Assembly: GCA_050743365.1 (NCBI GenBank)
Contig: JBOGFI010000050.1
Coordinates: 2,917-66,916 of the forward strand
Source of the DNA: Acidimicrobiia bacterium
GTDB lineage: Bacteria; Actinomycetota; Acidimicrobiia; IMCC26256; JACDBD01
Direction of reading: 5' to 3'
Length of the DNA: 64,000 nucleotides
In this document: positions 1-64,000 of the stretch, in pieces
How the letters are laid out: every line of letters begins with the position of its first letter
Numbering within the stretch: the first letter of the stretch is position 1
Program-made: the position numbers and the translations under genes
The notes under the pieces: model-generated
What the model saw: only the letters and a program-made list of their open reading frames with translations
Told to the model about the DNA's origin: nothing
Databases searched by the model: none

Positions 1-1291
1 CGACGATGTAGTCGGCCTCGTACGCGGTGCCGTTCATCACGAAGTACCCGGCGCCGTAGCTCTTGCGCATCACGACGCTGATCTTGGGCACCGTCGCCTC
101 CGACACCGCGAACAGCATCTTGGCGCCGTGGCGGATGATCCCCTGCTTCTCGACCGCCGACCCGACGATGAACCCGGGCACGTCGTGCAGGAACACGAGG
201 GGGAGGCCGAAGGCGTCGCACAGCCACACGAAGCGGGCGACCTTGTCGGCGGAGTTCACGTCCAGCGCGCCGCCCAGCACCATCGGCTGGCTCCCGACGA
301 CGCCGGCGGGCTGCCCGCCGAAGCGGGCCAGGCCGGTGACCACGTTCTTGGCCCACTCGGGCTTGATCCAGAGCACGTCGCCGTCGTCGACGACGGCCTG
401 AACGACCTTGCGCATGTCGTAGGCGCGCCGGGGCGCGGTGGGCACGATGTCGTAGAGCTCCTCGACCCGCCGGTCGGCGGGGTCGGCGGCCTCGGCGACG
501 GGTGGGGGCTCCTGGTTGTGCGACGGGAAGAAGGAGAGGTACTTGCGAACGATCTCGAGGCACTCCCGGTCGTCCGCCACCTCGAGGTCGGCGACACCCG
601 AGATCTTGGTGTGGACGGCGGAGCCGCCCATCTCCTCCTCGGTGACGTCCTCGCCCACCGCCGCCTTCACGAGGTGCCGGCCACCGAGGGCCATCGACGA
701 CGTGCCCTTCACCATGGGAACGAAGTCGGCCAGCGCCGGGATGTAGGCGGTGCCGGCGGCGCAGTGCCCGAGCATGGCCGCCACCATCGGCACCACCCCG
801 CTCATGGCCACCTGCTCGCGGAACAGGTCACCGGCGCCGGCGAAGGTGGACCCGCTGGTCGACTGGATGCGGGCCCCGGCGGAGTCGAGCAGCCACACCA
901 TCGCTATGCGCTGACGCACGGCGAGCTCCCGCAGGCGGGCGATCTTGCGCTCGCCGACCTGCCCCATCGAGCCCGCCATCACGGTGAAGTCGTAGGCGGC
1001 GACGGCGACGCGGCGGCCGTCGATCTCACCCACACCGGTGACGGCCCCGTCGGCGGCGAGGTACCGGTCGCCGAGCCCGGTGTCCATGTGGTCGGCGAGC
1101 ATCCCGTACTCGACCCAGGTCCCGGGGTCGAGGAGCAGGTCGAGGCGCTCGCGGACGGTCAGCTTGCCCTGCGAGTGCTGGCGTTCCACGCGGTCGGGCC
1201 CACCCATCGCGAAGGCGCGGTCGCGCCGCTCCTTGAGCTCGCCGACCAGCGGCCCCCAGTCGTGGACATCGCCGCCGCCAGTAGCAGTCAT
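1..1291 (-). CDS. Acyl-CoA carboxylase carboxyltransferase (beta) subunit, partial (C-terminus beyond position 1)
   Basis: Absent from the ORF track because it runs off the window edge. The reverse complement from ATG at 1291 reads MTATGGGDVHDWGPLVGELKERRDRAFAMGGPDRVERQHSQGKLTVRERL...AAYDFTVMAGSMG...VVMRKSYGAGYFVMNG, typical of AccD/PccB-type carboxyltransferases. Track ORF 128..1342(+) is its antisense shadow. Confidence 0.85.
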   Translation of the reverse strand, partial: MTATGGGDVHDWGPLVGELKERRDRAFAMGGPDRVERQHSQGKLTVRERLDLLLDPGTWVEYGMLADHMDTGLGDRYLAADGAVTGVGEIDGRRVAVAAYDFTVMAGSMGQVGERKIARLRELAVRQRIAMVWLLDSAGARIQSTSGSTFAGAGDLFREQVAMSGVVPMVAAMLGHCAAGTAYIPALADFVPMVKGTSSMALGGRHLVKAAVGEDVTEEEMGGSAVHTKISGVADLEVADDRECLEIVRKYLSFFPSHNQEPPPVAEAADPADRRVEELYDIVPTAPRRAYDMRKVVQAVVDDGDVLWIKPEWAKNVVTGLARFGGQPAGVVGSQPMVLGGALDVNSADKVARFVWLCDAFGLPLVFLHDVPGFIVGSAVEKQGIIRHGAKMLFAVSEATVPKISVVMRKSYGAGYFVMNGTAYEADYIV

Positions 1292-1295
1292 GCAC

Positions 1296-2627
1296 TCATG
1301 CTTCCACGGCGAGCACCTGCCAATCGCCGGGGACGCCCTTGAGCTCGTGACGGCCCCGGTCGGCGAACTCGATGCCGGAGCCCGCGACGAGGTCGCGCAC
1401 CGTGCTCGTGACCAGCACCTCGCCCGCGCCCGCCAGCGCGGCAACGCGGGCGCCCGTGTGCACCGCGATACCCGCCAGGTCGTCCCCCCGCAGCTCGCAC
1501 TCCCCCGTGTGCAGGCCCGCTCGGATCTCCAGGCCGAGGCCACGCGCTCCATCCGCGATCGCCTGAGCGCAGCGGATCGCACGTGCCGGGCCGTCGAAGG
1601 CGGCGAGGAACCCGTCACCCGTGGTCTTGACCTCCTGGCCTCGGAACCGCTCCAGTTCGCGGCGGATGACCGCATCGTGGGCGTCCAGCAGCTCGTGCCA
1701 GCGCCGGTCGCCGACCTTGGTGGCCTTCTCGGTCGAGCCGACGATGTCAGTGAACAGCACCGTCTTGAGCACGCGGTCCGGCTCGGGCACCGGGCGGACG
1801 CCGGTCAGGTGCTCCTCGAGCAATCCAGCCAGCTCCGCGCTCTGGCCGGGATCCTCGCCGAAGCGGACCGGAGACGCCGGAAACTCGACATAGCGGGCAT
1901 CGGCGATGTGCTCGGCGAGATGGCGCATCCCCTCCTCCGGCCACAGCGGGTGCCCGGCGTAGTGCACGACCAGGGTCGGCGCGGTGATGGTCTCGAGGAC
2001 GTCGCGGACGTCGGTGGCGTAGATCGTCCGGAACGCGGCGGCCGCGGTCCTGGGTGTGCCGGCGAGGGCCTCCCTGCGGGCCAGGCGACGACGGCTCTCC
2101 TCGTCGTCGGTGCCCCAGGAGCGGGCCATCATTCCGGTGCCCCACTCGCGTTCCACCGTCTCGATCATCCCTGCCGCGGCATCGGGACGCGTCCCCCAAG
2201 GCCAGTCGGGGGCCCACGTCAGCCGGGGCGTCGTCGCTCGCAGCACGAGGGCGGCGGTTCGGTCGGGGTGCGTTGCCGCGAAATACATCGCCACCGGCCC
2301 GCCGTCGGCGACGCCGAGCAGCGCGGCTTTGTCCGAGCCGACGGCGTCCATCACGGCACTGACGTCGTCGATCCGCTCCTCCAGACTCGGGACCTGGTCG
2401 GCGGGCAGCCGGTCCGAGAGCCCGCTGCCCCGCTTGTCGAGCAGGATCAAGCGCGCGAACCGCGTGATCCGCTGGTACAGGTCGGTCAGGCCAGGGTCGG
2501 CCCACGCCACCTCGAGCGTGTCGAGCAAACCGGGAACATGAACCAGGTCGACGGCGCCCTCACCGACGACCTGGTACGCGATGTCGAGGTCGCCGCTCTT
2601 CGCGTAGCGCGTCTCGGGAGGCTCCAT
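1296..2627 (-). CDS. Alpha/beta-hydrolase fused to class III adenylate/guanylate cyclase (paralog 1)
   Basis: ORF 1296..2657. Preferred ATG is 2627 (MEPPETRYAKSGDLDIAY, matching the paralog N-terminus). The hydrolase nucleophile elbow reads GVADG (Ala where Ser is expected). Cyclase motifs are VLFTDIVGST, EVKTTGDGFLAAF, GLHTGECE and IAVHTGARV. It ends 4 nt upstream of the carboxyltransferase start. Confidence 0.8.
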   Translation of the reverse strand: MEPPETRYAKSGDLDIAYQVVGEGAVDLVHVPGLLDTLEVAWADPGLTDLYQRITRFARLILLDKRGSGLSDRLPADQVPSLEERIDDVSAVMDAVGSDKAALLGVADGGPVAMYFAATHPDRTAALVLRATTPRLTWAPDWPWGTRPDAAAGMIETVEREWGTGMMARSWGTDDEESRRRLARREALAGTPRTAAAAFRTIYATDVRDVLETITAPTLVVHYAGHPLWPEEGMRHLAEHIADARYVEFPASPVRFGEDPGQSAELAGLLEEHLTGVRPVPEPDRVLKTVLFTDIVGSTEKATKVGDRRWHELLDAHDAVIRRELERFRGQEVKTTGDGFLAAFDGPARAIRCAQAIADGARGLGLEIRAGLHTGECELRGDDLAGIAVHTGARVAALAGAGEVLVTSTVRDLVAGSGIEFADRGRHELKGVPGDWQVLAVEA

Positions 2628-2629
2628 CT

Positions 2630-3967
2630 CTATGCCTCGACCGCCAGCACCTGCCACTCACCCGGCACGCCCTTGAGCTCGTGGCGGCCTCGGTCGGTGA
2701 ACTCGATTCCGGACCCGGCCACCAGATCCCGCACCGTGCTCGTGACCAACACCTCACCCGGCCCCGCAAGGGCAGCGACGCGTGCACCGGTGTGGACCGC
2801 GATACCCGCGAGATCGTCACCGCGCCGCTCGCATTCTCCGGTGTGGAGTCCCGCCCGAACGGCAAAGCCGAGCTCCTGGGCTCGAGTCGCGATCGTCTGC
2901 GCGCAGTTGATGGCTCGGCCGGGTCCGTCGAAGGCGGCGAGGAATCCATCACCGGTCGTGTTGACCTCCTGGCCACGAAACCGCTCCAGCTCACGGCGGA
3001 CCGCGGCATCGTGGCTGTTGAGCAGTTCCTTCCACCGGCGGTCGCCGAGTTCGGCGGCGCGCTCCGTCGAGGCGACGATGTCGGTGAACAGCACGGTCTT
3101 CAGCACGCGATCGACCTCGACCACCCAGTCGTGCCTGCGACCAGTGAGGAACTCCTCGATCTCATCGAGTGCGTCTTGCTCGCCGTGCTCCGAGCCGTTC
3201 AGATGCCACCCGCCCGGGAGCTCCACGAAGCGCGCGCCCTCGATGTGGTCGGCCACATACCGTCCGCAAATGCTCGGGACCACGTAGTCACCAGTCCGAT
3301 GCACGACCAACGCCGGCGCAGAGATCGCCGGAAGGGCGGTGCGCACGTCGATCTCGACGTTCCGTCGGAGGATCTCGCGGACCATCGTCGGGGTCGACGC
3401 GCTGCGCTCGTAGCGAGCGATGAACATGGTCGTCTGGGCGTCGTCCGACAGGTTCGCGACGAAGAAACGCAGGGCGTGGCCGCTCCCCCAGTCTCGGACC
3501 GCTGCCTCGGTGACTTGCTCGACGACCTCGGGCACAACCCCGATCGGGTAGTCGTCGGCCATGAGGATGCGCGCGTACGTGCCCCACGTGACGAGCGCCT
3601 GCGCCCGTTCGGGATAGGTCGCGGCGAAGAGGATCACGAGCGGCCCGCCCTCGGAAACTCCGACCAGAGCGGCGCGCTCGGACCCGGCCGCGTCCATCAC
3701 CGCGCGGATGTCATCCATCCGGTCCTCGGCGGTTCCGAAACCCAGCGTCCGGTCGGACAGTCCGGTGCCGCGCTTGTCGAACGTGATGACTCGGGCGAAG
3801 GACGCCAAGCGCGTGTAGATGCTTTGCAGGAGAGGCATCTCCCATGCGAGGTCGGCATGGGAGATGAATCCCGGGACGAAGACGACGTCGAAGTCGCCCT
3901 TACCGAAGACCTGGTACGCGATCGAGAGCTCGCCGCTCTGCGCGTACCGGGTCTCGGGAATGTCCAT
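2630..3967 (-). CDS. Alpha/beta-hydrolase fused to class III adenylate/guanylate cyclase (paralog 2)
   Basis: 445-aa ORF starting MDIPETRYAQSGELSIAY. The nucleophile elbow GVSEG is intact. Cyclase motifs are VLFTDIVAST, EVNTTGDGFLAAF (Asn where paralog 1 has Lys) and IAVHTGARV. Its stop lies 2 nt from the start of paralog 1. Confidence 0.8.
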   Translation of the reverse strand: MDIPETRYAQSGELSIAYQVFGKGDFDVVFVPGFISHADLAWEMPLLQSIYTRLASFARVITFDKRGTGLSDRTLGFGTAEDRMDDIRAVMDAAGSERAALVGVSEGGPLVILFAATYPERAQALVTWGTYARILMADDYPIGVVPEVVEQVTEAAVRDWGSGHALRFFVANLSDDAQTTMFIARYERSASTPTMVREILRRNVEIDVRTALPAISAPALVVHRTGDYVVPSICGRYVADHIEGARFVELPGGWHLNGSEHGEQDALDEIEEFLTGRRHDWVVEVDRVLKTVLFTDIVASTERAAELGDRRWKELLNSHDAAVRRELERFRGQEVNTTGDGFLAAFDGPGRAINCAQTIATRAQELGFAVRAGLHTGECERRGDDLAGIAVHTGARVAALAGPGEVLVTSTVRDLVAGSGIEFTDRGRHELKGVPGEWQVLAVEA

Positions 3968-3971
3968 CGCC

Positions 3972-4745
3972 CTAGCGGCCCTTCCACTCCGGCTTGCGCT
4001 GCTCCCGGAATGCCGCGATGCCCTCGGCGGTGTCCTCCGACGACGACGTGACCGTGAGCATGCTCTGGAGGTAGGCGAGGGCGTCGTCGGCGTTCATGTC
4101 GAGCATCCGGTAGAAGGAGCCGCGGCCCCAGCGCATGACGAGCGGAGACTTCGCCGCCAGCGTCGCGGCGAGCTCGTCGACGGCGGCGTCGAGCTTGCCG
4201 ACCGGCACGACCCGGTTGACGAACCCGATGCGCTCGGCCTCGGCCGCGTCGACGCGGCGACCGGTGGCCATGAGCTCCAGCACCTTCCTGGGCGGCATCG
4301 AGCGCAGGAGCGGGACCGTGATCATGTAGGGCCACAGGCCGACGTCGATCTCGGGCGTGCCGAACTGCGCGTCCTCGGCCGCGATCACGAAGTCGCACGC
4401 CAGGGCGAGCCCGAACCCGCCGGCCAGCGCGTAGCCGCGCACCCGGGCGATCGTCGGCTTGCCCAGTCTCCACATCTCGCGGAACAGGTCGGCGAGCAGG
4501 CCCCGGCCGTCATGGGAGGCAGCCGCACCCGTGTCGGCGATCCCGCCGAGGTCGGCGCCGGCGCAGAACGCCTTGTCGCCGGCGCCGGTGAGCACGACGA
4601 CGCGCACCGCGTCGTCGGCCTTCGCCCGCGCCATCGCCTCTCGCAGCCCGTTCATGACCGTGAACGACATGGCGTTGCGCCGCTCGGGCCGGTCGATCGT
4701 GACCCGGGCGGCGGCGCCGTCGACCTCGTACCGGACGTCCTCCAC
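3972..4745 (-). CDS. Enoyl-CoA hydratase/isomerase (crotonase family)
   Basis: 257-aa ORF: VTIDRPERRNAM, VLTGAGDKAFCAGADL, GYALAGGFGLALACD. It is first in the minus-strand operon, 4 nt upstream of cyclase paralog 2. Confidence 0.85.
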   Translation of the reverse strand: MEDVRYEVDGAAARVTIDRPERRNAMSFTVMNGLREAMARAKADDAVRVVVLTGAGDKAFCAGADLGGIADTGAAASHDGRGLLADLFREMWRLGKPTIARVRGYALAGGFGLALACDFVIAAEDAQFGTPEIDVGLWPYMITVPLLRSMPPRKVLELMATGRRVDAAEAERIGFVNRVVPVGKLDAAVDELAATLAAKSPLVMRWGRGSFYRMLDMNADDALAYLQSMLTVTSSSEDTAEGIAAFREQRKPEWKGR

Positions 4746-4801
4746 AACGCGGCATCGTAGAGAGCCGCGGCCGGCAGCCGCCCGCCCGCTAGCGTTCTTC
4801 C

Positions 4802-5569
4802 GTGTACTGGCTGGCGGTGGCGCTCGGCGTCGCCCTCCTCGTGGTGCTGGCCACGTGGGGGAGTTTCCCCCGCCTGCTCGGCCTCCGGCTCCACTCGGTC
4901 TGGCTGTTGGTGGCGGGGCTCGGCGCCCAGATCGCGCTCGAGCTCGTCGACTTCTCGGCCCCGCGCCGCGACGACCTCGGCTTCGGGATCCTCATGGCCT
5001 CGTACGCGCTGATCCTGGCGTTCTGCTTCGTGAACCTGCCGGTTCGGGGTATTGCGGTGGTCACCGTCGGCTTCGCGATGAACGCCCTCGTGATCGGGCT
5101 CAACGAGGGGATGCCGACCCGTGACCACGCGGTCGAGACGGCGTCGGGCCGGGAGGTCGAGCGCCCGGTCGACCGCACGGTCAAGGAGCGGCCCGAGAGC
5201 GACAAGGACCTCCTCCCGTTCCTGGGCCAGATCGTCCCGTTGCCCGACAACCGCGTGGACGCCGCCCTCTCGTTCGGGGACCTGGTGATCGCAGTGGGCG
5301 TCGTCAACGTCTGCTTCCAGGGCAGCCGGCGGCGGCGCCCCGCCCGCAGCGCGGACGTGGTTTCGCAGGACGCGGTCTGGCAGGACGAGGAGCGCGCCGA
5401 CCTGACGGCCGCAGATCCGGCCGAACCACCTGCGATCGACTGGCGTGCGCCCGTGGTCACGCCGGCCGCGCCCACGCACGCCGCCCCGGTCGACACGCGA
5501 GAGCAGTGGCTGGCGGAGCTGCGGGCGCTGGCCGGCGACGTGGAGTCCGGCTCCGACCGGAGTGCGTGA
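4802..5569 (+). CDS. Polytopic membrane protein, function unknown (possibly DUF5317-like)
   Basis: 255-aa ORF with a GTG start, several hydrophobic spans in the first 100 aa and again near SFGDLVIAVGVVNV, and a charged low-complexity tail. The family assignment is from memory only. Confidence 0.5.
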   Translation: MYWLAVALGVALLVVLATWGSFPRLLGLRLHSVWLLVAGLGAQIALELVDFSAPRRDDLGFGILMASYALILAFCFVNLPVRGIAVVTVGFAMNALVIGLNEGMPTRDHAVETASGREVERPVDRTVKERPESDKDLLPFLGQIVPLPDNRVDAALSFGDLVIAVGVVNVCFQGSRRRRPARSADVVSQDAVWQDEERADLTAADPAEPPAIDWRAPVVTPAAPTHAAPVDTREQWLAELRALAGDVESGSDRSA

Positions 5570-6648
5570 CGCGCGACGCGGTCCTCCTCTCCTACCGGCT
5601 GGGTAGCGCCGACGGGGTCTCGGTGGAGGCGGCCAAGTGGGAAGGCGCGCTCGGCGCGCTCGGGTTCTCGGTCCGCCACGTCGCGGGTGAGCTGCCCGAC
5701 ACCGGGCGGACCGACGACATCGTCCTGCCGTGGCTGGCGTGGGAGCCTCCGCCGGGCGCCGGTCCCGAGCCCGACGCCCTCTCCGCCGCGCTCTCGGGCG
5801 CCGACCTCGTCGTCGTCGAGAACCTGTGCTCGCTCCCGCTCAACCCGGTCGCGGCACGCGCCACCGCGGCCGCGCTCGACGAGCACGTCGGCCGCGTCCT
5901 CTTCCACCATCACGATCTCCCCTGGCAGCGGACGCAGTTCGCCGCAGTCACCGACCTCCCGCCCGACCGTCCCGGCTCGCTGCACGTGACGATCAACGAC
6001 CGGTCGCGTCGTGAGCTCGCCACGCGCGGCATCCGGGCATACACCGTGCACAACGCCTTCGACGTCGACGGGCCGCCCGGCGACCGCGCTGCCACACGCG
6101 CCGCCCTCGGCTTCGGCGACGGCGAGGTCGTCGTGCTCCAGCCCACTCGTGCGATCCCCCGCAAGGACGTCCCCGGCGGCCTGCGGTTGGCGGAAGCCGT
6201 CGGCGAGCTCCTGCCCGAGCGGTCGGTGCGGTACTGGCTGACCGGCCCGGCCGAGGACGGCTACGGGCCCACGCTCGAGCGCGTCCTCGCGCAGGCGACC
6301 GTACCCGTCATCCAGGGCCGCGCTGCCAGCACCGCCGACGCCTACGCCGCCGCCGACGCGGTCGTGTTCCCGTCGACGTGGGAGGGCTTCGGCAACCCCG
6401 TGATCGAGTCGGTCATCGCCCGCCGTCCGCTGGCGGTCGCGCACTACCCCGTCCTCGACGAGATCCGCGCGCTCGGCTTCGAGTTCTTCTCCGTCGATGC
6501 GCCCCGACCGATGGTCGAGTGGCTGCGCGCCCCCGACCCGGCCGTGCTGGCCACGAACCACGGGATCGCCCGCCGCCACTTCTCGCTGGCCGACCTCCCG
6601 GGTCGGCTGGAAGCGGCGTTCGGGGCGGTGGGATGGTCGACCTGGTGA
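5566..6648 (+). CDS. GT-B glycosyltransferase (GT4/GT1-like)
   Basis: ORF 5506..6648. GTG 5566 overlaps the upstream stop (GTGA). The C-terminal half has the GT4-type FPSTWEGFGNPVIES motif. Confidence 0.7.
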   Translation: MTRDAVLLSYRLGSADGVSVEAAKWEGALGALGFSVRHVAGELPDTGRTDDIVLPWLAWEPPPGAGPEPDALSAALSGADLVVVENLCSLPLNPVAARATAAALDEHVGRVLFHHHDLPWQRTQFAAVTDLPPDRPGSLHVTINDRSRRELATRGIRAYTVHNAFDVDGPPGDRAATRAALGFGDGEVVVLQPTRAIPRKDVPGGLRLAEAVGELLPERSVRYWLTGPAEDGYGPTLERVLAQATVPVIQGRAASTADAYAAADAVVFPSTWEGFGNPVIESVIARRPLAVAHYPVLDEIRALGFEFFSVDAPRPMVEWLRAPDPAVLATNHGIARRHFSLADLPGRLEAAFGAVGWSTW

Positions 6649-6908
6649 AGGGGCCCGACGACCCGGTACGGGCACGCCGGGCCCGCATCGCCCGCCGGGT
6701 GCGGTGGGCCTCGCGCGCCGGATACCTCGCGCTCGGCGTTGCCGTCGTCTGCTTCGCCGCCGCCGTGGCCACCGACTTCCCGGCCGTCCTCGTGAACCTC
6801 TCGGCCGCGGGCCTGGTGGCATCGTGCCTGATCCTCCCGGTCACCATCATCGTGGGGTACGGCGTGCGCGCCGCCGAGCGGGAGGACCGAGAACAGCGGT
6901 ACGGTTGA
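6633..6908 (+). CDS. Small two-span membrane protein
   Basis: Internal ATG 6633 of ORF 6378..6908. MVDLVKGPDDP..., then two hydrophobic helices (YLALGVAVVCFAAAVA, AAGLVASCLILPVTIIVGYG). It overlaps the GT stop by 16 nt. Confidence 0.45.
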   Translation: MVDLVKGPDDPVRARRARIARRVRWASRAGYLALGVAVVCFAAAVATDFPAVLVNLSAAGLVASCLILPVTIIVGYGVRAAEREDREQRYG

Positions 6909-6942
6909 CCAGCCGGTCAAGAAACAGCGCAGGGAGGGCAGG

Positions 6943-8049
6943 ATGCCGAGAGCTGCCATCTGCAACGCCGTCGGCGAGCCGCTCGAGGTCGCCGACGTCG
7001 ACCTGGAGCCGCCCCACGCCGGAGAGGTGCGGGTGCGCCTGGGCGCGTCGGGCGTGTGCCACTCCGACCTGTCGATCCAGAACGGCACCATCCTCGTGCC
7101 CACGCCGCTGGTGCTCGGCCACGAGGGCGCGGGTGTGGTGGAGGAGGTCGGCGACGGCGTCGACGCCGTGAAGGAGGGCGACCGCGTCGTCATCTCGTGG
7201 GTGCCCCAGTGCGGCCACTGCTACTTCTGCGAGCACGGGCAGGGCCAGCTGTGCGAGGCGGGCGCCATCTCGATGACGACCGGCGGCCTGCTCGACGGCA
7301 CCTACCGCTTCCGGCGCGGCGACCGGGAGCTCGGGCAGATGGCGGCGTCGGGCACATTCTCGGAGGAGACGATCGTCCCGGCCATCGGCGCGGTGAAGGT
7401 CGACGACGACATCCCTATTACCGCGGCCGCACTGATCGGCTGCGGCGTGCTCACCGGCTTCGGCGCCGCCACCAACACCGCCGACATCCACAAGGGCGAC
7501 ACGGTCGCGGTGTTGGGCTGCGGCGGCGTCGGCCTCAACGTGATCCAGGGCGCCCGGTACGCGGGGGCCGAGCGGGTCGTCGCCATCGACATGATGCCCA
7601 ACAAGCTCGATCTCGCGAAGCAGTTCGGCGCCACCGACCTCGTGAACGCGGGAGAGGGCGACCCGGTGTCGAAGGTGATGGAGCTCACCGACCAGCGCGG
7701 CGCCGACGTGGCGTTCGAGGTGATCGGTCTGGGCCCGACGATCGAGCAGACCATCGCCATGACCCGCCGGGGAGGCCAGGCGATCATGGTGGGCGTGCCC
7801 AAGATGGAGGTCATGATCAACCTCCCGGCGTTCTTGGGGCTGGTCCTCCAGGAGAAGACGATCAAGGGCTGCTGGTACGGCTCCAGCAACGTCCACACCG
7901 ACGTGCCCAAGCTCGCCCGCCTCTACGGCGAGGGTGAGCTCATGCTCGACGAGCTCGTCTCGCGCGAGATCAAGCTCGACGACGTGAACGAAGCCTTCCG
8001 GGCCATGCAGGCGGGCGAGGTGGCCCGCTCCGTCATCGTCTACCAGTAA
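6943..8049 (+). CDS. Zn-dependent alcohol dehydrogenase (class III / medium-chain family)
   Basis: 368 aa: GVCHSDL, GHEGAGVVEEVG, CGHCYFCEHG, GCGGVG Rossmann. An SD-like GGGAGGG precedes the ATG. Confidence 0.85.
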   Translation: MPRAAICNAVGEPLEVADVDLEPPHAGEVRVRLGASGVCHSDLSIQNGTILVPTPLVLGHEGAGVVEEVGDGVDAVKEGDRVVISWVPQCGHCYFCEHGQGQLCEAGAISMTTGGLLDGTYRFRRGDRELGQMAASGTFSEETIVPAIGAVKVDDDIPITAAALIGCGVLTGFGAATNTADIHKGDTVAVLGCGGVGLNVIQGARYAGAERVVAIDMMPNKLDLAKQFGATDLVNAGEGDPVSKVMELTDQRGADVAFEVIGLGPTIEQTIAMTRRGGQAIMVGVPKMEVMINLPAFLGLVLQEKTIKGCWYGSSNVHTDVPKLARLYGEGELMLDELVSREIKLDDVNEAFRAMQAGEVARSVIVYQ

Positions 8050-8122
8050 CAGCTCGCACGCGCGCCGGCGCCGAAAGCGTGGCAGAGGGGCTTCGCAGCC
8101 CGTCGATGCTCGGGGGGGAACG

Positions 8123-9556
8123 TTGAGACCGCTGCGCTTCCTCGGATCACTAGGGCTAGCCGCTGTCCTGGTGGTGGTCGGGCTCACCGCCTGCCAGCCC
8201 GTCCCGCCCAGCCAGCCTCTGATCGTCAGCGCCAACCCGGCGCTATACCCGGCGTTCCAGACGGGCGTGGTGGACTACGTGAACCGGTGCGTCCCGGCCA
8301 CGCCGACCGAAGTTCAGATCACCGCCCCGAACGGCACCACCGTCTCGGTGGACGGCTCTCCGCCTCAGAGCGGGACGTTCACCCTTCAGGTGGTCCAGGA
8401 CGAGGGCAAGCGCTTCACCATCGACGTGACCACCGGTGGCACGACGACGAACCACCACGTCCGGTGCCTGCCCACCGACTTCCCCAGCTGGTCGGTGGAG
8501 AAGACCGGCACCCCACAGGCGGAGTTCTACGCCACCGTCATGATCCAGGGCCCCAGCACGCCCAACTACTCGGCGATCTTCGACACGAACGGCGTGCCGG
8601 TCTGGTGGCTCGACCGCCAGCCGACGTTCCTGTTCACCCCGCTGCCCAACCGGGACTTCGCCATCATCGAGGCCGGGGCCGGCATGGAGGAGTACGACCT
8701 CGACGGCAATCTGGTGCGGACCCTCAACACTGTCGGCGGTCCCGTCGACAACCACGACGTGATCCTGTTGCCCAACGGCAACTACGTGATGGCCACGGTC
8801 CAGCAGCAGCCGTGCGACCTGTCGTCCTGGGGCCTTGTCGGCCTGCAGACCTGCGTCAACCACGTCTTCCAGGAGCTCACGCCGCTCGGCGTGGTGGTGG
8901 GGGCGTGGGACGCCAGCTTGAACATCCCGGTCACCGAGACCACGCCGCCTTGGCGCGACAACCACGACACCGTGCCGCCGGACGTCTACGACCCGTGGCA
9001 CTACAACTCGGTCGAGTTCACCGGGGACGGCTTCATCATCAGCTTCCGTCACCTCGACGCGGTCTACAAGATCGACAGCCTGACCCTCACCGGGAGCATC
9101 GTGTGGAAGCTTGGTGGCGTCCTGCGGCCCGAGAGCCTGACCCTGGTTGACGATCCCCTCGGTGGCGTCACCGGACAGCATGACGCCCGATGGCTCGGCG
9201 ACGGGACCGTCACCATCCACGACAACGGCACGAACGCCCTCGGCCTCGGGTCGAACCGTCAGCCCCGCAGCGTCCGCTACGCCGTCGACACCGGAGCCAT
9301 GACCGCCACGTTGGTCGAGGAGGTATACGACTCCGACGTCGCATCGTCCCCGTGTTGCGGCTCGACCCGGCGCCTGCCCGGGGGCAACTGGGTCACGGGC
9401 TGGGGCGGAAGCGGTCAGATCTCCGAGTACGACCCCGACAGCACCCGGGTGTTCCGCCTGCTCGCAGGCTTCGTGTACCGGGGCATTCCCCTCCTGCCCG
9501 GCCAGTTCACCGCCGACGAGTTCCGGGCGGGCATGGACGCCCAGTACGCCGCCTAG
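8123..9556 (+). CDS. Arylsulfotransferase (ASST)-like beta-propeller lipoprotein
   Basis: 477 aa with a TTG start and a signal peptide ending in the lipobox LTAC. Repeated HD/WHYNS/GQHDARWL/HDNG motifs resemble ASST-family propellers; the family call is from memory. Confidence 0.55.
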   Translation: MRPLRFLGSLGLAAVLVVVGLTACQPVPPSQPLIVSANPALYPAFQTGVVDYVNRCVPATPTEVQITAPNGTTVSVDGSPPQSGTFTLQVVQDEGKRFTIDVTTGGTTTNHHVRCLPTDFPSWSVEKTGTPQAEFYATVMIQGPSTPNYSAIFDTNGVPVWWLDRQPTFLFTPLPNRDFAIIEAGAGMEEYDLDGNLVRTLNTVGGPVDNHDVILLPNGNYVMATVQQQPCDLSSWGLVGLQTCVNHVFQELTPLGVVVGAWDASLNIPVTETTPPWRDNHDTVPPDVYDPWHYNSVEFTGDGFIISFRHLDAVYKIDSLTLTGSIVWKLGGVLRPESLTLVDDPLGGVTGQHDARWLGDGTVTIHDNGTNALGLGSNRQPRSVRYAVDTGAMTATLVEEVYDSDVASSPCCGSTRRLPGGNWVTGWGGSGQISEYDPDSTRVFRLLAGFVYRGIPLLPGQFTADEFRAGMDAQYAA

Positions 9557-9586
9557 TCGCCCGGTCACCGATTCATCCAACCCGTC

Positions 9587-9612
9587 GGGACGCTCCTACC
9601 ATGGGAGCGCCC
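9587..9612 (+). terminator. Hairpin downstream of the ASST-like gene (no U-tract)
   Basis: GGGACGCTCC-taccatg-GGAGCGCCC (9 bp with one bulge) sits 31 nt after the stop at 9556 and is followed by an 11-nt tandem duplication. Confidence 0.25.
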
Positions 9613-9642
9613 TGATCGCGCCCTGATCGCGTAGGAGTCACG

Positions 9643-10650
9643 ATGCGTTACCGGCGGTTCGGCGACACCGAGCTCGAGGTGTCGGAGGTCGGCTTCGGTG
9701 CCTGGACGATCGCGACCGACTGGTGGGGCAAGGTCGACGACAAGGCCGGGCTCGTGCACGCCGCCCTCGATGCGGGCGTCACCTTCTTCGACACCGCCCC
9801 CGTGTACGGCGACGACGGCTTCGGCGAGCGGATCGTCGCCGAGCTCGTCGGCAGACGCGACGACGTCGTCATCACGACGAAGTGCGGGTACGACCTCGAC
9901 GCCCCCCGCAACGCGCCCGGCCATTCCGAACGCCCGCAGGACTGGCGGCCCGACGCGGTGCGGAGCCAACTCGAGGCGTCGCTGCGACGGCTCGAGCGCG
10001 ACCACATCGACCTCTACCAGCTGCACAACGTGCGCATGGAGCCGGTGCTGGCCGACGACCTGTGGGACGAGCTCGAGCGATTCCGCGTCGAGGGCAAGGT
10101 GCGGGAGGTCGGCGTCGCGCTCGGCCCCGCCATCGGCTGGACCGACGAGGGCCTGCACGCGCTGCGGGAGCGCCCGATCGTGTCGCTCCAGACCGTGTTC
10201 AACCTGCTCGAGCAGGAGCCCGGGCGCACGTTCGCGGCCGAGCCGGCCGTGACCGAGGGCCGGGTCGGCCTCATCGCCCGGGTGCCGCACGCGTCGGACG
10301 TGCTGTCGGGCAAGGTGACCCGCGACACCCGGTTCGAGGGCGACGACCACCGTGCCCACCGCAAGCGCGAGAACCTGCTCGACCTGCTCGACAAGGCCGA
10401 CACGCTCGCCTTCCTCCACGGCGGCGACACCGGCCGGTCGATCGGCCAAGCCGCGGTGGCCGGCATCCTCGCGTTCGACGGGTTCACGACGGTGCTCCCC
10501 ACCTGCGTGACCGCCGACGAGGTGCGCGAGTACGCGGCGGCAGCCGAGATGCCCTTCGCCGGCGGGGAGAAGTCGAAGCTCGACGAGCTCTGGGGGCGGA
10601 ACTTCGGGGTCACCGACCGCTACGAGATGCCGCTCAAGTCGAGCGTGTGA
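9643..10650 (+). CDS. Aldo/keto reductase
   Basis: 335 aa: GFGAWT, GVTFFDTAPVYG, DLYQLHN. AGGAG lies 6 nt upstream of the ATG. Confidence 0.85.
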   Translation: MRYRRFGDTELEVSEVGFGAWTIATDWWGKVDDKAGLVHAALDAGVTFFDTAPVYGDDGFGERIVAELVGRRDDVVITTKCGYDLDAPRNAPGHSERPQDWRPDAVRSQLEASLRRLERDHIDLYQLHNVRMEPVLADDLWDELERFRVEGKVREVGVALGPAIGWTDEGLHALRERPIVSLQTVFNLLEQEPGRTFAAEPAVTEGRVGLIARVPHASDVLSGKVTRDTRFEGDDHRAHRKRENLLDLLDKADTLAFLHGGDTGRSIGQAAVAGILAFDGFTTVLPTCVTADEVREYAAAAEMPFAGGEKSKLDELWGRNFGVTDRYEMPLKSSV

Positions 10651-11267
10651 TGCGACTCCCCGCCCACCAGCGGCGCCGCCAGCTCCTCGAGGTGGCGCGC
10701 GACGTATTCGCAGCCGGGGGCTTCCACACAACCGCCATGGACGACATCGCCAACGCCGCCGGCGTCACGAAGCCCGTCCTGTACCAGCACTTCCCGTCGA
10801 AGCGGGCACTGTTCCTCGAGCTGCTCGACGACATCGGTCGGCAGCTGCTCGACGAGCTGGGCGCCGCGACCGGCGCGGTCGAGACCGGGCGCGAACGCGT
10901 CGAGGCCGGGTTCGAGGCGTACTTCCGCTATGTCACCGGCAACCGCGCCGCTTTCCGGCTCATCTTCGGGGCGTCGGTGCGCAACGACCCCGAGTTCGCC
11001 CGGATCGCCGATCGCGTGCTGCGCGACGCCGCCGACGCGGTCAGCGCGCTGATCGAGATCGAGGGCACCGAGGAGCACCGGCGCGTGCTCGCCCATGCCC
11101 TGGTCGGGGTGGCCGAGGCTACGAGCCGCCACGCGCTCACCGACCCCGACGCGTCCCAGGATCCCGAGCAGCTCGCCCGCTGGGTGTCGGAGCTGGTCTG
11201 GTTCGGTCTGCGCGGCATCCGGGCCGAGCGTGAGCCGGCGCCGGCGAGCGGGGCCCTCGAACGGTAG
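10650..11267 (+). CDS. TetR family transcriptional regulator
   Basis: Internal ATG 10650 of ORF 9723..11267, overlapping the AKR stop (TGATG). The N-terminal HTH reads FHTTAMDDIANAAGVTKPVLYQHFPSKRALF. Confidence 0.85.
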   Translation: MRLPAHQRRRQLLEVARDVFAAGGFHTTAMDDIANAAGVTKPVLYQHFPSKRALFLELLDDIGRQLLDELGAATGAVETGRERVEAGFEAYFRYVTGNRAAFRLIFGASVRNDPEFARIADRVLRDAADAVSALIEIEGTEEHRRVLAHALVGVAEATSRHALTDPDASQDPEQLARWVSELVWFGLRGIRAEREPAPASGALER

Positions 11268-11329
11268 CGGTCTGCCTCGATTCGGCGGGCGAGAGGCGTA
11301 CGGCCCACCTGGTGACCGACGAACCGGTC

Positions 11330-12187
11330 CTATGTGCGGGTCGGCTGCCCGCGTCTCTGCCGCCAGGGCGAAGAACGGCCGGACGGCGCGTGTCGACGGA
11401 ACCTGCCGCGGGTCGCCGACTTCTCGCGCGTAGGCGAGCCGGACCAGGGGGATTCGGCTGCCGCCTGACTGGTGCCCTTACGAGGACGGACGGCTAGCGC
11501 GCCGCTCACCTCCTCCAGTGCCGGTACCCGGCGTCCGAACCAGCGGTGGGCCCAGGTGACGGTTCGGCCCCCGAGGAAACGCTCGACCAGGCCGGCGATC
11601 ACGACCAGATCGGCCAGCGGTGACGCGTTGGTCACGTACCACTCGTCGACAGCCAGCTTGAGCGGCAGGACGAGATCGCCGTACACGTCGTCCCCGGGAG
11701 CAGCGTCGGCGAGGAGGTGATCCTCCCAGTCATGGACCAGGACCTGGGACGGACCGGCGATGCCCGGTCGCCCCCGGAGGACGGCTTGCCAGCGCGGATC
11801 TTCCTGGTTGACGTAGGCGGGGGTCTCGGGGCGCGGGCCGATGATCGCCATGGTGCCGGTGACGACGTGTAGGAGCTGGGGAAGCTCGTCGAGCCGGGAG
11901 GCGCGCAGGTATCGCCCCAGACGCGTGATGCGGGTGTCGTCCCGACCTGCAGTCAGCGCGCGGCCGCCGGCAGTCCCGTCGGCCCGAGCGGTCCGCATGG
12001 TCCGCAGCTTGAGCAACGTGAACGGTCGACCGTGGCGCCCGATGCGCCGGAGCCGGACGATCGCTGGTCCCGGGCTCGTTCGCCGGGCGACGCCAGCCAA
12101 AAGGCCGACGAGTGGCAGGAGGGTCACGCCGACCACCGCGGCGACCACACGGTCGAGCGGGTTCCGAACGATGAGCCAGCGGTTCAT
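11330..12187 (-). CDS. Small monotopic phosphoglycosyltransferase (bacterial sugar transferase, PglC/WbaP C-domain type)
   Basis: 285 aa with an N-terminal re-entrant helix (VVAAVVGVTLLPLVGLL). Motifs are PFTLLKLRTM and RLDELPQLLHVVTGTMAIIGPRP. The last ~70 aa are low-complexity. The start forms an ATGA overlap with the DegT stop. Confidence 0.8.
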   Translation of the reverse strand: MNRWLIVRNPLDRVVAAVVGVTLLPLVGLLAGVARRTSPGPAIVRLRRIGRHGRPFTLLKLRTMRTARADGTAGGRALTAGRDDTRITRLGRYLRASRLDELPQLLHVVTGTMAIIGPRPETPAYVNQEDPRWQAVLRGRPGIAGPSQVLVHDWEDHLLADAAPGDDVYGDLVLPLKLAVDEWYVTNASPLADLVVIAGLVERFLGGRTVTWAHRWFGRRVPALEEVSGALAVRPRKGTSQAAAESPWSGSPTREKSATRGRFRRHAPSGRSSPWRQRRGQPTRT

Positions 12188-13347
12188 GACGCCTTGCCGA
12201 TGGCATCGGCGAGCGCGGCACAGACGCGGTCGACCTGGTCATCGGACAGCTCGGGGTGCAGGGGCAGGCTCAAGACCCGGGGGGCGAGCCCCTCGGCCAC
12301 GCCAAATCCCGCGGGATCGACCTGGGCGTGGCGGCGGAACCAGTCGAGGCGGTGCAACGGCTGGAAGTGGATGCTGGTGCCCACGCCCTCGGCCCCCAGC
12401 CGGTCGACCACCCGATCGCGCCGCACCCGGTCGGGCAGCACCACGACCATGAGGTGGTCGGCGCCGTTCTTCTCGAGCTCGTCGGGCACGCACCGAACAC
12501 CGTCAAGTTGCGCGAGCTGCTCGCGGTAACGGGTCACAGCGTGCCGGCGCCGGGCCTGGAGCTCGTCGAAGCGAGCGAGTTGCGCCCGGGCAACGGCGGC
12601 AAGCAGGTCGGGCAGGTTCGCCTTGATCCCCGGCGTGCGCACGTCGTAGGCGAGTCCGTCGCCAGACGTGTACCGAGCCCATGCGTCCACGCTGAGGCCA
12701 TGGAGCCGGTAAGCGTTCGCGAAGGTGGCGAGCTTCGGGTCCTCGGTCACAAGCGCGCCACCCTCGCCGCATGTCAGGTTCTTGGTCGCATAGAACGAGA
12801 AGCATGCAGCCATCGTGCCGTGGCCTCCGATGCGCCCACGCCAATCGCGCGAGCCGAGCGCGTGCGCGGCGTCCTCGACGACCGGCACCCCCGCATCGCG
12901 ACAGAGCTCGTAGATCCGGGGGTCGACGGGCACCCCGCCGAAATGGACGACCACGACCGCGCGCACGCCCACGTCGATCGCCCGAGCGACGGCGTCGAGT
13001 GAGACATTGAGGCTGTCGGCGTCGACATCGAGAAGGAGCGGAACCGCGCCGAAGCGAGTGAAGCTCGTGGCAGTCGACACGAACGTCCACGTCGGCACCG
13101 CCACCGTTGCACCGGGCGGCAGGTGCAGTGCCGCGGCCGCGGTCTCCATCGCCGCGGTGCACGACGACATCGCGACGACGTAGGGCATCCCGAGATACTC
13201 CCCGAGCTCGGATTCCAGCGCGAGACACTCCTGACCCGTGGTCAGCCAGCCGCTCTCCAGGACTCGGCAGGCGCTCGCGATCTCGTCGTCGCCGATACTC
13301 GGCGCCGCGAACACGACGCGGTCTTCGGTCACCCGAGCGCGTGCCAT
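12184..13347 (-). CDS. DegT/DnrJ/EryC1/StrS family sugar aminotransferase (PLP)
   Basis: ORF 12184..13371 with preferred ATG 13347. Motifs are GDDEI, WLTTGQE, VEDAAHALG and FSFYATKNLTCGEGG (PLP Lys). Confidence 0.85.
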   Translation of the reverse strand: MARARVTEDRVVFAAPSIGDDEIASACRVLESGWLTTGQECLALESELGEYLGMPYVVAMSSCTAAMETAAAALHLPPGATVAVPTWTFVSTATSFTRFGAVPLLLDVDADSLNVSLDAVARAIDVGVRAVVVVHFGGVPVDPRIYELCRDAGVPVVEDAAHALGSRDWRGRIGGHGTMAACFSFYATKNLTCGEGGALVTEDPKLATFANAYRLHGLSVDAWARYTSGDGLAYDVRTPGIKANLPDLLAAVARAQLARFDELQARRRHAVTRYREQLAQLDGVRCVPDELEKNGADHLMVVVLPDRVRRDRVVDRLGAEGVGTSIHFQPLHRLDWFRRHAQVDPAGFGVAEGLAPRVLSLPLHPELSDDQVDRVCAALADAIGKAS

Positions 13348-13696
13348 ACCGACCTGCCGATTCCGCTGCACTGCGCGCGACAGGGCCGTCGCCAGCCCAG
13401 GGCCGAGGACGACGACCGACGGTGGCCGCCCGTCACCGCGCGCGCGATCCCGCCCGCTGCCCGTCGAGTGCTCGAGTGGTGGCCGGTTGTACCCCGATGC
13501 ACCCCGATGCCCCCAAACCGGGCCCGCCCCTGAGATGTCGTGGAGTCTCTAGTAGAGAAAGGAGGTATTTGTCTACCCTCCACGAGCCTATGCGCCGTTC
13601 AGTGGCTTTGTCTCGTGACCTTGGGGGCTCGTCACGCCTTGCCCTCCGATGCGCCTCTATCGAACCGTCTTGACCGCCAAACGGAGGAGCCGAGGC

Positions 13697-14947
13697 TTGA
13701 GCCGGGTAAGGGTGGCGGTGCTCGGCGCGGGCATGCAGGGCGTTTGCACTGCGCTCGAGCTAGCGCGCCGGGGCGTCGCCGTGGAGCTGTTCGATCAAGA
13801 CGACACGGCGGTCAATCGAGCGAGCCTCCGCAACGAGGGAAAAATCCATCTGGGCTTCGTCTACGCCAATGACCCAACCTCGTCGACCGCGAACCTCATG
13901 CTGGAAGGAGCCTTGCGGTTCCGCCGACTGCTCGACCGCTGGACGCACGGCGGCTTCGCCTCGATTCCGACTTCGCACCCTTTCAACTATCTCGTAGCGG
14001 GAAACTCACTCGTTGGAACCGAGCGCCTCCGAGAGCACTACGAGAAGGTCCAACAGCGCTACCGGGAACGGACGACCGAAGATGCGGGACTCGACTACCT
14101 CGGAGGCCGCCCCGCGCTCATCGTGCGGCCCCTCACGCGCGGAGAGCTACGTGCGACGTCACCGGAGACCGTCGTGGCCGGGTTCGCAACCGCAGAGGTC
14201 GCGATCCACTTGCCGACCGCAGTCGCACTGCTTCGAGATGCCATGACCGCGTCCTCCGTGCGGTTCCATAAGCGCCGCAGGATACGAGCGGTGCAGCGCA
14301 GCACGTCCGGGTTCCGCGTGGACGGTACAGGCCCAGATGGCACGTGGTCCCTGGGTTGCGATCAGGTCGTGAACACGCTCTGGGACGGACGACTCGCCGT
14401 CGACGCGACCATGGGCCTCGTCCCCGACCGTCCGTGGATCTATCGCCTCAAGTACCGGGTGCTCGTCCGTCTCCCAAAGGTCCTCCGAGCGAGCGCGTCC
14501 GCCAGCCTCGTACTCGGGCCGTACGGGGACGTCGTCGTCCACCCCGGTGGCACTGGCTACGTCTCGTGGTACCCAGGGTGCATGCGCGCGTGGAGCGAGG
14601 AACTCGCGCCCCCCGCATCGTGGGACGCTGCGTGCCGCGGCATTCTGGACGCGGCGGACGCCTCCGACATCGCTCGGCGCGCGTTTAACGGCGCGGATCC
14701 ATGGTTCCCGGGGATCGCGGCGGCGGAGCCGTTCACCGTGGACGCGGGAGTGATCTTTGCCTTCGGCCGGACCGACATCGACGACCCGTCCAGTGAGCTG
14801 CACCGACGCGACACGATCGGAGTGCGATCGTGCGACGGATACCACACTGTCAATACCGGCAAACTGACGACAGCACCGATGTTCGCCGTCGACGCCGCCG
14901 ACCGCGTCACAGCCACGAGAGATCTGCCGCACCACCCCTGGTCATGA
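13697..14947 (+). CDS. FAD-dependent oxidoreductase (DAO-like)
   Basis: ORF 13649..14947. I prefer TTG 13697, preceded by GGAGGAG (13684-13690), which places the Rossmann motif VAVLGAGMQG at the N-terminus. The substrate is unknown. Confidence 0.65.
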   Translation: MSRVRVAVLGAGMQGVCTALELARRGVAVELFDQDDTAVNRASLRNEGKIHLGFVYANDPTSSTANLMLEGALRFRRLLDRWTHGGFASIPTSHPFNYLVAGNSLVGTERLREHYEKVQQRYRERTTEDAGLDYLGGRPALIVRPLTRGELRATSPETVVAGFATAEVAIHLPTAVALLRDAMTASSVRFHKRRRIRAVQRSTSGFRVDGTGPDGTWSLGCDQVVNTLWDGRLAVDATMGLVPDRPWIYRLKYRVLVRLPKVLRASASASLVLGPYGDVVVHPGGTGYVSWYPGCMRAWSEELAPPASWDAACRGILDAADASDIARRAFNGADPWFPGIAAAEPFTVDAGVIFAFGRTDIDDPSSELHRRDTIGVRSCDGYHTVNTGKLTTAPMFAVDAADRVTATRDLPHHPWS

Positions 14948-15882
14948 CCCGGAGATGTCGCGATGCTCCGAGAGTTGTGGCCATGGTGCCGACCGCGAAC
15001 GCAGCGCGCTTCGTCGCCGAGACACTGCAATCCCTGGCCGCTCAGGACTATCCCAACCTGGAGATCGTGATTTTCGACGACGCGTCGACCGACGCCACCT
15101 GGGCGATCTGTCGATCGTTCGCCGACGTTGACGCAAGGTTCCATGTCGTGAGGCATCCGTCGGCTCTTGGATGGCCCGGGAACTTGAACGCCTTGCTCGA
15201 GTCGGTGGACGGTGAGTATGCCTTCTTCGCGCCACACGACGATCTCTTCGAGAGATCGTATGTTCGTCGAATGGTCGAGGCGCTCGAGCTGCGATCGGAG
15301 GCAGTGCTGGCCTTCTCGCAAACCCTGCGCTTCGACGACACGGGGCCGCGCGAGTTGCGAACCGGCGAGCTCTCCGCGAGACCCGGCGGACGGATCCGGC
15401 GCGGACTGCGCTACATCTTGATGACGCTCGAGGACGACCGCGCCATTCCGTTCCGCGGCGTCGCTCGCATCAGCGCCCTTCGCCAGGTCGGAGGTCTTCG
15501 TATAACGAACGCCGTCGCGTTCAGCGCGGACGTTCGATGGCTCTTCCGTCTCAACCTCATCGGTCCGTTTGTCCTGGTCCCCGAAACGCTGTGTCAAAAG
15601 CGCGCTCCCCTGGGCGTGATCCACGGGATCGTTTCCCTATTGCCACACGGCAGCGACATCGACCGCTCGGGCCCGCTCAACCGACTCTTGACGAGAGGTC
15701 GAAGCGCGCGTCTCATGATCCTCGAGGCGCTCATGTACGCATCCGAGATCCGAGCTGCGCAATTGCGTGCATCCGAACGATCGGCGCTGCTCGCGGGGGT
15801 GCCAGTGCGAATCGGGCTCGTGTTGCTCCCGCGGCCGATGCGCCCGCGAGCACGACGTCTCCTTGCGCGGCTCTGCAGGTGA
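14944..15882 (+). CDS. GT2 family glycosyltransferase
   Basis: Internal ATG 14944 of ORF 14830..15882, in an ATGA overlap with the upstream stop. VVAMVPTANAARFVAETLQSLAAQDYPNLEIVIFDDASTD is a GT-A N-terminus. Confidence 0.8.
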   Translation: MTRRCRDAPRVVAMVPTANAARFVAETLQSLAAQDYPNLEIVIFDDASTDATWAICRSFADVDARFHVVRHPSALGWPGNLNALLESVDGEYAFFAPHDDLFERSYVRRMVEALELRSEAVLAFSQTLRFDDTGPRELRTGELSARPGGRIRRGLRYILMTLEDDRAIPFRGVARISALRQVGGLRITNAVAFSADVRWLFRLNLIGPFVLVPETLCQKRAPLGVIHGIVSLLPHGSDIDRSGPLNRLLTRGRSARLMILEALMYASEIRAAQLRASERSALLAGVPVRIGLVLLPRPMRPRARRLLARLCR

Positions 15883-15912
15883 GTGTCCAGGCCGTGCCTG
15901 AGGAGGGTGCCG

Positions 15913-16950
15913 ATGACGCTTGACGGCCGCGCCGATCGCCTCCCGCTCGTCTCGGTCGTCATGCCGGTCCGGAACGAGGAGGCCTACCTGGCGCGTTCAC
16001 TCGGTGCAGTCCTTCGCCAGGACTACCCCGCCGACCGCCTGGAGGTGATCGTCGTCGACGGCGCGTCCGACGACCGGACGACAGCGGTTGCCGAGGCGCT
16101 CACGGCCGGGCTCGACGTTCCGCCCATCTCGGTCGTCACCAACCCGGCGGCGATCACGCCGGTCTCCCTGAACCTCGGGATCGAGAAGGCCGCGGGCGAC
16201 ATCATCGTGAGGGTCGACGGGCATTGCGAGATCGCACCGGACTACGTGCGTCGCTGCGTGGATGTCTTGCTCGAGACGGGCGTCGAGTGTGTCGGCGGCG
16301 TCTTCGTCACCGAGGGTGAGACCGAGTCGGCCCGCACCATCGCGGTCGCCCAGAGCTCTCGCTTCGGTGTCGGGAACGTCGCCTTCCGCACCGGTCGAGC
16401 CGACCCCGGTCTCGTCGACACCGTGCCCTTCGGCGCCTGGCCCCGGCGGGTCTTCGACGAGTTCGGGCTCTTCGACGAGGACCTGGTGCGCAACCAGGAC
16501 GACGAGTTCAACTTCCGAGTCATCCAGGCCGGTGGCAGAGTCTGGTACGACCCGACCATCCGGTCGCGCTACTTCAGCCGCGCCACCCTGCCGAAGCTCT
16601 GGCGGCAGTACTTCGAGTACGGCTGCTACAAGGTGCTCGTCGCCAAGAAGCGCGGCGGCGTCGCCTCCGCACGCCACCTCGTGCCAGTTGGGTTCGTCGC
16701 CGCGCTGTCCTGCGGCGCGGTGGCATCGGCTGTGAGCGGCCGCGCCCGATGGCTCCTCGCCGTGGTCGCCCCGTATGCCGTGGCCAACGCGACGATGAGC
16801 CTGCGCCTCGCCTCACGGCACCACGTCCCGGCCCCGCAGCTCGCTGCCGCCTTCGCCACGCTTCACCTCGCCTACGGGAGCGGGTTCACCTGGGGCGCCG
16901 TTCGCTGGCACCTGCACCCGAAGGTCGACAGCCAACGGGCGTGCCCTTGA
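15913..16950 (+). CDS. GT2 family glycosyltransferase with C-terminal membrane spans
   Basis: ORF 15883..16950. ATG 15913 has GAGGAGGG 5 nt upstream. Motifs are VSVVMPVRNEE, VIVVDGASDD and NQDDEFNFR, followed by a hydrophobic tail. Confidence 0.8.
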   Translation: MTLDGRADRLPLVSVVMPVRNEEAYLARSLGAVLRQDYPADRLEVIVVDGASDDRTTAVAEALTAGLDVPPISVVTNPAAITPVSLNLGIEKAAGDIIVRVDGHCEIAPDYVRRCVDVLLETGVECVGGVFVTEGETESARTIAVAQSSRFGVGNVAFRTGRADPGLVDTVPFGAWPRRVFDEFGLFDEDLVRNQDDEFNFRVIQAGGRVWYDPTIRSRYFSRATLPKLWRQYFEYGCYKVLVAKKRGGVASARHLVPVGFVAALSCGAVASAVSGRARWLLAVVAPYAVANATMSLRLASRHHVPAPQLAAAFATLHLAYGSGFTWGAVRWHLHPKVDSQRACP

Positions 16951-18043
16951 GATGCACCATGCCATCGCTGTCGCCGCGCGTGAGATGCATGTCCGTGATC
17001 GGAACGTCTGTCAGGAGAGGGTGGGCGGTCGGAGCTGCAAACGCGAAGTAGTTGGTGGGCCCGACTCGGAAGCCAACTGTCGTCGCTGCATTCAGCCAAC
17101 GTGCACTTGACCAGTTGGCGAACACCAGGTCGACGTCGTGTTCAGCGAGCACGCTAACGCCACCGGCCAGCACGGCCGACTCTTGCCCAGCTCGGCTGAA
17201 CGCGTCGACGATGACACCGACTCGAAGGTCACCGAAGTAGGAATGCTCATGCATCTGCATCGGTGCAATGACCGTCCAGCCCACATCTGAACAAGAGCTC
17301 GCGTCTCGAAACCTGATGCGGACGAACCGATCGTCAGACGCGGGATAGCGGCGATTGAGCGTGACTGCGTCTCGGCACACGCCGGCGCCGATGAGGTCGC
17401 GCGCAGCCTGATACGTTTCAGTCGCCCAGACGCCGAACTCGCGCTCGACGACCGCAGAGACCGAAGCCGGTTTACGCATCAACCTCACCCACGAGCGGTG
17501 CGCGGCAAGTACGAGCTGTGGGATGCCGGTCGACGTCGCGGCGCGGGCAGCGAGCCAGGTCATCCGTCGGCGACGAAGATACCGAAGCTCTCTTGCTATC
17601 CGTCGCGGTCGCAGGCCCAGATAGACGAAAGGGACAGGGGCATGAGCGCACCCCGCTGCAATCATGAACCGCGCCGCGGGCTCGTCAAGGCCGCCAACGC
17701 CAAGCCCCAAGAGCAATGGGTGCCGTATCGTAACGGCGCGACCCAGCTGGAGGGCGGCGAGAGCCTGCCGGCGGTCCACGACACCCTCCGAGATCGGCGC
17801 CTGAATCCATGCACCCCAGCGCTCGCGGTCGCGAACGAAGAACCGCTCATGTACGAGCCGGACGCCCGCCCGTACTTCGCCGTCACGATCGAACGCGACG
17901 AACACGGTTCGTCGCAGCCCGCGATGCGTCTCGCTGTCACCGGGAGGTTGGGGAAGTCGTTCGCTACGTCCGCCAGCGGCGAGACGGGCATTGAACCGCT
18001 CAATTGCCGCTCCGTCGAGGCGTGTAGCGACGCGTACCGGCAT
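16886..18043 (-). CDS. GNAT / FemAB-like (CelD-type) acyltransferase
   Basis: ORF 16886..18151 with preferred ATG 18043 (MPVRVATRLDG). At about 385 aa, the size and the C-terminal GFRVGPTNYFAF segment resemble Acetyltransf_6/FemAB-like EPS proteins. This family call is by-eye and tentative. Its 3' end overlaps the convergent GT2 by ~65 nt. Confidence 0.45.
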   Translation of the reverse strand: MPVRVATRLDGAAIERFNARLAAGGRSERLPQPPGDSETHRGLRRTVFVAFDRDGEVRAGVRLVHERFFVRDRERWGAWIQAPISEGVVDRRQALAALQLGRAVTIRHPLLLGLGVGGLDEPAARFMIAAGCAHAPVPFVYLGLRPRRIARELRYLRRRRMTWLAARAATSTGIPQLVLAAHRSWVRLMRKPASVSAVVEREFGVWATETYQAARDLIGAGVCRDAVTLNRRYPASDDRFVRIRFRDASSCSDVGWTVIAPMQMHEHSYFGDLRVGVIVDAFSRAGQESAVLAGGVSVLAEHDVDLVFANWSSARWLNAATTVGFRVGPTNYFAFAAPTAHPLLTDVPITDMHLTRGDSDGMVHLKGTPVGCRPSGAGASERRPR

Positions 18044-18119
18044 CAGTGAGGATTCCCACGGTCGTAGTGGCCAGGGGATGCACGCTCGGAGCGGATTAGC
18101 CGCGCCAGAAGATTGGGAA

Positions 18120-19730
18120 TCAGGAACCCCCGTTGACCATCTCCAGCTCACCTTTGAGATATCGGCGCGTCAGTTCGCGTCTTTGTAGCTTCCCAGATGG
18201 CGTAAAGGGCAGGTGTCCACGAGCGACGAGGACAACTTGCGAGGGGCTACACGCGGCAACACTGAGTGCGGCCTTGCGGATTTCACGGATCAGCGCGGAC
18301 ACCTCGCTCTGAGCGAGCCGACCGCTCGATTCTGGTTCTGCGGCGACGACCCAATCGCCGGAAGGGAGCCCGAAGACCCCAGTTCGCCCCGCGCGGACCG
18401 CGCCGATGCCCCCCATTGCTTCCTCGACGGCAGGGGCGTAGATGTTGCGTCCTCTTGCTACAACGTAATCGTCACCCCGGCCGCACACGTACAGCCATCC
18501 GTCAGCAATCGCACCGAGATCACCGGTCATCAGCCAACCGTCCGGGTCGGCGAAGGAAGCGCCGCTGGCACCATCGACCCCGATCGATGCACCGCGGACA
18601 GAAACGGGACCGACTGCGCCGGACTCGGCATCGCAGCGCACCTCGTAGCCGCTGATCGCAGGTCCGCTCGAAACGAGACCGGTCACTTCTCTGCTCTCCG
18701 CGGGATCCATCCCTTGAGGCATCAAGCGTTGTTCTGCGAGCGGCAGTGTCGCAACGGTCATTTCCCGCCACTGCGATCCCATGGGAGTCATCGTTGCCGC
18801 GAGCCCTAGCTCGGCCATTCCATAAGCAGGGCAAAATGCAGTCGGACGGAACCCGGCCGTGCCGAATCGATCACTGAAGCCCGTGAGTGTCGACCGTCGG
18901 ATCATTTCTCCACCGACGATTGCACACCGCAACCGTGATAGGTCCAATGCACCCCTCTGGTCTCGTTCAGCGCACAGGCGGTAGCCGAAGTCCGGTGCGG
19001 CCGTGATCGTTGCGGCGCAGTCGCTGATCGCGCTCACCCACGCGCTGGGATTGCGCAAGAAATCGACGGGGTCCAAGAGGATGATGTCACCCTGTCGCGC
19101 CAGCGAAGGGCGGGTTGACGCAAGGCTCGTTAGCAACATTCCGATCAGCCCCATGTCGTGGGACAAGGGAAGCCACGAAACCGGCTTGTCACCTGGTTCT
19201 GGCTGGACCGCGCTGATGATCGCGGCCACATTCGCGCCGAGCTGCCGATCAGTGAGCTTCACCGCCTTTGGTTGATCGGTCGACCCGGAGCTGTACTGGA
19301 TCAGCTCGAAGCCGCTTTCCCGCGGCCCCGCCAACGGAACGCTTCCTAGGTCGGAGTGAGGCCGTACCTCGAGGGTGGTGCCCTCCAGCAGCGGAGCCAC
19401 GTCGTCGCGGGCGACAATCTGGTTCATGCCTTGCGCTTCACATGCGCGTCGCACGAAGCGGAGGTATTCGACCGGGTCGGCTGACCGGGCGGGTAAAGGT
19501 AGCGAGATCAGTTGCGCTCCCGCTTCGATCGCGCCGAGCAGCAACTCAACCGTCGGCCGATCATTGGTCATCAAGGCGGCTACGCCCGGAGAATCGGCGG
19601 ATTTCGAGAAGTAACGCCGACCATCCCCTAGGCACTCGGCGGCAGCAACCGGTAATGCTCCGACGCCGAAGACCAGGCGTGCATTACCGATACCCTCCAG
19701 TACGCCCTCGGACAGGCTCTCAGCCGTCAC
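18120..19730 (-). CDS. Fatty-acyl-AMP ligase-like adenylate-forming enzyme
   Basis: 536 aa with a GTG start. Motifs are YSSGSTDQPKAV (core A3), PAYGMAELG, GDLG and the C-terminal PFTPSGKLQRREL. There is no SD upstream. Confidence 0.8.
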   Translation of the reverse strand: MTAESLSEGVLEGIGNARLVFGVGALPVAAAECLGDGRRYFSKSADSPGVAALMTNDRPTVELLLGAIEAGAQLISLPLPARSADPVEYLRFVRRACEAQGMNQIVARDDVAPLLEGTTLEVRPHSDLGSVPLAGPRESGFELIQYSSGSTDQPKAVKLTDRQLGANVAAIISAVQPEPGDKPVSWLPLSHDMGLIGMLLTSLASTRPSLARQGDIILLDPVDFLRNPSAWVSAISDCAATITAAPDFGYRLCAERDQRGALDLSRLRCAIVGGEMIRRSTLTGFSDRFGTAGFRPTAFCPAYGMAELGLAATMTPMGSQWREMTVATLPLAEQRLMPQGMDPAESREVTGLVSSGPAISGYEVRCDAESGAVGPVSVRGASIGVDGASGASFADPDGWLMTGDLGAIADGWLYVCGRGDDYVVARGRNIYAPAVEEAMGGIGAVRAGRTGVFGLPSGDWVVAAEPESSGRLAQSEVSALIREIRKAALSVAACSPSQVVLVARGHLPFTPSGKLQRRELTRRYLKGELEMVNGGS

Positions 19731-19868
19731 GGAGTGGGCTCATATCACTCATATCGGCTCATTAGGTGAGCGTTACACTACCGTCAGCGCGTCCTCGTGA
19801 CTCCATGCCGCGGATAGGCCGCCACCGCAGGCCGCGTGCGACACCAATGTCGACTCCCAAGCGCGAGT

Positions 19869-20975
19869 TCATCGCTCGTGGCTGCCGAGGACGGTTGGAG
19901 CCCTCGACGCCCGTGGTCCCGCCTGCCATGCATTCGCGGCGAGCCACCGCAGCTGCGACCGCCGCATGGAGCTGCGATGGCCGTCCACGGACTGCCACCC
20001 CCGCTGGTCTCCAACGTGACGGAGTAGCACTGAGGCCGGGACAAACCAGCCGGGAAGGCTCGCCAGCCTGCGAAGGAGTCGAACGCACCGCTCTTCCATC
20101 CGCCCGCTCGGCATACCCCGTCCCACCAGATCGAACCTGGAACCGAGGTGGGTGTGGACGATGCACGCGCCGCCCTCGGCAAGGAGGCGATCTTGGTTGC
20201 GCTCAGAGATGAGCTCGCAAAAGTCCCTGATGCCGGACCCGTGACTCGAGCTGAACCAGTAGCCGACATGAGGCCGGCGAGGATCGTGGTAGGGCATCAG
20301 TGGATCGCAGTTCAGCGTGTTGATATCCGGAAACACCATGTTTCGTACGAACGTGACCCGCGCCTTGCAAACGTCACCCCAGAAGTACGCCGAGCCCGGG
20401 TCATGGCCATACGAGGCGGGCCAGCCGCCTCGGAAGCGCCTCGTCGCCCCGTAAAGCCACCGAACGGGCTGGTCGAAGCGCTCGCGGCCCCAGTAGAGCG
20501 ACTCCGCCTGTCCGACGTGGTTCGCGTGGATCGTCGGATCCGAGCCCGTGACCTCGCGAAAGAAGTCGAGGCCTTCGACTACGCGGTCGCGAACTGAAGG
20601 CCCGTCCGAGACTCCGTGCAACGCAATTTCGAAGCCGTGCCGCTGGAGGGCCTCGATCCAATGCCTGTAGGCGGCATCCTCCAGCGTGTGACCCCCGGTG
20701 TGTCCCGGTCCGTTTGGCCGGAGCGGCCAAACGGTCTTCGTGGTGAGGAGTCCAAGGTCGTACAGAACGTCGTACACGGGTGATGTGTTGGCGACGGTTG
20801 CGCGATCCGTGTCATCGACGATCGTGAAGGCGAACTTGCGCCCATCGGGCCACTGGATACTGTCGCGTCGCCGCGCCACGTCGGCGAGGTTACCGACGAT
20901 TGCACCGACCTGGCTGCCGAGAGGCCCGGGTTCGGCGAAACGGACTGAAGCACGACCACGCTCGCACATGGTCAT
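19869..20975 (-). CDS. Polysaccharide deacetylase-like (NodB-type barrel) protein
   Basis: ORF 19869..21116. The first ATG would overlap the divergent neuB start, so I prefer ATG 20975 or 20969. FAFTIVDDTD and EIALHGVSDG resemble NodB motifs 1 and 2. The assignment is tentative. Confidence 0.45.
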   Translation of the reverse strand: MTMCERGRASVRFAEPGPLGSQVGAIVGNLADVARRRDSIQWPDGRKFAFTIVDDTDRATVANTSPVYDVLYDLGLLTTKTVWPLRPNGPGHTGGHTLEDAAYRHWIEALQRHGFEIALHGVSDGPSVRDRVVEGLDFFREVTGSDPTIHANHVGQAESLYWGRERFDQPVRWLYGATRRFRGGWPASYGHDPGSAYFWGDVCKARVTFVRNMVFPDINTLNCDPLMPYHDPRRPHVGYWFSSSHGSGIRDFCELISERNQDRLLAEGGACIVHTHLGSRFDLVGRGMPSGRMEERCVRLLRRLASLPGWFVPASVLLRHVGDQRGWQSVDGHRSSMRRSQLRWLAANAWQAGPRASRAPTVLGSHER

Positions 20976-21002
20976 CACAGGCGCGGCGAGCTCGCTTCGA
21001 GC

Positions 21003-21029
21003 TTGACTCGCGTGGACCGACACTAATAT
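21003..21029 (+). promoter_or_regulatory. Sigma-70-like promoter candidate for the neuB operon
   Basis: TTGACT (21003-21008), a 15-nt spacer, then TAATAT (21024-21029), about 60 nt upstream of GTG 21088. It is unusually AT-rich for this genome. The spacer is shorter than the optimal 17 nt. Confidence 0.35.
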
Positions 21030-21087
21030 CGGCGGGCGGTCGCCGAGAGCCGCGGCGTCCTTGACGCAGCCCGCTTGAGCTGTCGGG

Positions 21088-22152
21088 GTGTTTCTCGTGA
21101 GTGAGTCGTTGGGCACGGCCTGGTCCGACCTCGTCGAATGGCGCGGTGGGGGCTGCCTGATCGTGGCCGAGGTCGCCCAGACCCACGACGGCAGCCTGGG
21201 TCAAGCTCACGCGTTCATCGATGCCGTCGCCGGGACGGGCGCAGACGCCATCAAGTTCCAGACACATTTGGCGGCAGCCGAGAGTACCCCCGCGGAGCCG
21301 TGGCGGGTCCCGTTCAGCTACGAGGACGAGACCCGCTACACCTACTGGCAACGCATGGAGTTCACCCCCGCGCAATGGGAAGGGCTCGCCCGCCACGCGC
21401 GCGACAAAGAGCTGCTGTTCCTGAGCTCGCCGTTCTCCCTCGAGGCCGTCGACCTCCTCGAGGCCATCGGCATGCCGGCATGGAAGATCGCCTCGGGAGA
21501 GGTGGGAAATACCGCGCTGCTCGATCGCGTCACTGCCACAAGCGCGCCCGTGCTGCTGTCCAGCGGGATGAGCGACCTCGCCGAGCTCGACACCGCCGTC
21601 GAGCGCGTCCGAGCCGCCGGCAACGACGTGGTCGTGCTGCAGTGCGCTACCACCTATCCGTGCCCACCGGAGTCGGTCGGCCTGAATCTCCTCGCCGAGC
21701 TCCGCGACCGCTACGCGTGCCCGGTCGGCCTCTCCGACCACTCCGCCACGATCTACGCCGGCCTCGCCGCCGCGACGCTCGGCGCCGCGGTGCTCGAGGT
21801 GCACGTCACCCTGAGTCGTGAGATGTTCGGTCCCGACGTACCCGCATCGCTCACTACCGCCGAGCTCGGCCAGCTCGTCGACGGAGTGCGGTTCATCGAA
21901 GCCATGCTCTCGAACCCGGTGGACAAAAACGCCGCTGCGACCCACCTCGAGCCGACGCGGCGGCTCTTCACCCGAAGCGTTGTCGCACGATCCGACCTCG
22001 AGGCCGGTCACGTGCTCACCGCGGATGACCTCGTTGCCAAGAAGCCGGGCACGGGCATCCCCGCCACCCGGTTGCCCGAGCTGGTGGGACGGCGCCTCCG
22101 CCGTGCCATCGACCGCGATGCGCTGCTCGCCCCCGAGGACCTGGACTCCTGA
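21088..22152 (+). CDS. neuB: N-acetylneuraminate (nonulosonate) synthase
   Basis: 354 aa: LIVAEVAQTHDGSL, GADAIKFQTH, WKIASGE, GLSDHS, and a C-terminal SAF-like domain. Confidence 0.85.
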   Translation: MFLVSESLGTAWSDLVEWRGGGCLIVAEVAQTHDGSLGQAHAFIDAVAGTGADAIKFQTHLAAAESTPAEPWRVPFSYEDETRYTYWQRMEFTPAQWEGLARHARDKELLFLSSPFSLEAVDLLEAIGMPAWKIASGEVGNTALLDRVTATSAPVLLSSGMSDLAELDTAVERVRAAGNDVVVLQCATTYPCPPESVGLNLLAELRDRYACPVGLSDHSATIYAGLAAATLGAAVLEVHVTLSREMFGPDVPASLTTAELGQLVDGVRFIEAMLSNPVDKNAAATHLEPTRRLFTRSVVARSDLEAGHVLTADDLVAKKPGTGIPATRLPELVGRRLRRAIDRDALLAPEDLDS

Positions 22153-22153
22153 C

Positions 22154-23311
22154 GTGGCCCGTCGCAAGGTCTGCGTGGTCGTGACCGCCCGCCCGAGTTA
22201 CAGCCGGATCAAGACGGCGCTCCGCGCGATCGCCGACCACCCGGACCTCGATCTGCAGGTGGTCGTCGCGGCTTCCGCCCTGCTCGACCGTTACGGCAAC
22301 GCAGTAGACCAGGTTCGCTCCGACGGATTCGGGATCGACCGCGAGATCTTCATGGTGCTCGAGGGCGAGACCCCCATGGCGATGGCCAAGACCACCGGCC
22401 TCGGGCTGCTCGAGCTGGCCACCGCGTTCGACAACCTCGCGCCCGACGTCGTCGTGACCGTCGCCGACCGCTACGAGACCCTGGCGACGGCGGTGGGTGC
22501 CGCCTACCTGAACATCCCACTTGCCCACGTCCAGGGAGGCGAGGTCACGGGCTCGATCGACGAGAAGGTCCGCCATGCAGTGACGAAGCTCGCCGACCTT
22601 CACCTGGTGTCGACCGAGCGGGCGGCCGAACGCGTCATCCGCATGGGCGAGGACCCCGACACGGTCTTCGTCACCGGCTGTCCCTCGATCGACCTCGCCG
22701 CCGAGATCCTCGACGCGCCCGAGGTGGACTTCGACCCGTACGAGCGCTACGGGGGTGTCGGGGCGTCCTTCGACCTGAACTCCGACTACCTGGTGGTCCT
22801 CCAGCATCCCGTGACCACCGAATACGAGGAGGCGCGGGCCCATGTCACCGAGACGCTCCACGCCGTGGATAAGTCCGGGCTGCCCACGTTGTGGTTCTGG
22901 CCCAACGTCGACGCCGGGTCCGACGGCACCTCCGGCGGGATCCGAGCCTTTCGCGAGCAGCACCAGCCAGCGGGCATTCACTTCTTCAAGAACATGGCCC
23001 CGAGCGACTTCATCCGGATCGTCTACAACTCCCGGGCCATCGTCGGGAACTCGAGCATGGCCGTCCGGGAATGCTCGTTCCTCGGGGTGCCGGCGGTGAA
23101 CATCGGGAGCCGGCAGGCCGGTCGCGAGCGCGGCACGAACCTGGTCGACGTCGGCTACGACCGGTCCGCGATCGTGAGCGCGATCAAGGCGCTCGGCCGC
23201 CGTTCCGGTCCCGGGACCGACCTCACCTACGGCGACGCCAAGGCCGGTCCGCGCATCGCCGAGCGCCTTGCCGAGGTCGAGCTCCGCTACGACAAGAAGC
23301 TCGCCTACTGA
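22154..23311 (+). CDS. neuC: UDP-N-acetylglucosamine 2-epimerase (hydrolysing)
   Basis: GTG 22154 inside ORF 21818..23311, 1 nt after the neuB stop. Motifs are VCVVVTARPSYSRI and HVQGGEVTGSIDEKVRHAVTKL. Confidence 0.8.
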   Translation: MARRKVCVVVTARPSYSRIKTALRAIADHPDLDLQVVVAASALLDRYGNAVDQVRSDGFGIDREIFMVLEGETPMAMAKTTGLGLLELATAFDNLAPDVVVTVADRYETLATAVGAAYLNIPLAHVQGGEVTGSIDEKVRHAVTKLADLHLVSTERAAERVIRMGEDPDTVFVTGCPSIDLAAEILDAPEVDFDPYERYGGVGASFDLNSDYLVVLQHPVTTEYEEARAHVTETLHAVDKSGLPTLWFWPNVDAGSDGTSGGIRAFREQHQPAGIHFFKNMAPSDFIRIVYNSRAIVGNSSMAVRECSFLGVPAVNIGSRQAGRERGTNLVDVGYDRSAIVSAIKALGRRSGPGTDLTYGDAKAGPRIAERLAEVELRYDKKLAY

Positions 23312-24021
23312 TGCGGGTACTGGGGCTCATACCCGCACGCGGAGGCTCGAAGGGGATCCAGCGCAAGAACGTCAGGGCGCTCGGAGGACGGCCGCTCCTC
23401 GCCTACACGGCAGAGGCCGCGCTGTCGGCGAGGACGCTCAGCCGCGTGGTGCTCTCCACCGAAGACGAGGAGATCGCCGACCTCGGCCGGGCCCTTGGTC
23501 TCGACGTGCCGTTCCTGCGGCCGGCCGCGCTCGCCGACGACGAGGCCCCGATGCTGTCGGTCGTCCAGCACGTCCTCAGCGCGCTGGAGGGCGCGGGCGA
23601 CCGATACGACGCCGTCTGCTTGCTCCAGCCCACCAACCCACTGCGGACCGCCGAGACGATCGACGCGTGCGTCCAGCTCCTCGAGCGCAGCGGCGCCGAC
23701 GCCGCCGTCACGGTCTTGCCCATTCCCACCGAGCACAATCCCCACTGGGCATTCGAGGTGGGAGCCGACGGCTTTCTGCGACTGACCACCGGCGAGGCGC
23801 AGCCCATCACCCGCCGCCAGGACCTTCCACCGGCATTCCACCGTGAGGGGTCCGTTTACGTCACTCGCGTTCCCGTCGTGCTCGCAGGCAGCCTCTACGG
23901 CGGGCGCCTCGTCGGCCTCGAAGTGCGCCCCGACCAGAGCGTGAACCTCGACGAGCCAGGTGACTGGGCACGCGCCGAGACGCTTCTCGCTGCAGGCGCG
24001 AGGGCACCGGCCGGATCGTGA
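23311..24021 (+). CDS. neuA: Acylneuraminate cytidylyltransferase (CMP-nonulosonate synthetase)
   Basis: ATG 23311 inside ORF 22891..24021, in a TGATG overlap with neuC. The N-terminus reads MRVLGLIPARGGSKGIQRKN, and LLQPTNPLR is present. Confidence 0.85.
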   Translation: MRVLGLIPARGGSKGIQRKNVRALGGRPLLAYTAEAALSARTLSRVVLSTEDEEIADLGRALGLDVPFLRPAALADDEAPMLSVVQHVLSALEGAGDRYDAVCLLQPTNPLRTAETIDACVQLLERSGADAAVTVLPIPTEHNPHWAFEVGADGFLRLTTGEAQPITRRQDLPPAFHREGSVYVTRVPVVLAGSLYGGRLVGLEVRPDQSVNLDEPGDWARAETLLAAGARAPAGS

Positions 24022-25115
24022 CCTCCTTCCCGAAGGTGGTCTTCGTGGCCGGCACCCTCGGGGTCGGCGGCGCCGAGCGCCAGCTCTACTACATGGCCAG
24101 AACGCTTCGGGAGCACGGCGCCGAGCCGGAGGTCGTGTCGTTGACCCAGGGGGAACACTGGGAGCCGCGAATCCGCGAGCTGGGAGTACCCGTGCACTAC
24201 GCCGGCGCGGTTCACTCGCGGCCGGTTCGCGCGGCTCGAATCGCGTTTCTCGCCCGTCGGATCCGACCGGACGTGGTGCAGAGCTCCCACTTCTACACGA
24301 ACCTCTACGCCAGCCTCGCGGCCCGAGCAGCCGGCGCCCGCGACATCGGGGCAATCCGAAACGACGCGATCCGGACCGTCAGAGATGCCGGTCGGTGGGG
24401 ACAAGCATTGCTGCGTGTCCCTCGCGCCCTCGCCGTGAACTCGACCCGCGCCCGCCATCAGGCGATCGGCATGGGAGTCCACGCCGATCGGGTCGTCTAC
24501 CTTCCCAGCGTGGTGGACACATCGCTGTTCACGCCCGCGCCTGCCGTCGAGGGGCCCGAGACCGTCGTGCTGAGCGTCGGGCGCCTCGTGGAGCAAAAGC
24601 GGCACGACCGCTTCCTGCGGGTACTCCGTCGGGTCATCGACCGCGCACCGTGCGGCACCAGAGTGCGCGGCATCATCCTGGGCGACGGGCCGTTGGGCGC
24701 AACACTCGAGGCGCAAGCTGCAGAGCTCGGGCTCGGCGGCGAGGCGCTCACGTTTCTCGCCGATCCCGACAGCCCGCCTGTGTACCAGTCGGCGAGCATC
24801 TTCGTCCTCGCGTCCGACTACGAAGGCACGCCCAATGTGATCCTCGAAGCCATGGCGACCGGGCTCCCCCTTGTGGCCTGCGATGTCGGAGAGGTCGCTG
24901 CCCTCGTCGAAGAGGGGGTTACCGGATACATCCTCCACCCCGGCGACGAGGACCGTACGGTCGAAAGAGTGCTGGAGCTCGTGCGTGACCCGGCAGAGCG
25001 GCGGCGCCTCGGAGCCGAGGGCCGGCGGCGAGTCGAGCACGGGCGGTCGATCGCAAGGCTCGCCGTCGAGCTGAGCACGCTCTATGAGCGGTGTGGCACA
25101 GCGGTGGGCCGCTGA
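24018..25115 (+). CDS. GT4 family glycosyltransferase
   Basis: 365 aa with a GTGA overlap with neuA. Motifs are GGAERQ and the EX7E region SDYEGTPNVILEAMATGLPLV. Confidence 0.8.
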   Translation: MTSFPKVVFVAGTLGVGGAERQLYYMARTLREHGAEPEVVSLTQGEHWEPRIRELGVPVHYAGAVHSRPVRAARIAFLARRIRPDVVQSSHFYTNLYASLAARAAGARDIGAIRNDAIRTVRDAGRWGQALLRVPRALAVNSTRARHQAIGMGVHADRVVYLPSVVDTSLFTPAPAVEGPETVVLSVGRLVEQKRHDRFLRVLRRVIDRAPCGTRVRGIILGDGPLGATLEAQAAELGLGGEALTFLADPDSPPVYQSASIFVLASDYEGTPNVILEAMATGLPLVACDVGEVAALVEEGVTGYILHPGDEDRTVERVLELVRDPAERRRLGAEGRRRVEHGRSIARLAVELSTLYERCGTAVGR

Positions 25116-25117
25116 GC

Positions 25118-26879
<1,762 letters not shown>

Positions 26880-26902
<23 letters not shown>

Positions 26903-28373
26903 CGGTCTCGACGCTCGCCCGCGCCTGCTGGCCGCCTTGCCGCGAGGTGAGGCGATACGGAACTTCGTGTACTCGGGCATCCTCGATGCCATCGCCGAGT
27001 CCGTCGACCTTGAGGTCGCAACCGTGCTGCCAAATGACGAGCTCGCGGAATTGCTGCGATCCCTCTACGGCGACATCCTCCCGCTCGAACCGTGGCGAGA
27101 CCGCTGGGGTGTCGGGGCGATCCGTGAGCTGCTCGACCTCGCCCATGGGCGCTGGGTGTGGTCGGAGGCGGCTCAGGAACGTTGGCGGCTGCGGAACCTT
27201 GAAGCGACGACAGCGCGGGCCCGGGTCAACCGGGCGGCTAAGCGAACGGCCGCACGCGTGCTCGCCCGACCCAGCGGTCTATCGCTCCTCGAACGAGCCT
27301 ACGACGGGGCGAGCGCTCGTTGGCCCTCGAGCCGCGTGTTCCGGGAGCGGTTGGCGGCGTCACCACCGTCCCTCGTCTTCAACGCCTCGCAGGTGCACGG
27401 TGAAACGGTCCGAGGGCTCATCACGGCGGCCCGATCGCTCGCCATCCCGACCGCCGCGTTCCTCTTCTCCTGGGACAACCTGACCTCCCAAGGGCGGATC
27501 ATTCCGAGCTATGACTGCTACCTCGCTTGGAGCGAGACGATGCGCGACGACCTCTTGCGGATGTATCCATCGGTCGACCCGGCGGCCGTCTTCGTGACTG
27601 GGACACCACAGTTCGACGCCCACTTCCGGACCGAGCATGCATGGTCGAGAGAGGAGTATTGCGGTCGGATCGGCGCCGATCCCGAGCGTCCGATCGTTCT
27701 CTACAGCACGGGTATGCCAAACCACATGCCCGGTGAGCCGTCGATCGTCGAGGGCATCGCCGACCGTCTGGCGCGTCGCGGCGATCTCGGTCGCCCCCAG
27801 CTCGTGGTCAGGGTGTACGCAAAGGACCGGACGGGCCGCTTCCACGACCTCGCTCGACGCCGTCCCGACATCATCTTCCCGCCGGTCCCCTGGGAGCCCA
27901 ACTGGCTCACACCCCTACCGGAGGACACCGCGCTGTGGTCGAACATCCTCCGGCACGCCGATGTCGGCATCAACGTCGCCTCGACCGTCTCTTTGGAACT
28001 GTGCATGTTCGACCGGCCCGTAGTGAACGTCGGATACAACCCGCCGGGCGTGCCTACTTGGCAGTTGGACTACTCGCGCTACTACCGCTTCGATCACTAC
28101 CGCCCGGTCGTGGCCAGCGGCGCCGTCGAGGTCGCCTCATCGCCCGACAGCCTGATGGACGCCGTTGCGCAGGCGATCAGCAGACCCTCGCTCTGCTCTC
28201 CTATGCGCCAACAACTGCTTGCACGACTCTTTGGCGAGCATCTGGACGGTAAGGCACGCCAGCGCGTTGCGGAGCGCCTCGTCGAGCTGACGACTGCAGC
28301 CGGATCCATGCAGACGTTGCGCCGCTCGGGGACCTCCGAGCCCCGAGGGAGCGCTGCTCCGAGCCGCACGTGA
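26880..28373 (+). CDS. Uncharacterised GT-B-like transferase (candidate nonulosonate or glycerophosphate transferase)
   Basis: 497 aa with a GTG start that overlaps the asnB end by 23 nt. It has a two-Rossmann-like layout. PIVLYSTGMPNH and ILRHADVGINVASTVSLELCMFDRPVVNV resemble the acceptor/donor half motifs of TagF-like and other GT-B enzymes. No family was recognised with certainty. Confidence 0.4.
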
Positions 28374-29434
28374 CTTCAGCCGGCCTGCGAGCGAGCGAGG
28401 CGATGGACACGGCTCCCTGTCTGCGGGGCGGACCGTTGGCAGATCCTGGATGGGCAATCGTGCACGCTACGTCTTCGCTTGGAAGTTCGGACCGGGCGTC
28501 GATGATCCGAGCCGCGCTCATCCCTCTCGTGTTCGACGGCATGGAGTCGGCGTTCGCCTCGCGGGAGGACCGTCTCCCCCTCGTACAGAGGATGCTCAGC
28601 GACGCTGCCAATTCGACTGCAGCCATGACCGGGAGCGGTCTTGCCGCGCTTGGTGCAGCCGTCGATCAGACTCCGCGTCCCATCGACGCTGTCGATACGG
28701 GCGTGGCGGCCACAACCGGTGCACACTACGGCCGTCTATTCGAGCGCTTCTCCTCGAAGTCGTTCTGGGACGAACCGCGCGAGTTGTTGAGAACACGTCT
28801 CGAGCGCAACGGAATCCCACTCGATTGCATCCGCGACCGGTCGGTCCTCGACGCCAGCTGCGGCGGCGGTCGCTACTCCGTTGCGTGGCGACTCTTGGGG
28901 GCTCGGAGCGTCACTGGGCTCGACGTCTCGGCGACGGGTATCGGCAGTGCCCGCGACCGCGTTCTGAGCGCGGGGATCGATGGCGTGTCGTTCACACAGG
29001 GGGACGTCCTGGACCTCCCCTGCGAGGATGACGCTTTCGACATCGTGTTCTCCAACGGCGTGCTGCACCACACGGTCGAATGGCAGCGTGGCGTGCAAGA
29101 ACTCGTACGTGTTCTCCATCCCGGTGGTATGGGCTGGTTGTATCTGATCGAGAAGCCGGGCGGCCTGTTCTGGGATCTGATCGAGATTCTTAGGGTCATA
29201 ATGCACGGCGAGAGCAGCCAACGCGTCCGAACCGTCCTTCAGTCCTTCGGCTTTTCAGCGAATCGGGTGTACTACATGCTCGACCACGTGATGGTGCCCA
29301 TCAACAAGCGCCTCACCGCTGATGAGATCACGGACGAGCTCCACCTGGCGGGGGCATCGGGTATCCGACGGTTGGAGCGCGGCGTCGACTTCGATCGCGT
29401 TGAGGCAACCACCGGGGTGATCCATTCGTACTAG
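28370..29434 (+). CDS. Class I SAM-dependent methyltransferase
   Basis: 354 aa with a GTGA overlap with the upstream gene. The SAM motif is VLDASCGGGRYS, followed by DIVFSNGVLHH. The ~120-aa N-terminal extension is unassigned. Confidence 0.7.
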   Translation: MTSAGLRASEAMDTAPCLRGGPLADPGWAIVHATSSLGSSDRASMIRAALIPLVFDGMESAFASREDRLPLVQRMLSDAANSTAAMTGSGLAALGAAVDQTPRPIDAVDTGVAATTGAHYGRLFERFSSKSFWDEPRELLRTRLERNGIPLDCIRDRSVLDASCGGGRYSVAWRLLGARSVTGLDVSATGIGSARDRVLSAGIDGVSFTQGDVLDLPCEDDAFDIVFSNGVLHHTVEWQRGVQELVRVLHPGGMGWLYLIEKPGGLFWDLIEILRVIMHGESSQRVRTVLQSFGFSANRVYYMLDHVMVPINKRLTADEITDELHLAGASGIRRLERGVDFDRVEATTGVIHSY

Positions 29435-29585
29435 TCAAGTACGGCGTCGGTGAACAGCGCTTCGTCTTCTCCAAGAAGAGACTGGCGTAAACGCGCGGTT
29501 AGGAGGCCGAACCCCGGGGCCCGGCGGACACCGGAGGTCGTCCTGTGAAAACCTACGGTGTTCGCGACGCGGCAAAGGGGATGCT

Positions 29586-29840
29586 GTGAGGCTGTCCGAG
29601 GCTCAGCGTCTTCTTCGTGACCTTCTGGCCGCGCATACGGGCCTCGACCCCGAGGCCATCGATCTAGACATGCGGCTTGTAGAGGATCTGGGGCTCGATT
29701 CGGTCGATGCCGTGGAGCTATTGACTTCGACCGAGCGGCAAACGGGACTGCTATTCGAGGTCGAGCAGCTCGAGGACATCCAGACTGTGGGTGACGTGGT
29801 GGATCGTCTAATGGAGGTGTCGATCACGGATCCCGACTGA
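29586..29840 (+). CDS. Acyl/peptidyl carrier protein
   Basis: 84 aa with a GTG start and AAAGGGGA upstream. The phosphopantetheine attachment motif is LGLDSVDAVELL. Confidence 0.75.
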   Translation: MRLSEAQRLLRDLLAAHTGLDPEAIDLDMRLVEDLGLDSVDAVELLTSTERQTGLLFEVEQLEDIQTVGDVVDRLMEVSITDPD

Positions 29841-29972
29841 AGGAAAGGCGAGTGGTTATGACGCCACGCGCCGAACAACTGGCGCGTCGCTACTGAACCA
29901 GTGCGGGTCGGCTGAACTACGAGGTGCGGGCGCAGGTAACACCCGAGTGCAACGCCCGAGGCTCCGCGTCCC

Positions 29973-31820
29973 TCAAGGGAGGCGGGAGAGCTCGACCGCT
30001 TCTCGGTAAAAGCCGTTCGACCGTACCAACGAGTCCGCGGTGTCGAACGCCTCGAGCTGGCCCTCGCGCAGGACTATGATGCGATCGCAGAGGTTGAGGG
30101 TCGACAGCCGGTGGGCGATGCAGACAATCATCATCTCCCTCTTCGACTCCTCGAGTGAGCGCTGGATCAGAGACTCCGAGCGGACGTCGAGCGCGCTCGT
30201 CGGCTCGTCGAGAACCAGCACGTCCGGGCGCGTCACGAGCGCCCGGGCCAGGCAAATCCGCTGGCGCTGACCGCCTGACACAGCATCGGCCCGTTGACCG
30301 ACCACGGTGCAATACCCCTGCGGCCAGGAGCAGATCTCGTCATGGACGTGGGCCAAGCGCGCGGCGTGCTCCACCTCCTCGTCGCTGATTCCGTCGCGAA
30401 GAAACCGGATGTTGTCGGCCACTGTCCCGCTCAGCAGCTTCGGGTCTTGCGGCACGAATGCGACCAGCCGCCGCCAGTCGGCGAGACGGTACTGCGCGGC
30501 CGTCCGGCTGTTCACGAAAAGCTCGCCGCTCGACGGCTGTCGAAGCCGGAGGATGAGCTGGACGAGCGTGGACTTGCCGGCGCCGCTGGGACCGATGATG
30601 CCGGTCGCCTCACCGCGAGATATCTGGAAGCTGACGTTCTTGAGCACTGGCACACCGGGCTTGTACTCGAACCACACGCCGTCGAACGCGAGTCCCTCGA
30701 CGCAAGCCAGCGCCTCGTCACCCGACTGCGCCCGGTTGGCCTCGTAGACCGCCTGCCGCTCGAGGAGGTGCTCGATGTACGGCATAACCTCATTTGCCGC
30801 GTGGTAGCGGTCCTGTGCGGTCTGGGAATAGCCGAGGGCCCGCAGGAAGATCAGACCGATAGCTCCGAGGCTCGCCACCTGCGCACTACCGGTTAGGTAT
30901 ACGACGGCAAGCCCCCCCAGGATCAGGCTGACCGCGGCGTTTTGGTAGACAGCGGGGACGACGTCGCGGAGGAGCTCAGTCCGGAACTGGTACCGGCTGA
31001 CGTCGTCGACCTGTCGGTCGACGATGTGGCGCTGCTGCTCTTCCACGCCGAAGGCCTGCACCTCCTCGATGATCCGGACCGCTTCGCTGATGGAGCCGGC
31101 ATACTTGAGCCCCTCGGCGGCACGCCGGCGTGACTGGTGGCGGATCAATCGCGCGAGGGGCCGTAGGAGGAAGAAGAACGCCACGACCGAGACCACGATG
31201 CTCATCGCCGCGGGCGGGTTCAGGATGATGGCCGAGATCATCAGCGTCGTGAAGTTGAACGCAGCTGTGATGACATCGCTTATGAAACGGACGGCGTTGG
31301 ACACCCGGTTGACCTGCGTCGTCAGCAGCTCTTGAAGGTGACCTTCACGCTCTTGCGACTGGACATCCCAGGTCGCATGCACGAAGTCCTCGAAGATCGA
31401 CTTGCGGAATTGCTCCTGCACGTCGGTGCTCATGCGGGCCGGGAGGTAAGCGGCGAAAAGCTGGAGCCCCAGGCGTACGACGGCAAGGACAAAGCCGACG
31501 GCAAAGAGCGCACCGACACTCACCGACCCGCCAAGCGGACCCGCATCGAGGTCGACGTGGTCATCGCCAGTGGAAATAGCGAGAGTTAACCGAACGATGA
31601 TGACGAGCGCTGACGCTTCGGCGAGCGCCGACCCGATCGCGCACGCGGCCAATAGGGCCACATGCCAACGCCTGCCGCCGAGCAACGCGCTGAGCGGCCG
31701 CAGCGAAGCTTGGGACTTCCGCTCGGGCTCTCTACCTGTTTCAGCCCGTACTCTTCGAAGGAAGCGCCGCGCCGCCCGCAATCGGGAGTCTGGATCGGTA
31801 CTGGTGGTCTCGTGCGCCAC
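29973..31820 (-). CDS. ABC exporter, fused permease-ATPase (MsbA/PglK-like half transporter)
   Basis: 615 aa with six N-terminal hydrophobic spans. It has Walker A GPSGAGKST, signature LSGGQRQR and Walker B VLVLDEPTSALD. Confidence 0.85.
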   Translation of the reverse strand: MAHETTSTDPDSRLRAARRFLRRVRAETGREPERKSQASLRPLSALLGGRRWHVALLAACAIGSALAEASALVIIVRLTLAISTGDDHVDLDAGPLGGSVSVGALFAVGFVLAVVRLGLQLFAAYLPARMSTDVQEQFRKSIFEDFVHATWDVQSQEREGHLQELLTTQVNRVSNAVRFISDVITAAFNFTTLMISAIILNPPAAMSIVVSVVAFFFLLRPLARLIRHQSRRRAAEGLKYAGSISEAVRIIEEVQAFGVEEQQRHIVDRQVDDVSRYQFRTELLRDVVPAVYQNAAVSLILGGLAVVYLTGSAQVASLGAIGLIFLRALGYSQTAQDRYHAANEVMPYIEHLLERQAVYEANRAQSGDEALACVEGLAFDGVWFEYKPGVPVLKNVSFQISRGEATGIIGPSGAGKSTLVQLILRLRQPSSGELFVNSRTAAQYRLADWRRLVAFVPQDPKLLSGTVADNIRFLRDGISDEEVEHAARLAHVHDEICSWPQGYCTVVGQRADAVSGGQRQRICLARALVTRPDVLVLDEPTSALDVRSESLIQRSLEESKREMMIVCIAHRLSTLNLCDRIIVLREGQLEAFDTADSLVRSNGFYREAVELSRLP

Positions 31821-31945
31821 GGTGGGTCGGATCCCGCTCGTCGGGTGCGCTGTCCGCCCCCTTACTCGCGGAGGATACGAGAGCGTACACGTCGCCGCGA
31901 AGGCGACCGATCGGCCTCAAGAGCATTCAACTAGGCTGCCTGCAG

Positions 31946-32164
31946 ATGATGGGCCTCGAGAAGGTGGCCGTTTCCGTCATCACGCCGACCTACCTGCGAC
32001 CGGTCCATGTTGGCGAGTTGGTGGAAAATCTGAAGGCACAGACGCTCCCGCCGGTCGAGCTCATTCTCGTCGACGCCGCTCCGCCCGCGGACGATGCCAC
32101 CGGGATCGCCGGGGTTCTGCGCGTGGCAAGACGCCCGGGGCCGGACCCGTGCGCCTCGTCGTAG
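31946..32164 (+). pseudogene. GT2 glycosyltransferase N-terminal remnant (72 codons)
   Basis: VSVITPTYLRPVHVGELVENLKAQTLPPVELILVDAAPPADD aligns with the N-terminus of the intact GT2 at 37280..38281 (LSVVTPTLGRPAEVESLLRNLAGQRLLPTEVIVVDGAARGDD). The ORF then stops, and its end overlaps the GT4 start. Confidence 0.55.
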
Positions 32165-33339
32165 TCTCCCACAAGCCGGTCTGGCCCAGTGCGGCGGCCG
32201 AATCGGGCTACGCGACGACGGGAGGCTTCCCCTTCCAGATGCGGGCGCTGGCGGAGCTCTTCGACGCCACAACGCTTTGCCTGCCGGTCGAGGACGTCCC
32301 GAGCAGCACGTGCGGGGTCGCTATCGACGGCGCGCGGCTGCGGGTCGTGCCTTTGGGTCCACTCAAGGGTGCGGGGATCGCTCGCAGAGCCAGGTTGCCG
32401 CTGTGGGTCGCCGCGAATCTGCCTCGGCTCGTGCGGGCCGTTCGGCGTGCTGACGCCGTGCACGTGCCAATCCCCGGAGACGTCGGGACGATCGGCATCC
32501 TGGTCGCAGAGGCGTTGCGACGGCCGCTGTTCGTACGCCATTGTGGCAACTGGGCGGTTCCCCGTACTCCAGCCGAGCGGCTATGGCGCTGGTACATGGA
32601 GCGTGCCATCGGCGGACGACGGGTGATGGTCGCAACCGGAGAAGGCGACCGGCCGCCGTCAACCACCAACGATGCGATGACATGGATCTTCTCGACCACG
32701 CTTACCGAGCGGGAGCTAGCAGAGCGCAGGCGCGTCAGGGTGCGCCCGGCCATGCCGGCCGCACTCGTGACCGTGGGCCGGCAGGTGCACCTCAAGGGGA
32801 CAGCGACTGCGATCGAAGCGGTGCGCATTCTCGGCGATCGGGGCGTGGACGCAACACTCGACGTGGTCGGCGACGGGCCGGACCTCTATAGCTTCCGCGA
32901 GCTCGCGTCGCGCCTTGGTGTCGCCGAACAGGTCCGCTTCCACGGCCAGGTTGGTCACGACGACGTCATGGCCATCCTCGACGCCGCCGACGTCTTCGTG
33001 TTCCCCACTGCCGCTTCGGAGGGCTTCCCGAAAGCCGTCCTGGAGGCGCTGGCTTCCGGCCTGCCGGTCGTCACCTCGTCGGTCTCGTCGCTTCCCAACC
33101 TCGTGGGGCGTGCCGGGGTGGTGCTCGAGGACCCGTCCGCGGACGCGGTCGCCGCGTCAATCGAGCGCGTAGTGAGCGATACCGAGGTCTACCAGCGGTT
33201 GTCGGAGGACGCGGTCGCCGCTGCCGCCGACCGGAGCCTGGAACGCTGGCGCGACACTCTCGGAGGTCTTCTCACTGAGCGTTGGGGACAGCTCAGGGAC
33301 GGTCGCCACATTCCCGAGGACCGCCGATGGTCGGCCTGA
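32149..33339 (+). CDS. GT4 family glycosyltransferase
   Basis: GTG 32149 inside ORF 31570..33339 gives the N-terminus VRLVVVSHKP. The C-terminal motif is FPTAASEGFPKAVLEALASGLPVV. The upstream part of the track ORF is antisense to the ABC gene. Confidence 0.8.
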   Translation: MRLVVVSHKPVWPSAAAESGYATTGGFPFQMRALAELFDATTLCLPVEDVPSSTCGVAIDGARLRVVPLGPLKGAGIARRARLPLWVAANLPRLVRAVRRADAVHVPIPGDVGTIGILVAEALRRPLFVRHCGNWAVPRTPAERLWRWYMERAIGGRRVMVATGEGDRPPSTTNDAMTWIFSTTLTERELAERRRVRVRPAMPAALVTVGRQVHLKGTATAIEAVRILGDRGVDATLDVVGDGPDLYSFRELASRLGVAEQVRFHGQVGHDDVMAILDAADVFVFPTAASEGFPKAVLEALASGLPVVTSSVSSLPNLVGRAGVVLEDPSADAVAASIERVVSDTEVYQRLSEDAVAAAADRSLERWRDTLGGLLTERWGQLRDGRHIPEDRRWSA

Positions 33340-34709
33340 GCGCGTCCGCGGCCGCCAGCGAGCGCACACGGCTGCTGACGCCGAGCCGCCTCGTCGACCT
33401 CCCGCTCGTCTTCCTGGCCGCCCACATAGCGCTCGGACCGGTCTTCGCCCAGTGGAGCGCTGTGAGCACCGTCCACGCCTACGTCACCGTGGCCATCACC
33501 ATGACGTGGGCGGCCTTCGGTCGCAAGCTCGAGCGGGTCGTCGCCGGCGCCGGCTACGTGGCGATGTGCGATGTGCTGTGGAGAGGCGCACACGCGCGTT
33601 TCTTCCACGAGGGGGCGAAGTACGTCGTGACCGCTGTCTTGCTCCTGGCGATGGTGCGGTTCGTGCGGACGCGGCGGCGCGCGTTGCTGCCGCTCGCCTA
33701 TCTGGCGTTGCTACTGCCCTCGGCGTTGCTCACCGTGGACGCCAGCGGCCTCGCCGGCGGTCGCGAGCCGCTGAGCTTCAATCTTTCCGGGCCGCTCACG
33801 CTGGCCGTCTCCGCGGTGTTCTTTCTCCAGATCCGCTGCTCGTGGCGTGAGTTGCGCCACGTCTTCGTCATCATGCTGGGTCCCATTACCGCGCTGGCGT
33901 CTGCGGCGACGTACATCATCTTGACCGAGGACATCGTCTTCGCCACCGAGAGCACTCGACTCGCGAGCGTCGGCCGCTTTGCCCGCGGCTTTGGCCCGAA
34001 TCAGGTCTCGGCCGTCCTCGGGCTCGGCGCCCTGATCTGCCTGCTGCTCCTGCTACGCGAGCGTCGGAGCCTCGCGCGTCCTATCGAACTCGTGCTCGGT
34101 CTGTGGTTCTTCGGGACGTGCGTGCTGACGTTCTCGCGCGGCGGTGCCTTCAACTTTGTCGTCGCCGGCGGGGTCGCGGTGCTCTTGCAACTCGCTCGCG
34201 GCCGCGGGCACGCGAAGACGCTCGCGATCCTGGGCGTCGCGGTCGTTGCCGGGGTCGTGGTCTTCAGCCGGCTTGACACCTTCACCGGCGGGGCGCTCGA
34301 GCGGCGCTTCGCCGAGCGGAGCACGACCGGCCGCACCGAAATCGCCGAGACGGACCTCGACATCTGGGCCGGTCACCGCTTGGCCGGGGTCGGCCCGGGC
34401 CGTTCGCCGGAGTTCCGCAGTGGAGAGCTCGAGGAGGATGTCACCCACACCGAGTTCACGAGGGCGCTCGCCGAACACGGCATGCTCGGGTTGCTCGCCA
34501 TGGTCGGACTCCTTGCGGTCGCGGGCCGGGCGGTCATCGCCGCGCCGAACTCGTGGAGCAGAACGGTGACGATCGCGCTCATGCTCTGGGCGGTCGCCGA
34601 CATGGCGCATACCGCGATGCGCCTCGCCGCGCCGGGATTCGTGTTCGGCCTCGCTATGGCGAGGGTCATCTCCATGACCACGGCGGGCCCGGAGCAACCA
34701 TCGACATGA
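33327..34709 (+). CDS. Wzy_C-domain protein (O-antigen polymerase/ligase or O-oligosaccharyltransferase family)
   Basis: ATG 33327 inside ORF 33282..34709 overlaps the GT4 stop. The protein has at least 10 hydrophobic spans. Motifs are LTFSRGG and an external-loop HTEFTRALAEHGMLG. Confidence 0.75.
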   Translation: MVGLSASAAASERTRLLTPSRLVDLPLVFLAAHIALGPVFAQWSAVSTVHAYVTVAITMTWAAFGRKLERVVAGAGYVAMCDVLWRGAHARFFHEGAKYVVTAVLLLAMVRFVRTRRRALLPLAYLALLLPSALLTVDASGLAGGREPLSFNLSGPLTLAVSAVFFLQIRCSWRELRHVFVIMLGPITALASAATYIILTEDIVFATESTRLASVGRFARGFGPNQVSAVLGLGALICLLLLLRERRSLARPIELVLGLWFFGTCVLTFSRGGAFNFVVAGGVAVLLQLARGRGHAKTLAILGVAVVAGVVVFSRLDTFTGGALERRFAERSTTGRTEIAETDLDIWAGHRLAGVGPGRSPEFRSGELEEDVTHTEFTRALAEHGMLGLLAMVGLLAVAGRAVIAAPNSWSRTVTIALMLWAVADMAHTAMRLAAPGFVFGLAMARVISMTTAGPEQPST

Positions 34710-35758
34710 GGGCGAGCCGCCCGCGGCTCTGCGTCGCGGGCCCACTGCTCGGGACGAATCCGGGCTGGGTTCCCAGCCAGGGTGAGATCTTGGCGGAGCA
34801 CTTCCGAGCGGAGGGTTACGAGGTCCGGTTGACCTCGCGCCGTGTGCGCCGGCTCCCCCGACTCATGGACACGGTCGTGGCGCTCATCCGATGGCGTCGC
34901 CGTGTTGACGTGCTGCACGTGCTGGTCTTCAGTGGACTCGCGTTCGCGATGGCGGACCTGACCGCAACGCTCGGGCGGATGCTGGGTCTCCCGGTGGTCC
35001 TGCACCTTCATGGCGGAGCCCTCCCCGAGTTCGCGGTCCGGCATCCGCGATGGGTCAGTCGTGTTCTCGACCGCGGGGACGCCCTCGTCTCACCGTCCCG
35101 ATACTTGAGCTCGAAGCTCCCGGTGACGCGCCGTGGGATCGCCGTGATTCCGAACCTCATCTCGATCGACGACTATCCGTTCCGGCTGCGAGGTCCGGTA
35201 GGGCCTTCGCTGCTGTGGATGCGGACATTTCATCCCAACTACAACCCCGACCTTGCCCTCGAGGTACTCGCACGCCTCCGGACCCGACATCCCGCCACCA
35301 CGCTGACGATGGCCGGTCAGGAGAAGGGGAAATTGGCTCGCGTTCGAGCGCGCGCCCGAGAGCTGGGGCTCGATGCCGCGGCGCGCTTCGTCGGGTTCCT
35401 CGACCTCGCCGGTAAGCAGCGGGAGTTCGCCCGCCACGACATCTTCCTGAACACCAATCGGGTCGACAACATGCCCGTGAGCGTGCTCGAGGCCGCCGCA
35501 TTCGGCCTGCCCATCGTCGCCACCGAGGTCGGAGGCATCCCGTACCTCCTCGAGCACGAGCACACTGCGCTCCTCGTCCCCAACGATGACGCGACCGCAA
35601 TGGCGTGCGCCATCGAGCGGCTTCTTGCGGAGCCCTCGCTCGCGCAGGCACTGTCGCGCAACGGGCGGTCCCTCGCCGAGGCTTCGGCGTGGCCCTCCGT
35701 CTTCGCTCTGTGGGAGCCGCTCCTCGACGAAGTGGCACGGCACCGTGCGCCTGCTTGA
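34706..35758 (+). CDS. GT4 family glycosyltransferase
   Basis: ATG 34706 inside ORF 34553..35758, in an ATGA overlap. The EX7E-type region reads NRVDNMPVSVLEAAAFGLPIV. Confidence 0.8.
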   Translation: MRASRPRLCVAGPLLGTNPGWVPSQGEILAEHFRAEGYEVRLTSRRVRRLPRLMDTVVALIRWRRRVDVLHVLVFSGLAFAMADLTATLGRMLGLPVVLHLHGGALPEFAVRHPRWVSRVLDRGDALVSPSRYLSSKLPVTRRGIAVIPNLISIDDYPFRLRGPVGPSLLWMRTFHPNYNPDLALEVLARLRTRHPATTLTMAGQEKGKLARVRARARELGLDAAARFVGFLDLAGKQREFARHDIFLNTNRVDNMPVSVLEAAAFGLPIVATEVGGIPYLLEHEHTALLVPNDDATAMACAIERLLAEPSLAQALSRNGRSLAEASAWPSVFALWEPLLDEVARHRAPA

Positions 35759-35795
35759 CGTCCACCATCGATCCCCGTACGCGCTCCGCGTCGCC

Positions 35796-37133
35796 ATGGC
35801 GACGGCTCACGGTTGGCATCTCGACCGCTGGCGCTACGGACGGGATCTCGACGAGCACGTCGCCCGCACGGTCGAGCGCGAGCAGTGGCCAGCTGCTCGA
35901 TGGAACGAATGGCGAGACCATTCCCTTGCGCGCCTGCTGCATCACGCCGCCACGACGGTGCCGTGGTACCGCGACGACTGGGCGGCGCGCCGTCGGCGGG
36001 GCGATCGTGGTTCCTGGGAGGAGCTCGAGCGCTGGCCGGTGCTCCCCAAGTCGACGGTTCGGAGCAGCCCGCGTGCATTCGTCTCAGACCGTCCCCGATC
36101 TCCCAAGCTGTTCGAGGATCACACCAGCGGCACGACGGGAACACCGCTCAGCGTCTGGCTCGACCGCCCGGCGGTGCGGGCCTGGTACGCGCTCTTCGAG
36201 GCGCGGGTCCGGCGCTGGAACGGTGTCCGCCGAGGCGACCGGTGGGCGGTGATCGGCGGGCAGCTGGTTGTCCCCGTCGACCGCGCCGACCCGCCCTATT
36301 GGGTATGGAACGCCAGCAGCCGTCAGCTTTACCTCTCTGCGTTTCACATCCGGGCCGCCGCGGCACCAGCCTACGTTCGGGCGCTGCGCAAGCACCGGGT
36401 CCGCTGGCTGCTGGGTTATCCCTCGGCGATCGCGAGCCTCGCGCGGGCGGCCGAGGAGGCCGGCGTCTTGCCACCGCCGCTCGAGGTCGTGGTCACGAAC
36501 GCGGAGCCGCTCCTCCAGCGGCAGAAGGCGCTCATCGAGCGCGTCTTCCGGTGTCCCGTCCGCGACACCTACGGCATGGCCGAGGCGGTGGCGGGCGCCT
36601 CCGCGTGCGGTAGCGGCGTGCTCCACCTGTGGCCAGATGCGGGTGTCATCGAGGTTCTGAACCGCACCCACGGCGCGCCAGTGCCTCCTGGCACGACGGG
36701 CCGGTTCGTGTGTACCGGCCTGGTCAACTGGGCGATGCCCCTGGTGCGTTACGACATCGGTGACCGAGGACGAGTAGCCGAGGCGTCAGCCTGCAAATGC
36801 GGGCGACTCCTCCCGACGCTTGCCGCCGTCGAAGGTCGCGACGACGACGTCGTCGTCACGAGGGATGGGCGCTTGATCGGTCGCCTCGATCCGGTGTTCA
36901 AGTCTGACCTACCGGTAGTCGAGGCACAGATCGTCCAGCACGACCTCGATCGCTTCGAGATCGCGTTGGTCCCCGCCTACGGCTTCGATGACTATTGGGC
37001 CCAGGTGCTGCGATCCCGGCTGAGACAACGCGTGGGCGACGTGGCGGTCGAAATTCGGACGGTGGAGGCCATTCCCCGAGGAGCCAACGGAAAGTTCCGC
37101 GCGGTTATATCGGAGCTGACCAGCAGCCGGTGA
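35796..37133 (+). CDS. PaaK/CapK-like adenylate-forming ligase
   Basis: ATG 35796 inside ORF 35586..37133 (GTG 35745 is an alternative). Motifs are HTSGTTGTPL, VRDTYGMAE and the C-terminal GANGKFRAV. Confidence 0.7.
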   Translation: MATAHGWHLDRWRYGRDLDEHVARTVEREQWPAARWNEWRDHSLARLLHHAATTVPWYRDDWAARRRRGDRGSWEELERWPVLPKSTVRSSPRAFVSDRPRSPKLFEDHTSGTTGTPLSVWLDRPAVRAWYALFEARVRRWNGVRRGDRWAVIGGQLVVPVDRADPPYWVWNASSRQLYLSAFHIRAAAAPAYVRALRKHRVRWLLGYPSAIASLARAAEEAGVLPPPLEVVVTNAEPLLQRQKALIERVFRCPVRDTYGMAEAVAGASACGSGVLHLWPDAGVIEVLNRTHGAPVPPGTTGRFVCTGLVNWAMPLVRYDIGDRGRVAEASACKCGRLLPTLAAVEGRDDDVVVTRDGRLIGRLDPVFKSDLPVVEAQIVQHDLDRFEIALVPAYGFDDYWAQVLRSRLRQRVGDVAVEIRTVEAIPRGANGKFRAVISELTSSR

Positions 37134-37182
37134 CCGGTCGCTGTGATCACACGGGCCTGAGGTCCCAAGAACGCGCCCGCCA

Positions 37183-37220
37183 CTGGCGTCCGTCCGACGC
37201 CAGCTCGTTTAGGTTTATCT
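37183..37220 (+). terminator. Intrinsic terminator between convergent CapK-like and GT2 genes
   Basis: A perfect 8-bp stem CTGGCGTC-cgtcc-GACGCCAG (37183-37203) is followed by the T-rich ctcgtttaggtttatct, 50 nt after the stop at 37133. Confidence 0.5.
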
Positions 37221-37279
37221 CGCTGACCGATAACCGGCGCGCGGCCATGAGCTGCACCATTGTGGATTATGCGGGACCG

Positions 37280-38281
37280 TCAATCCGGGTTGTTGTCCTC
37301 CCTACGGCCACGGCGAATCAGCGTCGCTTTGACGATACCAACCGACTTTCCAACACAACTCTCCAGCGAACCTAGGCCCGGATGTCTCACAAGCGCGGCA
37401 ACGGCGGCGGCCCATTGGGTCAGTTGCACCAACCACCACCGCACTTCCTGGCGAACGGACCGTTGGGGAAGGATGTCGAGAAAGAGGTAGCGATAGTTCA
37501 CGGCTGACTTCTGGCCCGTCAGAAATGGCGATTCTCGAGCAACCGCCACACGTAGGTGCGAACACCTGGCTGACCCCAACTCGTAAAGTAACCACCCTCG
37601 CTGGCTTGCCCGCAGAGCATGATGAGCATCCTCCATGACTCCATGGCCCGAAAAGAACGGATCGAAGTAGACACCTTGGTCGAATACCTCGCGTCGCCAT
37701 ACGGCACACCCAGCGCCCATAAAGTCGATCCTTCGTAATCCGCTGTGTGGTGCCTGCAGATAGCGATTGATAGGATATCCCGATGAGTAGTCGAAATGGC
37801 CGGGCTCGATCGTCGAAAACAAGTGCAACTTCCGGTACCATCGCCACCGACGTGATGTGAACGGATTAAGGAACGCATTTGTTATATAACCCGAAATTCC
37901 GCCGATCACGTGACTGCTGTCGCGCTGAAATTCGCGAATGATGTTCTCGAGGAACGTCGGTTCAAGCCGGATGTCGTCATCGATCAGGCATACAAACGCT
38001 CCGATCGCGGCGTGGATACCGACATTGCGCTGCACTGCAGTCCCTCGCGGAGCGCGCTGATAGTGGACACCGAACGGAAGATCCTTAGCGATCGCACACA
38101 CCACGCGGGATGTCCGATCATCACCGCGAGCGGCTCCGTCAACGACGATGACTTCTGTAGGAAGGAGCCTCTGACCAGCCAGGTTCCGGAGTAAGCTCTC
38201 GACTTCCGCCGGGCGACCAAGCGTGGGCGTAACAACCGAAAGCTGTACCTCTTCGGGTGTGTAGCCCATCTCAGTCGACAT
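37280..38281 (-). CDS. GT2 family glycosyltransferase
   Basis: 333 aa: LSVVTPTLGRP, VIVVDGA, LIDDD, plus C-terminal hydrophobic segments. It lies in a visibly lower-GC segment. Confidence 0.8.
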   Translation of the reverse strand: MSTEMGYTPEEVQLSVVTPTLGRPAEVESLLRNLAGQRLLPTEVIVVDGAARGDDRTSRVVCAIAKDLPFGVHYQRAPRGTAVQRNVGIHAAIGAFVCLIDDDIRLEPTFLENIIREFQRDSSHVIGGISGYITNAFLNPFTSRRWRWYRKLHLFSTIEPGHFDYSSGYPINRYLQAPHSGLRRIDFMGAGCAVWRREVFDQGVYFDPFFSGHGVMEDAHHALRASQRGWLLYELGSARCSHLRVAVARESPFLTGQKSAVNYRYLFLDILPQRSVRQEVRWWLVQLTQWAAAVAALVRHPGLGSLESCVGKSVGIVKATLIRRGRREDNNPD

Positions 38282-38506
38282 ACCCGCGCCTAGGGTGGGT
38301 GCTTCACGCCGAGGCTGAACGAGTCCGGCGGAGGCGTTCAGCTCCAGGGCTCAAGTGTCTCGAACTCCGAGTCGTGAGGCGCTCCCGCGGCCGGTGGATG
38401 GCCTCTGATTCATGCTAGCGGCGGACGTGGACGCCAGCCTGGTCAAGGTCCGGAAGGGGCCTATCGCGGGCGCTGCGCCCCTGAAGAGCAACGAGTATTA
38501 CCTTCT

Positions 38507-39316
38507 GTGGGTATGGGGCGACTACAACAGTTCGCCCGCCAACTCTGGGTCCGGCATCTTCGAGAGCGACTTCCCGACGATCCGGTCACACGGCAGCGGG
38601 TCAAGCTCCTTTGGCACTTTTGGGGCTACTGGCCGCTTCTACTCCCCTCTGCACTCAGTGTGAAGCGGCGGTTGGAGCTCCTTTGGCGTTTCGCGATCGT
38701 CGACTGGTTTGTGCCTCACGCCCACACGCCGAGCGAAGTCAGCAGGATTGTTCGCGCTCTGGCGTCTCGCCGGGGAAAGGGCGAGTGGGTGATCGAGGCC
38801 GGATGCTGGCGAGGCGGTAGCACTGCCAAGTTCAGTCTCGCGTGTGCGTTGCTCGGCTACCGCCTAGCCATCTACGACTCCTTCCAGGGAGTCGAACCGA
38901 TCGGCACCGAGGGCGGTGTATACGACTTCTCAGATCAATACCAAGCGACAGAGGAGCTCGTACGGGGTCACGTATCCCGCTATGGGATCATCAAAGTGTG
39001 TGAGTTCCATCCCGGCTGGTTTGCTCACACACTCCGGCCCGAAAAGGCTCCCAGGCCGATCCGACTCGTGTACATCGACTGCGATCTAGCGAAGGGCACG
39101 CGTGAGGTACTTGACGGTGTAGCCGGCAACCTGACGAACGACGCGCTCATCTTCTCGCAGGACTATCACATACCCGCGGTACGGAGGCTCCTCGATGACC
39201 GATCGATCCGGCGCTCGCTGGGCATCGATTCGACGGATCCAGTCGTAGTAGCTGGACACACCGCTATCATGGCCTTGAGTGGAGCATCGACAACCTTGAA
39301 TCGTTCCCGCGACTGA
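38507..39316 (+). CDS. TylF/MycF-like SAM-dependent O-methyltransferase
   Basis: 269 aa. VIEAGCWRGGSTAKFS, YDSFQG and VYIDCDL resemble the macrocin-O-methyltransferase family. Confidence 0.65.
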   Translation: MGMGRLQQFARQLWVRHLRERLPDDPVTRQRVKLLWHFWGYWPLLLPSALSVKRRLELLWRFAIVDWFVPHAHTPSEVSRIVRALASRRGKGEWVIEAGCWRGGSTAKFSLACALLGYRLAIYDSFQGVEPIGTEGGVYDFSDQYQATEELVRGHVSRYGIIKVCEFHPGWFAHTLRPEKAPRPIRLVYIDCDLAKGTREVLDGVAGNLTNDALIFSQDYHIPAVRRLLDDRSIRRSLGIDSTDPVVVAGHTAIMALSGASTTLNRSRD

Positions 39317-39395
39317 GAAGTTCACCTGCGGACTCAGTCGATGCGTCGCGTGGTCGCTCGAGCAACGTGGGTGGGGTCCGCGTGGTGTGTCGACC

Positions 39396-40535
39396 CTAGT
39401 GGGAACTTGCGCCTCGTTGGTTCCGGGCGGTACCGATGAGGTGCTTCGTGCCTAGCACCTGCTCGGCAGTCCCGGAACGCATCGATTGGGAACGGTTGAC
39501 GACGTTCCCGAGCATGGAACGCGTCGTGCGGACGGGGTGTCGTATCGACCAGGACTGCAGACCGTAGGTCCGCCAGCGCCCAGCGACCACGGCGTAATCC
39601 ACCCTCACATCGTCGAAGAACCCGCGAAGAAGCTCTTGGAGCTCAGCCTTGCGGTAGTGGCGCTTGTGATCTTCGGCGGGTACCGGGTCGTTGTCACCGT
39701 TCGGCGTCGTCATGAGAAAGAAGCCACCCGGGCGCAGCACTCGGCTGACATTCGACACAAAGGACGCGTCGTCCTCGACATGCTCGAGAACCTCCACCGC
39801 CACGACACCGTCGAACGATCGTGTTGGGAACTTGGTCTGCGTCATGTCGTCGTACACGACGTCGATAACGTTGCTTCGCCGCGATTTTGTCTGATCGATC
39901 ATTTCCTCGTTGATACCGAGGTTAAGCGCATGTTGCATGCGGCTCTCGCGCGGTAGATCGCTGATCGTGACACGTGCTGGTACACCGACCGTGTAATGCG
40001 ACTTGCGGCCACCCACATCGAGAAGGGAGACCGGAGCCCCCGACGTTTCGACGAGAGTTCGAAGACGGCGTCTGATCTCGCCATATAGGGGCAGCATCAG
40101 CGGCTGGAGCACGACGTAGCCGTACTCAAATGGCTTCACGGATAGACCCCGAATCTGCCCGTCTCGGCTGAGTCGGCCATCCGCTGACAGTATGCGCAAA
40201 GTGAGTCGAGTGCGTGTCGGCGGTCTCGTGCCGTACGAAGCGCGTAGTTCCCCGTAGGAAGCTGGGGTCAACCACGGGCGCGCTGGGCCACTGGGTGAAA
40301 GGATCGCCTGGAGTGCGGTGAGGCCGAGGTTTCCACCGGCGACGAGGTCGCCGAGCTGCGGATGAAGCGTCATGTCCTCAAACGAACCGTGGTCCTGTGG
40401 CCGACGCGAAAGCGCGGCGTCATCGTCGCGGCCCACAAGGACCGACCTGATCGGCTGCCCCTGCCCTTCCCTGCCTACGAACGCGCTCACGACGTGACTC
40501 GAGCAGAACAGTGCATCCGAGTCGCCCGACGACAC
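39396..40535 (-). CDS. Class I SAM-dependent methyltransferase
   Basis: 379-aa ORF whose start is uncertain (GTG 40535). Motifs are LLDVGGRKSHY, DGVVAVEVLEHV and LRPGGFFLMTTPN. Confidence 0.65.
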   Translation of the reverse strand: MSSGDSDALFCSSHVVSAFVGREGQGQPIRSVLVGRDDDAALSRRPQDHGSFEDMTLHPQLGDLVAGGNLGLTALQAILSPSGPARPWLTPASYGELRASYGTRPPTRTRLTLRILSADGRLSRDGQIRGLSVKPFEYGYVVLQPLMLPLYGEIRRRLRTLVETSGAPVSLLDVGGRKSHYTVGVPARVTISDLPRESRMQHALNLGINEEMIDQTKSRRSNVIDVVYDDMTQTKFPTRSFDGVVAVEVLEHVEDDASFVSNVSRVLRPGGFFLMTTPNGDNDPVPAEDHKRHYRKAELQELLRGFFDDVRVDYAVVAGRWRTYGLQSWSIRHPVRTTRSMLGNVVNRSQSMRSGTAEQVLGTKHLIGTARNQRGASSH

Positions 40536-40753
40536 GTCAGACGCCGGAACCTGGTTCGATCGGCGGGTTCTGCCGAGCGCACTACGGAGGCGTGCTCACC
40601 ACGGCCGGGACCTGGGTCAGAGGTCGCAGTCGACTCAGAAGTTGCGGTCTGGGCGCGTTCGTCGGCGAGGATCTCGTCCGGCGATATGGGATAGATTGGT
40701 CATTCGGCGCCTCGCGCGGGTTGTTGGATCGACCGGCTGGACCGGGGGACCCA

Positions 40754-42553
40754 ATGGAAGTCGATACCGAGACACCGGCCGATCTTCGTCGGACCGTGGA
40801 CGCGCTGTGGCGACGCAAGGCGTGGGTGATCGGCGCCGTCGGGCTCGCGGTGCTCGCTTCTCTCGCGCTCTCCCTGCGGACGACGAAAACGTACGCTGCA
40901 TCCGCTCAGGTGCAGCTTCTCGACCTCTTCCAGAGTTCCGTTTTCGCCGACACCCCGGTTGCGGTCGCCAATCCCCAGCAGATCGCCGACTCGCAAATCG
41001 AAGTTGTCGAGTCGCCTGGCATAGCACGACGAGCCGCAGAGCGCCTCGGCCCACGGCACAGCAAGGTGAAGTCGCTAAAAGCTCGCGCCGTCGGCGAGAG
41101 CACACTGCTGGATATTCGGGTGACCAGTACCAGTCCGGCGGTCGCCCGAGACGGCGCCAATGCGTATGCCGAGGCGTATTCCGATGAGGCACAGGGATTG
41201 GTGTCGAGTGCCTACATCGACCGGTCGGAGGAACTCGAGAGCTACGCCGAAGAGCTGCAGCAACGAATCGCCGACCTCGGAGCGCGCATCGACCAGCTGA
41301 ACAACGAGATCGCCCCCCTCGAAGGCAATCCCTTTGAGCAGGCACGGCTGGCGACGCTGGAGAGCGAGCTGCGACGCGTCGAACCTCAGCATGACGCGCT
41401 CGTCGCTCGCGCCGATGAGACCGCGCAACGTATCGACGAGCTACGGGTCGAGGCCGCGGCGCAGGCCAACAGTGTGGCGCGGGTCGTTAGCTTGGCGGGA
41501 CTTCCGTCGGATCCGGTGTCGCCAAAACCGATGCGCGACGCTGTAATCGCCGCTGCTATCGGGCTCGTCGTCGGTCTCGGTCTGGTCTTCGCCCGCGAGT
41601 CGCTCGGTGGGGCGGTGAGCGGGCCCGACAACGTGAGCGAACTGCTCCCCAGCGTGCCTCTGCTCGGCGCCACGCTCGACACCACGGGACGGCGAGACCG
41701 CCTGCGGCACACGCTGGCACGGCTGGTCCGCCGACGGGCGCCGAAGCGCCAGCGAGCAAGGGAGCTGCCGGTCACGTTCACCGACCCGGCCTCACCCGCA
41801 GCCGAGGCGTACCGGTCGGTCCGCACCAGCCTCGGACTCGTCAAGGAACGCGGCGTGATCCTGCTGACGAGCCCGGCGCCGCTCGACGGCAAGACCACGA
41901 CCGCGGTGAATCTGGCCGCGAGCCTCGCCGCCGACGGTAAGCGAGTCATCCTCGTGTCCTGCGACCTGCGCCGCCCCAGCCTGCACGAGCACTTCGACCT
42001 CGGCAACGACGTCGGCGTGACGTCGGTGCTGCACGGGCGCGCCACGCTCGACGAAGCCCTCCAGCCAGTCCCGGGGACCAACGACCTGCTGACGGTCCTG
42101 GCGTCGGGCCCGCTTCCGCCGAACCCGTCCGAGCTGCTCTCGTCGGCCGCGGCCGGTGACCTGCTACGCAGGCTGAGCACCATGGCCGACTACGTGCTCG
42201 TCGACTCGCCGCCGGCTCTCGCCTTGACCGACGCGGTCGTGACCGCTCGGTGGGCCGACGCCGTTGTCCTCGTGGCCCGGCAAGGCTTCACGAGCCAGCG
42301 TGCACTCGTCAGCACCGCCGATCTCCTGCGGAAGTCGGGCGCCGACCGCGTCTACACGATCGTGGCCGGTGTCCCCGCCACGAGGCGGTCCTACTCGTAC
42401 GACTACTACTACAAGGGCTCGACCGTCAGCCGCGACGGCAAGGGTCCACAGGTGCCGGTCGCCGCCCCGGCGCCGGTCGTCCCTGACGACAGCGGGGCCG
42501 AGCTGGCCTGGCGAGCGCCAGGGACGCAGGCCGATACCGAGCCGGGCAACTGA
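40754..42553 (+). CDS. Polysaccharide co-polymerase / tyrosine autokinase (Wzc-like, PCP2a)
   Basis: ATG 40754 inside ORF 40511..42553. The N-terminal Wzz-like domain has two TM spans and a coiled coil. The kinase has Walker A PLDGKTT, A' VILVSCDLRRP and B YVLVDSPP. The C-terminal Tyr cluster is SYSYDYYYKG. Confidence 0.85.
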   Translation: MEVDTETPADLRRTVDALWRRKAWVIGAVGLAVLASLALSLRTTKTYAASAQVQLLDLFQSSVFADTPVAVANPQQIADSQIEVVESPGIARRAAERLGPRHSKVKSLKARAVGESTLLDIRVTSTSPAVARDGANAYAEAYSDEAQGLVSSAYIDRSEELESYAEELQQRIADLGARIDQLNNEIAPLEGNPFEQARLATLESELRRVEPQHDALVARADETAQRIDELRVEAAAQANSVARVVSLAGLPSDPVSPKPMRDAVIAAAIGLVVGLGLVFARESLGGAVSGPDNVSELLPSVPLLGATLDTTGRRDRLRHTLARLVRRRAPKRQRARELPVTFTDPASPAAEAYRSVRTSLGLVKERGVILLTSPAPLDGKTTTAVNLAASLAADGKRVILVSCDLRRPSLHEHFDLGNDVGVTSVLHGRATLDEALQPVPGTNDLLTVLASGPLPPNPSELLSSAAAGDLLRRLSTMADYVLVDSPPALALTDAVVTARWADAVVLVARQGFTSQRALVSTADLLRKSGADRVYTIVAGVPATRRSYSYDYYYKGSTVSRDGKGPQVPVAAPAPVVPDDSGAELAWRAPGTQADTEPGN

Positions 42554-42597
42554 CGAGCCGCCAGAACGGCGAGCCGTGACGACAGGGCGCTAACAGA

Positions 42598-45519
42598 ATG
42601 GCCGGCCGGTGGGCGCTCGGCTTCGCGGTCGCGGCGGGGCTGGTGCTCGCGGGCTCGGCACTGCTGGAACGGTCGGCGCGCTCAGCCCGTGGGCGCCGCG
42701 GGGAGCCACCGTCGTCATCGGGCAACGAACGGCTCCGAAGCCTCGGCGGGGTCGCGGTAGTCGTCGCCGCGCTCGCCGGGTGGCTCACCGGCCCGGCCTT
42801 CCCGGGATGGGAGGGGACGACGGCGCTGGGCGCCGGCGCCCTTCTGGGCGCCGGCATAATCGTCGGGCAGCACGCACTCCCGGCGTGGACGCGCACCGCC
42901 ACCCTGCTCGCAGCGGCGGCCGCCGTCGCGGCTGCGGGCGTGCGGGCCGAGCCGACGGGCATCGACGCGCTCGATCTCGGCATCACCCTGGCCTGGATCG
43001 TCGTGGTCACCAACGGCGTACGTCGGCTCGATCGCATCGAGGGGCTCGCCATCGGCGTCATGGCGGCCGCGACGGGCGGGATCTTCGCGGTGGCGGCCTT
43101 TGGTGATCAGGATGTGGTGGCGGTCATGGCCGTGTCGCTCCTCGGGGCCTGCTTCGGCTTCTCGGCCTACAGCCGCCGGCGCGCATCGCGTTTTCTCGGC
43201 GGAGCCGCGATCCTGCCGCTCGGCTTCGTCGTCGCGGTGCTCACGATCGAGCTGGACCCGGCCATCGAAAAGCCCGGAAGCGTCCTGGTACCGCTGCTCT
43301 TGGCGGCGGTTCCGCTGCTGGACCTCGGTGTCGTCTTGCTCGACCAGCTCCGCCGCGGACGAGAGCTGGGCCGGAGCCGGCGCCACCATCTCAGCCATCG
43401 GCTGCATACGTTGGGGCTGTCGCGTGGCGCGGCAAATGTAGTGCTGGTCGCGGTCCAGCTGGGGATGTCGGCCGTCGCCGTCTTCGCCGGCCGGGGCGTG
43501 TTGCCGATCCCGTGGGCGGCGGCCGCCGTAGGCGGCCTCGCCGTCGTCGTCCTGGCGCTCGCGCTCGCCGCACCGGTCCACCGGACGCCGGCGCGCGGCT
43601 TCTCCGTCGGCCTCAAGTTCGGGATCACGGTCCTGCTGCTGGGAGTGGCGGGCGTGTCGGCGGCCGCCTCATGGACGGCCCTCGACGTCCGCGACACGAT
43701 GAACGAGGCGCGGCGGATCGCCGAGCGGGCGCTCGATTCCGCGCGCGACGGCGACGCCGACGCGGCCCAGGTCGACTTCGGCGAGGCCGCGATCCGGTTC
43801 GAGGATGCCCGCGATCGCCTGGACGTCCTGTGGCTCCGGCCCGCGCTGGCGGTGCCCGTCGTGGCGCCGAACCTTGCCGCGGCTCGAGACGTCGCCCAGG
43901 TGGGCCTCGACCTGAGCCGGGCGGGCCAGCGGCTGACCGGAAAGGTCGACCAGGAGCGGCTGCGGGTGGTGGACGGCACCGTCCCGCTCGACGAGGTCGA
44001 GCGGCTCACCCCCGACCTCGAGGACGCGGCCGCGATTCTCGACGACGCGCTCCAACGCCTCGATGGCGTCGACGAGACCTACCTGCTCGGGCCGGTGCGC
44101 GACGCCCTCGAGCTCCTCGACCGCGAGCTGACCGACGCCGACAGGGAGGCAGACAACTCGGCGGTGGCGGCCCGGCTGGCGCCGGCGATCCTCGGCCGGG
44201 ACGAGCCGCGCCGGTACTTCCTCGCGGTGCAGAACAGCGCCGAGCAGCGGGCTACCGGCGGGCTCATCGGCAACTGGGGAATCCTCGTCGCCGAGAACGG
44301 CGAGGTGCGACTCGAGGAGTTCGAGCGCATCAGCCTCCTCATCCAGGCCTCGCGCGCGAGCGATCCGACGCTGCACGCGCCCGACGACTACGTGGAGCGC
44401 TACGAGCGCTTCTCGCCCGCAGTCCTGTGGCAGAACGTGAACTTCTCGCCCGACTTCCCCACCGTCGGCGGCGTGATCTCCGACCTCTACGCCCAGGTGG
44501 GTGAAGGGGAGATCGACGGCGTCATCGCGGTCGACCCGCAGGGCCTGGCCGCGCTGCTCGAGCTCACCGGGCCCATCCGCGTGGAGGACTGGCCCGATCC
44601 GATCACGAGCGAGAACGTGGTGGACGTCACCCTCCGCGACGCGTACACGGCCTTCGCCAGCCAACCGGAGCGGGTCGACTTCATCGGCGACGTGGCCGAG
44701 GTGGCGATCGACACCGCCACCGAGGGAGAGATCGGCGAGCCAGCCGAGATCGCTCGCGTGCTCGGACGGGCGGCACGGGAGGGGCACCTCCTGCTCTCGT
44801 TCGTGCGTCCCGCGGAGCAGGTCCTGGCCGAGCAGCTGCAGGCCGGCGGCAGCGTCTCCGAGCCGGAGTCGGATTCGGTGCTGGTCACGAGCCAGAACGT
44901 CGGCCGCAACAAGCTCGACTACTACCTGCGGCGGCAGGTCGGCTACACGGTCCTTCTCACACCCGCCGACTCGGGTGACCGCGCGGCGGTCCAAGGGCGT
45001 CTCGAGGTGCGGCTCGAGAACAGCGCGCCGGGGAGCGGTCTACCGCAGTATGTCATCGGCCCCGCGGAGGGCAGCGAGGATCTGGTGGCCGGCGAGAACC
45101 GGATGTTCCTCTCGCTCTACACCCCGTCTCGTGTCAGCGGCGTCACGCTCGACGGCGACGCCATCGGGGTCGAGTCGGGGACGGAGCTGGGTCACCGCGT
45201 GTTCTCCGCCGACGTCAGCGTCCTGCCCCAGAGCTCTCGTGTCCTCTCCGCCGAGGTGACCGGAGAGGTCGCGCTCGAGGACGGTGGCTGGTACGAGGTG
45301 AACCTCCCCCGCCAGCCGCAGCTGACCGCCGACGACGTGAACGTCACAATCGAGGTGCCTCGAGGATGGCGCATCGCCGAGGTCGACGGTCTGCGCCGAA
45401 GGAGCTCGCGGAGCGCGGCCCGCCATCTCGAGCTCACCGCGCCCACGTCACTGCGGGTCCGACTCGTCCCGGACCAGGATGGCAGGAACCTCTGGGAGCG
45501 GCTCAACGCGGGCACCTAA
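42598..45519 (+). CDS. Degenerate WecA/MraY-like (PNPT) membrane domain fused to a DUF4012 domain
   Basis: 973 aa. Residues 1-330 are polytopic with PNPT-like landmarks (RSLGGVAV, TNGVRRLDRIEGLA, RFLGGAAILPLGF, RRHHLSHRLHTLG), but the acidic catalytic positions are substituted. The C-terminal ~600 aa carry the DUF4012-type FLAVQNSAEQRATGGLIGNWG motif. Confidence 0.75.
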   Translation: MAGRWALGFAVAAGLVLAGSALLERSARSARGRRGEPPSSSGNERLRSLGGVAVVVAALAGWLTGPAFPGWEGTTALGAGALLGAGIIVGQHALPAWTRTATLLAAAAAVAAAGVRAEPTGIDALDLGITLAWIVVVTNGVRRLDRIEGLAIGVMAAATGGIFAVAAFGDQDVVAVMAVSLLGACFGFSAYSRRRASRFLGGAAILPLGFVVAVLTIELDPAIEKPGSVLVPLLLAAVPLLDLGVVLLDQLRRGRELGRSRRHHLSHRLHTLGLSRGAANVVLVAVQLGMSAVAVFAGRGVLPIPWAAAAVGGLAVVVLALALAAPVHRTPARGFSVGLKFGITVLLLGVAGVSAAASWTALDVRDTMNEARRIAERALDSARDGDADAAQVDFGEAAIRFEDARDRLDVLWLRPALAVPVVAPNLAAARDVAQVGLDLSRAGQRLTGKVDQERLRVVDGTVPLDEVERLTPDLEDAAAILDDALQRLDGVDETYLLGPVRDALELLDRELTDADREADNSAVAARLAPAILGRDEPRRYFLAVQNSAEQRATGGLIGNWGILVAENGEVRLEEFERISLLIQASRASDPTLHAPDDYVERYERFSPAVLWQNVNFSPDFPTVGGVISDLYAQVGEGEIDGVIAVDPQGLAALLELTGPIRVEDWPDPITSENVVDVTLRDAYTAFASQPERVDFIGDVAEVAIDTATEGEIGEPAEIARVLGRAAREGHLLLSFVRPAEQVLAEQLQAGGSVSEPESDSVLVTSQNVGRNKLDYYLRRQVGYTVLLTPADSGDRAAVQGRLEVRLENSAPGSGLPQYVIGPAEGSEDLVAGENRMFLSLYTPSRVSGVTLDGDAIGVESGTELGHRVFSADVSVLPQSSRVLSAEVTGEVALEDGGWYEVNLPRQPQLTADDVNVTIEVPRGWRIAEVDGLRRRSSRSAARHLELTAPTSLRVRLVPDQDGRNLWERLNAGT

Positions 45520-45562
45520 CGCGGCACCGGCGGGCGCGCGATGCGGGGTCGCCCGATGGGTG

Positions 45563-46224
45563 TCAGACGGTCAGCTCGACCGGCACCACTGTCACCTCGA
45601 GCACCCGATCCCGACGCAGCAGCCGGACGGGGAGCGAACGACCGATCGCGTCGTCGAGCATGAGCCCTTGGAGCGCGCCGACTCCGTCGACGGGCACGCC
45701 GTCGACGTCGAGGACCACGTCCTGCGCACGCAGTCCCGCCCGCGCCGCGGGGCTGCCGTCCACCACCTCGGCGATCGAGACACCGGCGCGCCGCCCCGAT
45801 GATCCGCCGGGTCGTGCGGTCGATCGGCACCGCGAGGCCCACACCGAGCCCGGCGACCGCGGTGTTGACGCCGACGACCTCACCGCTGCTGTCGGCGAGC
45901 GCCCCGCCGGAGTTGCCGGGGTTGAGAGCGGCGTCGGTCTGGATCACGTTTTCGACGATGCGCGTCGCCGACCCGATCCGCGTGGGCAACGAGCGGCCGA
46001 GCGCGCTCACGACGCCGGCCGTGACCGACCCCGAAAGACCCAGCGGGTTGCCGACGGCGACCACGAGCTGCCCCACCTCGAGGCGCTCCGCGTCGCCGAG
46101 GACGGCCGCGGGAAGGCGCCCGCACGCACGCGCACGACGGCGAGGTCGGACAGGGGGTCTCGGCCGAGTAGGCGTCGAGCGCGTCCGCCGACCGCGCGTC
46201 GCCGAGCCGGCTCGTCTCGTCCAT
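45563..46224 (-). pseudogene. HtrA/DegP-like serine protease pseudogene (N-terminally truncated, frameshifted)
   Basis: Three minus-strand frames carry consecutive homologous pieces. The first is ...GGRARRLLGRDPLSDLAVVRVRAGA. The second is LPAAVLGDAERLEVGQLVVAVGNPLG...ALNPGNSGGAL...LAVPIDRTTRRII. The third is GRRAGVSIAEVVDGSPAARAGL...VVPVELTV* (PDZ). The protease-PDZ linker and the catalytic His region are missing. Confidence 0.6.
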
Positions 46225-46397
46225 CGCTCGGCCTAATCGATTACACGATTACAGGTCTCCAACCGACGACGGCAGCGGAACCTTCCCGGGCACGTGTGAA
46301 GCCACCGAAGTGCTTCGGGCGACTCCGTGTCCGGCGGGGATGGGGGTAGGGATCGTAGGGATGGCAGGACTCGGTCGGGCGGCGTCGGCCGCCCGGA

Positions 46398-46520
46398 TCA
46401 GAATGGGCCGGAGATGGCCCGCGACAGCACGAGGAGCTGGACTTCCGAGGGTGCCCTCGAAGAGCGCGTAGGTGCGGACCTGGCGTCTGCGCGGGAGGGC
46501 CGAGTTCGCAAACCGTGCTC
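46398..46520 (-). pseudogene. Acyl-CoA dehydrogenase 3'-terminal remnant
   Basis: The minus strand reads ...ALPRRRQVRTYALFEGT, then one extra nt at 46449, then SEVQLLVLSRAISGPF*. Compare the intact ACAD C-terminus (56179..) DSKIYTLFEGTSEIQRLVVARAISGMHIQ*. A 7-bp GC hairpin (46377-46394) follows the stop. Confidence 0.5.
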
Positions 46521-46807
46521 GCGCCCAGTGAGTCCAGCGAGTCCACTGGGGAGGACGAAGGTAGGGACCTAGGCACGAAGATCCCTTCGACGATCTTCGA
46601 TCCCGACGAAAATTGGCATGTCAAGGCTGACGCACACCGTCCGACTCGCGATCGCGGCGCACGGTCCGGTGGCTCCAACAAGGCGCCCCGTCCCCCTCCC
46701 GTCGGGTTGATCGCCAGCTGGGGTGGCCACGGGGCACCGAGGCGCAACAGTCGGCCCCGGTCTCCCGGACGATGCTCGGGTGGTGAACCTCGACGTAGCC
46801 TCAACGC

Positions 46808-46990
46808 GTGTTGACACGCGAACAGCTGCACGAGTTGACGCGGCTCATCGCTCGCGCGCAAGACGTTGTTACGGAGTTGCGAGAGGGTCCCGGCGAGAGA
46901 CGCTACGACGACCTGATCGACGAGCTGCGATACGTGCAGCAGCGGATCGGCACCCTCCTACCGCCAGCCACGGCCCGCGATGAGGACTGA
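46808..46990 (+). CDS. Small hypothetical helical protein (60 aa)
   Basis: MLTREQLHELTRLIARAQDVVTELREGPGERRYDDLIDELRYVQQRIGTLLPPATARDED has coding-like GC3 and heptad-like charge spacing. There is no SD and the start is GTG/TTG. It sits in the decay zone. Confidence 0.3.
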   Translation: MLTREQLHELTRLIARAQDVVTELREGPGERRYDDLIDELRYVQQRIGTLLPPATARDED

Positions 46991-47492
46991 GCTTGGTCGC
47001 GCTTCCCACACGATGTTCGTGTGGTGAACGGCTCCGGCTCCCGTGGAGGCTCGGTCGGTTGGCTCCTTCTTGATCGGGTGTATGTCACAGAGAAATCCAC
47101 ATCAGGGCGGATAGGCGCCGTGGGTCTATGCACCTCGCCCGACTTAACGCGTTTGTGGTGTAGCGCTACGCGGCACCGAGCGGTGACCCGGCCCTGAACG
47201 CCCAGCTTGCCGCTCGCGACGGTGGCGCGCGACCCGAGCTCCGGATACCACTCCACCACATGGGTCAGCTCGCCGAGACGGAGCCCGGCCTTGAGTCCGC
47301 AGCCTCCCTTCGCCGAGGCCAGCCGGGCGGTGGTTCCGACCGAGCGGGGCAGCGTCACCGCGGGACGCGTACCAGCGGGTTCGGGCGCCGAGATGGATTT
47401 TCGGTGAATTGCCCATACACCGGATTGGCCGCCGCGCCGCGAGGGTACGCCTGAGGTTTTGCGGCCTGTCGCGGCGGCGAGGGGAGCGGAAG

Positions 47493-49373
47493 ATGGAGGC
47501 ACGGATCGGCCGTTACACGGCCGCAAGCGCTCTTGCGCTGAGCGCTTGGGTCGTCGCCGGGCAGCTGCCGGGTGCAGCCTCGCCCATCGATCCGCCCCCG
47601 GCCACGCCCCCGGAGACCATGATCCCGGACGCGGCGGCCCCGCCAGTGCCGCCACCCCGACCTGCAACCATGCCGGTCGATCCACCCGAGGTCACGGTCC
47701 CGCACGCACCCCTGCCGCCACCCCCAACCGTTTCCGCCCCGGTCGACCCGCCCGAGGTCACGGTTCCGCCAGTGCCGCCACCTCCAACCGTTTCCACCCC
47801 GGTCGATGCGCCCGAGGCCGCTACGCCACAGCTCACCGTCTCGCAGCTGTCGTCGCCGCCGCCTGCGGCCGCACCGGTCGATCCGCCCGAGGTCACCATC
47901 CCGCAGGTGCCGTCGCCGCCGGTCCCGGGTGAACCCCCCGTGGCTCCGAGCGGCGGCGTGCCCATTTCCTCCGGTGGTGCGCCCGCGCCGTCCGACGCGG
48001 GTGTGCTCGGCGCGAGCCTGCTCGACAGCGCGCTCGGCGACGTCGCCGCCACGCTGCCCGAACCGTCCAGCGCGCCAGGGCCCGCCGCCGGCACGCCCCA
48101 GGGCACGACGCCGCAACTCACCGTGTCGCCGTCCCTGTCGTCGCCACCGCCGTCCCCGCCTGCAACGATGCCGGTCGACGAGGTCACGGTCTCACCGACA
48201 CCCGTGCCGCCACCTCCAACCGTTTCCACCCCGGTCGATCCGCCCGAGGCCGCTACGCCACAGCTCACCGTCTCGCAGCTGTCGTCGCCGCCGCCTGCGG
48301 CCGCACCGGTCGATCCGCCCGAGGTCACCGTCCCGCAGGTGCCGTCACCGCCGGTCCCCGGTGAACCCCCGGTGGCTCCGAGCGGCGGCGTGCCCATTTC
48401 CTCCGGTGGTGCGCCCGCGCGGTCCGATACGGGTGTGCTCGGCGCGAGCCTGCTCGATGGCGCGTTCACCAATGTCATCGACGCCGTGCCCTCCGGTGAG
48501 CCCGCGCCGTCCGGCGCTGTAGCCGATGCAGGTCTCGCCGCCGCGGGTCCTACCGGCGGCGTGCTCGGCGGTGTCGCCGACGCGCTCACCAACGTCACCA
48601 GCACGGTGTCGGTCCCGTACGTCGGGTGGTCCAGTGGCGGTCTCGCCGCCGCCAGCCCGACCGAAGGCACGCCCACGCAACCCGTCGAGCCGCCCGTCCC
48701 GCCCGATGCGGGTGTGCTCGGCGCGAGCCTGCTCGGCGGCGCGCTCAACGGCGTCGCCGACGCGCTCACGAATGTCATCGACGCCATGCCCTCCGGTGAG
48801 CCCGCGCCGTCCGGCGCGGTAGCCGATGCAGGTCTCGCCGCCGCCAGCCCGACCGCCGGCGCGCTCAGCAGTGTCGCCAAGGCGCTCACCAACGCCACCG
48901 GCACCTCGTCCGGCGGTGGCCGGGCACGGTCTGTCGGCGCCGCTTCCGGAGTGGCCGTGAATGGTGGAGCTACCGCGAGTAGCGAGCCGAACCCCTTCGA
49001 TCCCGGCGACCCGACGAATGTGCTCGCCCTCCTCGGGATGTTGGACGCGGGTGCGGTGGCGGTCGGCTGCGTGGGGGGCCTGGCCGCCGGTCTCCCGGCT
49101 ACGCCGTCGTGCGGTCAGCTCGCCGCGAGCGGTGCCGAGAACCGGACGCTGGCGACGATCGGCGCTGTTCTCGTGGGTATCGGGTCATTCTTGAGGCTGC
49201 TCCGTCGGCGACCTTCCCGAGGCCTGGGCATCGACACGCACCCTAACCTCGGGCCTGTCGGCGGCTGTACGTTCGGTTACCCCAGAACGAGGTACGCCGC
49301 CCGGACTGAGGTGCCGCCGTCGCCGGTCGCCACGACCGTGTGCGTGCCTGGGCCATCCCCGCCGCTGTTGTAG
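47493..49373 (+). CDS. Secreted repetitive Pro/Thr/Ser/Ala-rich surface protein with sorting-signal-like C-terminal region
   Basis: ATG 47493 inside ORF 47409..49373, with GGGGAG 6 nt upstream. The signal peptide is MEARIGRYTAASALALSAWVVAGQLPGAASP. PVDPPEVTVP and PPPPTVSTP modules repeat. The C-terminus has LPATPSCGQLAASGAENRT, the hydrophobic LATIGAVLVGIGSFL and RLLRRR. Confidence 0.7.
   Translation: MEARIGRYTAASALALSAWVVAGQLPGAASPIDPPPATPPETMIPDAAAPPVPPPRPATMPVDPPEVTVPHAPLPPPPTVSAPVDPPEVTVPPVPPPPTVSTPVDAPEAATPQLTVSQLSSPPPAAAPVDPPEVTIPQVPSPPVPGEPPVAPSGGVPISSGGAPAPSDAGVLGASLLDSALGDVAATLPEPSSAPGPAAGTPQGTTPQLTVSPSLSSPPPSPPATMPVDEVTVSPTPVPPPPTVSTPVDPPEAATPQLTVSQLSSPPPAAAPVDPPEVTVPQVPSPPVPGEPPVAPSGGVPISSGGAPARSDTGVLGASLLDGAFTNVIDAVPSGEPAPSGAVADAGLAAAGPTGGVLGGVADALTNVTSTVSVPYVGWSSGGLAAASPTEGTPTQPVEPPVPPDAGVLGASLLGGALNGVADALTNVIDAMPSGEPAPSGAVADAGLAAASPTAGALSSVAKALTNATGTSSGGGRARSVGAASGVAVNGGATASSEPNPFDPGDPTNVLALLGMLDAGAVAVGCVGGLAAGLPATPSCGQLAASGAENRTLATIGAVLVGIGSFLRLLRRRPSRGLGIDTHPNLGPVGGCTFGYPRTRYAARTEVPPSPVATTVCVPGPSPPLL
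47772..48032. repeat. Intragenic direct repeat, copy 1 (261 nt)
   Basis: It aligns without gaps to 48204-48464 (offset 432 nt, in frame). I count 10 mismatches by eye. Confidence 0.85.
48204..48464. repeat. Intragenic direct repeat, copy 2 (261 nt)
   Basis: See copy 1. Weaker homology extends upstream to 48180 (versus 47754) with a short indel. Confidence 0.85.
48471..48543. repeat. Second intragenic direct repeat, copy 1 (73 nt)
   Basis: aatgtcatcgacgcc...gcaggtctcgccgccgc matches 48771-48843 with 2 mismatches (offset 300 nt, in frame). Confidence 0.8.
48771..48843. repeat. Second intragenic direct repeat, copy 2 (73 nt)
   Basis: See 48471-48543. Confidence 0.8.
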
Positions 49374-49831
49374 CTCGCGGTCACGGCGCCGTCCTGCGAC
49401 GCGGTGTGCGGTTGTCCAGTGAACTTGCCGCCGTCGGGAGCATTGATCTCGAAGGTAACCGTCTCGCCCGCCTTCGCCCCGGTCAGAATGAACATGAACG
49501 GCTGCCCCGACTGCGCAACATTCGGCATAACCGTCAGCTGCGCGGGCGGGGTCGGAGGGATCGTAAGGATCTGCCCGGCGGTCAGCTGATCCTGGTTGGC
49601 CAGTTGGTTGGCCATGGCGATCACCGCGGGCGACAGACCGAAGAACTCGGCAATCGACGTCAGAGTGTCCCCGCTTTTGACCTCATAAGTGAGCGGAGGA
49701 GGTGTCGTCGTCGTGGTCGGAGCGACGCTGGTCCGAGATGGGCCGGTCGTGGATCTTCCGACGTGCCGGGAATCGCTGTTACAGGCGGCGAGGACGACGG
49801 CAGCGCCAGCCGCCAGCACGCGCAGCAGCAT
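49277..49831 (-). CDS. LysM-domain lipoprotein
   Basis: ORF 49277..49897 with preferred ATG 49831, giving MLLRVLAAGAAVVLAAC (lipobox LAAC). The LysM domain is YEVKSGDTLTSIAEFFGLSPAVIAMANQL...GQILTIP. Confidence 0.75.
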   Translation of the reverse strand: MLLRVLAAGAAVVLAACNSDSRHVGRSTTGPSRTSVAPTTTTTPPPLTYEVKSGDTLTSIAEFFGLSPAVIAMANQLANQDQLTAGQILTIPPTPPAQLTVMPNVAQSGQPFMFILTGAKAGETVTFEINAPDGGKFTGQPHTASQDGAVTASYNSGGDGPGTHTVVATGDGGTSVRAAYLVLG

Positions 49832-49875
49832 GTGTCGTCGGAGCAAGCGTGTCGGCGCTGCGGCTGGTGTTCCGG

Positions 49876-50082
49876 TCACTTCTGGCCAGAGTCGCACCCA
49901 CCGCCTCGGCGATGAGCGAGTGCGTGGTCCAGTGGGGGCAGCCGGCGCGCGTCGGCGACCGCGACGGTCTGGAGCTGTGGGCGCCGCCGTGCGACCGTGG
50001 CCATCCGGGGCGACCGATCGACGGCGACGACCCGATGCCCGCGATCGGCGAACTCAGCCACTCCTCGTCCTGGCGATCCCAC
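49876..50082 (-). pseudogene. SAM-dependent methyltransferase fragment
   Basis: VGSPGRGVAEFADRGHRVVAVDRSPRMATVARRRPQLQTVAVADARRLPPLD resembles motifs I to post-II of Methyltransf_11/25 enzymes. An in-frame TGA lies immediately upstream, and the ORF ends after ~68 codons with no C-terminal half. Confidence 0.4.
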
Positions 50083-50313
50083 GTATCAGAGAATCCCACA
50101 ATGCCTACGCTACGACCCACAGACGCCGGAGTTGAGTCCCGTAATGCACACCCATAACGCAAGAGCACCCCTGGCATCGCGCCAGATAAGGCACGTAACG
50201 CGAAGTTCCCGGAACCTCGAGGCCGCGGCGGGTGTAGACCCAGTGACTCGGTCTGCGCGGGAAGGAGCAACACGAAAGACGCCGAGCTGATCGAGCGAGC
50301 GAAGCAGGGAGAC

Positions 50314-50820
50314 GTGGACTCGTATGGCGAGTTGGTCCGCCGTTACCAGCAGGACGCTCGGCGCACGGCCGCCGCGATCGCGGGCGTGAGCGTCGCCGAC
50401 GACGCCGCCCAGGAAGCGTTCGTCCGCGCGTACGGCTCCCTGCATCGCTTTCGGCCGGGCGCGCCGTTCCGGCCCTGGCTCCTCGCGGTCGTCGCCAACG
50501 TCGCCCGCAACCAGCGCCGTTCGAGCAACCGGTGGACGCGTGCATTCCGCGAATCGGGCAGACGCGGCGGACCGGCCGGTGTGGCGCCTTCGGCGGAGGA
50601 CGAGGCGATCACCCGGCACGGCAACCGCGCGGTGCAAGCGGCGCTCGACGCGCTTCCCCACCACTACCGCGACGTCGTGGCGTGTCGGTACCTCCTCGAC
50701 CTCAGCGAGGACGAGACCGCGCGAGTCCTCGGACTCCCCCGCGGCACGGTGAAGTCGCGCCTGTCTCGAGCACTCGACCGGCTCGAGCGCCAGCTACCCC
50801 GCGAGGTGCAGGGTGCCTGA
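50314..50820 (+). CDS. ECF-type RNA polymerase sigma factor
   Basis: 168 aa from GTG 50314. Region 2 reads AQEAFVRAYGSLHRFRPGAPFRPWLLAVVAN and region 4 reads LSEDETARVLGLPRGTVKSRLSRA. The conserved N-terminal DAELIERAKQGD lies in frame upstream of the first canonical start. Confidence 0.8.
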   Translation: MDSYGELVRRYQQDARRTAAAIAGVSVADDAAQEAFVRAYGSLHRFRPGAPFRPWLLAVVANVARNQRRSSNRWTRAFRESGRRGGPAGVAPSAEDEAITRHGNRAVQAALDALPHHYRDVVACRYLLDLSEDETARVLGLPRGTVKSRLSRALDRLERQLPREVQGA

Positions 50821-51592
50821 CGGGACGCGACGCGCGCTCATCGAAGCGGAGCTCCGTGGGTTGGGTCACAACCTCGACGCCCAGCTCGCCGAGCTCGATC
50901 TCTCGGAGGCGGTGACCCGCCGACTGACGGTCCCTCCCTCGCCGACGCGACCTCGCGGACGCCCGCGGCGGCGTCTCGCGGTCGCGTTGGTCGCGGGCAT
51001 CGCCATCACGACGACTGCTGCCATTCCCGGCGCCCGGGCCACCGTCACACGCTTCTTCGACATCGGTGCAGTCCGCGTGCAGGACGAACCGCCGCCGAGT
51101 CCTGTCCCGTCAGCGAGCGCCGCTCTCGTCCTGGGCGATCGGACGACGCTCGACAAGGCACGTGGCCGGGTGCCAGTTGTGGTCCCGACCGTCGACGGCC
51201 TCCAGACGCCGGACGAGGTCTGGTTCGACGACGTCGGCGGCGGCGAGGTCTCACTCGTCTTCCGCGCCCGGCCCGGACTCCCGGCCGCCGCGCACACCGG
51301 CATCGGACTGCTCGTCCAGGAGTTCAAGGGCAACGGGCAGGACATCGTGCGCAAGTACCTCACGAGCGATTCCCGTGCCCGACCGGTCAGGATCGGCTCG
51401 AACGAGGGGGTGTTCCTCTCCGGCGGAGACCACTACCTCTTCTACACGGATCCCACCGGCGCCGAGCGCTACGAGTACGGGCGGCTCGTCGGCAACGCGC
51501 TCATCTTCTCGCGCGGGCCGCTCACCATCCGCCTCGAAGGTGACCTCCCGCTCCGTCGAATGGTGGCGATCGCTACTTCCCTACGAGGGTAG
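50813..51592 (+). CDS. Membrane-anchored putative anti-sigma factor
   Basis: 259 aa. The GTG start overlaps the sigma stop by 8 nt. It has a single TM (LAVALVAGIAITTTAAI), an extracytoplasmic domain of unknown family, and no zinc-binding HxxxCxxC. Confidence 0.55.
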   Translation: MPDGTRRALIEAELRGLGHNLDAQLAELDLSEAVTRRLTVPPSPTRPRGRPRRRLAVALVAGIAITTTAAIPGARATVTRFFDIGAVRVQDEPPPSPVPSASAALVLGDRTTLDKARGRVPVVVPTVDGLQTPDEVWFDDVGGGEVSLVFRARPGLPAAAHTGIGLLVQEFKGNGQDIVRKYLTSDSRARPVRIGSNEGVFLSGGDHYLFYTDPTGAERYEYGRLVGNALIFSRGPLTIRLEGDLPLRRMVAIATSLRG

Positions 51593-52744
51593 GCCGAGCG
51601 CCGACTTGGCCAGCCTGGTGCCCTCGACCATGTTGCGCAGCTTGGCGAAGGCCACTTCCCAGGTCCGCGTGCGCAGGCCGCAGTCGGGGGTCACGTGGAT
51701 TCGCTCGGGATCGGCGAACACCTCGACGGCATAGAGGATGCGGTCTCGCACAAGCTCCGGCGGCTCGATGAAGTCGGTGTGGATGTCCAGTACGCCGACG
51801 CCGAGGGCGGGGCGGTAGGGCAGGTCGCGAAAGCGCTTGATGATCTGGTAGCCGGGACGAGCGCTCTCGCTCACCCCGAGGTCCCGGGTGTCGTCGTTGG
51901 CGAATCCGACGCAGTACTGCTGGCAGCCGCTCATGGCCTCGATGGCGGGGAAGAACAGCTCGTAGTCGGAGAAGCAGAGATGCGTCGAGAACACCGCGTC
52001 GAGCCCATCGACGGAGGCATTGAACGATTCGGCGAACAGCTCGAGCTCGTCGGGTTCGGTGGACGCCCCGGGCTCGTCGACCTGGAGCCATCGGGCGCCC
52101 AGGTTGACCAGCGACTCGAGGTTCGGTCGGATGAGCCTGGTTGCCAGCTCGAGCACCAGGCGGCGACGCCCCTGCTGCCGTCGCTCCCGGCGTGTGGCGG
52201 CCGGCACGCGAAGGTCGTCCTCGCGGTGGTGGTACTCGTCGAAGGACCAGGCGCCGATCGTGTACGGCCCGGTCACCGGCACCTTGAGCTCGGCCCGGGC
52301 CACTTGGCCCACCAGAGAGAACTCCTCGTCGTGGTAGGGCTCGGAAAGGGACACCGGCCCGGTCACCGCCGCCTTCGTGTAGTACTTGTTGTCGAAGCTG
52401 CGCACGCTGCCGCGGGCCTCGAAGCCTTCAGCGTGGGCGACGGCCCAGTTGTACATCTCGCTGCGCTGCTGCTCGCCGTCGTACACGACGTCGAGGCCGG
52501 CGGCCTCGAGGAAGCGCACGCCGTAGACACTCGACCAGCGCGCAACCTCGGCTCGTCGGTCTCGGGGTAGCGGCGCCTCCCGCAAGAGCGACAGCAGGTC
52601 CTCGTGGCCCTCGACGCCCAGCCGCTCGCCCCACCGCCGGGCGTCGTCCACGTCCTCGGGCGGGACCGGTCGGCCGGCGTAGGCCTTCACCCGCCAGCCC
52701 GGTTTGGCCAGCGACCCGATCTCGTGCGTCAACAGCGCGTTCAT
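51581..52744 (-). CDS. Cobalamin-independent methionine synthase catalytic-domain protein (MetE C-terminal-like)
   Basis: ATG 52744 inside ORF 51581..52945, in an ATGA overlap with the upstream gene. MNALLTHEIGSLAKPGW. Zn-ligand motifs are THLCFSDY and VTPDCGLRTR. Confidence 0.75.
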   Translation of the reverse strand: MNALLTHEIGSLAKPGWRVKAYAGRPVPPEDVDDARRWGERLGVEGHEDLLSLLREAPLPRDRRAEVARWSSVYGVRFLEAAGLDVVYDGEQQRSEMYNWAVAHAEGFEARGSVRSFDNKYYTKAAVTGPVSLSEPYHDEEFSLVGQVARAELKVPVTGPYTIGAWSFDEYHHREDDLRVPAATRRERRQQGRRRLVLELATRLIRPNLESLVNLGARWLQVDEPGASTEPDELELFAESFNASVDGLDAVFSTHLCFSDYELFFPAIEAMSGCQQYCVGFANDDTRDLGVSESARPGYQIIKRFRDLPYRPALGVGVLDIHTDFIEPPELVRDRILYAVEVFADPERIHVTPDCGLRTRTWEVAFAKLRNMVEGTRLAKSALGLPS

Positions 52745-53679
52745 CCCGACAGCACGTCCCTTACCCGCTCGGTCAGCGCCCCCAGCAGGCGCACCTTCTC
52801 GGCGGCCACTGGCTGGGGCAGCAACTCGAGCTCGCTCGCGCTGGACAGGAACACCCGGGGCGGCGCGGCCTGGTCGGCGATCCGGGCGACCAACTCGGCG
52901 GTGGCGTCGAGGTCTTCGAGCACCGTGGCCCGCCCGTTGAGGCACCCGGCAAGCAGACCGATCTCCCAGTTCCGCCCGACGGCGTCGGGGTCGGTCTCCA
53001 CGAGGTCGACACCGACCGCCGTCACCGGCAGCCGCCGCAGTCGGTCGACCAGCGGCTCGGCGTCACCGTAGAAGACGTGGAGGACGACCATGGCCGCCAG
53101 GCCCTCGGTGAGCACGCCGAGCGCCTTCTCGAACGACGCCCACTCGGCCTCGTCGATACCGTGGAACCCGAGCCACGGCTCCTCGAGGTGGATCACCGCG
53201 CAACCGCGGGCCACGAGGAACTCGGCCGCCGGCCGCAGCATCGCTTCGGCCGCCTCGCCCATCCCGAGCCCGCGAGCGGCCCGGGAGAAGAGGTACGGGG
53301 AAGGCAGCGTCGCCGCACGCGGCCGGGGAAGGGCATCCAGATCGGCGAACACGTCCGGCTCCACGCTCAACACCGGCGGCGCCGAAACGTCGGGCGTCCG
53401 GTAGAACGCGTTGTTGTCGAACCAGCGCGCGAGGCCGTCGGCTTCTAGTCCCGTCGACGCATCCACCAGCGGCCGGAACAGATCCTGCCAGCGCAGGAGC
53501 CCGTCGGAGAAGAACCCGAGGCCCGCGTCTCTTTGTAAGGTGATGAACGCTTCGCGGTCGGCCCCGAAGATGGCCTCCACCGCCTCCGCGGTGGTACGCC
53601 CCCGTTCCAGGTCGCGGGTGGCGGCGACCACGGACTCCGAGCGGGGGTATATGCCGTGCTGATACGCGGCGATCTCCAC
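52741..53679 (-). CDS. MetE N-terminal-domain-like protein
   Basis: 312 aa with a GTG start. It has a (beta/alpha)8-like pattern (YPRSE, GFFSDGLLRWQD, IHLEEPWL) without Zn ligands. It is coupled to the downstream catalytic-domain gene. Confidence 0.55.
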   Translation of the reverse strand: MEIAAYQHGIYPRSESVVAATRDLERGRTTAEAVEAIFGADREAFITLQRDAGLGFFSDGLLRWQDLFRPLVDASTGLEADGLARWFDNNAFYRTPDVSAPPVLSVEPDVFADLDALPRPRAATLPSPYLFSRAARGLGMGEAAEAMLRPAAEFLVARGCAVIHLEEPWLGFHGIDEAEWASFEKALGVLTEGLAAMVVLHVFYGDAEPLVDRLRRLPVTAVGVDLVETDPDAVGRNWEIGLLAGCLNGRATVLEDLDATAELVARIADQAAPPRVFLSSASELELLPQPVAAEKVRLLGALTERVRDVLSG

Positions 53680-53815
53680 CCGCCCACGATAGATGAGCGC
53701 GGCGGCCGCGACTCCGCCGAGGACGACCGCTTCTGGTGCATTGAGGCCCGGAAACCGGGCTTCAAAGGGCCGCGAGCGCTTCGGGCGGCAACGTCCATCA
53801 GTACGCTCCCGAGGA

Positions 53816-55465
53816 ATGGCAGGGATGTCGACCTGGCCGGCACCGGGCCCGGGACGCTGGACTCTCGAGCTTGCCCACTTCCCCGTGGGCCAGACACCGG
53901 TCTACCGGGGCCTCTATCGGGCCGCGTCCCGAGAGGGCACCCAGGTGACGATGGCGCGCTACGGGGCGGCGCTGTCGCACCTCGAGATGGCGCACGTGAA
54001 CGACCGGGCCTACCTGCGGCCTATCCCTCTGCTGGAGCCCCCGGCCAGGCTCGCCGGGTCGACGCCGCCTCGCTGGGCTCTGTGGCTGCTCACCCGGGTG
54101 CTGCCACGGTTCCGGCGCCGGAGCCGCGCCGCGCGCCGCGCCGTCGACGGCAGGATCTGGCGAGAGGACGGCACCCACTGGTACGAGCACCGCCGCCCGG
54201 CAGTAGAGGCAGCCAACCTCGCGCTGCAAGACGAGGAGCCGGCGATCCTCTCGGACGATGAGCTCGCCGGTCATCTCGCGCGGGCGATGGCGAACTGCCG
54301 CGAGGGTATCCGCCTGCACTTCGAGCTGGTCGGCCCCAACGGCCTGCCCCTCGGGGAGCTGCTCGCAGCTGCGTCGGACTGGGGCATCGCGCCGCGGGAA
54401 GTGCTCGGGTTGCTGCACGGAGCCTCTCCGGCCGCGGCCGAACCGGCCCGCGAGCTCGCCCCCGTCGCTGGCGCCGTGGCCGGCCGCGGCAGCTGTCCGG
54501 CATCGCTCGACGGCTTGCGGACGCTCGGACCGGAAGCTGCCGCGGCGCTCGACTCGTACCTGACGCGGCACGGTCACCGCGTCGTCGCCGGCTTCGACGT
54601 GGACGAGCCCACGCTGCGCGAGCTCCCCCAGCTCGTGGTCGGATCGGTGCGAGCCCTCGCCGAGCGCGACGAGCGAGATCGGTCGGGAAGCCTCGAAGAT
54701 GGGACCGCGCCCGTGCGAGATCGAGTACCGCAGACCGAACGTCCCCGGTTCGACGACCTCCTTTCCGAGGCCCGCTACGGCTACGGCCTCCGCGATGACA
54801 ATTCGGGCCTCACGCTGCACTGGCCGTCGGGTCTGCTGCGCCGGGCGTTGCTCGAGGCCGGACGGCGCGCGGTGGCGACTGGACGGGCGCACCGACCCGA
54901 GGACCTCTTCGAGCTGACCCCCGACGAAGTCGCTCCCTTCGTCGCCGGGGCCGGCCCGGCTCGGCCCGAGCTCGAGGAGCGCGCGGTGCTTCGCTCGGAG
55001 CATCTGCGGGCTGAGGCCCCGCGCACCATCGGGCCGGAGGAGCCGTTGCCGGACCTCGGCGCCCTTCCCCCGGCGCTCCGCCGGGTGGGACGGGCGTTCG
55101 TCGCCTGCTACGAGCTGCTCGACTCGGCCCCCATGGACACGGCCCTTGCCGGCACCGGCATCGGCCGCGACGTCGTCCGAGGCCGGGCGCGAGCCGCGAG
55201 CGACCCGTCCGAAGCGCTGGAGCGGCTCGAGCCGGGCGACGTGCTCGTGGTGCCATTCACCACTCCGGCGTACAACGCCGTGCTGCCCATGGTCTCGGCG
55301 CTGGTCGTCGAGGAGGGTGGCGAGCTGAGCCACGCCGCGATCGTGGCGCGAGAGCTCGGCATCCCCGCGGTGATCGGCGTCGGGGCCCTGGTCGATCGGG
55401 TCACCGACGGCTCGGTGGTCGAGGTCGACCCCGTCGCAGGGCGGGTACGCCTACTCGACGCGTAG
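53816..55465 (+). CDS. PEP-utilising enzyme mobile-domain protein
   Basis: ATG 53816 or 53825 inside ORF 53693..55465. The C-terminal swivelling domain reads VLVVPFTTPAYNAVLPMVSALVVEEGGELSHAAIVARELGIPAVIGV (phospho-His motif). The N-terminal ~450 aa are unassigned. Confidence 0.65.
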   Translation: MAGMSTWPAPGPGRWTLELAHFPVGQTPVYRGLYRAASREGTQVTMARYGAALSHLEMAHVNDRAYLRPIPLLEPPARLAGSTPPRWALWLLTRVLPRFRRRSRAARRAVDGRIWREDGTHWYEHRRPAVEAANLALQDEEPAILSDDELAGHLARAMANCREGIRLHFELVGPNGLPLGELLAAASDWGIAPREVLGLLHGASPAAAEPARELAPVAGAVAGRGSCPASLDGLRTLGPEAAAALDSYLTRHGHRVVAGFDVDEPTLRELPQLVVGSVRALAERDERDRSGSLEDGTAPVRDRVPQTERPRFDDLLSEARYGYGLRDDNSGLTLHWPSGLLRRALLEAGRRAVATGRAHRPEDLFELTPDEVAPFVAGAGPARPELEERAVLRSEHLRAEAPRTIGPEEPLPDLGALPPALRRVGRAFVACYELLDSAPMDTALAGTGIGRDVVRGRARAASDPSEALERLEPGDVLVVPFTTPAYNAVLPMVSALVVEEGGELSHAAIVARELGIPAVIGVGALVDRVTDGSVVEVDPVAGRVRLLDA

Positions 55466-55505
55466 TAACGCCGATGGCGTCGCAGCGCCTACGACACCGA
55501 GACTT

Positions 55506-56012
55506 CTACTCGGACAACTTCCTCGGACGGCCGTCTTTGCGCGGCCATTCCTCGACGAACCGATTGAGGCTCGGGCGAGTCCAGACCGGCCCCGACGCGA
55601 GCGTGGCAACCGGGGACGGGAACTCCCGGGTCTGCGCGAGTGCCGACGCGCGCTGGCGCGTGACACCCAGCAGCTCCGCGATCTCGCTCACACCCACCAA
55701 CTCGGGGAAGTTCGGCGTCTCGATGTCGCGATCGTGCTCCTCGAACGTGAGCGCTTCGGCACGGACCACTGACCACACCGGCAGACCGCTCTTCTCGGCA
55801 AGGCTCGTGAAGATCTCGCAACCCAGGGCGACCGCGTCTGCGACGGTCGCTACTGCCTCGCCGACGCTGAAGGTCGCACCGTAGCGATCGCCGACCGTCG
55901 AGGCGCTGACCGCGCCGCCACGGTCGACCAGCAGATCAACGAACTCGTCGAGCGCGGGCTCCAGCTCCACGGATTCGTCACCTGCGGCCTCGAAGCTCAC
56001 CGTCCAGCCCAT
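55506..56012 (-). CDS. Hypothetical protein with C-terminal AlpA/excisionase-like helix-turn-helix
   Basis: ATG 56012 has GAGGTGA upstream. The C-terminus reads ELVGVSEIAELLGVTRQRASALAQTREFPSPVATLASGPVWTRPSLNRFV. The N-terminal ~95 aa are acidic and unassigned. Confidence 0.55.
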   Translation of the reverse strand: MGWTVSFEAAGDESVELEPALDEFVDLLVDRGGAVSASTVGDRYGATFSVGEAVATVADAVALGCEIFTSLAEKSGLPVWSVVRAEALTFEEHDRDIETPNFPELVGVSEIAELLGVTRQRASALAQTREFPSPVATLASGPVWTRPSLNRFVEEWPRKDGRPRKLSE

Positions 56013-56178
56013 CAACTCACCTCTTCGGCGGGGGCCAGATGAAACCCCCAGGTCGCATGAGTCGAATCGCCTGCCGGCGCCCGCACCAAACTATTGACGA
56101 TGACAATAGTTGGGGCACGTTGTAGGGATCAGTAGGAATGATGCCGATCGGGCGGGGTTCCACCCCGGCCGCCGAGTA

Positions 56179-57387
56179 TCACTGAATATGCATGCCGGAG
56201 ATGGCGCGCGCGACGACGAGGCGCTGGATCTCGGAGGTGCCCTCGAAGAGCGTGTAGATCTTCGAGTCGCGGTGCCACTGCTCGACGGGGAAGTCGCGGA
56301 TGTAGCCGTAGCCGCCGAGGATCTGAATGGCCTGCTCGGTCGCCCACACCGCGACCTCGCCTGCCTTGAGCTTCGACATCGAGCCCTCGCCGTTCTCGAA
56401 CGGGTGCTTGGTCGCGGCCATCCACGCCGCCCGCCACACGAGCAGCCGGGCGGCGTCGATCTCCATCTTCATGTCGGCGAGCCGGAACGCGATCGACTGG
56501 TTCTCGATGATCTTGCGGCCGAACTGCTCTCGCTCCTTGGCGTAGTCGAGCGCGAACTCGTACGCGGCGCGGGCGATGCCGAGCGCCTGGGCGCCGACGA
56601 TCGGACGGGTCGCCTCGAACGTGCTCATGGCCGCCTGCACGTGCGCGCTCTTGCCCTCGCGAGCGCGGGCGAGGCGGGCCTCGAGCTTCTCCTCGCCGCC
56701 GAGGAGGCACTCGCTCGGCACCCGCACGTCGTCGAGGAGCACCTCGCCGGTGTGCGAGGCGCGGATGCCCATCTTCTTCTCCTTCTTCCCGGCGCTGAGG
56801 CCGGGCGTCCCCGGCGGGACGATGAAGGAGGCGTGGCCCCGGGAGCCCAGGTCGGCGTCCGCGCTGGCCACGACGACGTGGACGTCGGCGATGCCGCCGT
56901 TGGTGATGAACACCTTCTGGCCGTTGAGCACCCAGTCGTCGCCGTCCTTCCTGGCGTGCGTTCGCAGGCTGGACACGTCGGAGCCGGCGTTGGGTTCGGT
57001 CACCGCGAAGGCGGCCAGCTTGAGGTCGTCGGGCGTACCGAAGCACCGGGGCACCCACTCGGCGATCTGCTCGGGGCTGCCGTTGCCCACGATGCCGGCG
57101 ACGCCGAGCGTGGTGCCGAAGATCGCCAGCGCGATGCCGGCGTCACCCCAGCACATCTCCTCGCTCACGAGCGGGAACATCAGGCCCGTCGGGTCGGAGA
57201 AGCACTGGGCGCAGAACTCCCAGGAGTACATCCCGATCTTGGCCGCCTCCTCGATGATCGGCCAGGGAGTCTCCTCGCGCTCGTCCCACTCGTGACCGGC
57301 GGGCCGGACGACCTCCTCGGCGAAGTCGTGGACCCACTTCTGGATCTGCTGCTGGTCTTCGTTGAGCTCCAGCGAGAACTCGGCCAT
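56179..57387 (-). CDS. Acyl-CoA dehydrogenase
   Basis: 402 aa with GGAGGAG 6 nt upstream. Motifs are FAVTEPNAGSD, GQKVFITNG and YTLFEGTSEIQRLVVARAISG. Confidence 0.9.
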   Translation of the reverse strand: MAEFSLELNEDQQQIQKWVHDFAEEVVRPAGHEWDEREETPWPIIEEAAKIGMYSWEFCAQCFSDPTGLMFPLVSEEMCWGDAGIALAIFGTTLGVAGIVGNGSPEQIAEWVPRCFGTPDDLKLAAFAVTEPNAGSDVSSLRTHARKDGDDWVLNGQKVFITNGGIADVHVVVASADADLGSRGHASFIVPPGTPGLSAGKKEKKMGIRASHTGEVLLDDVRVPSECLLGGEEKLEARLARAREGKSAHVQAAMSTFEATRPIVGAQALGIARAAYEFALDYAKEREQFGRKIIENQSIAFRLADMKMEIDAARLLVWRAAWMAATKHPFENGEGSMSKLKAGEVAVWATEQAIQILGGYGYIRDFPVEQWHRDSKIYTLFEGTSEIQRLVVARAISGMHIQ

Positions 57388-57510
57388 CGGGGGCTCCTCC
57401 GGGGACTCGAAGTTACTGACGAGTAACCTTAGGATACCCCATCGGCAGAAGGGTCATGCAGCAACCGCCCGGCGGCACGCCAAGCAGGAGCGCGGGATAG
57501 CTTGAGGCCG

Positions 57511-58335
57511 ATGGGCCGGCTCGAGGGCAAGGTCGCGCTCGTCACCGGCGGCGGCGCCGGGCTGGGCGAGGCGATCGCACACCGGTATCACGGCGAGGGC
57601 GCGTCGGTGATCGTCAACGACCTCGACCCGGGGGCCGCCGAGCGGGTGGCGAAGGAGGTCGACGGGGTCGAGCACGCCGCGGACGTGTCCGACCCCGGCG
57701 CGGTACGCGCCATGTTCGCCGCGGTCGCCGAGCGGTTCGGGCGCCTCGACGTGCTCGTGAACAACGCCGGCATCAGCGGCTACGAGAACGACCCCGAGGG
57801 AATCGAGCGCCGTGCGGGCGTGCTCGGCCAGCAGATGGCCGAGCTCATGGCCGGCGGTCCCGTGCAGACGCATCTCGACCTGACCATCGAGACCACCGAC
57901 GACGACTGGCGGCAGATGATCGCGGTGCACCTCGACGGCACGTTCTTCTGCATCCGCGAGGCGCTCAAGATCATGGGGCCGCAGCTCTCGGGCTGCATCG
58001 TCAACATGGGCTCGATCATGGGGACCGCCGGCGGCGCCGGCGCCGCCGCCTACAGCGCGGCCAAGGCCGGGATCCTCGGGCTGACGCGCTCGGTGGCACG
58101 CGAGGTCGTGACCCGCAACATCCGCGTCAACGCCATCGCGCCCGGCTGGATCGACACCAACATGACCGCGCCGCTCGGGCCGCTGCTCCCCCTGATCGCG
58201 GCCCAGACGCCGATGGGCCGGCTCGGCGAGCCCGACGACATCGCCTGGGCGGCGGTCTACCTCGCCAGCGACGAGGCCAAGTTCGTGACCGGGCAGGTGC
58301 TCTCGCCCAACGGCGGCTGGCACATGAGCCAGTGA
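57511..58335 (+). CDS. Short-chain dehydrogenase/reductase (FabG-like)
   Basis: ATG 57511 inside ORF 57502..58335. Motifs are TGGGAGLG, NNAG and YSAAKAG (YxxxK). Confidence 0.85.
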   Translation: MGRLEGKVALVTGGGAGLGEAIAHRYHGEGASVIVNDLDPGAAERVAKEVDGVEHAADVSDPGAVRAMFAAVAERFGRLDVLVNNAGISGYENDPEGIERRAGVLGQQMAELMAGGPVQTHLDLTIETTDDDWRQMIAVHLDGTFFCIREALKIMGPQLSGCIVNMGSIMGTAGGAGAAAYSAAKAGILGLTRSVAREVVTRNIRVNAIAPGWIDTNMTAPLGPLLPLIAAQTPMGRLGEPDDIAWAAVYLASDEAKFVTGQVLSPNGGWHMSQ

Positions 58336-58339
58336 GGGC

Positions 58340-58807
58340 TCAGCGCGTGCCCGGGCCGACGCCGATCGGGCACAAGACCTCGCCCCGCTCCGGCGACCGC
58401 GCCGGACGCTCCTGATCGGCGGCGGCCGCAAAGACGCGGTACCCGCCCGGGTCGCGCAATGCCCGCGAGCTCGGCGGCCTTCGCGAGACGTCGGGCACGC
58501 TCAGCTCGTAGGCCAGCTCGGCGGCAGCCGTACGGGCGAGGCCGCGCCAGAAGGCGGCGAGCGCGTCCGAATGGGGACGACCGGCGGCACGCAGGCGCTC
58601 GATCACGGCCGCGCCGTCGCCGTAGCCGAGGTTGCGCTCGAACAACAATGCCTCGTCTCGGTCCTCGACCTCGGCGCGCAGCGTGACCGACCAGTTGTCC
58701 CCGAGCCCGTGATCTTGGTGCGCGACCCGGCCTTGGGCCGTCGCCGCCTCGCGCTCAGAAGGTCGAGGGTCTGGCCCGCGGGCGTGGGAACCGGACGGAT
58801 CGACCAT
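58340..58807 (-). CDS. Hypothetical protein
   Basis: Internal ATG 58807 of ORF 58340..59125; the longer form would overlap the divergent sensor gene. Codon GC3 is coding-like, no motif was recognised, and the SD is weak. Confidence 0.3.
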   Translation of the reverse strand: MVDPSGSHARGPDPRPSEREAATAQGRVAHQDHGLGDNWSVTLRAEVEDRDEALLFERNLGYGDGAAVIERLRAAGRPHSDALAAFWRGLARTAAAELAYELSVPDVSRRPPSSRALRDPGGYRVFAAAADQERPARSPERGEVLCPIGVGPGTR

Positions 58808-58894
58808 TTGCGTGCGATACCCCCGTGTGGCCGCGGCTACACATGACCATCCAACCGCTGGTGGGGCAAGATATCCCGATCCGATGAGGCGACC

Positions 58895-61800
58895 GTGCTG
58901 AGGCGACGCAGGCCAGAGCGCGGCGACGGGCAGGGCTCGGCCGACGTCCGTCGCGCGGCACTCGAGCACGGCCTCGAGCTCGCGCTCGAGGCAGGCCAGA
59001 TGGGTGTGTGGTCGTGGGACCCTCGCACCGGCGCCGTGCACTGGTCGGAGTCGATGGAGCGGCTGTTCGGGCTCGCGCCCGGCACGTTCGACGGCACACT
59101 CGAGGCTTCCTTCGACTTCGTGCACCCCGACGACCGGCAGACCGTGAGCGAGCGGATGGCGCGGGCGCTACCGGGCAGCGATCCCGGGGGCCTGGAGTAC
59201 CGGATCCTGAGAGCCGACGGCGCGGTGCGCTGGATCGAGATGCGGAGTCGACACGCCCCCGACGGCTCGGGGGCCTTCGTCGGCGTCGCCGTCGACGTGA
59301 CCCAGCGGCGGGAGGCCGAGGACGAGCTGCGCAACCGCGAGGCCGCGGCCCGCCTGGCGCTGGACGCGGGCCGGATGGGGTCGTGGCGCTGGGACCGTGA
59401 AACGAACGACGTGCTCTGGTCACCCGAGCTCGAGCGGCTCTTCGGGCTCGAGCCGGGCTCGTTCCCGGCGACCTTCGACGCCTTCCTCGAACGCGTCCAC
59501 CCCGACGACCGCGAGCGCGTGCTCGGCGTCATCCGCAGCGCGGTGGAGGAGGGCGGCCACATCGCGACGGAGCACCGCGTCGTCCTCCCCGACGGCTCGG
59601 TGCGCTGGATCGAGGGGCGCGGCTACGCCGTCCCCGGCACCGACGACACGTTGTGGATCGGCGTCGGCATCGACATCACCGAGCGCAAGCAGGCCGAGAC
59701 CGAGCGGGCCCGGCTGCACGCCCTCGAGCGCACCGCGCGCGCCAACGCCGAGCACGCCGGCCAGGAGCTGGAGGGGGCCCTGGCCCGCCTCGACACGCTG
59801 CTCGAGCACGCGCCGGTCGGCTTCGGGTTCTACGACACCGAGCTCCGCTTCGTTCGGCTCAACGAGCCCCTCGCCGAGATCCACGGGCTCCCGGTCGAGG
59901 CGCACATCGGCCGGACCGCGGCGGAGGTGGCACCCCGGCTCTGGGAGCAGGTGCAGCCCGTCTTCTCGCGCGTGCTCGAGACCGGCGAGGCGGTCGTCGA
60001 CCACGACGTGACCGGCCAGACGGCCGCGGCCCCGGGCATCGAGCGGCATTGGCTCGTGAGCGTGTACCCCGTGTCCGGCGCCTCCGGCGAGCGGCTCGGC
60101 CTGGGCACGGTCGTGCTCGACATCACGGGACGCAAGCGGGCGGAGCGGGTCGCGCGCCTGGTCGCCCGGGCCAGCGAGGTGTTCGCGTCGTCGGTCGACC
60201 TCGAGGTCACGCTCGACCAGGCCGTGCGGCTGCCGATCCCCGACTTCGCCGACTCCTGCCACCTCTTCCTCCTCGAGCCCGACGGCAGGGACCGGCGCGT
60301 GGCGCTCGCCGACGTCGACCCCGCGCTGGAGTCGCTCTTGGCGGAGACCGACCGCAGGTTCCCGGTCGACCTCGCGGGCGACCTCCCGATGGCGAAGGCG
60401 CTTCGAGAAGGACGCAGCGAGCACATCGAGCACGTCACCGACGCGATGCTGGAAGCCTTCGCGCGCGATGCCGAGCACCTCGCGCTCCTCCGCCGCCACG
60501 GCGTGTCGTCGTCGATCACGACCCCGCTGATGGCGGGCGACCAGAGGGTGGGCGTCCTCGTCCTCACCTACCGGCAAGCGTCGGGCCGCCGGTACCAGCG
60601 GAGCGAGGTGGCGCTGGCCGAGGAGCTGGCGCGCCGGTTCGCGCAGGTCATCGAGTGGGCGAAGCTCTCCGCCGAGGCGGAACGGGGGCGCGCGCGCCTC
60701 GACCTTCTCGCGCGCGCCGGGGAGCTGCTCACCGTCGAGCTCGACGCGACCGCGCGCCTCGAGCGCATGGCCAACGTGGTGGTACCGAGCTTCGCCGACG
60801 TCGCCATCGTCCATTTGACCCGACTCGACGGCGACCTAGGCCTCGCGCACGTGGCGTTCGCCGACGCCGAGCGACGCGCCCGCTTCCAGTCGGTCGGCGA
60901 ATGGCCGCCGCTCGCGATCGATGGCCCGGCCCCCCAGGCCGAGGCGGTCCGCACGGGGCGTCCCGCGCTCCTCACCGAGGTGCCCGAGGGCCTCGTGGAC
61001 CAGGTGCTCACCGACCCCCAGCGCGAGTTCGCCCTCAGCCTGGGCATCCGGTCGATCGTCGCCTGCCCGCTTCTCGGGGCCGACGGTTCCTTCGGCGCCA
61101 TCAGCTTCGCGCTCACCGGCCCCGGCCGGCGATACGGCCCCGAGGACGTGCCGCTGGCGGAGGAGCTCGCCCGGCGGGCGGCGTCGGGGGTCGGGCACGC
61201 GCTGCGATTCGAGCAGGAGCACGCGACGGCCGAGACCCTGCAGCGCAGCCTGCTCCCGGAGCGCCTGCCCACCCTGCCCGAGGTCGAGCTGGCGGCGCGC
61301 TACGTGCCCGGCAGCGAGGAGCTCAAGGTCGGCGGCGACTGGTACGACGTGGTGCCGCTCCGGAACGGGCTGGTCATGCTCGCGATCGGCGACGTGGTGG
61401 GCCACGGCGTGCGGGCCGCGGTGGCGATGGGCAAGATCCGCAACGCCCTTCAGTTCTGCGCGCTGGACGGGCTCGCGCCCGGCGCGATCCTGAGGCGGCT
61501 CAACCAGTACTTCTGTGGCCTCGAGGACGCCGCCATGGCCACGCTCCTCGTGCTGGTGCACGATCGCGCCGACGCGACGCTGCGGTTCTCGAGCGCCGGG
61601 CACCCGCCGCCGCTCCTGCAACGTCCGGGCGAAGCGCTCGAGTACCTCCCCGGGGGACGGGACGCGCCGCTGTGCGCGTCCGACACGTCCCGCTATCCGG
61701 AGGTCGAGGCCGAGCTCCCGCCGGGCTCGCTGCTGCTCCTGTACACCGACGGGCTCATCGAACGCCGCCAGGAGTCGCTCGACGAGGGCTTCCGGCGCCT

Positions 61801-62314
61801 TGCGGGAGCCGTCGCACGCGCGCCCGAGAAGCTCGACGAGCTCGCCGACCACGTCCTGGCCGAGCTCCTGGGCGGCAGGGGCCCCGACGACGACGTGGCC
61901 CTGCTCGCGTTCCGGTCGCTCGCCCGGTCCGAGGGCCTGGAGCTTCGCCTACCGGCGCGGCCCCGAGAGCTGGCGGTGCTGCGCGCCGGGCTCCGGGACT
62001 GGCTGGCGCGAGCCGCTGCCGCACCCACCGAAGCAGAAGAGATCACCCTGGCGGTCGACGAGGCCGCGGCCAACGCCGTCGAGCACGCGTACGGCCTTGG
62101 GGACGGCGACTTCTCGGTCGAGGCGCACCCCGAGGGCGACGACGTGGTGGTCGTGGTGCGCGACTGGGGGGAGTGGCGCGACCGTGCGCCCCGGGCCGGT
62201 GGGCGCGGGGCAGGCCTGATGCGCAGCCTGATGGACGACGTGCAGATCGAGTCCGGCCCCCGCGGCACGGAGGTCCGGATGCGCCGCCGATTGCGGCGAG
62301 AGCGGGGCGGATGA
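58895..62314 (+). CDS. Multidomain sensor: PAS-PAS-PAS-GAF-GAF-PP2C (SpoIIE) phosphatase-HATPase_c (RsbW-like kinase)
   Basis: 1139 aa with a GTG start and GAGG 5 nt upstream. Three PAS repeats are marked by WSWDPRTG.., WRWDRETN.., FGFYDTELRF... Two GAF-like blocks follow. The PP2C region has LLPERLP...GGDWYDV...GDVVGHG...LLLYTDGL. The C-terminal domain has AVDEAAANAVEHAY...GRGAGLMRSLMD. Confidence 0.85.
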   Translation: MLRRRRPERGDGQGSADVRRAALEHGLELALEAGQMGVWSWDPRTGAVHWSESMERLFGLAPGTFDGTLEASFDFVHPDDRQTVSERMARALPGSDPGGLEYRILRADGAVRWIEMRSRHAPDGSGAFVGVAVDVTQRREAEDELRNREAAARLALDAGRMGSWRWDRETNDVLWSPELERLFGLEPGSFPATFDAFLERVHPDDRERVLGVIRSAVEEGGHIATEHRVVLPDGSVRWIEGRGYAVPGTDDTLWIGVGIDITERKQAETERARLHALERTARANAEHAGQELEGALARLDTLLEHAPVGFGFYDTELRFVRLNEPLAEIHGLPVEAHIGRTAAEVAPRLWEQVQPVFSRVLETGEAVVDHDVTGQTAAAPGIERHWLVSVYPVSGASGERLGLGTVVLDITGRKRAERVARLVARASEVFASSVDLEVTLDQAVRLPIPDFADSCHLFLLEPDGRDRRVALADVDPALESLLAETDRRFPVDLAGDLPMAKALREGRSEHIEHVTDAMLEAFARDAEHLALLRRHGVSSSITTPLMAGDQRVGVLVLTYRQASGRRYQRSEVALAEELARRFAQVIEWAKLSAEAERGRARLDLLARAGELLTVELDATARLERMANVVVPSFADVAIVHLTRLDGDLGLAHVAFADAERRARFQSVGEWPPLAIDGPAPQAEAVRTGRPALLTEVPEGLVDQVLTDPQREFALSLGIRSIVACPLLGADGSFGAISFALTGPGRRYGPEDVPLAEELARRAASGVGHALRFEQEHATAETLQRSLLPERLPTLPEVELAARYVPGSEELKVGGDWYDVVPLRNGLVMLAIGDVVGHGVRAAVAMGKIRNALQFCALDGLAPGAILRRLNQYFCGLEDAAMATLLVLVHDRADATLRFSSAGHPPPLLQRPGEALEYLPGGRDAPLCASDTSRYPEVEAELPPGSLLLLYTDGLIERRQESLDEGFRRLAGAVARAPEKLDELADHVLAELLGGRGPDDDVALLAFRSLARSEGLELRLPARPRELAVLRAGLRDWLARAAAAPTEAEEITLAVDEAAANAVEHAYGLGDGDFSVEAHPEGDDVVVVVRDWGEWRDRAPRAGGRGAGLMRSLMDDVQIESGPRGTEVRMRRRLRRERGG

Positions 62315-62673
62315 GCCCGATCGGCCAGATCGAGGTCGACCAGCGCGGCTCGGTCCTCGTCGCCGAGATCTCGGGCGAGGTCGACCTGTCGAACGTCGGC
62401 GAGATGGAGCGTGTCATCGCGCTGTCGGTCGGCCGCGACACGCACGACGTCGTGCTCGACCTCACGCCGACCATGTTCATCGACAGCACGGGCGTGCGCA
62501 TGATCTTCGAGCTCGCCCGGCGGCTCCGCGTGCGCCGTCACCGGCTCCGGCTGGTGGCCGGCGAGGAGACGCTCGTCCACCGCGTGATCGCCATGACCCA
62601 GCTCCACGAGGTCGTGCCGGTGGACGCGAGCCTCGACGCCGCATTCGTCGCGCTCGAGAGCGAAGCGGAGTAG
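62311..62673 (+). CDS. STAS-domain anti-sigma-factor antagonist (RsbV/SpoIIAA-like)
   Basis: ATG 62311 inside shadow ORF 59653..62673, in an ATGA overlap with the sensor stop. VLDLTPTMFIDSTGVRMIFEL carries the phosphorylatable Ser context DST. Confidence 0.8.
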   Translation: MSPIGQIEVDQRGSVLVAEISGEVDLSNVGEMERVIALSVGRDTHDVVLDLTPTMFIDSTGVRMIFELARRLRVRRHRLRLVAGEETLVHRVIAMTQLHEVVPVDASLDAAFVALESEAE

Positions 62674-62685
62674 CCGCGGCGTCGA

Positions 62686-64000
62686 CTAGAGCGCGAACTC
62701 CACCGCCTCGATCGCCCGGAGGCGGTCGAAGTGCTCGCGCAGCTCGGCGCGCCGGCCGCGGTCCATGGCCAGGTTCACGAGCTCGTGGGGATCCTCGTCG
62801 AGGTCGTACAGCTCGTGGTCGTGGTCGTCGAAGTCGGCGTCGACGTCGAACAACTTGGAGCCTCGGGGCCTCCCCAACAGCCCCGGGCCCGGGACCCCGC
62901 CGCCGACGCCGTAGTAGCGGGCGTACTTGTAGCGCCCGTCGAAGACGCCGCGCAGGGCGTAGCGGGTCTGGTTGACGTTGTCGGTGTGGGCCGAGTCCTG
63001 CGCGAAGAGGACGTAGTCGCGGACCGAGGCGTCCGCGTTGGCGAAGACCGGTGAGAGGTCGACCCCCTTGAGGCTGGGATGGTCCGCGGGGTCGGCGCCG
63101 GCGAGAGCGGCGATCGTCGTGGCGAGGTCGACGTGGTTCCCGAGCGCGGGGGTGCGCGTGCCGGGCGTCGTGACGCCGGGCACCTTGACGTACAGCGGGA
63201 CCTTCATGATCTCGTCGTACACGAACGGCCCCTTCGAGCGCAGACCGTGCGAGCCGCACATGTCGCCGTGGTCGGAGGTGAAGACGATCGCGGTCTCGTC
63301 CCAGGCCCCGGCGTCGTCGAGTGCCCCGAGCACGGCCCCGAGGCTGTCGTCGGCAAGGCGGTGGAGCTTCACGTAGTAGTCGAGGTGGCGCAGCCAGGCA
63401 CCCTTGTCGACGGGGTCGATGTAGCCCCACAGGCTGCGCTGCTGGTCCCAGCGCCACTGCCGGTGCGCCTCGGGCTTCGTATGGAGGTCGTCGTCGAAGT
63501 TCGCCGGGAGCTCGGCGAAGATCTCCTCGTAGTCGTCCTCGAACAGCGGCAGCACCTCGTCGTCCTTCCACTGCGCCGCCTGGAGGAACTCGCGGATGGT
63601 CGCGACCTCGTCGGGGTGCTGCTCGCCGTACCAGGGCTGGTCGACGGGGTACCACATGACGTCGTGGGGGTTCACGAGCGCGACCGTGAGGAACCAGGGC
63701 CGGTCGGTGGAAGCAGCGTTCTCCCGCAACCAGTGCGCGGCGTTGTCGGCGATGATCGGGTCGAAGTGCACCCCGGTGCCGGCCCAGCCCATGAAGTGGC
63801 GGTCGTTGCCCTCCCAGTCGGCGTAGCCGTAGGCGGTCATGTCGGGCGACACCGCGTGGGAGAGGTGCCACTTCCCGATGTACGAGGAGCGATAGCCGGC
63901 ACCGCGCAGGATGTGCCCGAGGGTGGGGATCGCGGGGTCGAGCTCCGCGTGCTCCGGCATGATGACGTTGTCGGGCACCCCGTGCTGAGGCACGTACCGC
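62686..64000 (-). CDS. Sulfatase (arylsulfatase family), partial (N-terminus beyond 64000)
   Basis: The reading frame stays open to the window edge. Motifs are GKWHL, ALVNPHD and FTSDHGDMCGSHG. The CxPxR formylglycine motif would lie outside the window. Confidence 0.8.
   Translation of the reverse strand, partial: RYVPQHGVPDNVIMPEHAELDPAIPTLGHILRGAGYRSSYIGKWHLSHAVSPDMTAYGYADWEGNDRHFMGWAGTGVHFDPIIADNAAHWLRENAASTDRPWFLTVALVNPHDVMWYPVDQPWYGEQHPDEVATIREFLQAAQWKDDEVLPLFEDDYEEIFAELPANFDDDLHTKPEAHRQWRWDQQRSLWGYIDPVDKGAWLRHLDYYVKLHRLADDSLGAVLGALDDAGAWDETAIVFTSDHGDMCGSHGLRSKGPFVYDEIMKVPLYVKVPGVTTPGTRTPALGNHVDLATTIAALAGADPADHPSLKGVDLSPVFANADASVRDYVLFAQDSAHTDNVNQTRYALRGVFDGRYKYARYYGVGGGVPGPGLLGRPRGSKLFDVDADFDDHDHELYDLDEDPHELVNLAMDRGRRAELREHFDRLRAIEAVEFAL

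Follow-up and report, generated by a model that had tools for sequence, protein, structure and literature searches.

In Escherichia coli K1 and Neisseria meningitidis, neuC (siaA), neuB (siaC), and neuA (siaB) are clustered in a surface-polysaccharide locus (UTI89 locus) and encode a three-step path that starts from a UDP-HexNAc. The same three families, as LegG, LegI, and LegF, serve legionaminic acid synthesis in an Acinetobacter K locus (L086), where LegB, LegC, and LegH lie side by side, and in Legionella pneumophila, whose NeuC, NeuB, and NeuA produce CMP-Leg5Ac7Ac from UDP-Bac2Ac4Ac while the dehydratase gene, lpg0966, lies outside the locus (PMC3766260). A related epimerase domain occurs in human GNE (PDB 4ZHT), fused to a ManNAc kinase domain, and the BFO_1060 family of Tannerella forsythia, with Tanf_01245 and TFUB4_00887, comprises Pse/Leg transferases (PMC5420450). 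Chemical detection of nonulosonic acids now extends to most environmental microbial communities and to the EPS of wastewater granules, and for uncultured phyla of soil and water, most of the underlying genes and exact sugars have yet to be assigned.

The cassette described here lies in a 64,000-nucleotide stretch of Acidimicrobiia DNA (the window), within a surface-polysaccharide locus of ~ 34 kb (~ 11.3–45.5 kb) in which Pfam and NCBIfam searches identified a PGT, three GT2 and three GT4 enzymes, Wzy_C, a Wzz/kinase-like protein, an ABC exporter, and a DUF4012/GT4 protein. It consists of three genes:

21088..22152, + strand, NeuB-family nonulosonate synthase, TIM barrel plus SAF domain
22154..23311, + strand, hydrolyzing UDP-HexNAc 2-epimerase of the NeuC/GNE type
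23311..24021, + strand, CMP-nonulosonate synthetase of the NeuA/LegF/PseF class, 236 aa

The first-pass annotation had recognized this trio from four motifs, a 1-nt gap, and a TGATG overlap, all of which were recovered. IVAEVAQTHDGSL and ADAIKFQTH are encoded within 21088–22152, HVQGGEVTGSIDEKVRH within 22154–23311, and GLIPARGGSKGIQRKN within 23311–24021. On the DNA, a single c separates the neuB stop codon (TGA, 22150–22152) from the neuC start (GTG, 22154), and the A of the neuC stop (TGA, 23309–23311) is the first base of the neuA start (ATG, 23311–23313), giving a 1-nt overlap. An alternative GTG start at 21097 yields a 351-aa NeuB, the form annotated in the MAG; a protein of the window is 100% identical to one from the Acidimicrobiia MAG GCA_975305365.1. 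We put the probability that the trio is a CMP-nonulosonate cassette feeding a surface glycan at about 0.9.

The synthase contains both NeuB domains (PF03102, 223 bits, residues 44–276; SAF, PF08666, 43.7 bits, residues 296–352), and its best PDB match is N. meningitidis NeuB at 157 bits, with SpsE at 135 and PseI at 124. The meningococcal enzyme's catalytic, metal, and PEP residues are all present; in its numbering, E25, K53, Q55, K129, S132, E134, S154, Y186, S213, H215, E234, H236, and D247 are kept. Catalytic Glu25, Glu134, and Glu234, the metal residues His215 and His236, and the PEP residues Lys53, Lys129, Ser132, Ser154, and Ser213 are likewise conserved in 82–83 of 83 members of the clade to which the protein belongs. 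On the N-acetylneuraminate synthase model TIGR03569, it scored 300.5 bits, under the cut-off of 399.65. This model fails to distinguish Neu from Leg synthases, since E. coli NeuB scored 456.8 and Acinetobacter LegI 393.9. The window NeuB is 29–32% identical to proven Neu5Ac synthases and 25% identical to Acinetobacter LegI, the lowest value obtained.

The epimerase passed the NeuC_NnaA model TIGR03568 (357.7 bits, cut-off 235.9) and matched Epimerase_2 (PF02350) at 224.5 bits. Passing TIGR03568 leaves its substrate unfixed, because Acinetobacter LegG passes as well (453 bits, with E. coli NeuC at 441). Identity was highest to the epimerase domain of human GNE (35%), followed by A. baumannii LegG (30%) and E. 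coli NeuC (29%), with bit scores of 229 for GNE versus 182 for LegG. The equivalents of GNE D112/R113, D143, H220, and S301/S302 are retained, as DRY (D-R), GSIDE (D), and GNSS (S-S) of the window protein align with D112/R113, D143, and S301/S302, respectively. Arg113 and Ser302 distinguish hydrolyzing from non-hydrolyzing 2-epimerases (PMC4793188), and the window enzyme is of the hydrolyzing type at both. It also shares with GNE a GGEV(T/S)G(S/T)ID(E/D) segment that lacks the extra residue of E. coli NeuC and Acinetobacter LegG, but differs in having no fused ManNAc kinase domain and in carrying Gln at the position of GNE Glu134.

The synthetase matched CTP_transf_3 (PF02348, 74.3 bits), and the N-terminal PARxGSKG(I/L)xxKN motif is present as IPARGGSKGIQRKN. 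Its PDB matches were the CMP-NeuAc synthetases of Vibrio cholerae (113 bits) and N. meningitidis (89 bits). Identity is 32% with Acinetobacter LegF and 28% with E. coli NeuA, whose C-terminal esterase domain the window protein lacks. Among the NCBIfam models, no sugar-specific one passed (PseF, 148.6 bits against a cut-off of 205.7). Overall, relative to E. coli K1 and N. meningitidis, the trio preserves the families, the three-step logic, and the placement in a polysaccharide locus, but at only 28–32% identity and with a NeuB below the curated cut-off. Unlike E. coli K1, the window has no NeuD, NeuE, or NeuS by tblastn and no KpsMT-type export genes.

Pseudaminic acid was considered and is excluded in practice. 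Its route uses PseG rather than a NeuC-type enzyme, and here a NeuC-type enzyme is coupled to the synthase. The PseI model gave the window NeuB 233 bits, below both its own cut-off of 340 and the NeuB model score of 300, and no dehydratase or acetyltransferase was found in the window.

That absence was also claimed in the first-pass annotation for the 4,6-dehydratase and the N-acetyltransferase, and it held in Pfam searches of the called ORFs and in six-frame tblastn. No match in the window at E ≤ 1e-5 was obtained with Acinetobacter LegB, LegH, PtmE, PtmF, or PtmA or with E. coli NeuD, and of the legionaminic early set (LegB/PglF, LegC/PglE, LegH/PglD), the window offers only a DegT protein with a 26% match to Acinetobacter LegC. 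Neither a ROK kinase nor a HAD phosphatase turned up in the window or among conserved neighbors. The DegT protein is, as had been noted, the sole aminotransferase found in the window, and it belongs to a second module outside the cassette:

11330..12187, − strand, small Bac_transf phosphoglycosyl transferase (priming enzyme), PF02397, 136 bits
12184..13371, − strand, DegT-family sugar aminotransferase, PF01041, 326 bits

The DegT gene overlaps the downstream phosphoglycosyl transferase gene by 4 nt, and the two best NCBIfam models for its product, ArnB and PseC, scored below their cut-offs. A DegT aminotransferase needs a keto-sugar from a dehydratase, and as the window has none, a sugar dehydratase is presumably encoded elsewhere in the genome. 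The pair recurs in locus L072. There and in L031, the aminotransferase gene of the homologous pair has a dehydratase-like gene no more than ~ 1 kb downstream of it. Absence from 64 kb is thus weak evidence, as the dehydratase serving DegT is itself outside the window.

These observations bear directly on a legionaminic route, in which NeuC would act as LegG on UDP- or GDP-diNAcBac, NeuB as LegI, and NeuA as LegF, with the dehydratase, the N-acetyltransferase, and perhaps a dedicated aminotransferase encoded beyond the window, or with the window DegT shared with the priming-sugar module. The L. pneumophila trio, which also sits apart from its dehydratase, provides a precedent, and the remote dehydratase implied by DegT would exist in any case. 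Neither TIGR03568 nor TIGR03569 can tell the two routes apart, the NeuC and NeuA identities run marginally toward LegG and LegF over their E. coli counterparts, and JGI names many clade members N,N'-diacetyllegionaminate synthase, although these names are automatic. Against this, the window lacks any LegB, LegH, or PtmE/F/A homologue; DegT is distant from LegC, is translationally coupled to the priming enzyme, and lies 8 kb from the cassette on the opposite strand; and NeuB is least like LegI while NeuC is most like GNE. The Acinetobacter locus shares the three families but at 25–32% identity, and its adjacent LegB/LegC/LegH(/PtmE/F/A) set is missing from the window and from 83 relatives. We regard a legionaminic product as possible but on the doubtful side.

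The wider distribution of the cassette was surveyed in 84 loci, comprising the window's own contig copy and 83 relatives with flanks of up to 10 kb. The trio belongs to a deep, uncharacterized clade whose members so far come only from uncultured soil and water phyla, at 58–71% identity, including Acidobacteriota, Chloroflexota, Gemmatimonadota, Nitrospirota, Binatia, Myxococcota, Planctomycetota, and Acidimicrobiia. NeuC was present in 80 of the 84 loci (67% identity) and NeuA in 72, no more than 60 nt separated the NeuB stop from the NeuC start in 49/74, and the trio was conserved as a unit at 49–67% identity across many phyla. LegB-, LegC-, and LegH-like genes occurred together in none of the 83 related loci, and 54 had no such gene at all. 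Frequent neighbors were AsnB, 2-hydroxyacid dehydrogenase, and methyltransferase genes, often between neuC and neuA. The cassette in the window is a new example of a kind common in environmental bacteria, and the first-pass view that such sugars are sparsely characterized in free-living high-GC Gram-positives overstated their rarity, as NeuB homologues are predominantly environmental (PMC8208679). With its candidate transferase, which has no family annotation, the locus clearly illustrates a cassette that many phyla have in common, and a sugar assignment for it would extend to thousands of database entries now labelled inconsistently as N-acetylneuraminate or diacetyllegionaminate synthase.

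Phylogenetic placement, proposed in the first-pass annotation as a means of choosing among the NeuB, LegI, and PseI clades, instead put the window NeuB in a separate clade, neither Neu nor Leg. The clade was monophyletic in 100/100 NJ bootstraps and grouped with meningococcal NeuB in 56/100, never with the pair formed by E. coli NeuB and Acinetobacter LegI. Those two are 41% identical, nearer to each other than E. coli NeuB is to the window protein (29%), so neither the family models nor the tree settle the sugar; likewise, E. coli NeuC is 39% identical to Acinetobacter LegG and 29% to the window NeuC. On the reference sets compared, a single one for Leg and three for Neu, the trio lies at roughly the same distance from proven Neu5Ac enzymes (25–35% identity) and from proven legionaminic enzymes.

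One position sets the clade apart. Arg314 of the SAF domain, which contacts the N-acetyl group of ManNAc and is conserved in other SAF-containing NeuBs (PMC8208679, PMC11339185), is Arg in the N. meningitidis and E. coli NeuBs, Acinetobacter LegI, and SpsE, but aligns with Lys in the window protein and in 83/83 clade members. Lys at this position in every clade member is a new observation here. Asn74, in the β2–α2 loop, contacts the C6 hydroxyl of ManNAc in Neu5Ac synthases (PMC11339185); it has no clear counterpart here, and its column, in a poorly aligning loop, reads as Tyr or Glu in the window NeuB, is variable in the clade, and is Gly in E. coli NeuB. An alternative product would be a nonulosonic acid distinct both from plain Neu5Ac and from Leg/Pse, with the clade NeuB, through Lys314 and a different β2–α2 loop, accepting a differently substituted 2-acylamido-mannose or making a stereo- or acyl-variant that the cassette-travelling genes of relatives would tailor further. 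The substitution affects the one SAF-domain contact conserved elsewhere while every other catalytic residue is kept, and the clade is both monophyletic and below the curated cut-off; AsnB, the dehydrogenase, and methyltransferases are frequent beside the cassette, and untargeted surveys of environmental microbes list many nonulosonate masses that lack an assignment (PMC8157484). Weighing against it, the NeuC active site is GNE-like, and R314K of the meningococcal enzyme is still active on ManNAc according to PMC6795526, citing Joseph 2013, so that Lys314 is compatible with ordinary chemistry. Such a variant sugar seems distinctly unlikely.

Of the first-pass reading that the polymer carries a sialic-acid-type sugar, a real and complete late-stage CMP-nonulosonate module stands, with the early Leg/Pse genes missing from the window, and the identity of the sugar as Neu5Ac is not established. 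A Neu5Ac-type, ManNAc-derived sugar is nonetheless still favored on comparative grounds, at somewhat better than even odds, given that no related locus has the full legionaminic set within 10 kb and that the nearest characterized relatives are human GNE and meningococcal NeuB. The GNE-like NeuC would hydrolyze and epimerize UDP-GlcNAc to ManNAc, NeuB would form Neu5Ac, or a closely related 5-acylamido sugar, from ManNAc and PEP, and NeuA would form the CMP-sugar. The known biosynthesis of such sugars is unchanged by this locus.

Downstream of neuA, four tightly packed genes are followed by a carrier protein gene, confirming the order reported initially:

24018..25115, + strand, GT4 glycosyltransferase, Glycos_transf_1 (105.6 bits) and Glyco_transf_4, GTGA overlap with neuA
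25118..26902, + strand, AsnB-type glutamine-dependent amidotransferase, TIGR01536 (368 bits, above cut-off), Asn_synthase and GATase_7, starting Met-Cys-Gly-Ile
26880..28373, + strand, unannotated GT-B-fold protein (fam7), candidate CMP-nonulosonate transferase or polymerase
28370..29434, + strand, SAM-dependent methyltransferase, Methyltransf_11/25, N-terminal extension of ~ 130 aa
29586..29840, + strand, acyl/peptidyl carrier protein, 84 aa, phosphopantetheine-site motif DSVDAVELL read in the translation

No sialyltransferase of the canonical families GT38, GT42, GT52, or GT80 was found in the window, where tblastn was run with E. coli NeuS and an Acinetobacter GT52 protein. This might suggest that the three genes supply ManNAc or free Neu5Ac to some other process, or that they are an inactive or decaying remnant, and that the polymer lacks nonulosonate. 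We consider this very improbable, as the three ORFs are intact and tightly coupled with conserved catalytic residues, the unit persists across phyla, and the same gene string holds a co-travelling GT-B protein related to the validated T. forsythia family.

That GT-B protein had no Pfam domain at default thresholds. Its model has a pLDDT of 90.6 (AlphaFold) and a GT-B fold by Foldseek, and its only family-level match was BFO_1060, confined to residues 211–280 (36.5 bits, 3e-9, cut-off 200). TagB/TagF-type similarity is common to it and the T. forsythia transferases, with weak Glyphos_transf matches in 15/25 family members (best E 1e-9) and a PDB profile match to TarL (E 0.023). A difference is that, in the subgroup to which the window protein belongs, Tyr replaces the His of the HP motif, which reads RPHP in the consensus of the wider family. 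The family lies near the cassette in 30–31 of 83 loci, a co-occurrence that makes the protein a likely transferase. In the favored Neu5Ac-type scheme, this TagB/TagF-like protein, three genes downstream, would probably add the CMP-sugar to a lipid-linked glycan made by the GT4/GT2 enzymes, and the amidotransferase, methyltransferases, and ligase/carrier-protein genes would probably decorate the polymer. The organism is thus predicted to bear an acidic cell-surface polymer, possibly amidated, methylated, or acylated. It is a speculative and rather unlikely extension that cassette and GT-B protein form an uncharacterized, very widespread environmental sialylation system, in which the Lys314 synthase leads to an undescribed nonulosonic acid variant or Neu5Ac enters a teichulosonic-type polymer through a new class of CMP-sugar transferase.

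The close spacing continues through the string, supporting the earlier proposal that the trio heads a co-directional series of genes in the surface-polysaccharide locus. Junctions are GTGA at 24018–24021 (neuA/GT4), a 2-nt gap between the GT4 stop (25113–25115) and ATG 25118 of AsnB, a 23-nt overlap of the AsnB stop (TAA, 26900–26902) with GTG 26880 of the GT-B gene (in-frame TTG 26937 is an alternative start), GTGA at 28370–28373 (GT-B/methyltransferase), and a 151-nt gap before the carrier protein gene. For AsnB, the longest-ORF start at 25091 was rejected in favor of ATG 25118, which with Cys-Gly-Ile gives the canonical start. Strand and spacing suggest co-transcription as an operon, and a terminator scan found no internal terminator above chance within the string. 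A promoter scan using a 16–18 nt spacer rule reported none, and a weak promoter-like element was read in the 112-nt divergent intergenic region upstream of neuB:

21003..21029, + strand, TTGACT-15 nt-TAATAT

Its 15-nt spacer falls outside the rule and was missed for that reason, and we treat it as a lead only. Among the downstream products, AsnB has homologues near the cassette in 27/84 loci (median 59% identity), and the methyltransferase is 53% identical over 345 aa to a full-length homologue in L057.

A sequence check found the three nonulosonic acid ORFs where the first-pass annotation had put them, with the motifs it quoted, at the head of eight genes on one strand:

21088-22152, plus strand: NeuB (PF03102 plus SAF)
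22154-23311, plus strand: NeuC (Epimerase_2; TIGR03568 at 357.7 bits, cut-off 235.9)
23311-24021, plus strand: NeuA (CTP_transf_3)
24018-25115, plus strand: GT4 gene (family assignment)
25118-26902, plus strand: AsnB (TIGR01536, above cut-off)
26880-28373, plus strand: GT-B-like gene (no Pfam match)
from 28370, plus strand: methyltransferase gene (family assignment)
29586-29840, plus strand: carrier protein, 84 aa (DSVDAVELL motif; preceded by a 151-nt gap)

Reading of the DNA bore out the close junctions described for the cassette: the TGA of neuB (22150-22152) is followed by the GTG of neuC at 22154, the TGATG overlap of neuC and neuA has one base of the NeuC stop in common with the NeuA ATG at 23311, and neuA and the GT4 gene share a GTGA overlap (24018-24021). 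The true start of AsnB is the ATG at 25118, followed by Cys-Gly-Ile and set 2 nt beyond the GT4 stop (25113-25115); the GTG of the next gene lies at 26880, against an AsnB stop at 26900-26902, and a GTGA at 28370 joins that gene to the methyltransferase gene. A convergent ABC exporter gene terminates at 29973. The divergent intergenic region 5′ of neuB is 112 nt long and contains TTGACT-15-TAATAT (21003-21029), which was rejected by the promoter scan. The promoter and terminator scan returned no sigma-70-type site and a single terminator-like match, within the methyltransferase gene, which is below chance expectation. With no promoter site accepted, the co-transcription that we infer for the eight genes therefore rests on strand and spacing.

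For comparison, neu genes of E. coli K1 (strain UTI89) were taken for Neu5Ac and an Acinetobacter K locus for legionaminic acid; the LegG of that locus is 96% identical to PDB 5XVS. In pairwise alignments, the window NeuB is 32% identical to N. meningitidis NeuB, 29% to E. coli NeuB and 25% to Acinetobacter LegI; NeuC is 35% identical to human GNE, 30% to LegG and 29% to E. coli NeuC; and NeuA is 32% identical to LegF and 28% to E. coli NeuA. E. coli NeuB shares 41% identity with LegI, and E. coli NeuC 39% with LegG. Calling the sugar by curated models was rejected, as these score proven legionaminic enzymes as high as proven Neu5Ac enzymes (TIGR03569: E. coli NeuB 457, LegI 394, window NeuB 300; TIGR03568: E. 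coli NeuC 441, LegG 453, window NeuC 358). The curated models agree that enzymes of the two routes are inseparable at this level. Phylogenetic placement of NeuB, proposed earlier as a way to tell the sugar, gave a clade of its own (100/100, neighbor joining) and no call between the two routes. E. coli NeuB pairs with LegI at 95/100, and support for a union of the window clade with meningococcal NeuB is only 56/100 with a small set of references (E. coli, N. meningitidis, Acinetobacter LegI and B. subtilis SpsE, without C. jejuni or L. pneumophila), making a nearest-neighbor assignment inconclusive. The placement is therefore with neither group, and the window NeuB belongs to a deep, separate lineage.

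In NeuB, all catalytic, metal and PEP ligands of the meningococcal enzyme are kept except Arg314, which lies in the SAF domain, binds the N-acetyl group of ManNAc and is reported to be the sole conserved catalytic residue of that domain (PMC8208679, PMC11339185). Position 314 is lysine in the window NeuB and throughout the clade (83 of 83 members), and arginine in the N. meningitidis and E. coli enzymes, LegI and SpsE. The replacement was rejected as proof of another substrate: in engineered N. meningitidis NeuB, R314K is reported to be active and R314A is not (PMC6795526), and Lys314 is therefore taken as a signature of the clade. NeuC has a GNE-like GGEVTGSIDE segment together with equivalents of Arg113 and Ser302, which mark hydrolysing enzymes (PMC4793188). 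At the position of GNE Glu134, a 4-OH contact, the window NeuC has Gln, and E. coli NeuC and LegG each have His (PMC4793188), so that the position is non-discriminating; as the NeuB beta2-alpha2 loop, which holds the Asn74 C6-OH contact of Neu5Ac synthases, could not be aligned reliably, discrimination of the two routes at the residue level failed.

A NeuB protein search returned at least 8000 candidates, and JGI names among the matches listed were divided between 'N-acetylneuraminate synthase' and 'diacetyllegionaminate synthase'. The window NeuB is 100% identical to a protein in the Acidimicrobiia MAG GCA_975305365.1. When a single genome of each species was scanned, 80 relatives were returned, with identities of 58-71%. 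Every one is an uncultured MAG; they come from Acidobacteriota, Chloroflexota, Gemmatimonadota, Nitrospirota, Binatia, Myxococcota, Planctomycetota and Armatimonadota and include an Acidimicrobiaceae MAG. Across 84 cassette loci (the window's own contig copy and 83 relatives), tblastn located NeuC in 80 (median identity 67%), NeuA in 72 (49%), AsnB in 27 (median 59%) and ORF 26880-28373 in 17; by blastp and clustering, the family of this last ORF is present in 30-31 loci.

The statement that the window encodes no 4,6-dehydratase or N-acetyltransferase held for the window by Pfam and six-frame tblastn. Among the called ORFs, Pfam detected neither a dehydratase of the extended-SDR type nor an acetyltransferase of the hexapeptide or GNAT type. 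The Acinetobacter locus carries a dehydratase, an aminotransferase, LegG, LegI, a PglD-type acetyltransferase, PtmE, PtmF, LegF and PtmA side by side, and its proteins matched only NeuC, NeuB, NeuA and, weakly, DegT (26%) in the window. LegB-, LegC- and LegH-like genes (dehydratase, aminotransferase and N-acetyltransferase) occurred together within 10 kb in none of the 83 related loci, and 54 of the 83 had no legionaminic-specific gene at all. This result is the chief evidence in favor of a route direct from UDP-GlcNAc and counts against legionaminic acid; we place the probability that the sugar is of the Neu5Ac type slightly above even, at about 0.55. Some other nonulosonate is an unlikely product, and a sugar that is made and never incorporated is very improbable.

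A legionaminic route, which we consider distinctly less probable than Neu5Ac, has a precedent in L. pneumophila, where neuC, neuB and neuA make CMP-Leg5Ac7Ac with the dehydratase encoded outside the LPS locus (PMC3766260). In the window, the DegT gene overlaps a small PglC-like phosphoglycosyl transferase gene by 4 nt (11330-13371, minus strand), an overlap suggesting that the pair may be a priming module for a 4-amino sugar. Such a pair requires a keto-sugar. Two related loci have a homologous pair with a LegB-like dehydratase gene about 1 kb or less downstream of its aminotransferase gene (L072 5365-8912; L031 6028-8974), and no such gene stands beside the pair in the window. The genome therefore almost certainly encodes a sugar dehydratase outside the window, which speaks for the legionaminic route. 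Pseudaminic acid is effectively excluded, because its synthesis involves no NeuC-type enzyme and because the PseI model gives a lower score. The animal-type route through ManNAc-6-P has no support: the window and the conserved neighbours yielded neither a kinase nor a phosphatase. Streptomyces Kdn clusters are not known to have a NeuC partner. A Kdn route of this type is unlikely, the NeuB of S. scabiei having no SAF domain (PMC8208679).

The window cassette would work like the CMP-Neu5Ac module of E. coli K1 and N. meningitidis or its legionaminic twin. It belongs to the three enzyme families, and to no sugar-specific subfamily for which sequence offers a test. Both nonulosonic acids and NeuB homologues are known to occur commonly in non-pathogenic bacteria of the environment, actinobacteria among them (PMC8157484, PMC8208679), and the cassette is thus of a known type. 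Mildly new is the large clade from uncultured phyla, which combines a Lys314 NeuB with a GNE-like NeuC and NeuA, often with AsnB and a TagF-like GT-B protein.

For ORF 26880-28373, the earlier label of GT-B-like is supported by a confident AlphaFold model (40-sequence alignment, pLDDT 90.6, pTM 0.88), which by Foldseek matches GT-B proteins (E ~1e-12, TM ~0.5, 11-16% identity). Its sole NCBIfam match is short and sub-threshold (BFO_1060, 36.5 bits, E 3e-9), to a Tannerella forsythia family with a TagB-type domain genetically shown to transfer a pseudaminic or legionaminic acid derivative (PMC5420450). Glyphos_transf (TagB/TagF) matched 15 of 25 family members weakly (best E 1e-9), the family profile reached TarL in the PDB at E 0.023, and all 1547 relatives in a database search are named 'hypothetical'. 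TagF-type enzymes use donors with a CMP leaving group. As the window has no cytidylyltransferase other than NeuA, the simplest reading is that this ORF is a candidate CMP-nonulosonate transferase or polymerase.

Clustering of all neighbouring ORFs placed an ABC-2 permease immediately upstream of neuB in 40 loci, with a Wzt-like ATPase in 29, a PCP/kinase in 28, a Wza-like protein in 22, an SDR of the epimerase type that lacks the dehydratase TDE motif in 23 and a 2-hydroxyacid dehydrogenase in 18; DegT, hexapeptide acetyltransferase and GFO/IDH/MocA proteins were only occasional neighbours. In relatives with outer membranes (L002-L004 and 40 other related loci), the Wzm-like permease usually precedes the cassette, about 1 kb upstream of neuB, and the Wzt-like ATPase, PCP/kinase and Wza lie nearby, neighbours that would fit an ABC-transporter-dependent polymer, as the Legionella O-antigen and K1 capsule are. 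The window instead has Wzy_C and an MsbA/PglK-type exporter. AsnB travels with the cassette at unusually high identity, usually just after neuA (e.g., L023 4696-6435); a uronic acid and the nonulosonate carboxylate are candidate substrates. Several Chloroflexota relatives have a second NeuB paralogue 5-8 kb downstream (L017 16898-17950, L024 17337-18383, L030 15468-16514, L042 17411-18460, L077 15958-17004 and L081 15517-16563), resembling animal Neu5Ac-9-P synthase with Ser for Arg314 and Asp for Glu134, and some other relatives (e.g., L046, L048 and L076) have PtmF- and PtmA-like genes at the same position. Either may represent a second, different nonulosonate pathway in the locus.

The region from about 11.3 to 45.5 kb is a surface-polysaccharide locus. 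Besides the phosphoglycosyl transferase-DegT pair it holds three GT2 and three GT4 genes, an FAD oxidoreductase, two AMP-binding ligases, Wzy_C, a Wzz/P-loop protein, an MsbA/PglK-like ABC exporter, a DUF4012/GT4 protein and two more methyltransferases; the genes on either side belong to unrelated metabolism and regulation. G+C is 0.61-0.67 within it (14000-22000 and 28000-42000) against 0.70-0.74 in the flanks. Low G+C is typical of surface-glycan loci, and the dip possibly reflects horizontal origin. The two AMP-binding (fatty-acyl-AMP-ligase-like) enzymes and the free-standing carrier protein (16886-21116, minus strand; 29586-29840; 35745-37133), with a 421-aa protein (16886-18151, minus strand) and a DUF2334-like 368-aa protein (19869-20975), suggest a module for acylating the polymer or the sugar. 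The 421-aa protein had no match in Pfam at E<=5 or in a PDB search, and its single-sequence AlphaFold model (pLDDT 31) was unusable. A stretch of about 4.8 kb (45519-50314) that separates the polysaccharide locus from an ECF-type sigma factor gene (50314-50820) has no Pfam-annotatable ORF; codon-position GC (third position ~0.8) supports a 654-aa ORF there (47409-49373, plus strand), for which no family was found, as a real gene. At 1296-3967 (minus strand) lies a tandem pair of paralogues of 443 and 445 aa, each an alpha/beta-hydrolase fused to adenylate/guanylate cyclase domains.

What the first reader, a model, noticed from the sequence alone, without database searches (positions are those of the whole stretch)
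26880..28373. Unclassifiable GT-B-like protein coupled to asnB: candidate nonulosonate transferase
Seen: no recognisable sialyltransferase family signature occurs in the locus. This 497-aa ORF overlaps the asnB stop by 23 nt and is GTGA-coupled to the downstream methyltransferase. It has a two-lobed Rossmann-like pattern, with PIVLYSTGMPNH in the first lobe and ILRHADVGINVASTVSLELCMFDRPVVNV in the second. That pattern recalls TagF-type and capsule-type GT-B enzymes without matching any family I can name. Inference: a CMP-sugar cassette needs a dedicated transferase, so this is the best orphan candidate.
Basis: inference. Interest (0 to 1): 0.55.

Follow-up and report, generated by a model that had tools for sequence, protein, structure and literature searches.

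The report
Candidate sialic-acid-like sugar transferase, unnamed family
This gene encodes a two-lobed sugar-transferase-type enzyme from a large, unnamed family that is nearly always found with the genes for a sialic-acid-like nine-carbon sugar, so it is the best candidate for attaching that sugar to the cell-surface polymer, although no activity has been shown.

Summary
The 497-aa ORF at 26880-28373 is real. It overlaps asnB by 23 nt and shares GTGA with the next gene. The AlphaFold model is confident (pLDDT 87.8) and has a GT-B fold.

The protein passes no curated family cut-off, but it can be placed. Its family has over 1,500 clusters at 90% identity, every named member called "hypothetical". 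Profile comparison links it to a sister "mid paralogue" family (E 3.5e-60). It also links to the TIGR04396/BFO_1060 family (E 5e-21), which includes the Tannerella forsythia Pse/Leg transferases known from knock-outs.

In 301 Acidobacteriota genomes, 20 of 21 carriers of the superfamily have NeuB, against 63 of 280 non-carriers. The two genes are usually 3-45 kb apart. In this genome the target is the only superfamily member and lies 5 kb from the only neuB. No GT38, Maf, KpsS-like or TagF-like gene was found.

Three caveats apply. The His of the His-Pro motif is Tyr313-Ala314 here. Most other loci also carry the paralogue that keeps His-Pro. The similar B. subtilis protein SpsB proved dispensable for Leg transfer.

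Verdict: probable CMP-nonulosonate transferase (about 0.55), a new variant of a known kind. First readers of this scan noted the same paralogue pairs in four other genomes.

The parts
26880..28373 (+). Target gene: 497-aa GT-B fold protein of an unnamed family (P0001)
   Evidence: ORF and translation. AF2 pLDDT 87.8. GT-B matches. Over 1,500 homologue clusters, the named ones all 'hypothetical'.
26871..26878 (+). Shine-Dalgarno-like GAGGGGGA just upstream of the GTG start, inside the 3' end of asnB
   Evidence: Read directly from the sequence.
27105..27359 (+). Helical insertion in the N-lobe (residues about 76-160). Net charge +9 with five Trp. Inferred to be a membrane-interface or acceptor-binding region.
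   Evidence: Secondary structure of the model. Composition. No transmembrane segment: maximum Kyte-Doolittle score 1.34.
27465..27497 (+). FSWDNLTSQGR motif (residues 196-206), invariant in the family. SWDN is shared with the mid paralogue. Asp199 is a candidate catalytic base (inference).
   Evidence: Invariant columns in A1. Three-way alignment. hhalign A1 against A3.
27594..27623 (+). VTGTPQFDAH lobe-junction motif (residues 239-248)
   Evidence: Invariant G241, T242, P243, Q244, F245, D246 and H248. This is the region that matches NF046086.
27810..27827 (+). RVYAKD (residues 311-316). This is the position of the K/R-x-H-P motif in the paralogues. His is replaced by Tyr313. Lys315 and Asp316 are invariant.
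   Evidence: Alignments. Invariant columns.
27972..28031 (+). NVASTVSLELCMFDRPVVNV (residues 365-384), the nucleotide-binding strand-helix-strand region typical of the GT-B C-lobe
   Evidence: Invariant N365, S368, T369, L372, E373 and P380. Conserved in the mid and BFO-like families.
21088..22152 (+). neuB-like nonulosonate synthase, the only one in the genome
   Evidence: Pfam NeuB and SAF. TIGR03569 at 300 bits, below its cut-off. Single genome match.
22193..23311 (+). neuC-like hydrolysing UDP-GlcNAc 2-epimerase (start uncertain)
   Evidence: TIGR03568 at 342.7 bits, above the cut-off of 235.9.
23296..24021 (+). neuA-like CMP-nonulosonate synthetase (start uncertain)
   Evidence: Pfam CTP_transf_3. 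PseF-like at 148 bits, below its cut-off.
24018..25115 (+). GT4 glycosyltransferase
   Evidence: Pfam Glycos_transf_1 and Glyco_transf_4.
25091..26902 (+). AsnB-type glutamine amidotransferase, overlapping the target start. An orthologue is present in 46 of 52 related loci that have at least 9 kb of upstream flank.
28370..29434 (+). SAM methyltransferase with a 4-nt overlap with the target stop. Its first 130 residues or so match no family.

Best explanation
The gene encodes a soluble or peripheral-membrane GT-B enzyme. It most likely takes the CMP-activated nonulosonic acid made by the neuB-neuC-neuA genes of the same operon, possibly after tailoring by the flanking AsnB-type amidotransferase and methyltransferase. 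It would then transfer that sugar to the lipid-linked surface glycan built by the locus's GT2 and GT4 enzymes, releasing CMP.

Shown here: the fold, the homology to the Tannerella Pse/Leg transferase family, and the genomic coupling to the nonulosonate genes.

Inferred:
- the donor and the acceptor;
- Asp199 of the invariant SWDN motif as the base;
- Tyr313, Lys315, Asp316 and Arg320 as replacements for the usual His-Pro phosphate contact;
- the basic, Trp-rich helical insert as the membrane or acceptor face.
For: 1. Fold. The confident AF2 model is GT-B. Its structural neighbours include the CMP- or CDP-dependent enzymes TarL (Z 19.0), WaaA (17.2), TagF (16.2), a capsule polymerase bound to CMP (15.7) and a polysialyltransferase (13.5).

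2. Homology.
- There is a partial hit to NF046086 BFO_1060_trans at E 3e-9. Eight of ten distant relatives tested also hit it at E 3e-9 to 1.5e-13, one only at 5e-3 and one not at all.
- BFO_1060 is an orthologue of Tanf_01245, whose knock-out loses the terminal Pse (PMC5420450).
- hhalign of the target family against a BFO_1060/TIGR04396-type family gives probability 99.4%, E 5e-21, over 300 columns.
- On one Bacteroidia contig a true BFO_1060 member (246 bits), a mid paralogue and a target orthologue sit in tandem, next to PtmA-like and PseH-like genes.

3. Co-occurrence.
- In 301 Acidobacteriota genomes, 20 of 21 superfamily carriers have NeuB at E<=1e-30, against 63 of 280 non-carriers.
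- 14 of the 15 genomes with the NeuB class at least 50% identical to this window's NeuB carry a superfamily member.
- In at least 14 genomes the two genes lie 3-45 kb apart on one contig.
- All 10 genomes whose 10-kb flanks lacked neuB do have one. The five searched with this window's NeuB have a copy 60-68% identical to it. Where contigs could be matched, the gene lies 12-29 kb upstream.

4. This genome. It holds one neuB and one superfamily member, 5 kb apart in a run of overlapping genes. No GT38, Maf, Capsule_synth or Glyphos_transf gene was found.

5. Target-only loci. At least nine loci, this one included, have the nonulosonate cassette and the target but no mid paralogue.
Against: - No biochemical or genetic datum exists for any member of this family.
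- The His of the K/R-x-H-P motif is Tyr313 here. That motif is conserved in the mid paralogue (RPHP), in the BFO-like family (KVHP), and, from literature knowledge, in GT-B sialyltransferases and TagF-like enzymes.
- In 64 of 82 related loci an HP-bearing mid paralogue lies upstream of the target, often directly adjacent, and could be the true nonulosonate transferase.
- The best structural matches are UDP-GlcNAc 2-epimerases, at Z 19-21.
- B. subtilis SpsB has a TagB domain and HP motifs and lies next to the CMP-Leg genes, yet it is not needed for Leg transfer (PMC7439481).
- Related genomes are not independent, so the Fisher p-values overstate the association.
Confidence: 0.55

Rival explanations
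1. It is a nonulosonate-associated GT-B transferase that performs a different step. It might add another residue onto or next to the nonulosonate, or use another activated donor. The real nonulosonate transferase would then be the HP-bearing mid paralogue in other genomes, and an unrecognised enzyme in this one.
For: Loss of the HP His while the adjacent paralogue keeps it. The usual tandem arrangement of mid paralogue and target. SpsB is nonulosonate-linked, is not the Leg transferase, and still alters the spore surface.
Against: This genome and at least eight other loci have the cassette and the target but no mid paralogue. No other known nonulosonate transferase family is present. This reading therefore needs a further unknown transferase.
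Confidence: 0.25
2. It is a TagF/TagB-like polyol-phosphate or sugar-phosphate transferase that uses a CDP-activated alcohol and builds a phosphodiester link in the polymer.
For: TarL at Z 19.0 and TagF at Z 16.2. Atlas neighbour clusters carry PF04464 in 14-58% of members. A relative, P0209 (E 9e-46 to the target), passes the PF04464 cut-off at 94.6 bits.
Against: The target scores only 12.8 bits on PF04464 against a cut-off of 22.1. The whole-genome PF04464 search found nothing. The only cytidylyltransferase recognised among the Pfam-scanned ORFs of the window (about 1-42.5 kb) or among the conserved neighbour clusters is NeuA-type. The family tracks neuB, not teichoic-acid genes. The HP His is absent.
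Confidence: 0.08
3. It is a GT-B fold enzyme that is not a transferase, for example an epimerase-like or hydrolysing enzyme that acts on a nucleotide sugar of the nonulosonate pathway.
For: The top structural matches are NeuC and UDP-GlcNAc 2-epimerases (Z 19.6-21.3; Foldseek E 2e-12). There is a weak Pfam Epimerase_2 hit at E 0.065.
Against: That hit is far below the cut-off (12.5 against 30.6 bits). A bona fide NeuC is already in the operon. Sequence-level kinship runs to the BFO_1060 and PF04464 transferase families. The Z-score differences among the top rows are small.
Confidence: 0.05
4. It is a non-catalytic paralogue, a scaffold or specificity subunit, that has lost the catalytic His.
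For: The His-to-Tyr change at the HP position.
Against: About 100 invariant columns cluster in the usual GT-B active-site motifs across phyla. It stands alone, without its paralogue, in this genome.
Confidence: 0.03

Closest known systems
Tannerella forsythia Tanf_01245 / TFUB4_00887 / BFO_1060 (NCBIfam NF046086; overlaps TIGR04396 'surface carbohydrate biosynthesis protein')
   Same: A GT-B, TagB-like protein of about 450-500 aa, encoded beside CMP-nonulosonate genes. Profile-profile homology at 99.4% probability over 300 columns. Found in tandem with a target orthologue on one contig. A methyltransferase is a neighbour in both cases.
   Different: Only 36.5 bits against the cut-off of 200. 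The N-lobes barely align. The HP motif (KVHP) is RVYAKD here. The target has an extra helical insert of about 85 residues. The Tannerella evidence comes from knock-outs and cross-complementation only.
The 'mid paralogue' family (alignment A3), unnamed, usually encoded upstream of target orthologues, often directly adjacent
   Same: Full-length homologue: hhalign E 3.5e-60 over 430 columns. Shares the SWDN, G(T/A)PQFD and STV..(E/D) motifs.
   Different: It keeps RPHP. It is absent from this genome. Its function is also unknown.
TagF / TarL / TagB CDP-polyol phosphotransferases (Pfam PF04464)
   Same: GT-B fold (Z 16-19). CMP is the leaving group in both proposed reactions. The superfamily grades into PF04464 (P0209).
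   Different: Below the Pfam cut-off. No HP His. From memory and untested here, the TagF catalytic His in the WHG motif may correspond to Asp199 in SWDN. Genomic linkage is to neuB, not to CDP-glycerol genes.
GT-B bacterial sialyltransferases (CAZy GT38, GT52, GT80)
   Same: GT-B fold and a proposed CMP-sugar donor. A polysialyltransferase matches at Z 13.5.
   Different: No sequence match to their Pfam models. The HP motif is not conserved. The D/E-D/E-G motif was not identified.
Ulosonic-acid transferases WbbB (GT99), KpsC (GT107), KpsS1 (GT118), KrkA (GT140)
   Same: They transfer CMP-activated 8- or 9-carbon ulosonic acids onto lipid-linked glycans, some as chain caps in ABC-transporter pathways (PMC12887879). 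Related loci encode Wzm/Wzt-like exporters.
   Different: No Capsule_synth match. These families did not appear among the structural hits listed, which does not exclude similarity.
Bacillus subtilis SpsB
   Same: A TagB-like protein encoded next to CMP-legionaminic acid genes and predicted to be the transferase.
   Different: SpsB keeps its HP motifs. [quoted passage not shown] Direct similarity to the target was not tested.

Membership tests
GT-B fold superfamily | Two Rossmann-like lobes with a C-terminal helix crossing back | tested here: met
   AF2 pLDDT 87.8. 187 chains at Z>=8, and the top 50 rows are all GT-B enzymes. Foldseek probability 1.00.
NCBIfam NF046086 (BFO_1060 family glycosyltransferase) | Whole-protein score at or above the curated cut-off of 200 bits | tested here: not met
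   36.5 bits, residues 211-280 only. 29.9 bits in the six-frame search.
NCBIfam NF046086 (BFO_1060 family glycosyltransferase) | Homology detectable by profile-profile comparison | tested here: met
   hhalign A1 against A2: probability 99.4%, E 5e-21, 300 columns.
NCBIfam NF046086 (BFO_1060 family glycosyltransferase) | HP motif in the C-lobe, as described by Tomek et al. 2017 | tested here: not met
   KVHP in A2 aligns with RPHP in A3, which aligns with RVY(P/A)KD in the target family.
NCBIfam NF046086 (BFO_1060 family glycosyltransferase) | Encoded with CMP-nonulosonate biosynthesis genes | tested here: met
TIGR04396 (surface carbohydrate biosynthesis protein) | Score at or above 125 bits | tested here: not met
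   14.8 bits.
Pfam PF04464 Glyphos_transf (TagF-like) | Score at or above the gathering threshold of 22.1 bits | tested here: not met
   12.8 bits, E 0.058. No genome-wide hit.
Pfam PF04464 Glyphos_transf (TagF-like) | Catalytic and phosphate-binding histidines (WHG and HP motifs; recalled from the TagF literature) | tested here: inconclusive
   The His at the HP position is absent, replaced by Tyr313. The WHG/SWDN correspondence could not be tested, because there is no sequence bridge to TagF or TarL in the PDB.
Pfam PF04464 Glyphos_transf (TagF-like) | A CDP-glycerol or CDP-ribitol synthesis gene in the locus | tested here: not met
   Only a NeuA-type cytidylyltransferase was found among the annotated window ORFs and the conserved neighbour clusters. 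The rest of the genome was not searched for TagD or TarI.
GT-B sialyltransferases (GT38 / GT52 / GT80) | Match to the family model (PF07388, PF07922, PF11477) | tested here: not met
   None is listed for the protein at E<=1. The genome searches were empty, although the controls were silent for PF07922 and PF11477.
GT-B sialyltransferases (GT38 / GT52 / GT80) | HP and D/E-D/E-G motifs | tested here: not met
   The HP position holds Tyr-Ala. No D/E-D/E-G motif was identified, and Asp199 in SWDN is the only candidate acid.
UDP-GlcNAc 2-epimerase (PF02350) | Score at or above 30.6 bits | tested here: not met
   12.5 bits. Structural similarity is nevertheless the highest of all, at Z 21.3.
Capsule_synth (PF05159; KpsC/KpsS, GT107/GT118) | Match to the family model | tested here: not met
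   No hit for the protein or the genome (where the controls rang).
Any nonulosonate transferase | Transfer of a nonulosonate from its CMP donor to an acceptor | not testable with these tools
   This needs an enzyme assay or genetics.

The most novel reading that the evidence does not exclude
The target family is a new CAZy-level family of CMP-nonulosonate transferases that has replaced the near-universal His-Pro phosphate contact with a Tyr/Lys/Asp/Arg constellation (RVYxKDRTGRF). With its HP-bearing sister family it installs one or two nonulosonate residues, perhaps as chain caps read by Wzt-type exporters, on a conserved surface glycan. The module for that glycan has spread horizontally through Acidobacteriota, Gemmatimonadota, Planctomycetota, Firmicutes, Myxococcota and Actinomycetota.
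Probability: 0.35. Interest if true: 0.7.

Novelty: new variant of a known kind. Interest (0 to 1): 0.55.

Why it matters
Nonulosonic acids (sialic, legionaminic and pseudaminic acids) are widespread on environmental bacteria. The enzymes that attach them are known for only a few pathogens, and both papers read here call the transferases scarce or unknown (PMC5420450, PMC7439481).

This family is large. It has about 4,000 clusters at 50% identity with E<=1e-3. Sources that name its members call them hypothetical. It is tightly tied to one conserved neuBCA-asnB module.

If it is the transferase, three things follow:
- a blank would be filled in thousands of genome annotations;
- glyco-engineers would gain new enzymes for Leg/Pse/Neu-type sugars;
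- there would be a natural test of whether the His-Pro motif is dispensable.

If it is not, it still marks a conserved and unexplained step in a surface-glycan pathway that crosses phyla.

Tried and rejected
- Sequence searches of the PDB found nothing related. This covered the protein, its family profile, the mid-paralogue profile and the PF04464-positive relative P0209. The best hit was GlgM at E 0.0023 for 70 residues. Residue-level mapping onto TagF, TarL or sialyltransferase active sites was therefore not possible, and model coordinates are not exposed.
- Pfam gave only sub-threshold hits.
- The phylum-level search in the window's own phylum was uninformative for co-occurrence. Only 3 of 401 genomes carry any relative and only this genome carries an orthologue. 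The test was moved to Acidobacteriota.
- Literature searches for TIGR04396, and for 'nonulosonic' together with 'glycerophosphotransferase', found nothing relevant.
- The GT52, GT42 and GT80 genome searches returned nothing, but their controls were silent, so they show nothing.
- I considered whether a GT4 or GT2 enzyme of the locus might be the nonulosonate transferase. I gave this low weight because, to my knowledge, no member of either family uses a CMP-sugar.
- I considered folding the mid paralogue and running a complex prediction. I did not run either. This genome lacks the paralogue, and CMP and CMP-sugars are not among the offered ligands.
Full report
**1. The observation**

The ORF 26880-28373 (+) begins with GTG and encodes 497 residues. 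A GAGGGGGA Shine-Dalgarno-like box ends one base before the GTG start. The asnB stop (TAA, 26900-26902) lies 23 nt inside the ORF. The stop TGA (28371-28373) overlaps the GTG at 28370 of the downstream methyltransferase ORF.

The gene sits in an unbroken plus-strand run of overlapping genes: neuB, neuC, neuA, GT4, asnB, target, methyltransferase. NeuC passes the curated TIGR03568 cut-off. NeuB and NeuA are clear family members by Pfam but fall below the NCBIfam equivalog cut-offs.

The wider locus encodes:
- a PglC-type initiating transferase and a DegT aminotransferase;
- several GT2 and GT4 enzymes;
- a fused ABC exporter and a Wzy_C/WaaL-like protein;
- two adenylating enzymes and a Wzz/tyrosine-kinase-like protein.

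**2. Fold**

An AlphaFold2 model built on 32 homologues is confident, with mean pLDDT 87.8 and pTM 0.86. It is a GT-B fold. Foldseek gives probability 1.00 to UDP-GlcNAc 2-epimerases, MshA and GlgM.

An exhaustive VIA search gives these matches:

| Match | Z |
|---|---|
| NeuC | 21.3 |
| Other 2-epimerases | 19-20 |
| TarL with CDP-ribitol | 19.0 |
| MGD1 | 18.6 |
| WaaA | 17.2 |
| TagF | 16.2 |
| Capsule polymerase with CMP | 15.7 |
| Polysialyltransferase | 13.5 |

These values are too close together to assign a function.

The lobe junction is the invariant VTGTPQFD (residues 239-246).

The N-lobe carries a helical insertion of about 85 residues (about 76-160). It has net charge +9 and five tryptophans, and the protein has no transmembrane segment. 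I infer that this is a membrane-interface or acceptor face, as in other GT-B enzymes that act on lipid-linked substrates.

**3. Family**

Pfam gives only sub-threshold hits: Glyphos_transf at 12.8 bits and Epimerase_2 at 12.5 bits. NCBIfam gives a partial hit to NF046086, the BFO_1060 family glycosyltransferase, at E 3e-9 and 36.5 bits against a cut-off of 200. No solved structure is related by sequence.

The protein is far from an orphan, however.
- A search of 5.8 billion proteins found 1,547 clusters, the best 120 at 53-78% identity. Every name given by a source is 'hypothetical protein'.
- The exhaustive search of 50%-identity representatives found 3,983 at E<=1e-3 and 375 at E<=1e-30.
- Among species-representative genomes, 330 stretches encode a relative. 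They are mostly in Acidobacteriota, and also in Gemmatimonadota, Planctomycetota, Verrucomicrobiota, Armatimonadota, Myxococcota, heliobacteria/Clostridia, Bacteroidia and Actinomycetota.
- In the window's own phylum the family is rare. Only 3 of 401 sampled genomes have any relative, and only this genome has an orthologue. That fits acquisition of the module by horizontal transfer.
- About 100 columns are invariant across 32 diverse members. They include PRGE (21-24), FNxSxxH (167-173), FSWDNLTSQGR (196-206), GTPQFDxH, YxTGMxNHMPGE, RxYxKDxxxRF (311-321) and NxxSTxxLE (365-373).

**4. Link to a family with experimental evidence**

BFO_1060 is the strain 92A2 orthologue of Tanf_01245. Deleting Tanf_01245 or TFUB4_00887 in Tannerella forsythia removes the terminal pseudaminic or legionaminic acid derivative from the S-layer O-glycan. 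The authors describe the protein as TagB-like GT-B with DXD, D/E-D/E-G and HP motifs (PMC5420450).

Eight of ten distant relatives of the target that I tested hit NF046086 at E 3e-9 to 1.5e-13, always below the cut-off. One hit it only at 5e-3 and one not at all.

One 5.6-kb Bacteroidia contig (L074) holds, in a row:
- a PtmA-like reductase and a PseH-like acetyltransferase;
- a true BFO_1060/TIGR04396 member (246 and 192 bits, both above their cut-offs);
- an intermediate 'mid paralogue';
- a target orthologue.

Profile-profile comparisons place the three families in one superfamily:

| Comparison | Probability | E-value | Columns |
|---|---|---|---|
| Target vs mid | 100% | 3.5e-60 | 430 |
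| Target vs BFO-like | 99.4% | 5e-21 | 300 |
| Mid vs BFO-like | 99.3% | 1e-20 | 284 |

The superfamily grades into Pfam PF04464 at its edge. P0209 hits the target at E 9e-46, consists of two tandem target-like modules, and passes the PF04464 cut-off at 94.6 bits. Atlas neighbour clusters carry PF04464, Epimerase_2 or Capsule_synth in minorities of their members.

**5. Genomic coupling to the nonulosonate genes**

I compared 82 related loci with up to 10 kb on each side. The target orthologue sits in a conserved, same-strand module:
- Wzm-like permease and Wzt-like ATPase;
- PhyH-like dioxygenase;
- mid paralogue, then target;
- GT2, GT4, GT4;
- Wzy_C/WaaL-like protein, GT4 and a CapK-like adenylating enzyme.

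Upstream lie asnB (46 of the 52 loci with at least 9 kb of upstream flank) and neuB-neuC-neuA (neuA in 21 of those 52).

I then searched ten genomes whose flanks lacked neuB. All ten have one. The five searched with this window's NeuB have a copy 60-68% identical to it. Where contigs could be matched, the gene lies 12-29 kb upstream on the same strand.

In an even sample of 301 Acidobacteriota genomes:
- 21 carry a superfamily member at E<=1e-20;
- 20 of these 21 have a NeuB homologue at E<=1e-30, against 63 of 280 non-carriers (Fisher p 2e-11);
- 14 of the 15 genomes with the NeuB class at least 50% identical to this window's NeuB carry a superfamily member (p 4e-18);
- in at least 14 genomes the two genes are 3-45 kb apart on one contig.

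These p-values ignore relatedness and overstate the case, but the pattern spans several phyla.

Even very distant superfamily members follow the pattern. Some occur as multi-copy genes in long ORFs at E about 1e-22 to 1e-26, and they too lie beside neuB homologues.

**6. This genome**

The assembly is 96.6% complete. It has a single NeuB-family gene, the one in this window. It has a single member of the superfamily, the target. It has no match to GT38, Maf/MptE-like, Capsule_synth or Glyphos_transf models, for which the controls rang. GT52, GT42 and GT80 searches were empty, but their controls were silent. The mid paralogue is absent. At least eight other loci show the same 'asnB then target, no mid paralogue' layout with a nonulosonate cassette.

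**7. The unusual feature**

In the mid paralogue the second strand of the C-lobe ends in LLVRPHP. In the BFO-like family it ends in IIKVHP. This is the K/R-x-H-P motif. Tomek et al. noted the HP motif, and to my knowledge GT-B sialyltransferases, KpsC/S and TagF-like enzymes share it for contacting the CMP phosphate.

The target family has LLVRVY(P/A)KDRTGRF at this position, and this window has Tyr313-Ala314. Arg311, Tyr313, Lys315, Asp316, Arg320 and Phe321 are invariant.

P0209's two modules read RLPPTD and RFQPND, so Asp316 is the more widely kept residue in this branch.

Tandem SWDN paralogues were noted in three further genomes.

The SWDN motif may correspond to the WHG catalytic motif of TagF. 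That is from memory and I could not test it.

**8. Mechanism proposed**

Shown:
- the GT-B fold;
- homology to a family implicated in Pse/Leg transfer;
- obligate-looking genomic association with a specific neuBCA(-asnB) module;
- sole candidate status in this genome.

Inferred: NeuC, NeuB and NeuA make a CMP-nonulosonate whose identity is unresolved. The flanking AsnB-type amidotransferase and methyltransferase may tailor it or its neighbourhood. The target binds CMP-sugar in its C-lobe, through the STV..E and Tyr313/Lys315/Arg320 region. It uses Asp199 as the base and transfers the sugar to an undecaprenyl-linked glycan at the membrane face provided by the basic, Trp-rich insert.

In most other genomes two or three paralogues would add further nonulosonates or make different linkages. 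The Wzm/Wzt exporters in those loci suggest a chain-capping role like that of the Kdo transferase WbbB (PMC12887879). That suggestion is speculation.

**9. Rivals**

(a) The target performs another nonulosonate-linked step, and the HP-bearing paralogue is the real transferase. The lost His and the SpsB precedent favour this. SpsB is TagB-like, has HP motifs and lies next to the CMP-Leg genes, yet Leg still reaches the spore surface without it (PMC7439481). Loci that have the target alone argue against it.

(b) It is a TagF-like phosphotransferase. The structure and the PF04464 fringe favour this. No CDP-polyol genes were found among the ORFs and neighbour clusters I annotated, and the association is with neuB.

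(c) It is an epimerase-like enzyme. This rests on structural rank only.

(d) It is a non-catalytic paralogue. Conservation of the active-site-like motifs makes this unlikely.

**10. Verdict**

The protein belongs to none of the named families by their own criteria. It is a new family-level branch of the TagB-like putative nonulosonate transferases, and it has an altered His-Pro motif. I rate it a new variant of a known kind. My confidence that it transfers the nonulosonate is about 0.55, and my interest score is 0.55.

Noticed in passing
L074:1053-5253 (Bacteroidia contig); also L003, L014, L034, L064, L072: Up to three paralogous GT-B genes lie in tandem: BFO_1060/TIGR04396-type, mid paralogue and target orthologue. 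64 of 82 loci have the mid paralogue upstream of the target, often directly adjacent, and 8 also have the third. This implies two or three related transfer steps in most genomes, against one in this window.
   Followed up: partly
L058:17-931 and 35 other loci; proteins P0122, P0271: A PhyH-like Fe(II)/2-oxoglutarate dioxygenase is encoded upstream of the paralogue pair in 36 loci. In some proteins it is fused to the C-terminus of a target-like domain. It may hydroxylate the transferred sugar, by analogy with Kdo hydroxylase, which I recall from memory. It is absent from the window.
   Followed up: partly
L019:677-1981, L038:1196-2074 and related loci, compared with window 29973-31820: Most related loci use a Wzm-like ABC-2 permease with a Wzt-like ATPase. 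The ATPase has a weak Wzt_C hit at 26.4 bits, below its cut-off. This window instead has a fused ABC_membrane/ABC_tran half-transporter on the opposite strand.
   Followed up: no
P0209 (metagenomic protein, 897 aa): This protein is two tandem target-like GT-B modules in one polypeptide. It passes the Pfam Glyphos_transf cut-off but has RLPPTD and RFQPND at the HP position. PF04464 therefore already contains members that lack the His.
   Followed up: partly
G499:C2:54878-63641, G523:C17:232667-255979, G564:C12:45799-61660: Four or five distant superfamily copies (E about 1e-21 to 1e-26) sit in open frames of about 560-1,400 aa. They cluster within 3-15 kb of one to three neuB homologues. These may be multi-domain nonulosonate polymer synthases.
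   Followed up: no
window 28370-29434: The methyltransferase ORF coupled to the target has about 130 N-terminal residues with no family match before the SAM-binding domain. An in-frame ATG at 28403 is an alternative start. Orthologues occur in only 5 of the related loci.
   Followed up: no
window 11330-13371 (-): A PglC-type small phosphoglycosyl transferase (Bac_transf) and a DegT aminotransferase lie at the left edge of the locus. This suggests the glycan starts on an amino-sugar phosphate.
   Followed up: no
whole genome G000 against its phylum: Only 3 of 401 sampled genomes of the window's phylum carry any relative of the target, and only this genome carries an orthologue. The closest orthologues outside it are 57-60% identical and come from Acidimicrobiia, Armatimonadota and Acidobacteriota. 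The module looks horizontally acquired.
   Followed up: partly
G001:C1:808750-810132: The open frame holding the target orthologue in a complete Acidobacteriota MAG chromosome was reported with one in-frame TAG. I did not check whether this is a real disruption or an effect of extending the frame.
   Followed up: no

Follow-up and report, generated by a model that had tools for sequence, protein, structure and literature searches.

A proline-rich repeat protein of Acidimicrobiia with conserved ends, predicted to be exported and anchored in the cell envelope

In a 64,000-nucleotide stretch of DNA from an Acidimicrobiia bacterium, referred to here as the window, a gene exists that encodes an exported, mostly unstructured, proline-rich protein. 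The explanation preferred here, to which a probability of about 0.6 is assigned as a whole, is that the product would be a Sec-exported, type I membrane-anchored protein of the cell envelope with a structural role and a recombining middle part. The architecture of the gene, the pattern of its conservation and the dynamics of its repeats were established directly. The family to which it belongs is undescribed, and its sequence-derived signature combines a predicted signal peptide and LPIDPPP at the N-terminus with PFDPGD-helix-C-x13-C and GA[EQ]-TM-RRR towards the C-terminus.

Architecture of the gene and its product

The open reading frame, extending from an ATG at 47493 to a stop codon at 49371-49373 (Table 1), specifies 626 amino acids, among which proline (19.8%), alanine (15.3%), glycine (11.2%), valine (10.8%), serine (9.3%) and threonine (8.0%) are prominent. 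A predicted signal peptide is followed by approximately 280 residues of Pro/Thr/Ser modules, approximately 185 residues of Gly/Ala/Leu modules and a C-terminal module of approximately 100 residues. According to the motif map, the units of aa 31-309 include VDxPE (seven copies), PPPPTVS (three), TPQLTVS (three) and PGEPPVAPSGGVPISS (two), and those of aa 310-495 are GVLGASLL, ALTNV and PSGEPAPSGAVADAGLAAA. The AF2 models, whose mean pLDDT is low both for the full protein (46.5) and for the C-terminal module (51.6), contain helices only at aa 2-22, 507-531 and 549-571, the remainder being unstructured, with no predicted secondary structure and a pLDDT of 40-70 in aa 31-309 and a pLDDT below 50 in aa 310-495. 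The predicted ectodomain carries 40 Asp/Glu versus 5 Lys/Arg residues, as well as 92 Ser/Thr residues, 66 of which are located no more than three residues from a proline.

Table 1. Positions of the gene, its parts and overlapping features in the window
Feature	Position (nt)	Strand	Basis
5' leader within the homology block common to L001	47281..47492	+	alignment with L001
Coding sequence, 626 aa and stop	47493..49373	+	ORF list, translation
Predicted signal peptide, aa 1-30	47493..47582	+	read from sequence, layout kept in relatives
Pro/Thr/Ser-rich modular region, aa 31-309	47583..48419	+	motif map
Tandem array, 60-nt (20-aa) unit, 3.0 copies, 75% matches	47635..47817	+	TRF; repeat family D1/D5
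261-nt in-frame direct repeat, copy 1	47772..48032	+	repeat search, recount
261-nt in-frame direct repeat, copy 2	48204..48464	+	repeat search, recount
Gly/Ala/Leu/Val-rich region, aa 310-495	48420..48977	+	repeat search, motif map
Conserved C-terminal module, aa 496-592	48978..49268	+	alignment of six family members, hydropathy, AF2
34-aa extension and stop, specific to this genome	49269..49373	+	comparison with L001, L005, L006
Antisense shadow ORF, 463 aa, not part of the feature	47513..48904	-	frame arithmetic

The N-terminus, MEARIGRYTAASALALSAWVVAGQLPGAAS followed by PIDPPP, is arranged like a Sec signal peptide, with charged and hydrophobic parts and small residues at -3 and -1; Arg residues are succeeded by ASALALSAWVVAG and then by GAAS and P, with cleavage predicted before PIDPPP. 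This layout, ending just before [LS]PIDP, is also present in the distant relatives P0007, L002 637-1494 and L003 1952-2824; in the window protein it includes the first of the AF2 helices, and its dN/dS is 0.41. A lipoprotein was considered and rejected, because aa 1-30 contain no Cys and thus no lipobox Cys at +1 of the mature protein. Cys residues in the signal peptides of the relatives are not conserved.

Upstream of the start codon, a Shine-Dalgarno-like GAGGGGAG is located at 47479-47486, 6 nt before the ATG. The leader exhibits 89% identity with the orthologous sequence L001 from 47281 onwards, and further upstream the two are unalignable; its divergence is close to the coding dS (0.13), and therefore no extra constraint on the leader is shown. 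No regulatory RNA is claimed, because Rfam yielded no match at the gathering score across 45-51 kb (sole match, E = 0.95), the folding of the 220-nt leader was not better than that of shuffles (z = -1.2), and a promoter search of the leader revealed no sigma-70-like site, with terminator-like sites at chance level.

Conserved ends and related proteins

When 1.84 billion representative proteins were searched exhaustively, five relatives emerged, all of which are unannotated metagenome proteins. Ranging from 175 to 626 aa, the relatives have both ends in common, namely the N-terminal signal with LPIDPPP and the C-terminal module, and their middles are unrelated or reshuffled. Both ends are present in the window protein, P0002, P0007, L002 637-1494 and L003 1952-2824. 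The entries P0003, P0004 and P0006 represent truncated models or fragments of the C-terminus. P0002 is the orthologue of the window gene and has its start at the corresponding position. Protein-pattern scans of genome and metagenome contig collections gave no match, nor did a DNA scan with a conserved 22-mer of the leader, and the distribution of the family is narrow, extending so far to a single genome of Acidimicrobiia and a small number of metagenome contigs. Purifying selection on the family is weak, as dN/dS against L001 is 0.68 for the whole gene and ranges from 0.3 to 1.0 by region and gene, with 0.99 in the Gly/Ala/Leu/Val-rich region. One lineage possesses two adjacent paralogues, each with the C-terminal module, as a tandem pair in L002-L004; a fusion of this pair was rejected as the origin of the 626-aa gene, since the window has one C-terminal module.

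The original prediction described the product as a secreted protein, which holds with respect to export, as indicated by the signal peptide layout, but probably not with respect to release, since a conserved C-terminal membrane helix and RRR cluster had been overlooked. The C-terminal module opens with PFDPGDPT, a hydrophobic helix (aa 510-531) and an invariant AGLPA[TS]PSC. Then comes GA[EQ], immediately ahead of the predicted membrane helix, which spans aa 553-570 (nt 49149-49202), and the module closes with RRR at aa 571-573 and a short tail. Two Cys residues, Cys526 and Cys540, are invariant, and the invariant columns among the six aligned members are A532, G533, L534, P535, A536, P538, S539 and C540 in one part and G547, A548, L553, G557, G562, G564, F566, L570, R572 and R573 in the other. 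Hydropathy peaks occur in the windows starting at aa 510 and 552. The combination of a C-terminal membrane helix with the RRR cluster suggests that the protein is probably anchored in the membrane by this module and not released. In hydrophobicity, the helix at aa 510-531 equals the predicted membrane helix, and the two may form a membrane hairpin as an alternative topology. Comparison of the two closest genes gives a dN/dS of 0.78 for the C-terminal module, which is high for a functional anchor.

In this genome, the module is followed by an extension that is absent from the relatives compared in Table 1. A TAG occurs in L001, L005 and L006 at the position matching approximately 49267 of the window, and the homology with all three stops at 49266, which indicates that the 34-aa extension arose by the loss of an ancestral stop codon. 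In antisense orientation, the extension overlaps the 3' end of the neighbouring LysM gene (ORF 49277-49897, minus strand).

Scans of the 626-aa protein matched no Pfam family at E<=0.1 and no NCBIfam family at E<=1, and a sequence search of the PDB gave chance-level matches alone (E>0.1). Several known systems nevertheless offer comparisons. Gram-positive LPXTG proteins (class E LAXTG in Actinobacteria) resemble the window protein in the signal peptide, in variable numbers of Pro-rich repeats and in a C-terminal stretch where a cluster of basic residues succeeds a hydrophobic segment. The window protein differs from them in the absence of the pentapeptide and of any family-model match, in the position of its Pro-rich part, which is N-terminal and predicted to be membrane-distal, whereas theirs is next to the anchor, and in a two-Cys helical module before the membrane helix as well as the tail of 17-55 aa found in the family. 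Apa of mycobacteria, an Ala/Pro-rich antigen of 45/47 kDa (FAP family, PF07174), and the Pro/Thr linkers in cellulases of Cellulomonas, O-mannosylation substrates of GT39 PMT, are likewise exported and of Ala/Pro/Thr-rich low complexity. Apa is released, whereas the window protein is predicted to be tail-anchored, and the two have no sequence relationship; membership in FAP/Apa was rejected for want of a Pfam match, and a chaplin was rejected as no model matched.

The substrates of the PEP-CTERM/exosortase system, which Haft et al. in 2006 are said to have found often encoded near exopolysaccharide loci, are likewise exported, low in complexity and equipped at the C-terminus with a motif, a membrane helix and an Arg cluster. 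Their signal tags many unrelated proteins, whereas the module described here is confined to one small family (5-6 relatives), and the association of the window gene with a glycan locus is not conserved; membership was rejected, with no PEP motif, no model match and no exosortase among the window ORFs scanned. A functional analogy is offered by the mucins of eukaryotes and the extensins of plants in their extended acidic Pro/Ser/Thr tandem repeats, unequal recombination and role as a surface brush or spacer, but they have no homology to the window protein, for which glycosylation is hypothetical.

Internal repeats and their evolution

The repeats originally counted in the gene, namely the 261-nt pair, a 73-nt pair and a 27-mer, proved exact on recount. 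The two 261-nt copies, offset by 432 nt (a multiple of 3), have 10 mismatches, of which 5 are synonymous and 5 amino-acid-changing by inspection; 171 nt of unique sequence separate them, and their longest identical run is approximately 90 nt. In the repeat search, this pair widens to 300 nt at 91% (47739-48038 and 48171-48470). The 73-nt pair (48471-48543 and 48771-48843; 2 mismatches, offset 300 nt) similarly widens to 151 nt at 87% (48454-48604 and 48754-48904) inside the Gly/Ala/Leu/Val-rich region. The 27-mer occurs at 47998, 48430 and 48709, with 0 matches in 100 dinucleotide-preserving shuffles when 2 mismatches were allowed. GVLGASLL, assigned in the original prediction to the Gly/Ala/Leu half, is indeed a recurring unit, but the 432-nt duplication includes its first occurrence (aa 170), which therefore lies in the Pro-rich half.

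Repeat-driven length variation between relatives was shown directly. The L001 orthologue has 585 aa against 626 aa in the window, the difference consisting of whole-module indels that are all in frame, and L001 has a duplication of its own (211 nt, offset 273). In a related gene, a 33-nt unit is present in 3 versus 5 copies in two close contigs, L002 and L003. Together with the reshuffled modules, these differences bear out the expectation that the repeats recombine and that the gene varies in length, as seen here between relatives. The 261-nt copies of the window share derived characters against both L001 copies, and such characters, common to the copies within one genome, indicate gene conversion. 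Two PGEPxVAPSGGVPISS units are present in matching order in both the window and L001, which suggests that the duplication is probably older than the split of the two and was homogenised afterwards. The description of the protein as recently expanded is thus only half right.

Alternative explanations, proposed role and implications

With respect to surroundings, the neighbours are as originally reported, comprising the LysM protein with a lipobox (LAAC), an ECF sigma gene (50314-50820) whose 8-nt overlapping successor (50813-51592), without a family match, is taken to be an anti-sigma factor, and a glycan locus approximately 2 kb away, the last gene of which ends at 45519, 1974 nt upstream. This locus includes an initiating transferase, an ABC exporter, methyltransferases and a Wzy_C protein (33282-34709) with no NCBIfam assignment, and such a combination of genes is also found in S-layer glycosylation clusters of Firmicutes. 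A frameshifted HtrA pseudogene and approximately 1 kb without a convincing gene lie between the locus and the gene. A functional connection to the glycan locus, the LysM protein or the ECF pair is not supported. The block of homology with L001 begins 212 nt ahead of the start codon and ends precisely at the stop codon, and the relatives adjoin other genes (TetR, GH43, ilvC and a periplasmic binding protein), so that conservation does not extend to the neighbourhood. A mobile element composed of the gene and its leader block was rejected, given no terminal inverted repeats and no composition anomaly beyond the C-richness of Pro codons.

Three other explanations were weighed. That the feature is not real as described, being a high-GC noncoding or antisense ORF or a duplication created by metagenome misassembly, is very improbable. 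The source is a MAG contig, the gene has a low codon-usage score for the genome, the L005 contig breaks exactly at a 27-mer copy, marking the region as hard to assemble, and the HtrA gene nearby is frameshifted. Moreover, the 463-aa antisense ORF coexists with the gene at the same dN/dS as the sense frame (0.69); third-codon positions are common to the two frames, and wobble-sharing frames are inseparable by dN/dS. Such shadow ORFs are common in high-GC DNA. Whole-codon usage does not separate sense from antisense, and synonymous codon usage weakly favours the plus frame (a score of 0.08, the best of six frames, versus 0.015-0.032 for antisense). Against an artefact stand the conservation of the signal peptide and the C-terminal module in the plus frame down to approximately 45% identity, both of which the antisense ORF leaves uncovered, and the fact that every indel is a multiple of 3. 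Independent assemblies from other samples contain the two-copy PGEP...VPISS order with the same intervening spacer, the mismatches and unique spacer of the 261-nt copies argue against a misassembled duplicate, and long genes in the vicinity (973 and 1139 aa) are uninterrupted.

The other two explanations concern the fate of the exported protein. Unlikely, in our assessment, is that the C-terminal module serves as a sorting signal at which a sortase-like or other dedicated transpeptidase would cleave the protein and link it covalently to the wall, as happens to LPXTG/LAXTG proteins. The three-part layout of a conserved motif, a short (15-18 aa) hydrophobic segment (553-567 in the window protein) and an Arg cluster (R568/R571-573) is compatible with it, as are the strict or near-strict conservation of LPA[TS]P and GA[EQ]S in the family and the presence of the module in both adjacent paralogues of one lineage. 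However, LPATP stands in place of LPXTG/LAXTG, together with LAASG in the window protein at a site where relatives have LNGAES or INGAQS; LPA[TS]P precedes the hydrophobic segment by 14-40 residues, the Arg cluster is followed by 17-55 more residues, the NCBIfam and Pfam scans yielded no model at all, no sortase or exosortase is found among approximately 45 window ORFs scanned, and the module occurs on no other kind of protein in the 1.84 billion representatives. O-glycosylation of the ectodomain is plausible from its composition, since the window protein combines predicted export with Ser/Thr in Pro-rich context, the sequence criteria for GT39 PMT substrates. Ser/Thr close to Pro is a known context of actinobacterial O-mannosylation (PMC12757957), which acts on Sec or TAT substrates (PMC12757957; PMC12331936), and the class Acidimicrobiia is not mentioned in the review of the subject (PMC12757957). 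It is quite improbable that the protein is a dedicated mucin-like acceptor of the adjoining glycan locus, its Ser/Thr glycosylated en bloc by the Wzy_C protein as an O-oligosaccharyltransferase or by a GT39 encoded elsewhere. The 66 Pro-proximal Ser/Thr would fit this context (PMC12757957; PMC12331936), and the gene content of the locus 2 kb away would be compatible with such a role, but the neighbourhood is not conserved, the HtrA pseudogene and the stretch without a convincing gene intervene, the Wzy_C protein has no NCBIfam assignment, and no GT39 mannosyltransferase (PMT) was found among the window ORFs scanned.

The reading as an anchored envelope protein is accordingly retained as the preferred one, and its topology, disulfide and role are what we infer. 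After cleavage of the signal peptide, an acidic, largely unstructured ectodomain of approximately 520 aa would project from the membrane in type I topology, with the N-terminus outside and the C-terminus inside. Its outer half would consist of Pro/Thr/Ser modules, probably forming stiff polyproline-type segments, and its inner half of Gly/Ala/Leu modules, possibly with sugar decoration. The membrane-proximal module would hold the protein, its hydrophobic helix probably stapled by a Cys526-Cys540 disulfide and succeeded by a single membrane helix with an Arg cluster on the cytoplasmic side. Judged from composition, the protein most likely acts structurally, as a wall-spanning spacer or surface brush contributing to the hydration, charge or shielding of the envelope. 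In the middle part, unequal recombination and gene conversion among the modules rapidly alter length and module order, whereas both ends are retained.

The kind of protein is ordinary, as reshuffled internal repeats are usual for bacterial surface proteins, and repeat-driven variation in their length is well known, so no concept is changed; the family itself is undescribed. To our knowledge, the cell surface of Acidimicrobiia is essentially unstudied. A combination of a new lineage-specific sorting or anchoring signal, served by an unknown enzyme, with a mucin-like glycoprotein decorated by the adjoining glycan locus is a long shot; if true, it would represent a previously unseen type of envelope glycoprotein in the class. 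The analysis defines a small family of envelope proteins with a conserved anchor module in a poorly studied class, and shows that the gene models available for this family in public databases are unreliable, with truncated starts, antisense ORFs called as genes and contig breaks in repeats. Additionally, it provides a clean, small example of the concerted evolution of intragenic repeats, and, if the ectodomain is glycosylated, the family would offer a first handle on protein glycosylation in Acidimicrobiia.

Coding frame and predicted architecture

The window, with a GC content of 69%, carries a plus-strand frame whose 626-aa product is rich in proline (19.8%), alanine (15.3%), glycine (11.2%), valine (10.8%), serine (9.3%) and threonine (8.0%), and opposite it runs an antisense frame of 463 aa, a shadow ORF of the kind common in high-GC DNA. 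Because the two frames have third-codon positions in common, as frame arithmetic shows, dN/dS is expectedly blind to strand, and its values of 0.68 (plus) and 0.69 (antisense) do not separate them. The plus strand is supported as the coding frame by six points: its synonymous-codon score is the highest among the six frames, at a value (0.08) that is low against the average of 0.23 for confident genes of the genome; GAGGGGAG lies 6 nt upstream of the ATG (positioned by hand); every indel relative to the orthologue is a multiple of three; the ORF covers the whole block homologous to the orthologous locus; the signal peptide and C-terminal module are kept as protein in distant relatives, down to about 45% identity; and three independent gene callers agree on the strand (for this gene, for P0002, the 585-aa orthologue on contig L001, and for the database protein P0003). 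It is highly improbable that the gene is an artefact or non-coding.

Public gene models for the family contain several kinds of error. In the NCBI model (P0001) an internal GTG serves as the start, so that 471 of the 626 residues are covered and the signal peptide is lacking, the ENA model P0006 comprises the final 96 aa of a 285-aa ORF, and on contig L002 a shadow ORF is annotated in place of a family gene.

Coordinates of the features discussed (window positions unless a contig or aa is named)
Feature	Position	Strand	Remarks
Adjacent paralogues	1296-2657; 2630-3967	-	each an alpha/beta-hydrolase domain fused to an adenylate/guanylate cyclase catalytic domain
Polysaccharide locus	11330-45519		about 34 kb
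UDP-GlcNAc 2-epimerase	21818-23311
Cytidylyltransferase	22891-24021
Fused ABC exporter	29973-31820	-
Wzy_C protein	33282-34709
GT4 (WecA-like) + DUF4012 fusion	42598-45519		973 aa, unusual
HtrA/DegP-like serine protease pseudogene	45516-46240	-	broken across several frames
Trypsin core of pseudogene	45516-46076		one frame, with GNSGG
PDZ domain of pseudogene	45563-45883		second frame
SDLAVVRV piece of pseudogene	near 46150-46200		third stretch
No convincing gene	46240-47280		about 1 kb
Homology to L001	47281-49266		includes 212-nt leader
Repeat-protein gene	47493 (ATG) to 49371-49373 (stop)	+	626 aa
Shadow ORF	47513-48904	-	463 aa
60-nt tandem unit	47635-47817	+	3 copies, repeat tools
261-nt direct repeat	47772-48032; 48204-48464	+	10 mismatches, in-frame offset 432
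73-nt repeat	48471-48543; 48771-48843	+	2 mismatches, offset 300
27-mer	47998; 48430; 48709	+	three copies, recounted
34-codon extension	49269-49373	+
LysM lipoprotein gene	49277-49897	-
Convergent overlap	49277-49373		97 nt
Methionine synthase ORFs	51581-52945; 52741-53679	-	overlap about 200 nt
Multi-sensor protein	58895-62314	+	1139 aa; PAS (3), GAF (2), SpoIIE phosphatase, HATPase_c_2
Sec-type signal peptide	aa 1-30		Arg4, Arg7, hydrophobic ASALALSAWVVAG, GAAS|PIDPPP
Pro/Thr/Ser modules	aa 31-309		VDxPE (7), PPPPTVS (3), TPQLTVS (3), PGEPPVAPSGGVPISS (2)
Gly/Ala/Leu/Val modules	aa 310-495		GVLGASLL, ALTNV, PSGEPAPSGAVADAGLAAA
Conserved C-terminal module	aa 496-592		missing from the original prediction
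C-terminal module, first part			PFDPGDPT, hydrophobic helix 510-531, Cys526, AGLPATPSC (Cys540)
C-terminal module, second part			GAE, hydrophobic segment 553-567/570, RRR 571-573, short tail
Accidental extension	aa 593-626
L002 tandem paralogues	3-602; 637-1494
L003 tandem paralogues	1387-1914; 1952-2824
L004 tandem paralogues	896-1579; from ~1620
ORF part modelled as P0006	L002 1204-1494	+
Shadow ORF replacing gene A	L002 3-980	-

The ectodomain is strongly acidic (40 D/E vs 5 K/R) and contains 92 Ser/Thr residues, of which 66 have a proline no more than three residues away. AlphaFold2, run with a seven-sequence alignment, placed helices solely at residues 2-22, 507-531 and 549-571, with a mean pLDDT of 46.5 (51.6 for the C-terminal module alone); this output is unusable as a model and serves as support for a protein predicted to be mostly unstructured.

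A small family with rearranging repeats

No match for the protein was found in Pfam, NCBIfam or PDB. A word-indexed search of 5.8 billion proteins returned two sequences, namely the NCBI model of the gene itself (ACRDZ1_03935, from an Acidimicrobiia MAG) and P0002, while an exhaustive HMMER pass with the C-terminal half against 1.84 billion representative proteins yielded five proteins, one more came from a profile of the C-terminal module, and scans of the genome and metagenome contig collections gave no hit. The close group consists of L001, with a complete gene, and L005 and L006, with C-terminal pieces at contig ends; a distant lineage (L002, L003 and L004) carries two family genes in tandem, gene A of about 227 aa and gene B of 285-290 aa. 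The Pro-rich part has disappeared from gene A of L003 (P0005, 175 aa), leaving remnants in another frame. The architecture is conserved: in all full-length members the signal peptide stops just before [LS]PIDP and the C-terminal module retains invariant AGLPA-PSC, GA, G..G.G.F, L and RR, with middles that are unrelated or reshuffled and total lengths of 175-626 aa. The family is small, undescribed and confined to a narrow lineage.

Recounting confirmed in full the 261-nt pair, the 73-nt pair and the three 27-mers that had been noticed from the sequence, and the 27-mer was absent from 100 dinucleotide-preserving shuffles with 2 mismatches permitted. With repeat tools the first pair grows to 300 nt (91%) and the second to 151 nt (87%). 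The independent metagenome contig L005, 95% identical to the window, begins exactly at the third 27-mer copy (its position 1 being window 48714), which suggests that short-read assemblies break at these repeats.

Compared with L001, the gene shows 90.6% identity over aligned codons plus whole-module indels, and L001 has its own duplication of 211 nt at an offset of 273. Two PGEPxVAPSGGVPISS units occur in both genes, in the same order and with the same spacer, and therefore the duplication is probably older than their split; it would also not be an assembly artefact of one sample, since L001 carries the same two-unit order. In a four-way alignment of the copies, the window copies have common characters absent from both L001 copies, and vice versa (a GGT indel, a T/C site and a T/A site), a sharing within genomes of the kind left either by gene conversion among the copies or by duplications that arose repeatedly and independently. 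In gene B, the 33-nt unit encoding ALPSAPLPPPP is present in 3 copies in L002 vs 5 in L003, alongside a 7-aa indel and an identical final ~110 aa, which demonstrates, beyond inference, that close relatives vary in length. The module indels and this unit difference document the recombination and length variation that the original prediction had proposed. Judged by dN/dS against L001 (signal peptide 0.41, Pro-rich part about 0.5, Gly/Ala part 0.99, C-terminal module 0.78) and in gene B (0.32), selection on the family is weak.

Gene borders and genomic setting

Homology to L001 stops exactly at the L001 stop codon, where L001, L005 and L006 all have TAG; the window gene has lost this ancestral TAG, and its frame continues for another 34 codons, running antisense across the 3' end of the LysM lipoprotein gene; this convergent overlap was created by a rearrangement junction. 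The flanking gene differs among loci: LysM in the window, TetR in L001, and GH43 in both L005 and L006, two contigs with flanks that are 96% alike. Upstream lie the interval without a convincing gene and the HtrA pseudogene, in which neither an N-terminal His-box nor a membrane segment was found. Neither terminal inverted repeats nor any other mobile-element sign turned up at the gene, and the most economical explanation is that deletion and rearrangement acted locally around a gene itself kept intact.

The polysaccharide locus encodes an initiating sugar transferase, a DegT aminotransferase, several GT2, GT1 and GT4 enzymes, two AMP-binding enzymes, AsnB, three methyltransferases and a Wzz/GNVR/kinase protein, besides the genes listed in the table, among which the 2-epimerase and cytidylyltransferase resemble those for nonulosonic-acid sugars. 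Elsewhere in the window, cobalamin-independent methionine synthase is divided between two ORFs, the upstream one with Meth_synt_1 and the downstream one with Meth_synt_2, which reflects either two separate genes or a frameshift, and the 1139-aa multi-sensor protein looks like a partner-switching regulator.

Proposed anchoring and display at the cell surface

The best-supported reading, to which we assign a probability of about 0.6, is Sec export combined with a C-terminal anchor and a wall-spanning unstructured chain. The protein would be exported via Sec and its signal peptide cleaved, after which the C-terminal helix would tether it, placing the Arg cluster and the tail on the cytoplasmic side, and the long acidic, Pro-rich and Gly/Ala-rich chain would be displayed through and beyond the wall. 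In this inferred topology the two invariant cysteines would be extracellular and could pair as a disulfide in the membrane-proximal module, with the chain acting as a spacer or brush. Of the earlier description of the protein as secreted, export stands on the signal peptide, whereas release gives way to "exported and anchored" in view of the C-terminal module.

A sortase-like step that links the protein covalently to the wall is unlikely: the C-terminus does have a three-part tail, but the pentapeptide is missing, the tail is long, no model matches the protein and, among the 1.84 billion representatives, the tag was found on no other kind of protein. Sortase, exosortase and GT39 mannosyltransferase were not found among the about 45 window ORFs scanned. 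Exported proteins of Mycobacterium, Streptomyces, Corynebacterium and Cellulomonas, all actinobacteria, are established to carry O-mannose on Ser/Thr within their Pro-rich segments (PMC12757957; PMC12331936). The amino acid composition and closeness to the polysaccharide locus would suit a dedicated glycoprotein acceptor of that locus, but synteny is not conserved, and such a role is rather improbable. The LysM lipoprotein gene is present as originally noted, and so are the ECF sigma gene and the presumed anti-sigma gene paired with it; none of the polysaccharide, LysM or ECF genes is retained beside any relative, and the proposed link to the glycan locus is unsupported because this synteny is not conserved.

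As a candidate sortase substrate, PEP-CTERM protein, FAP/Apa or lipoprotein, the protein fails the defining tests. It would function in the manner of those Gram-positive surface proteins that are Pro-rich and vary in their repeats, and is similar in composition to Ala/Pro-rich actinobacterial antigens; it represents a new, tiny family of an already known kind.
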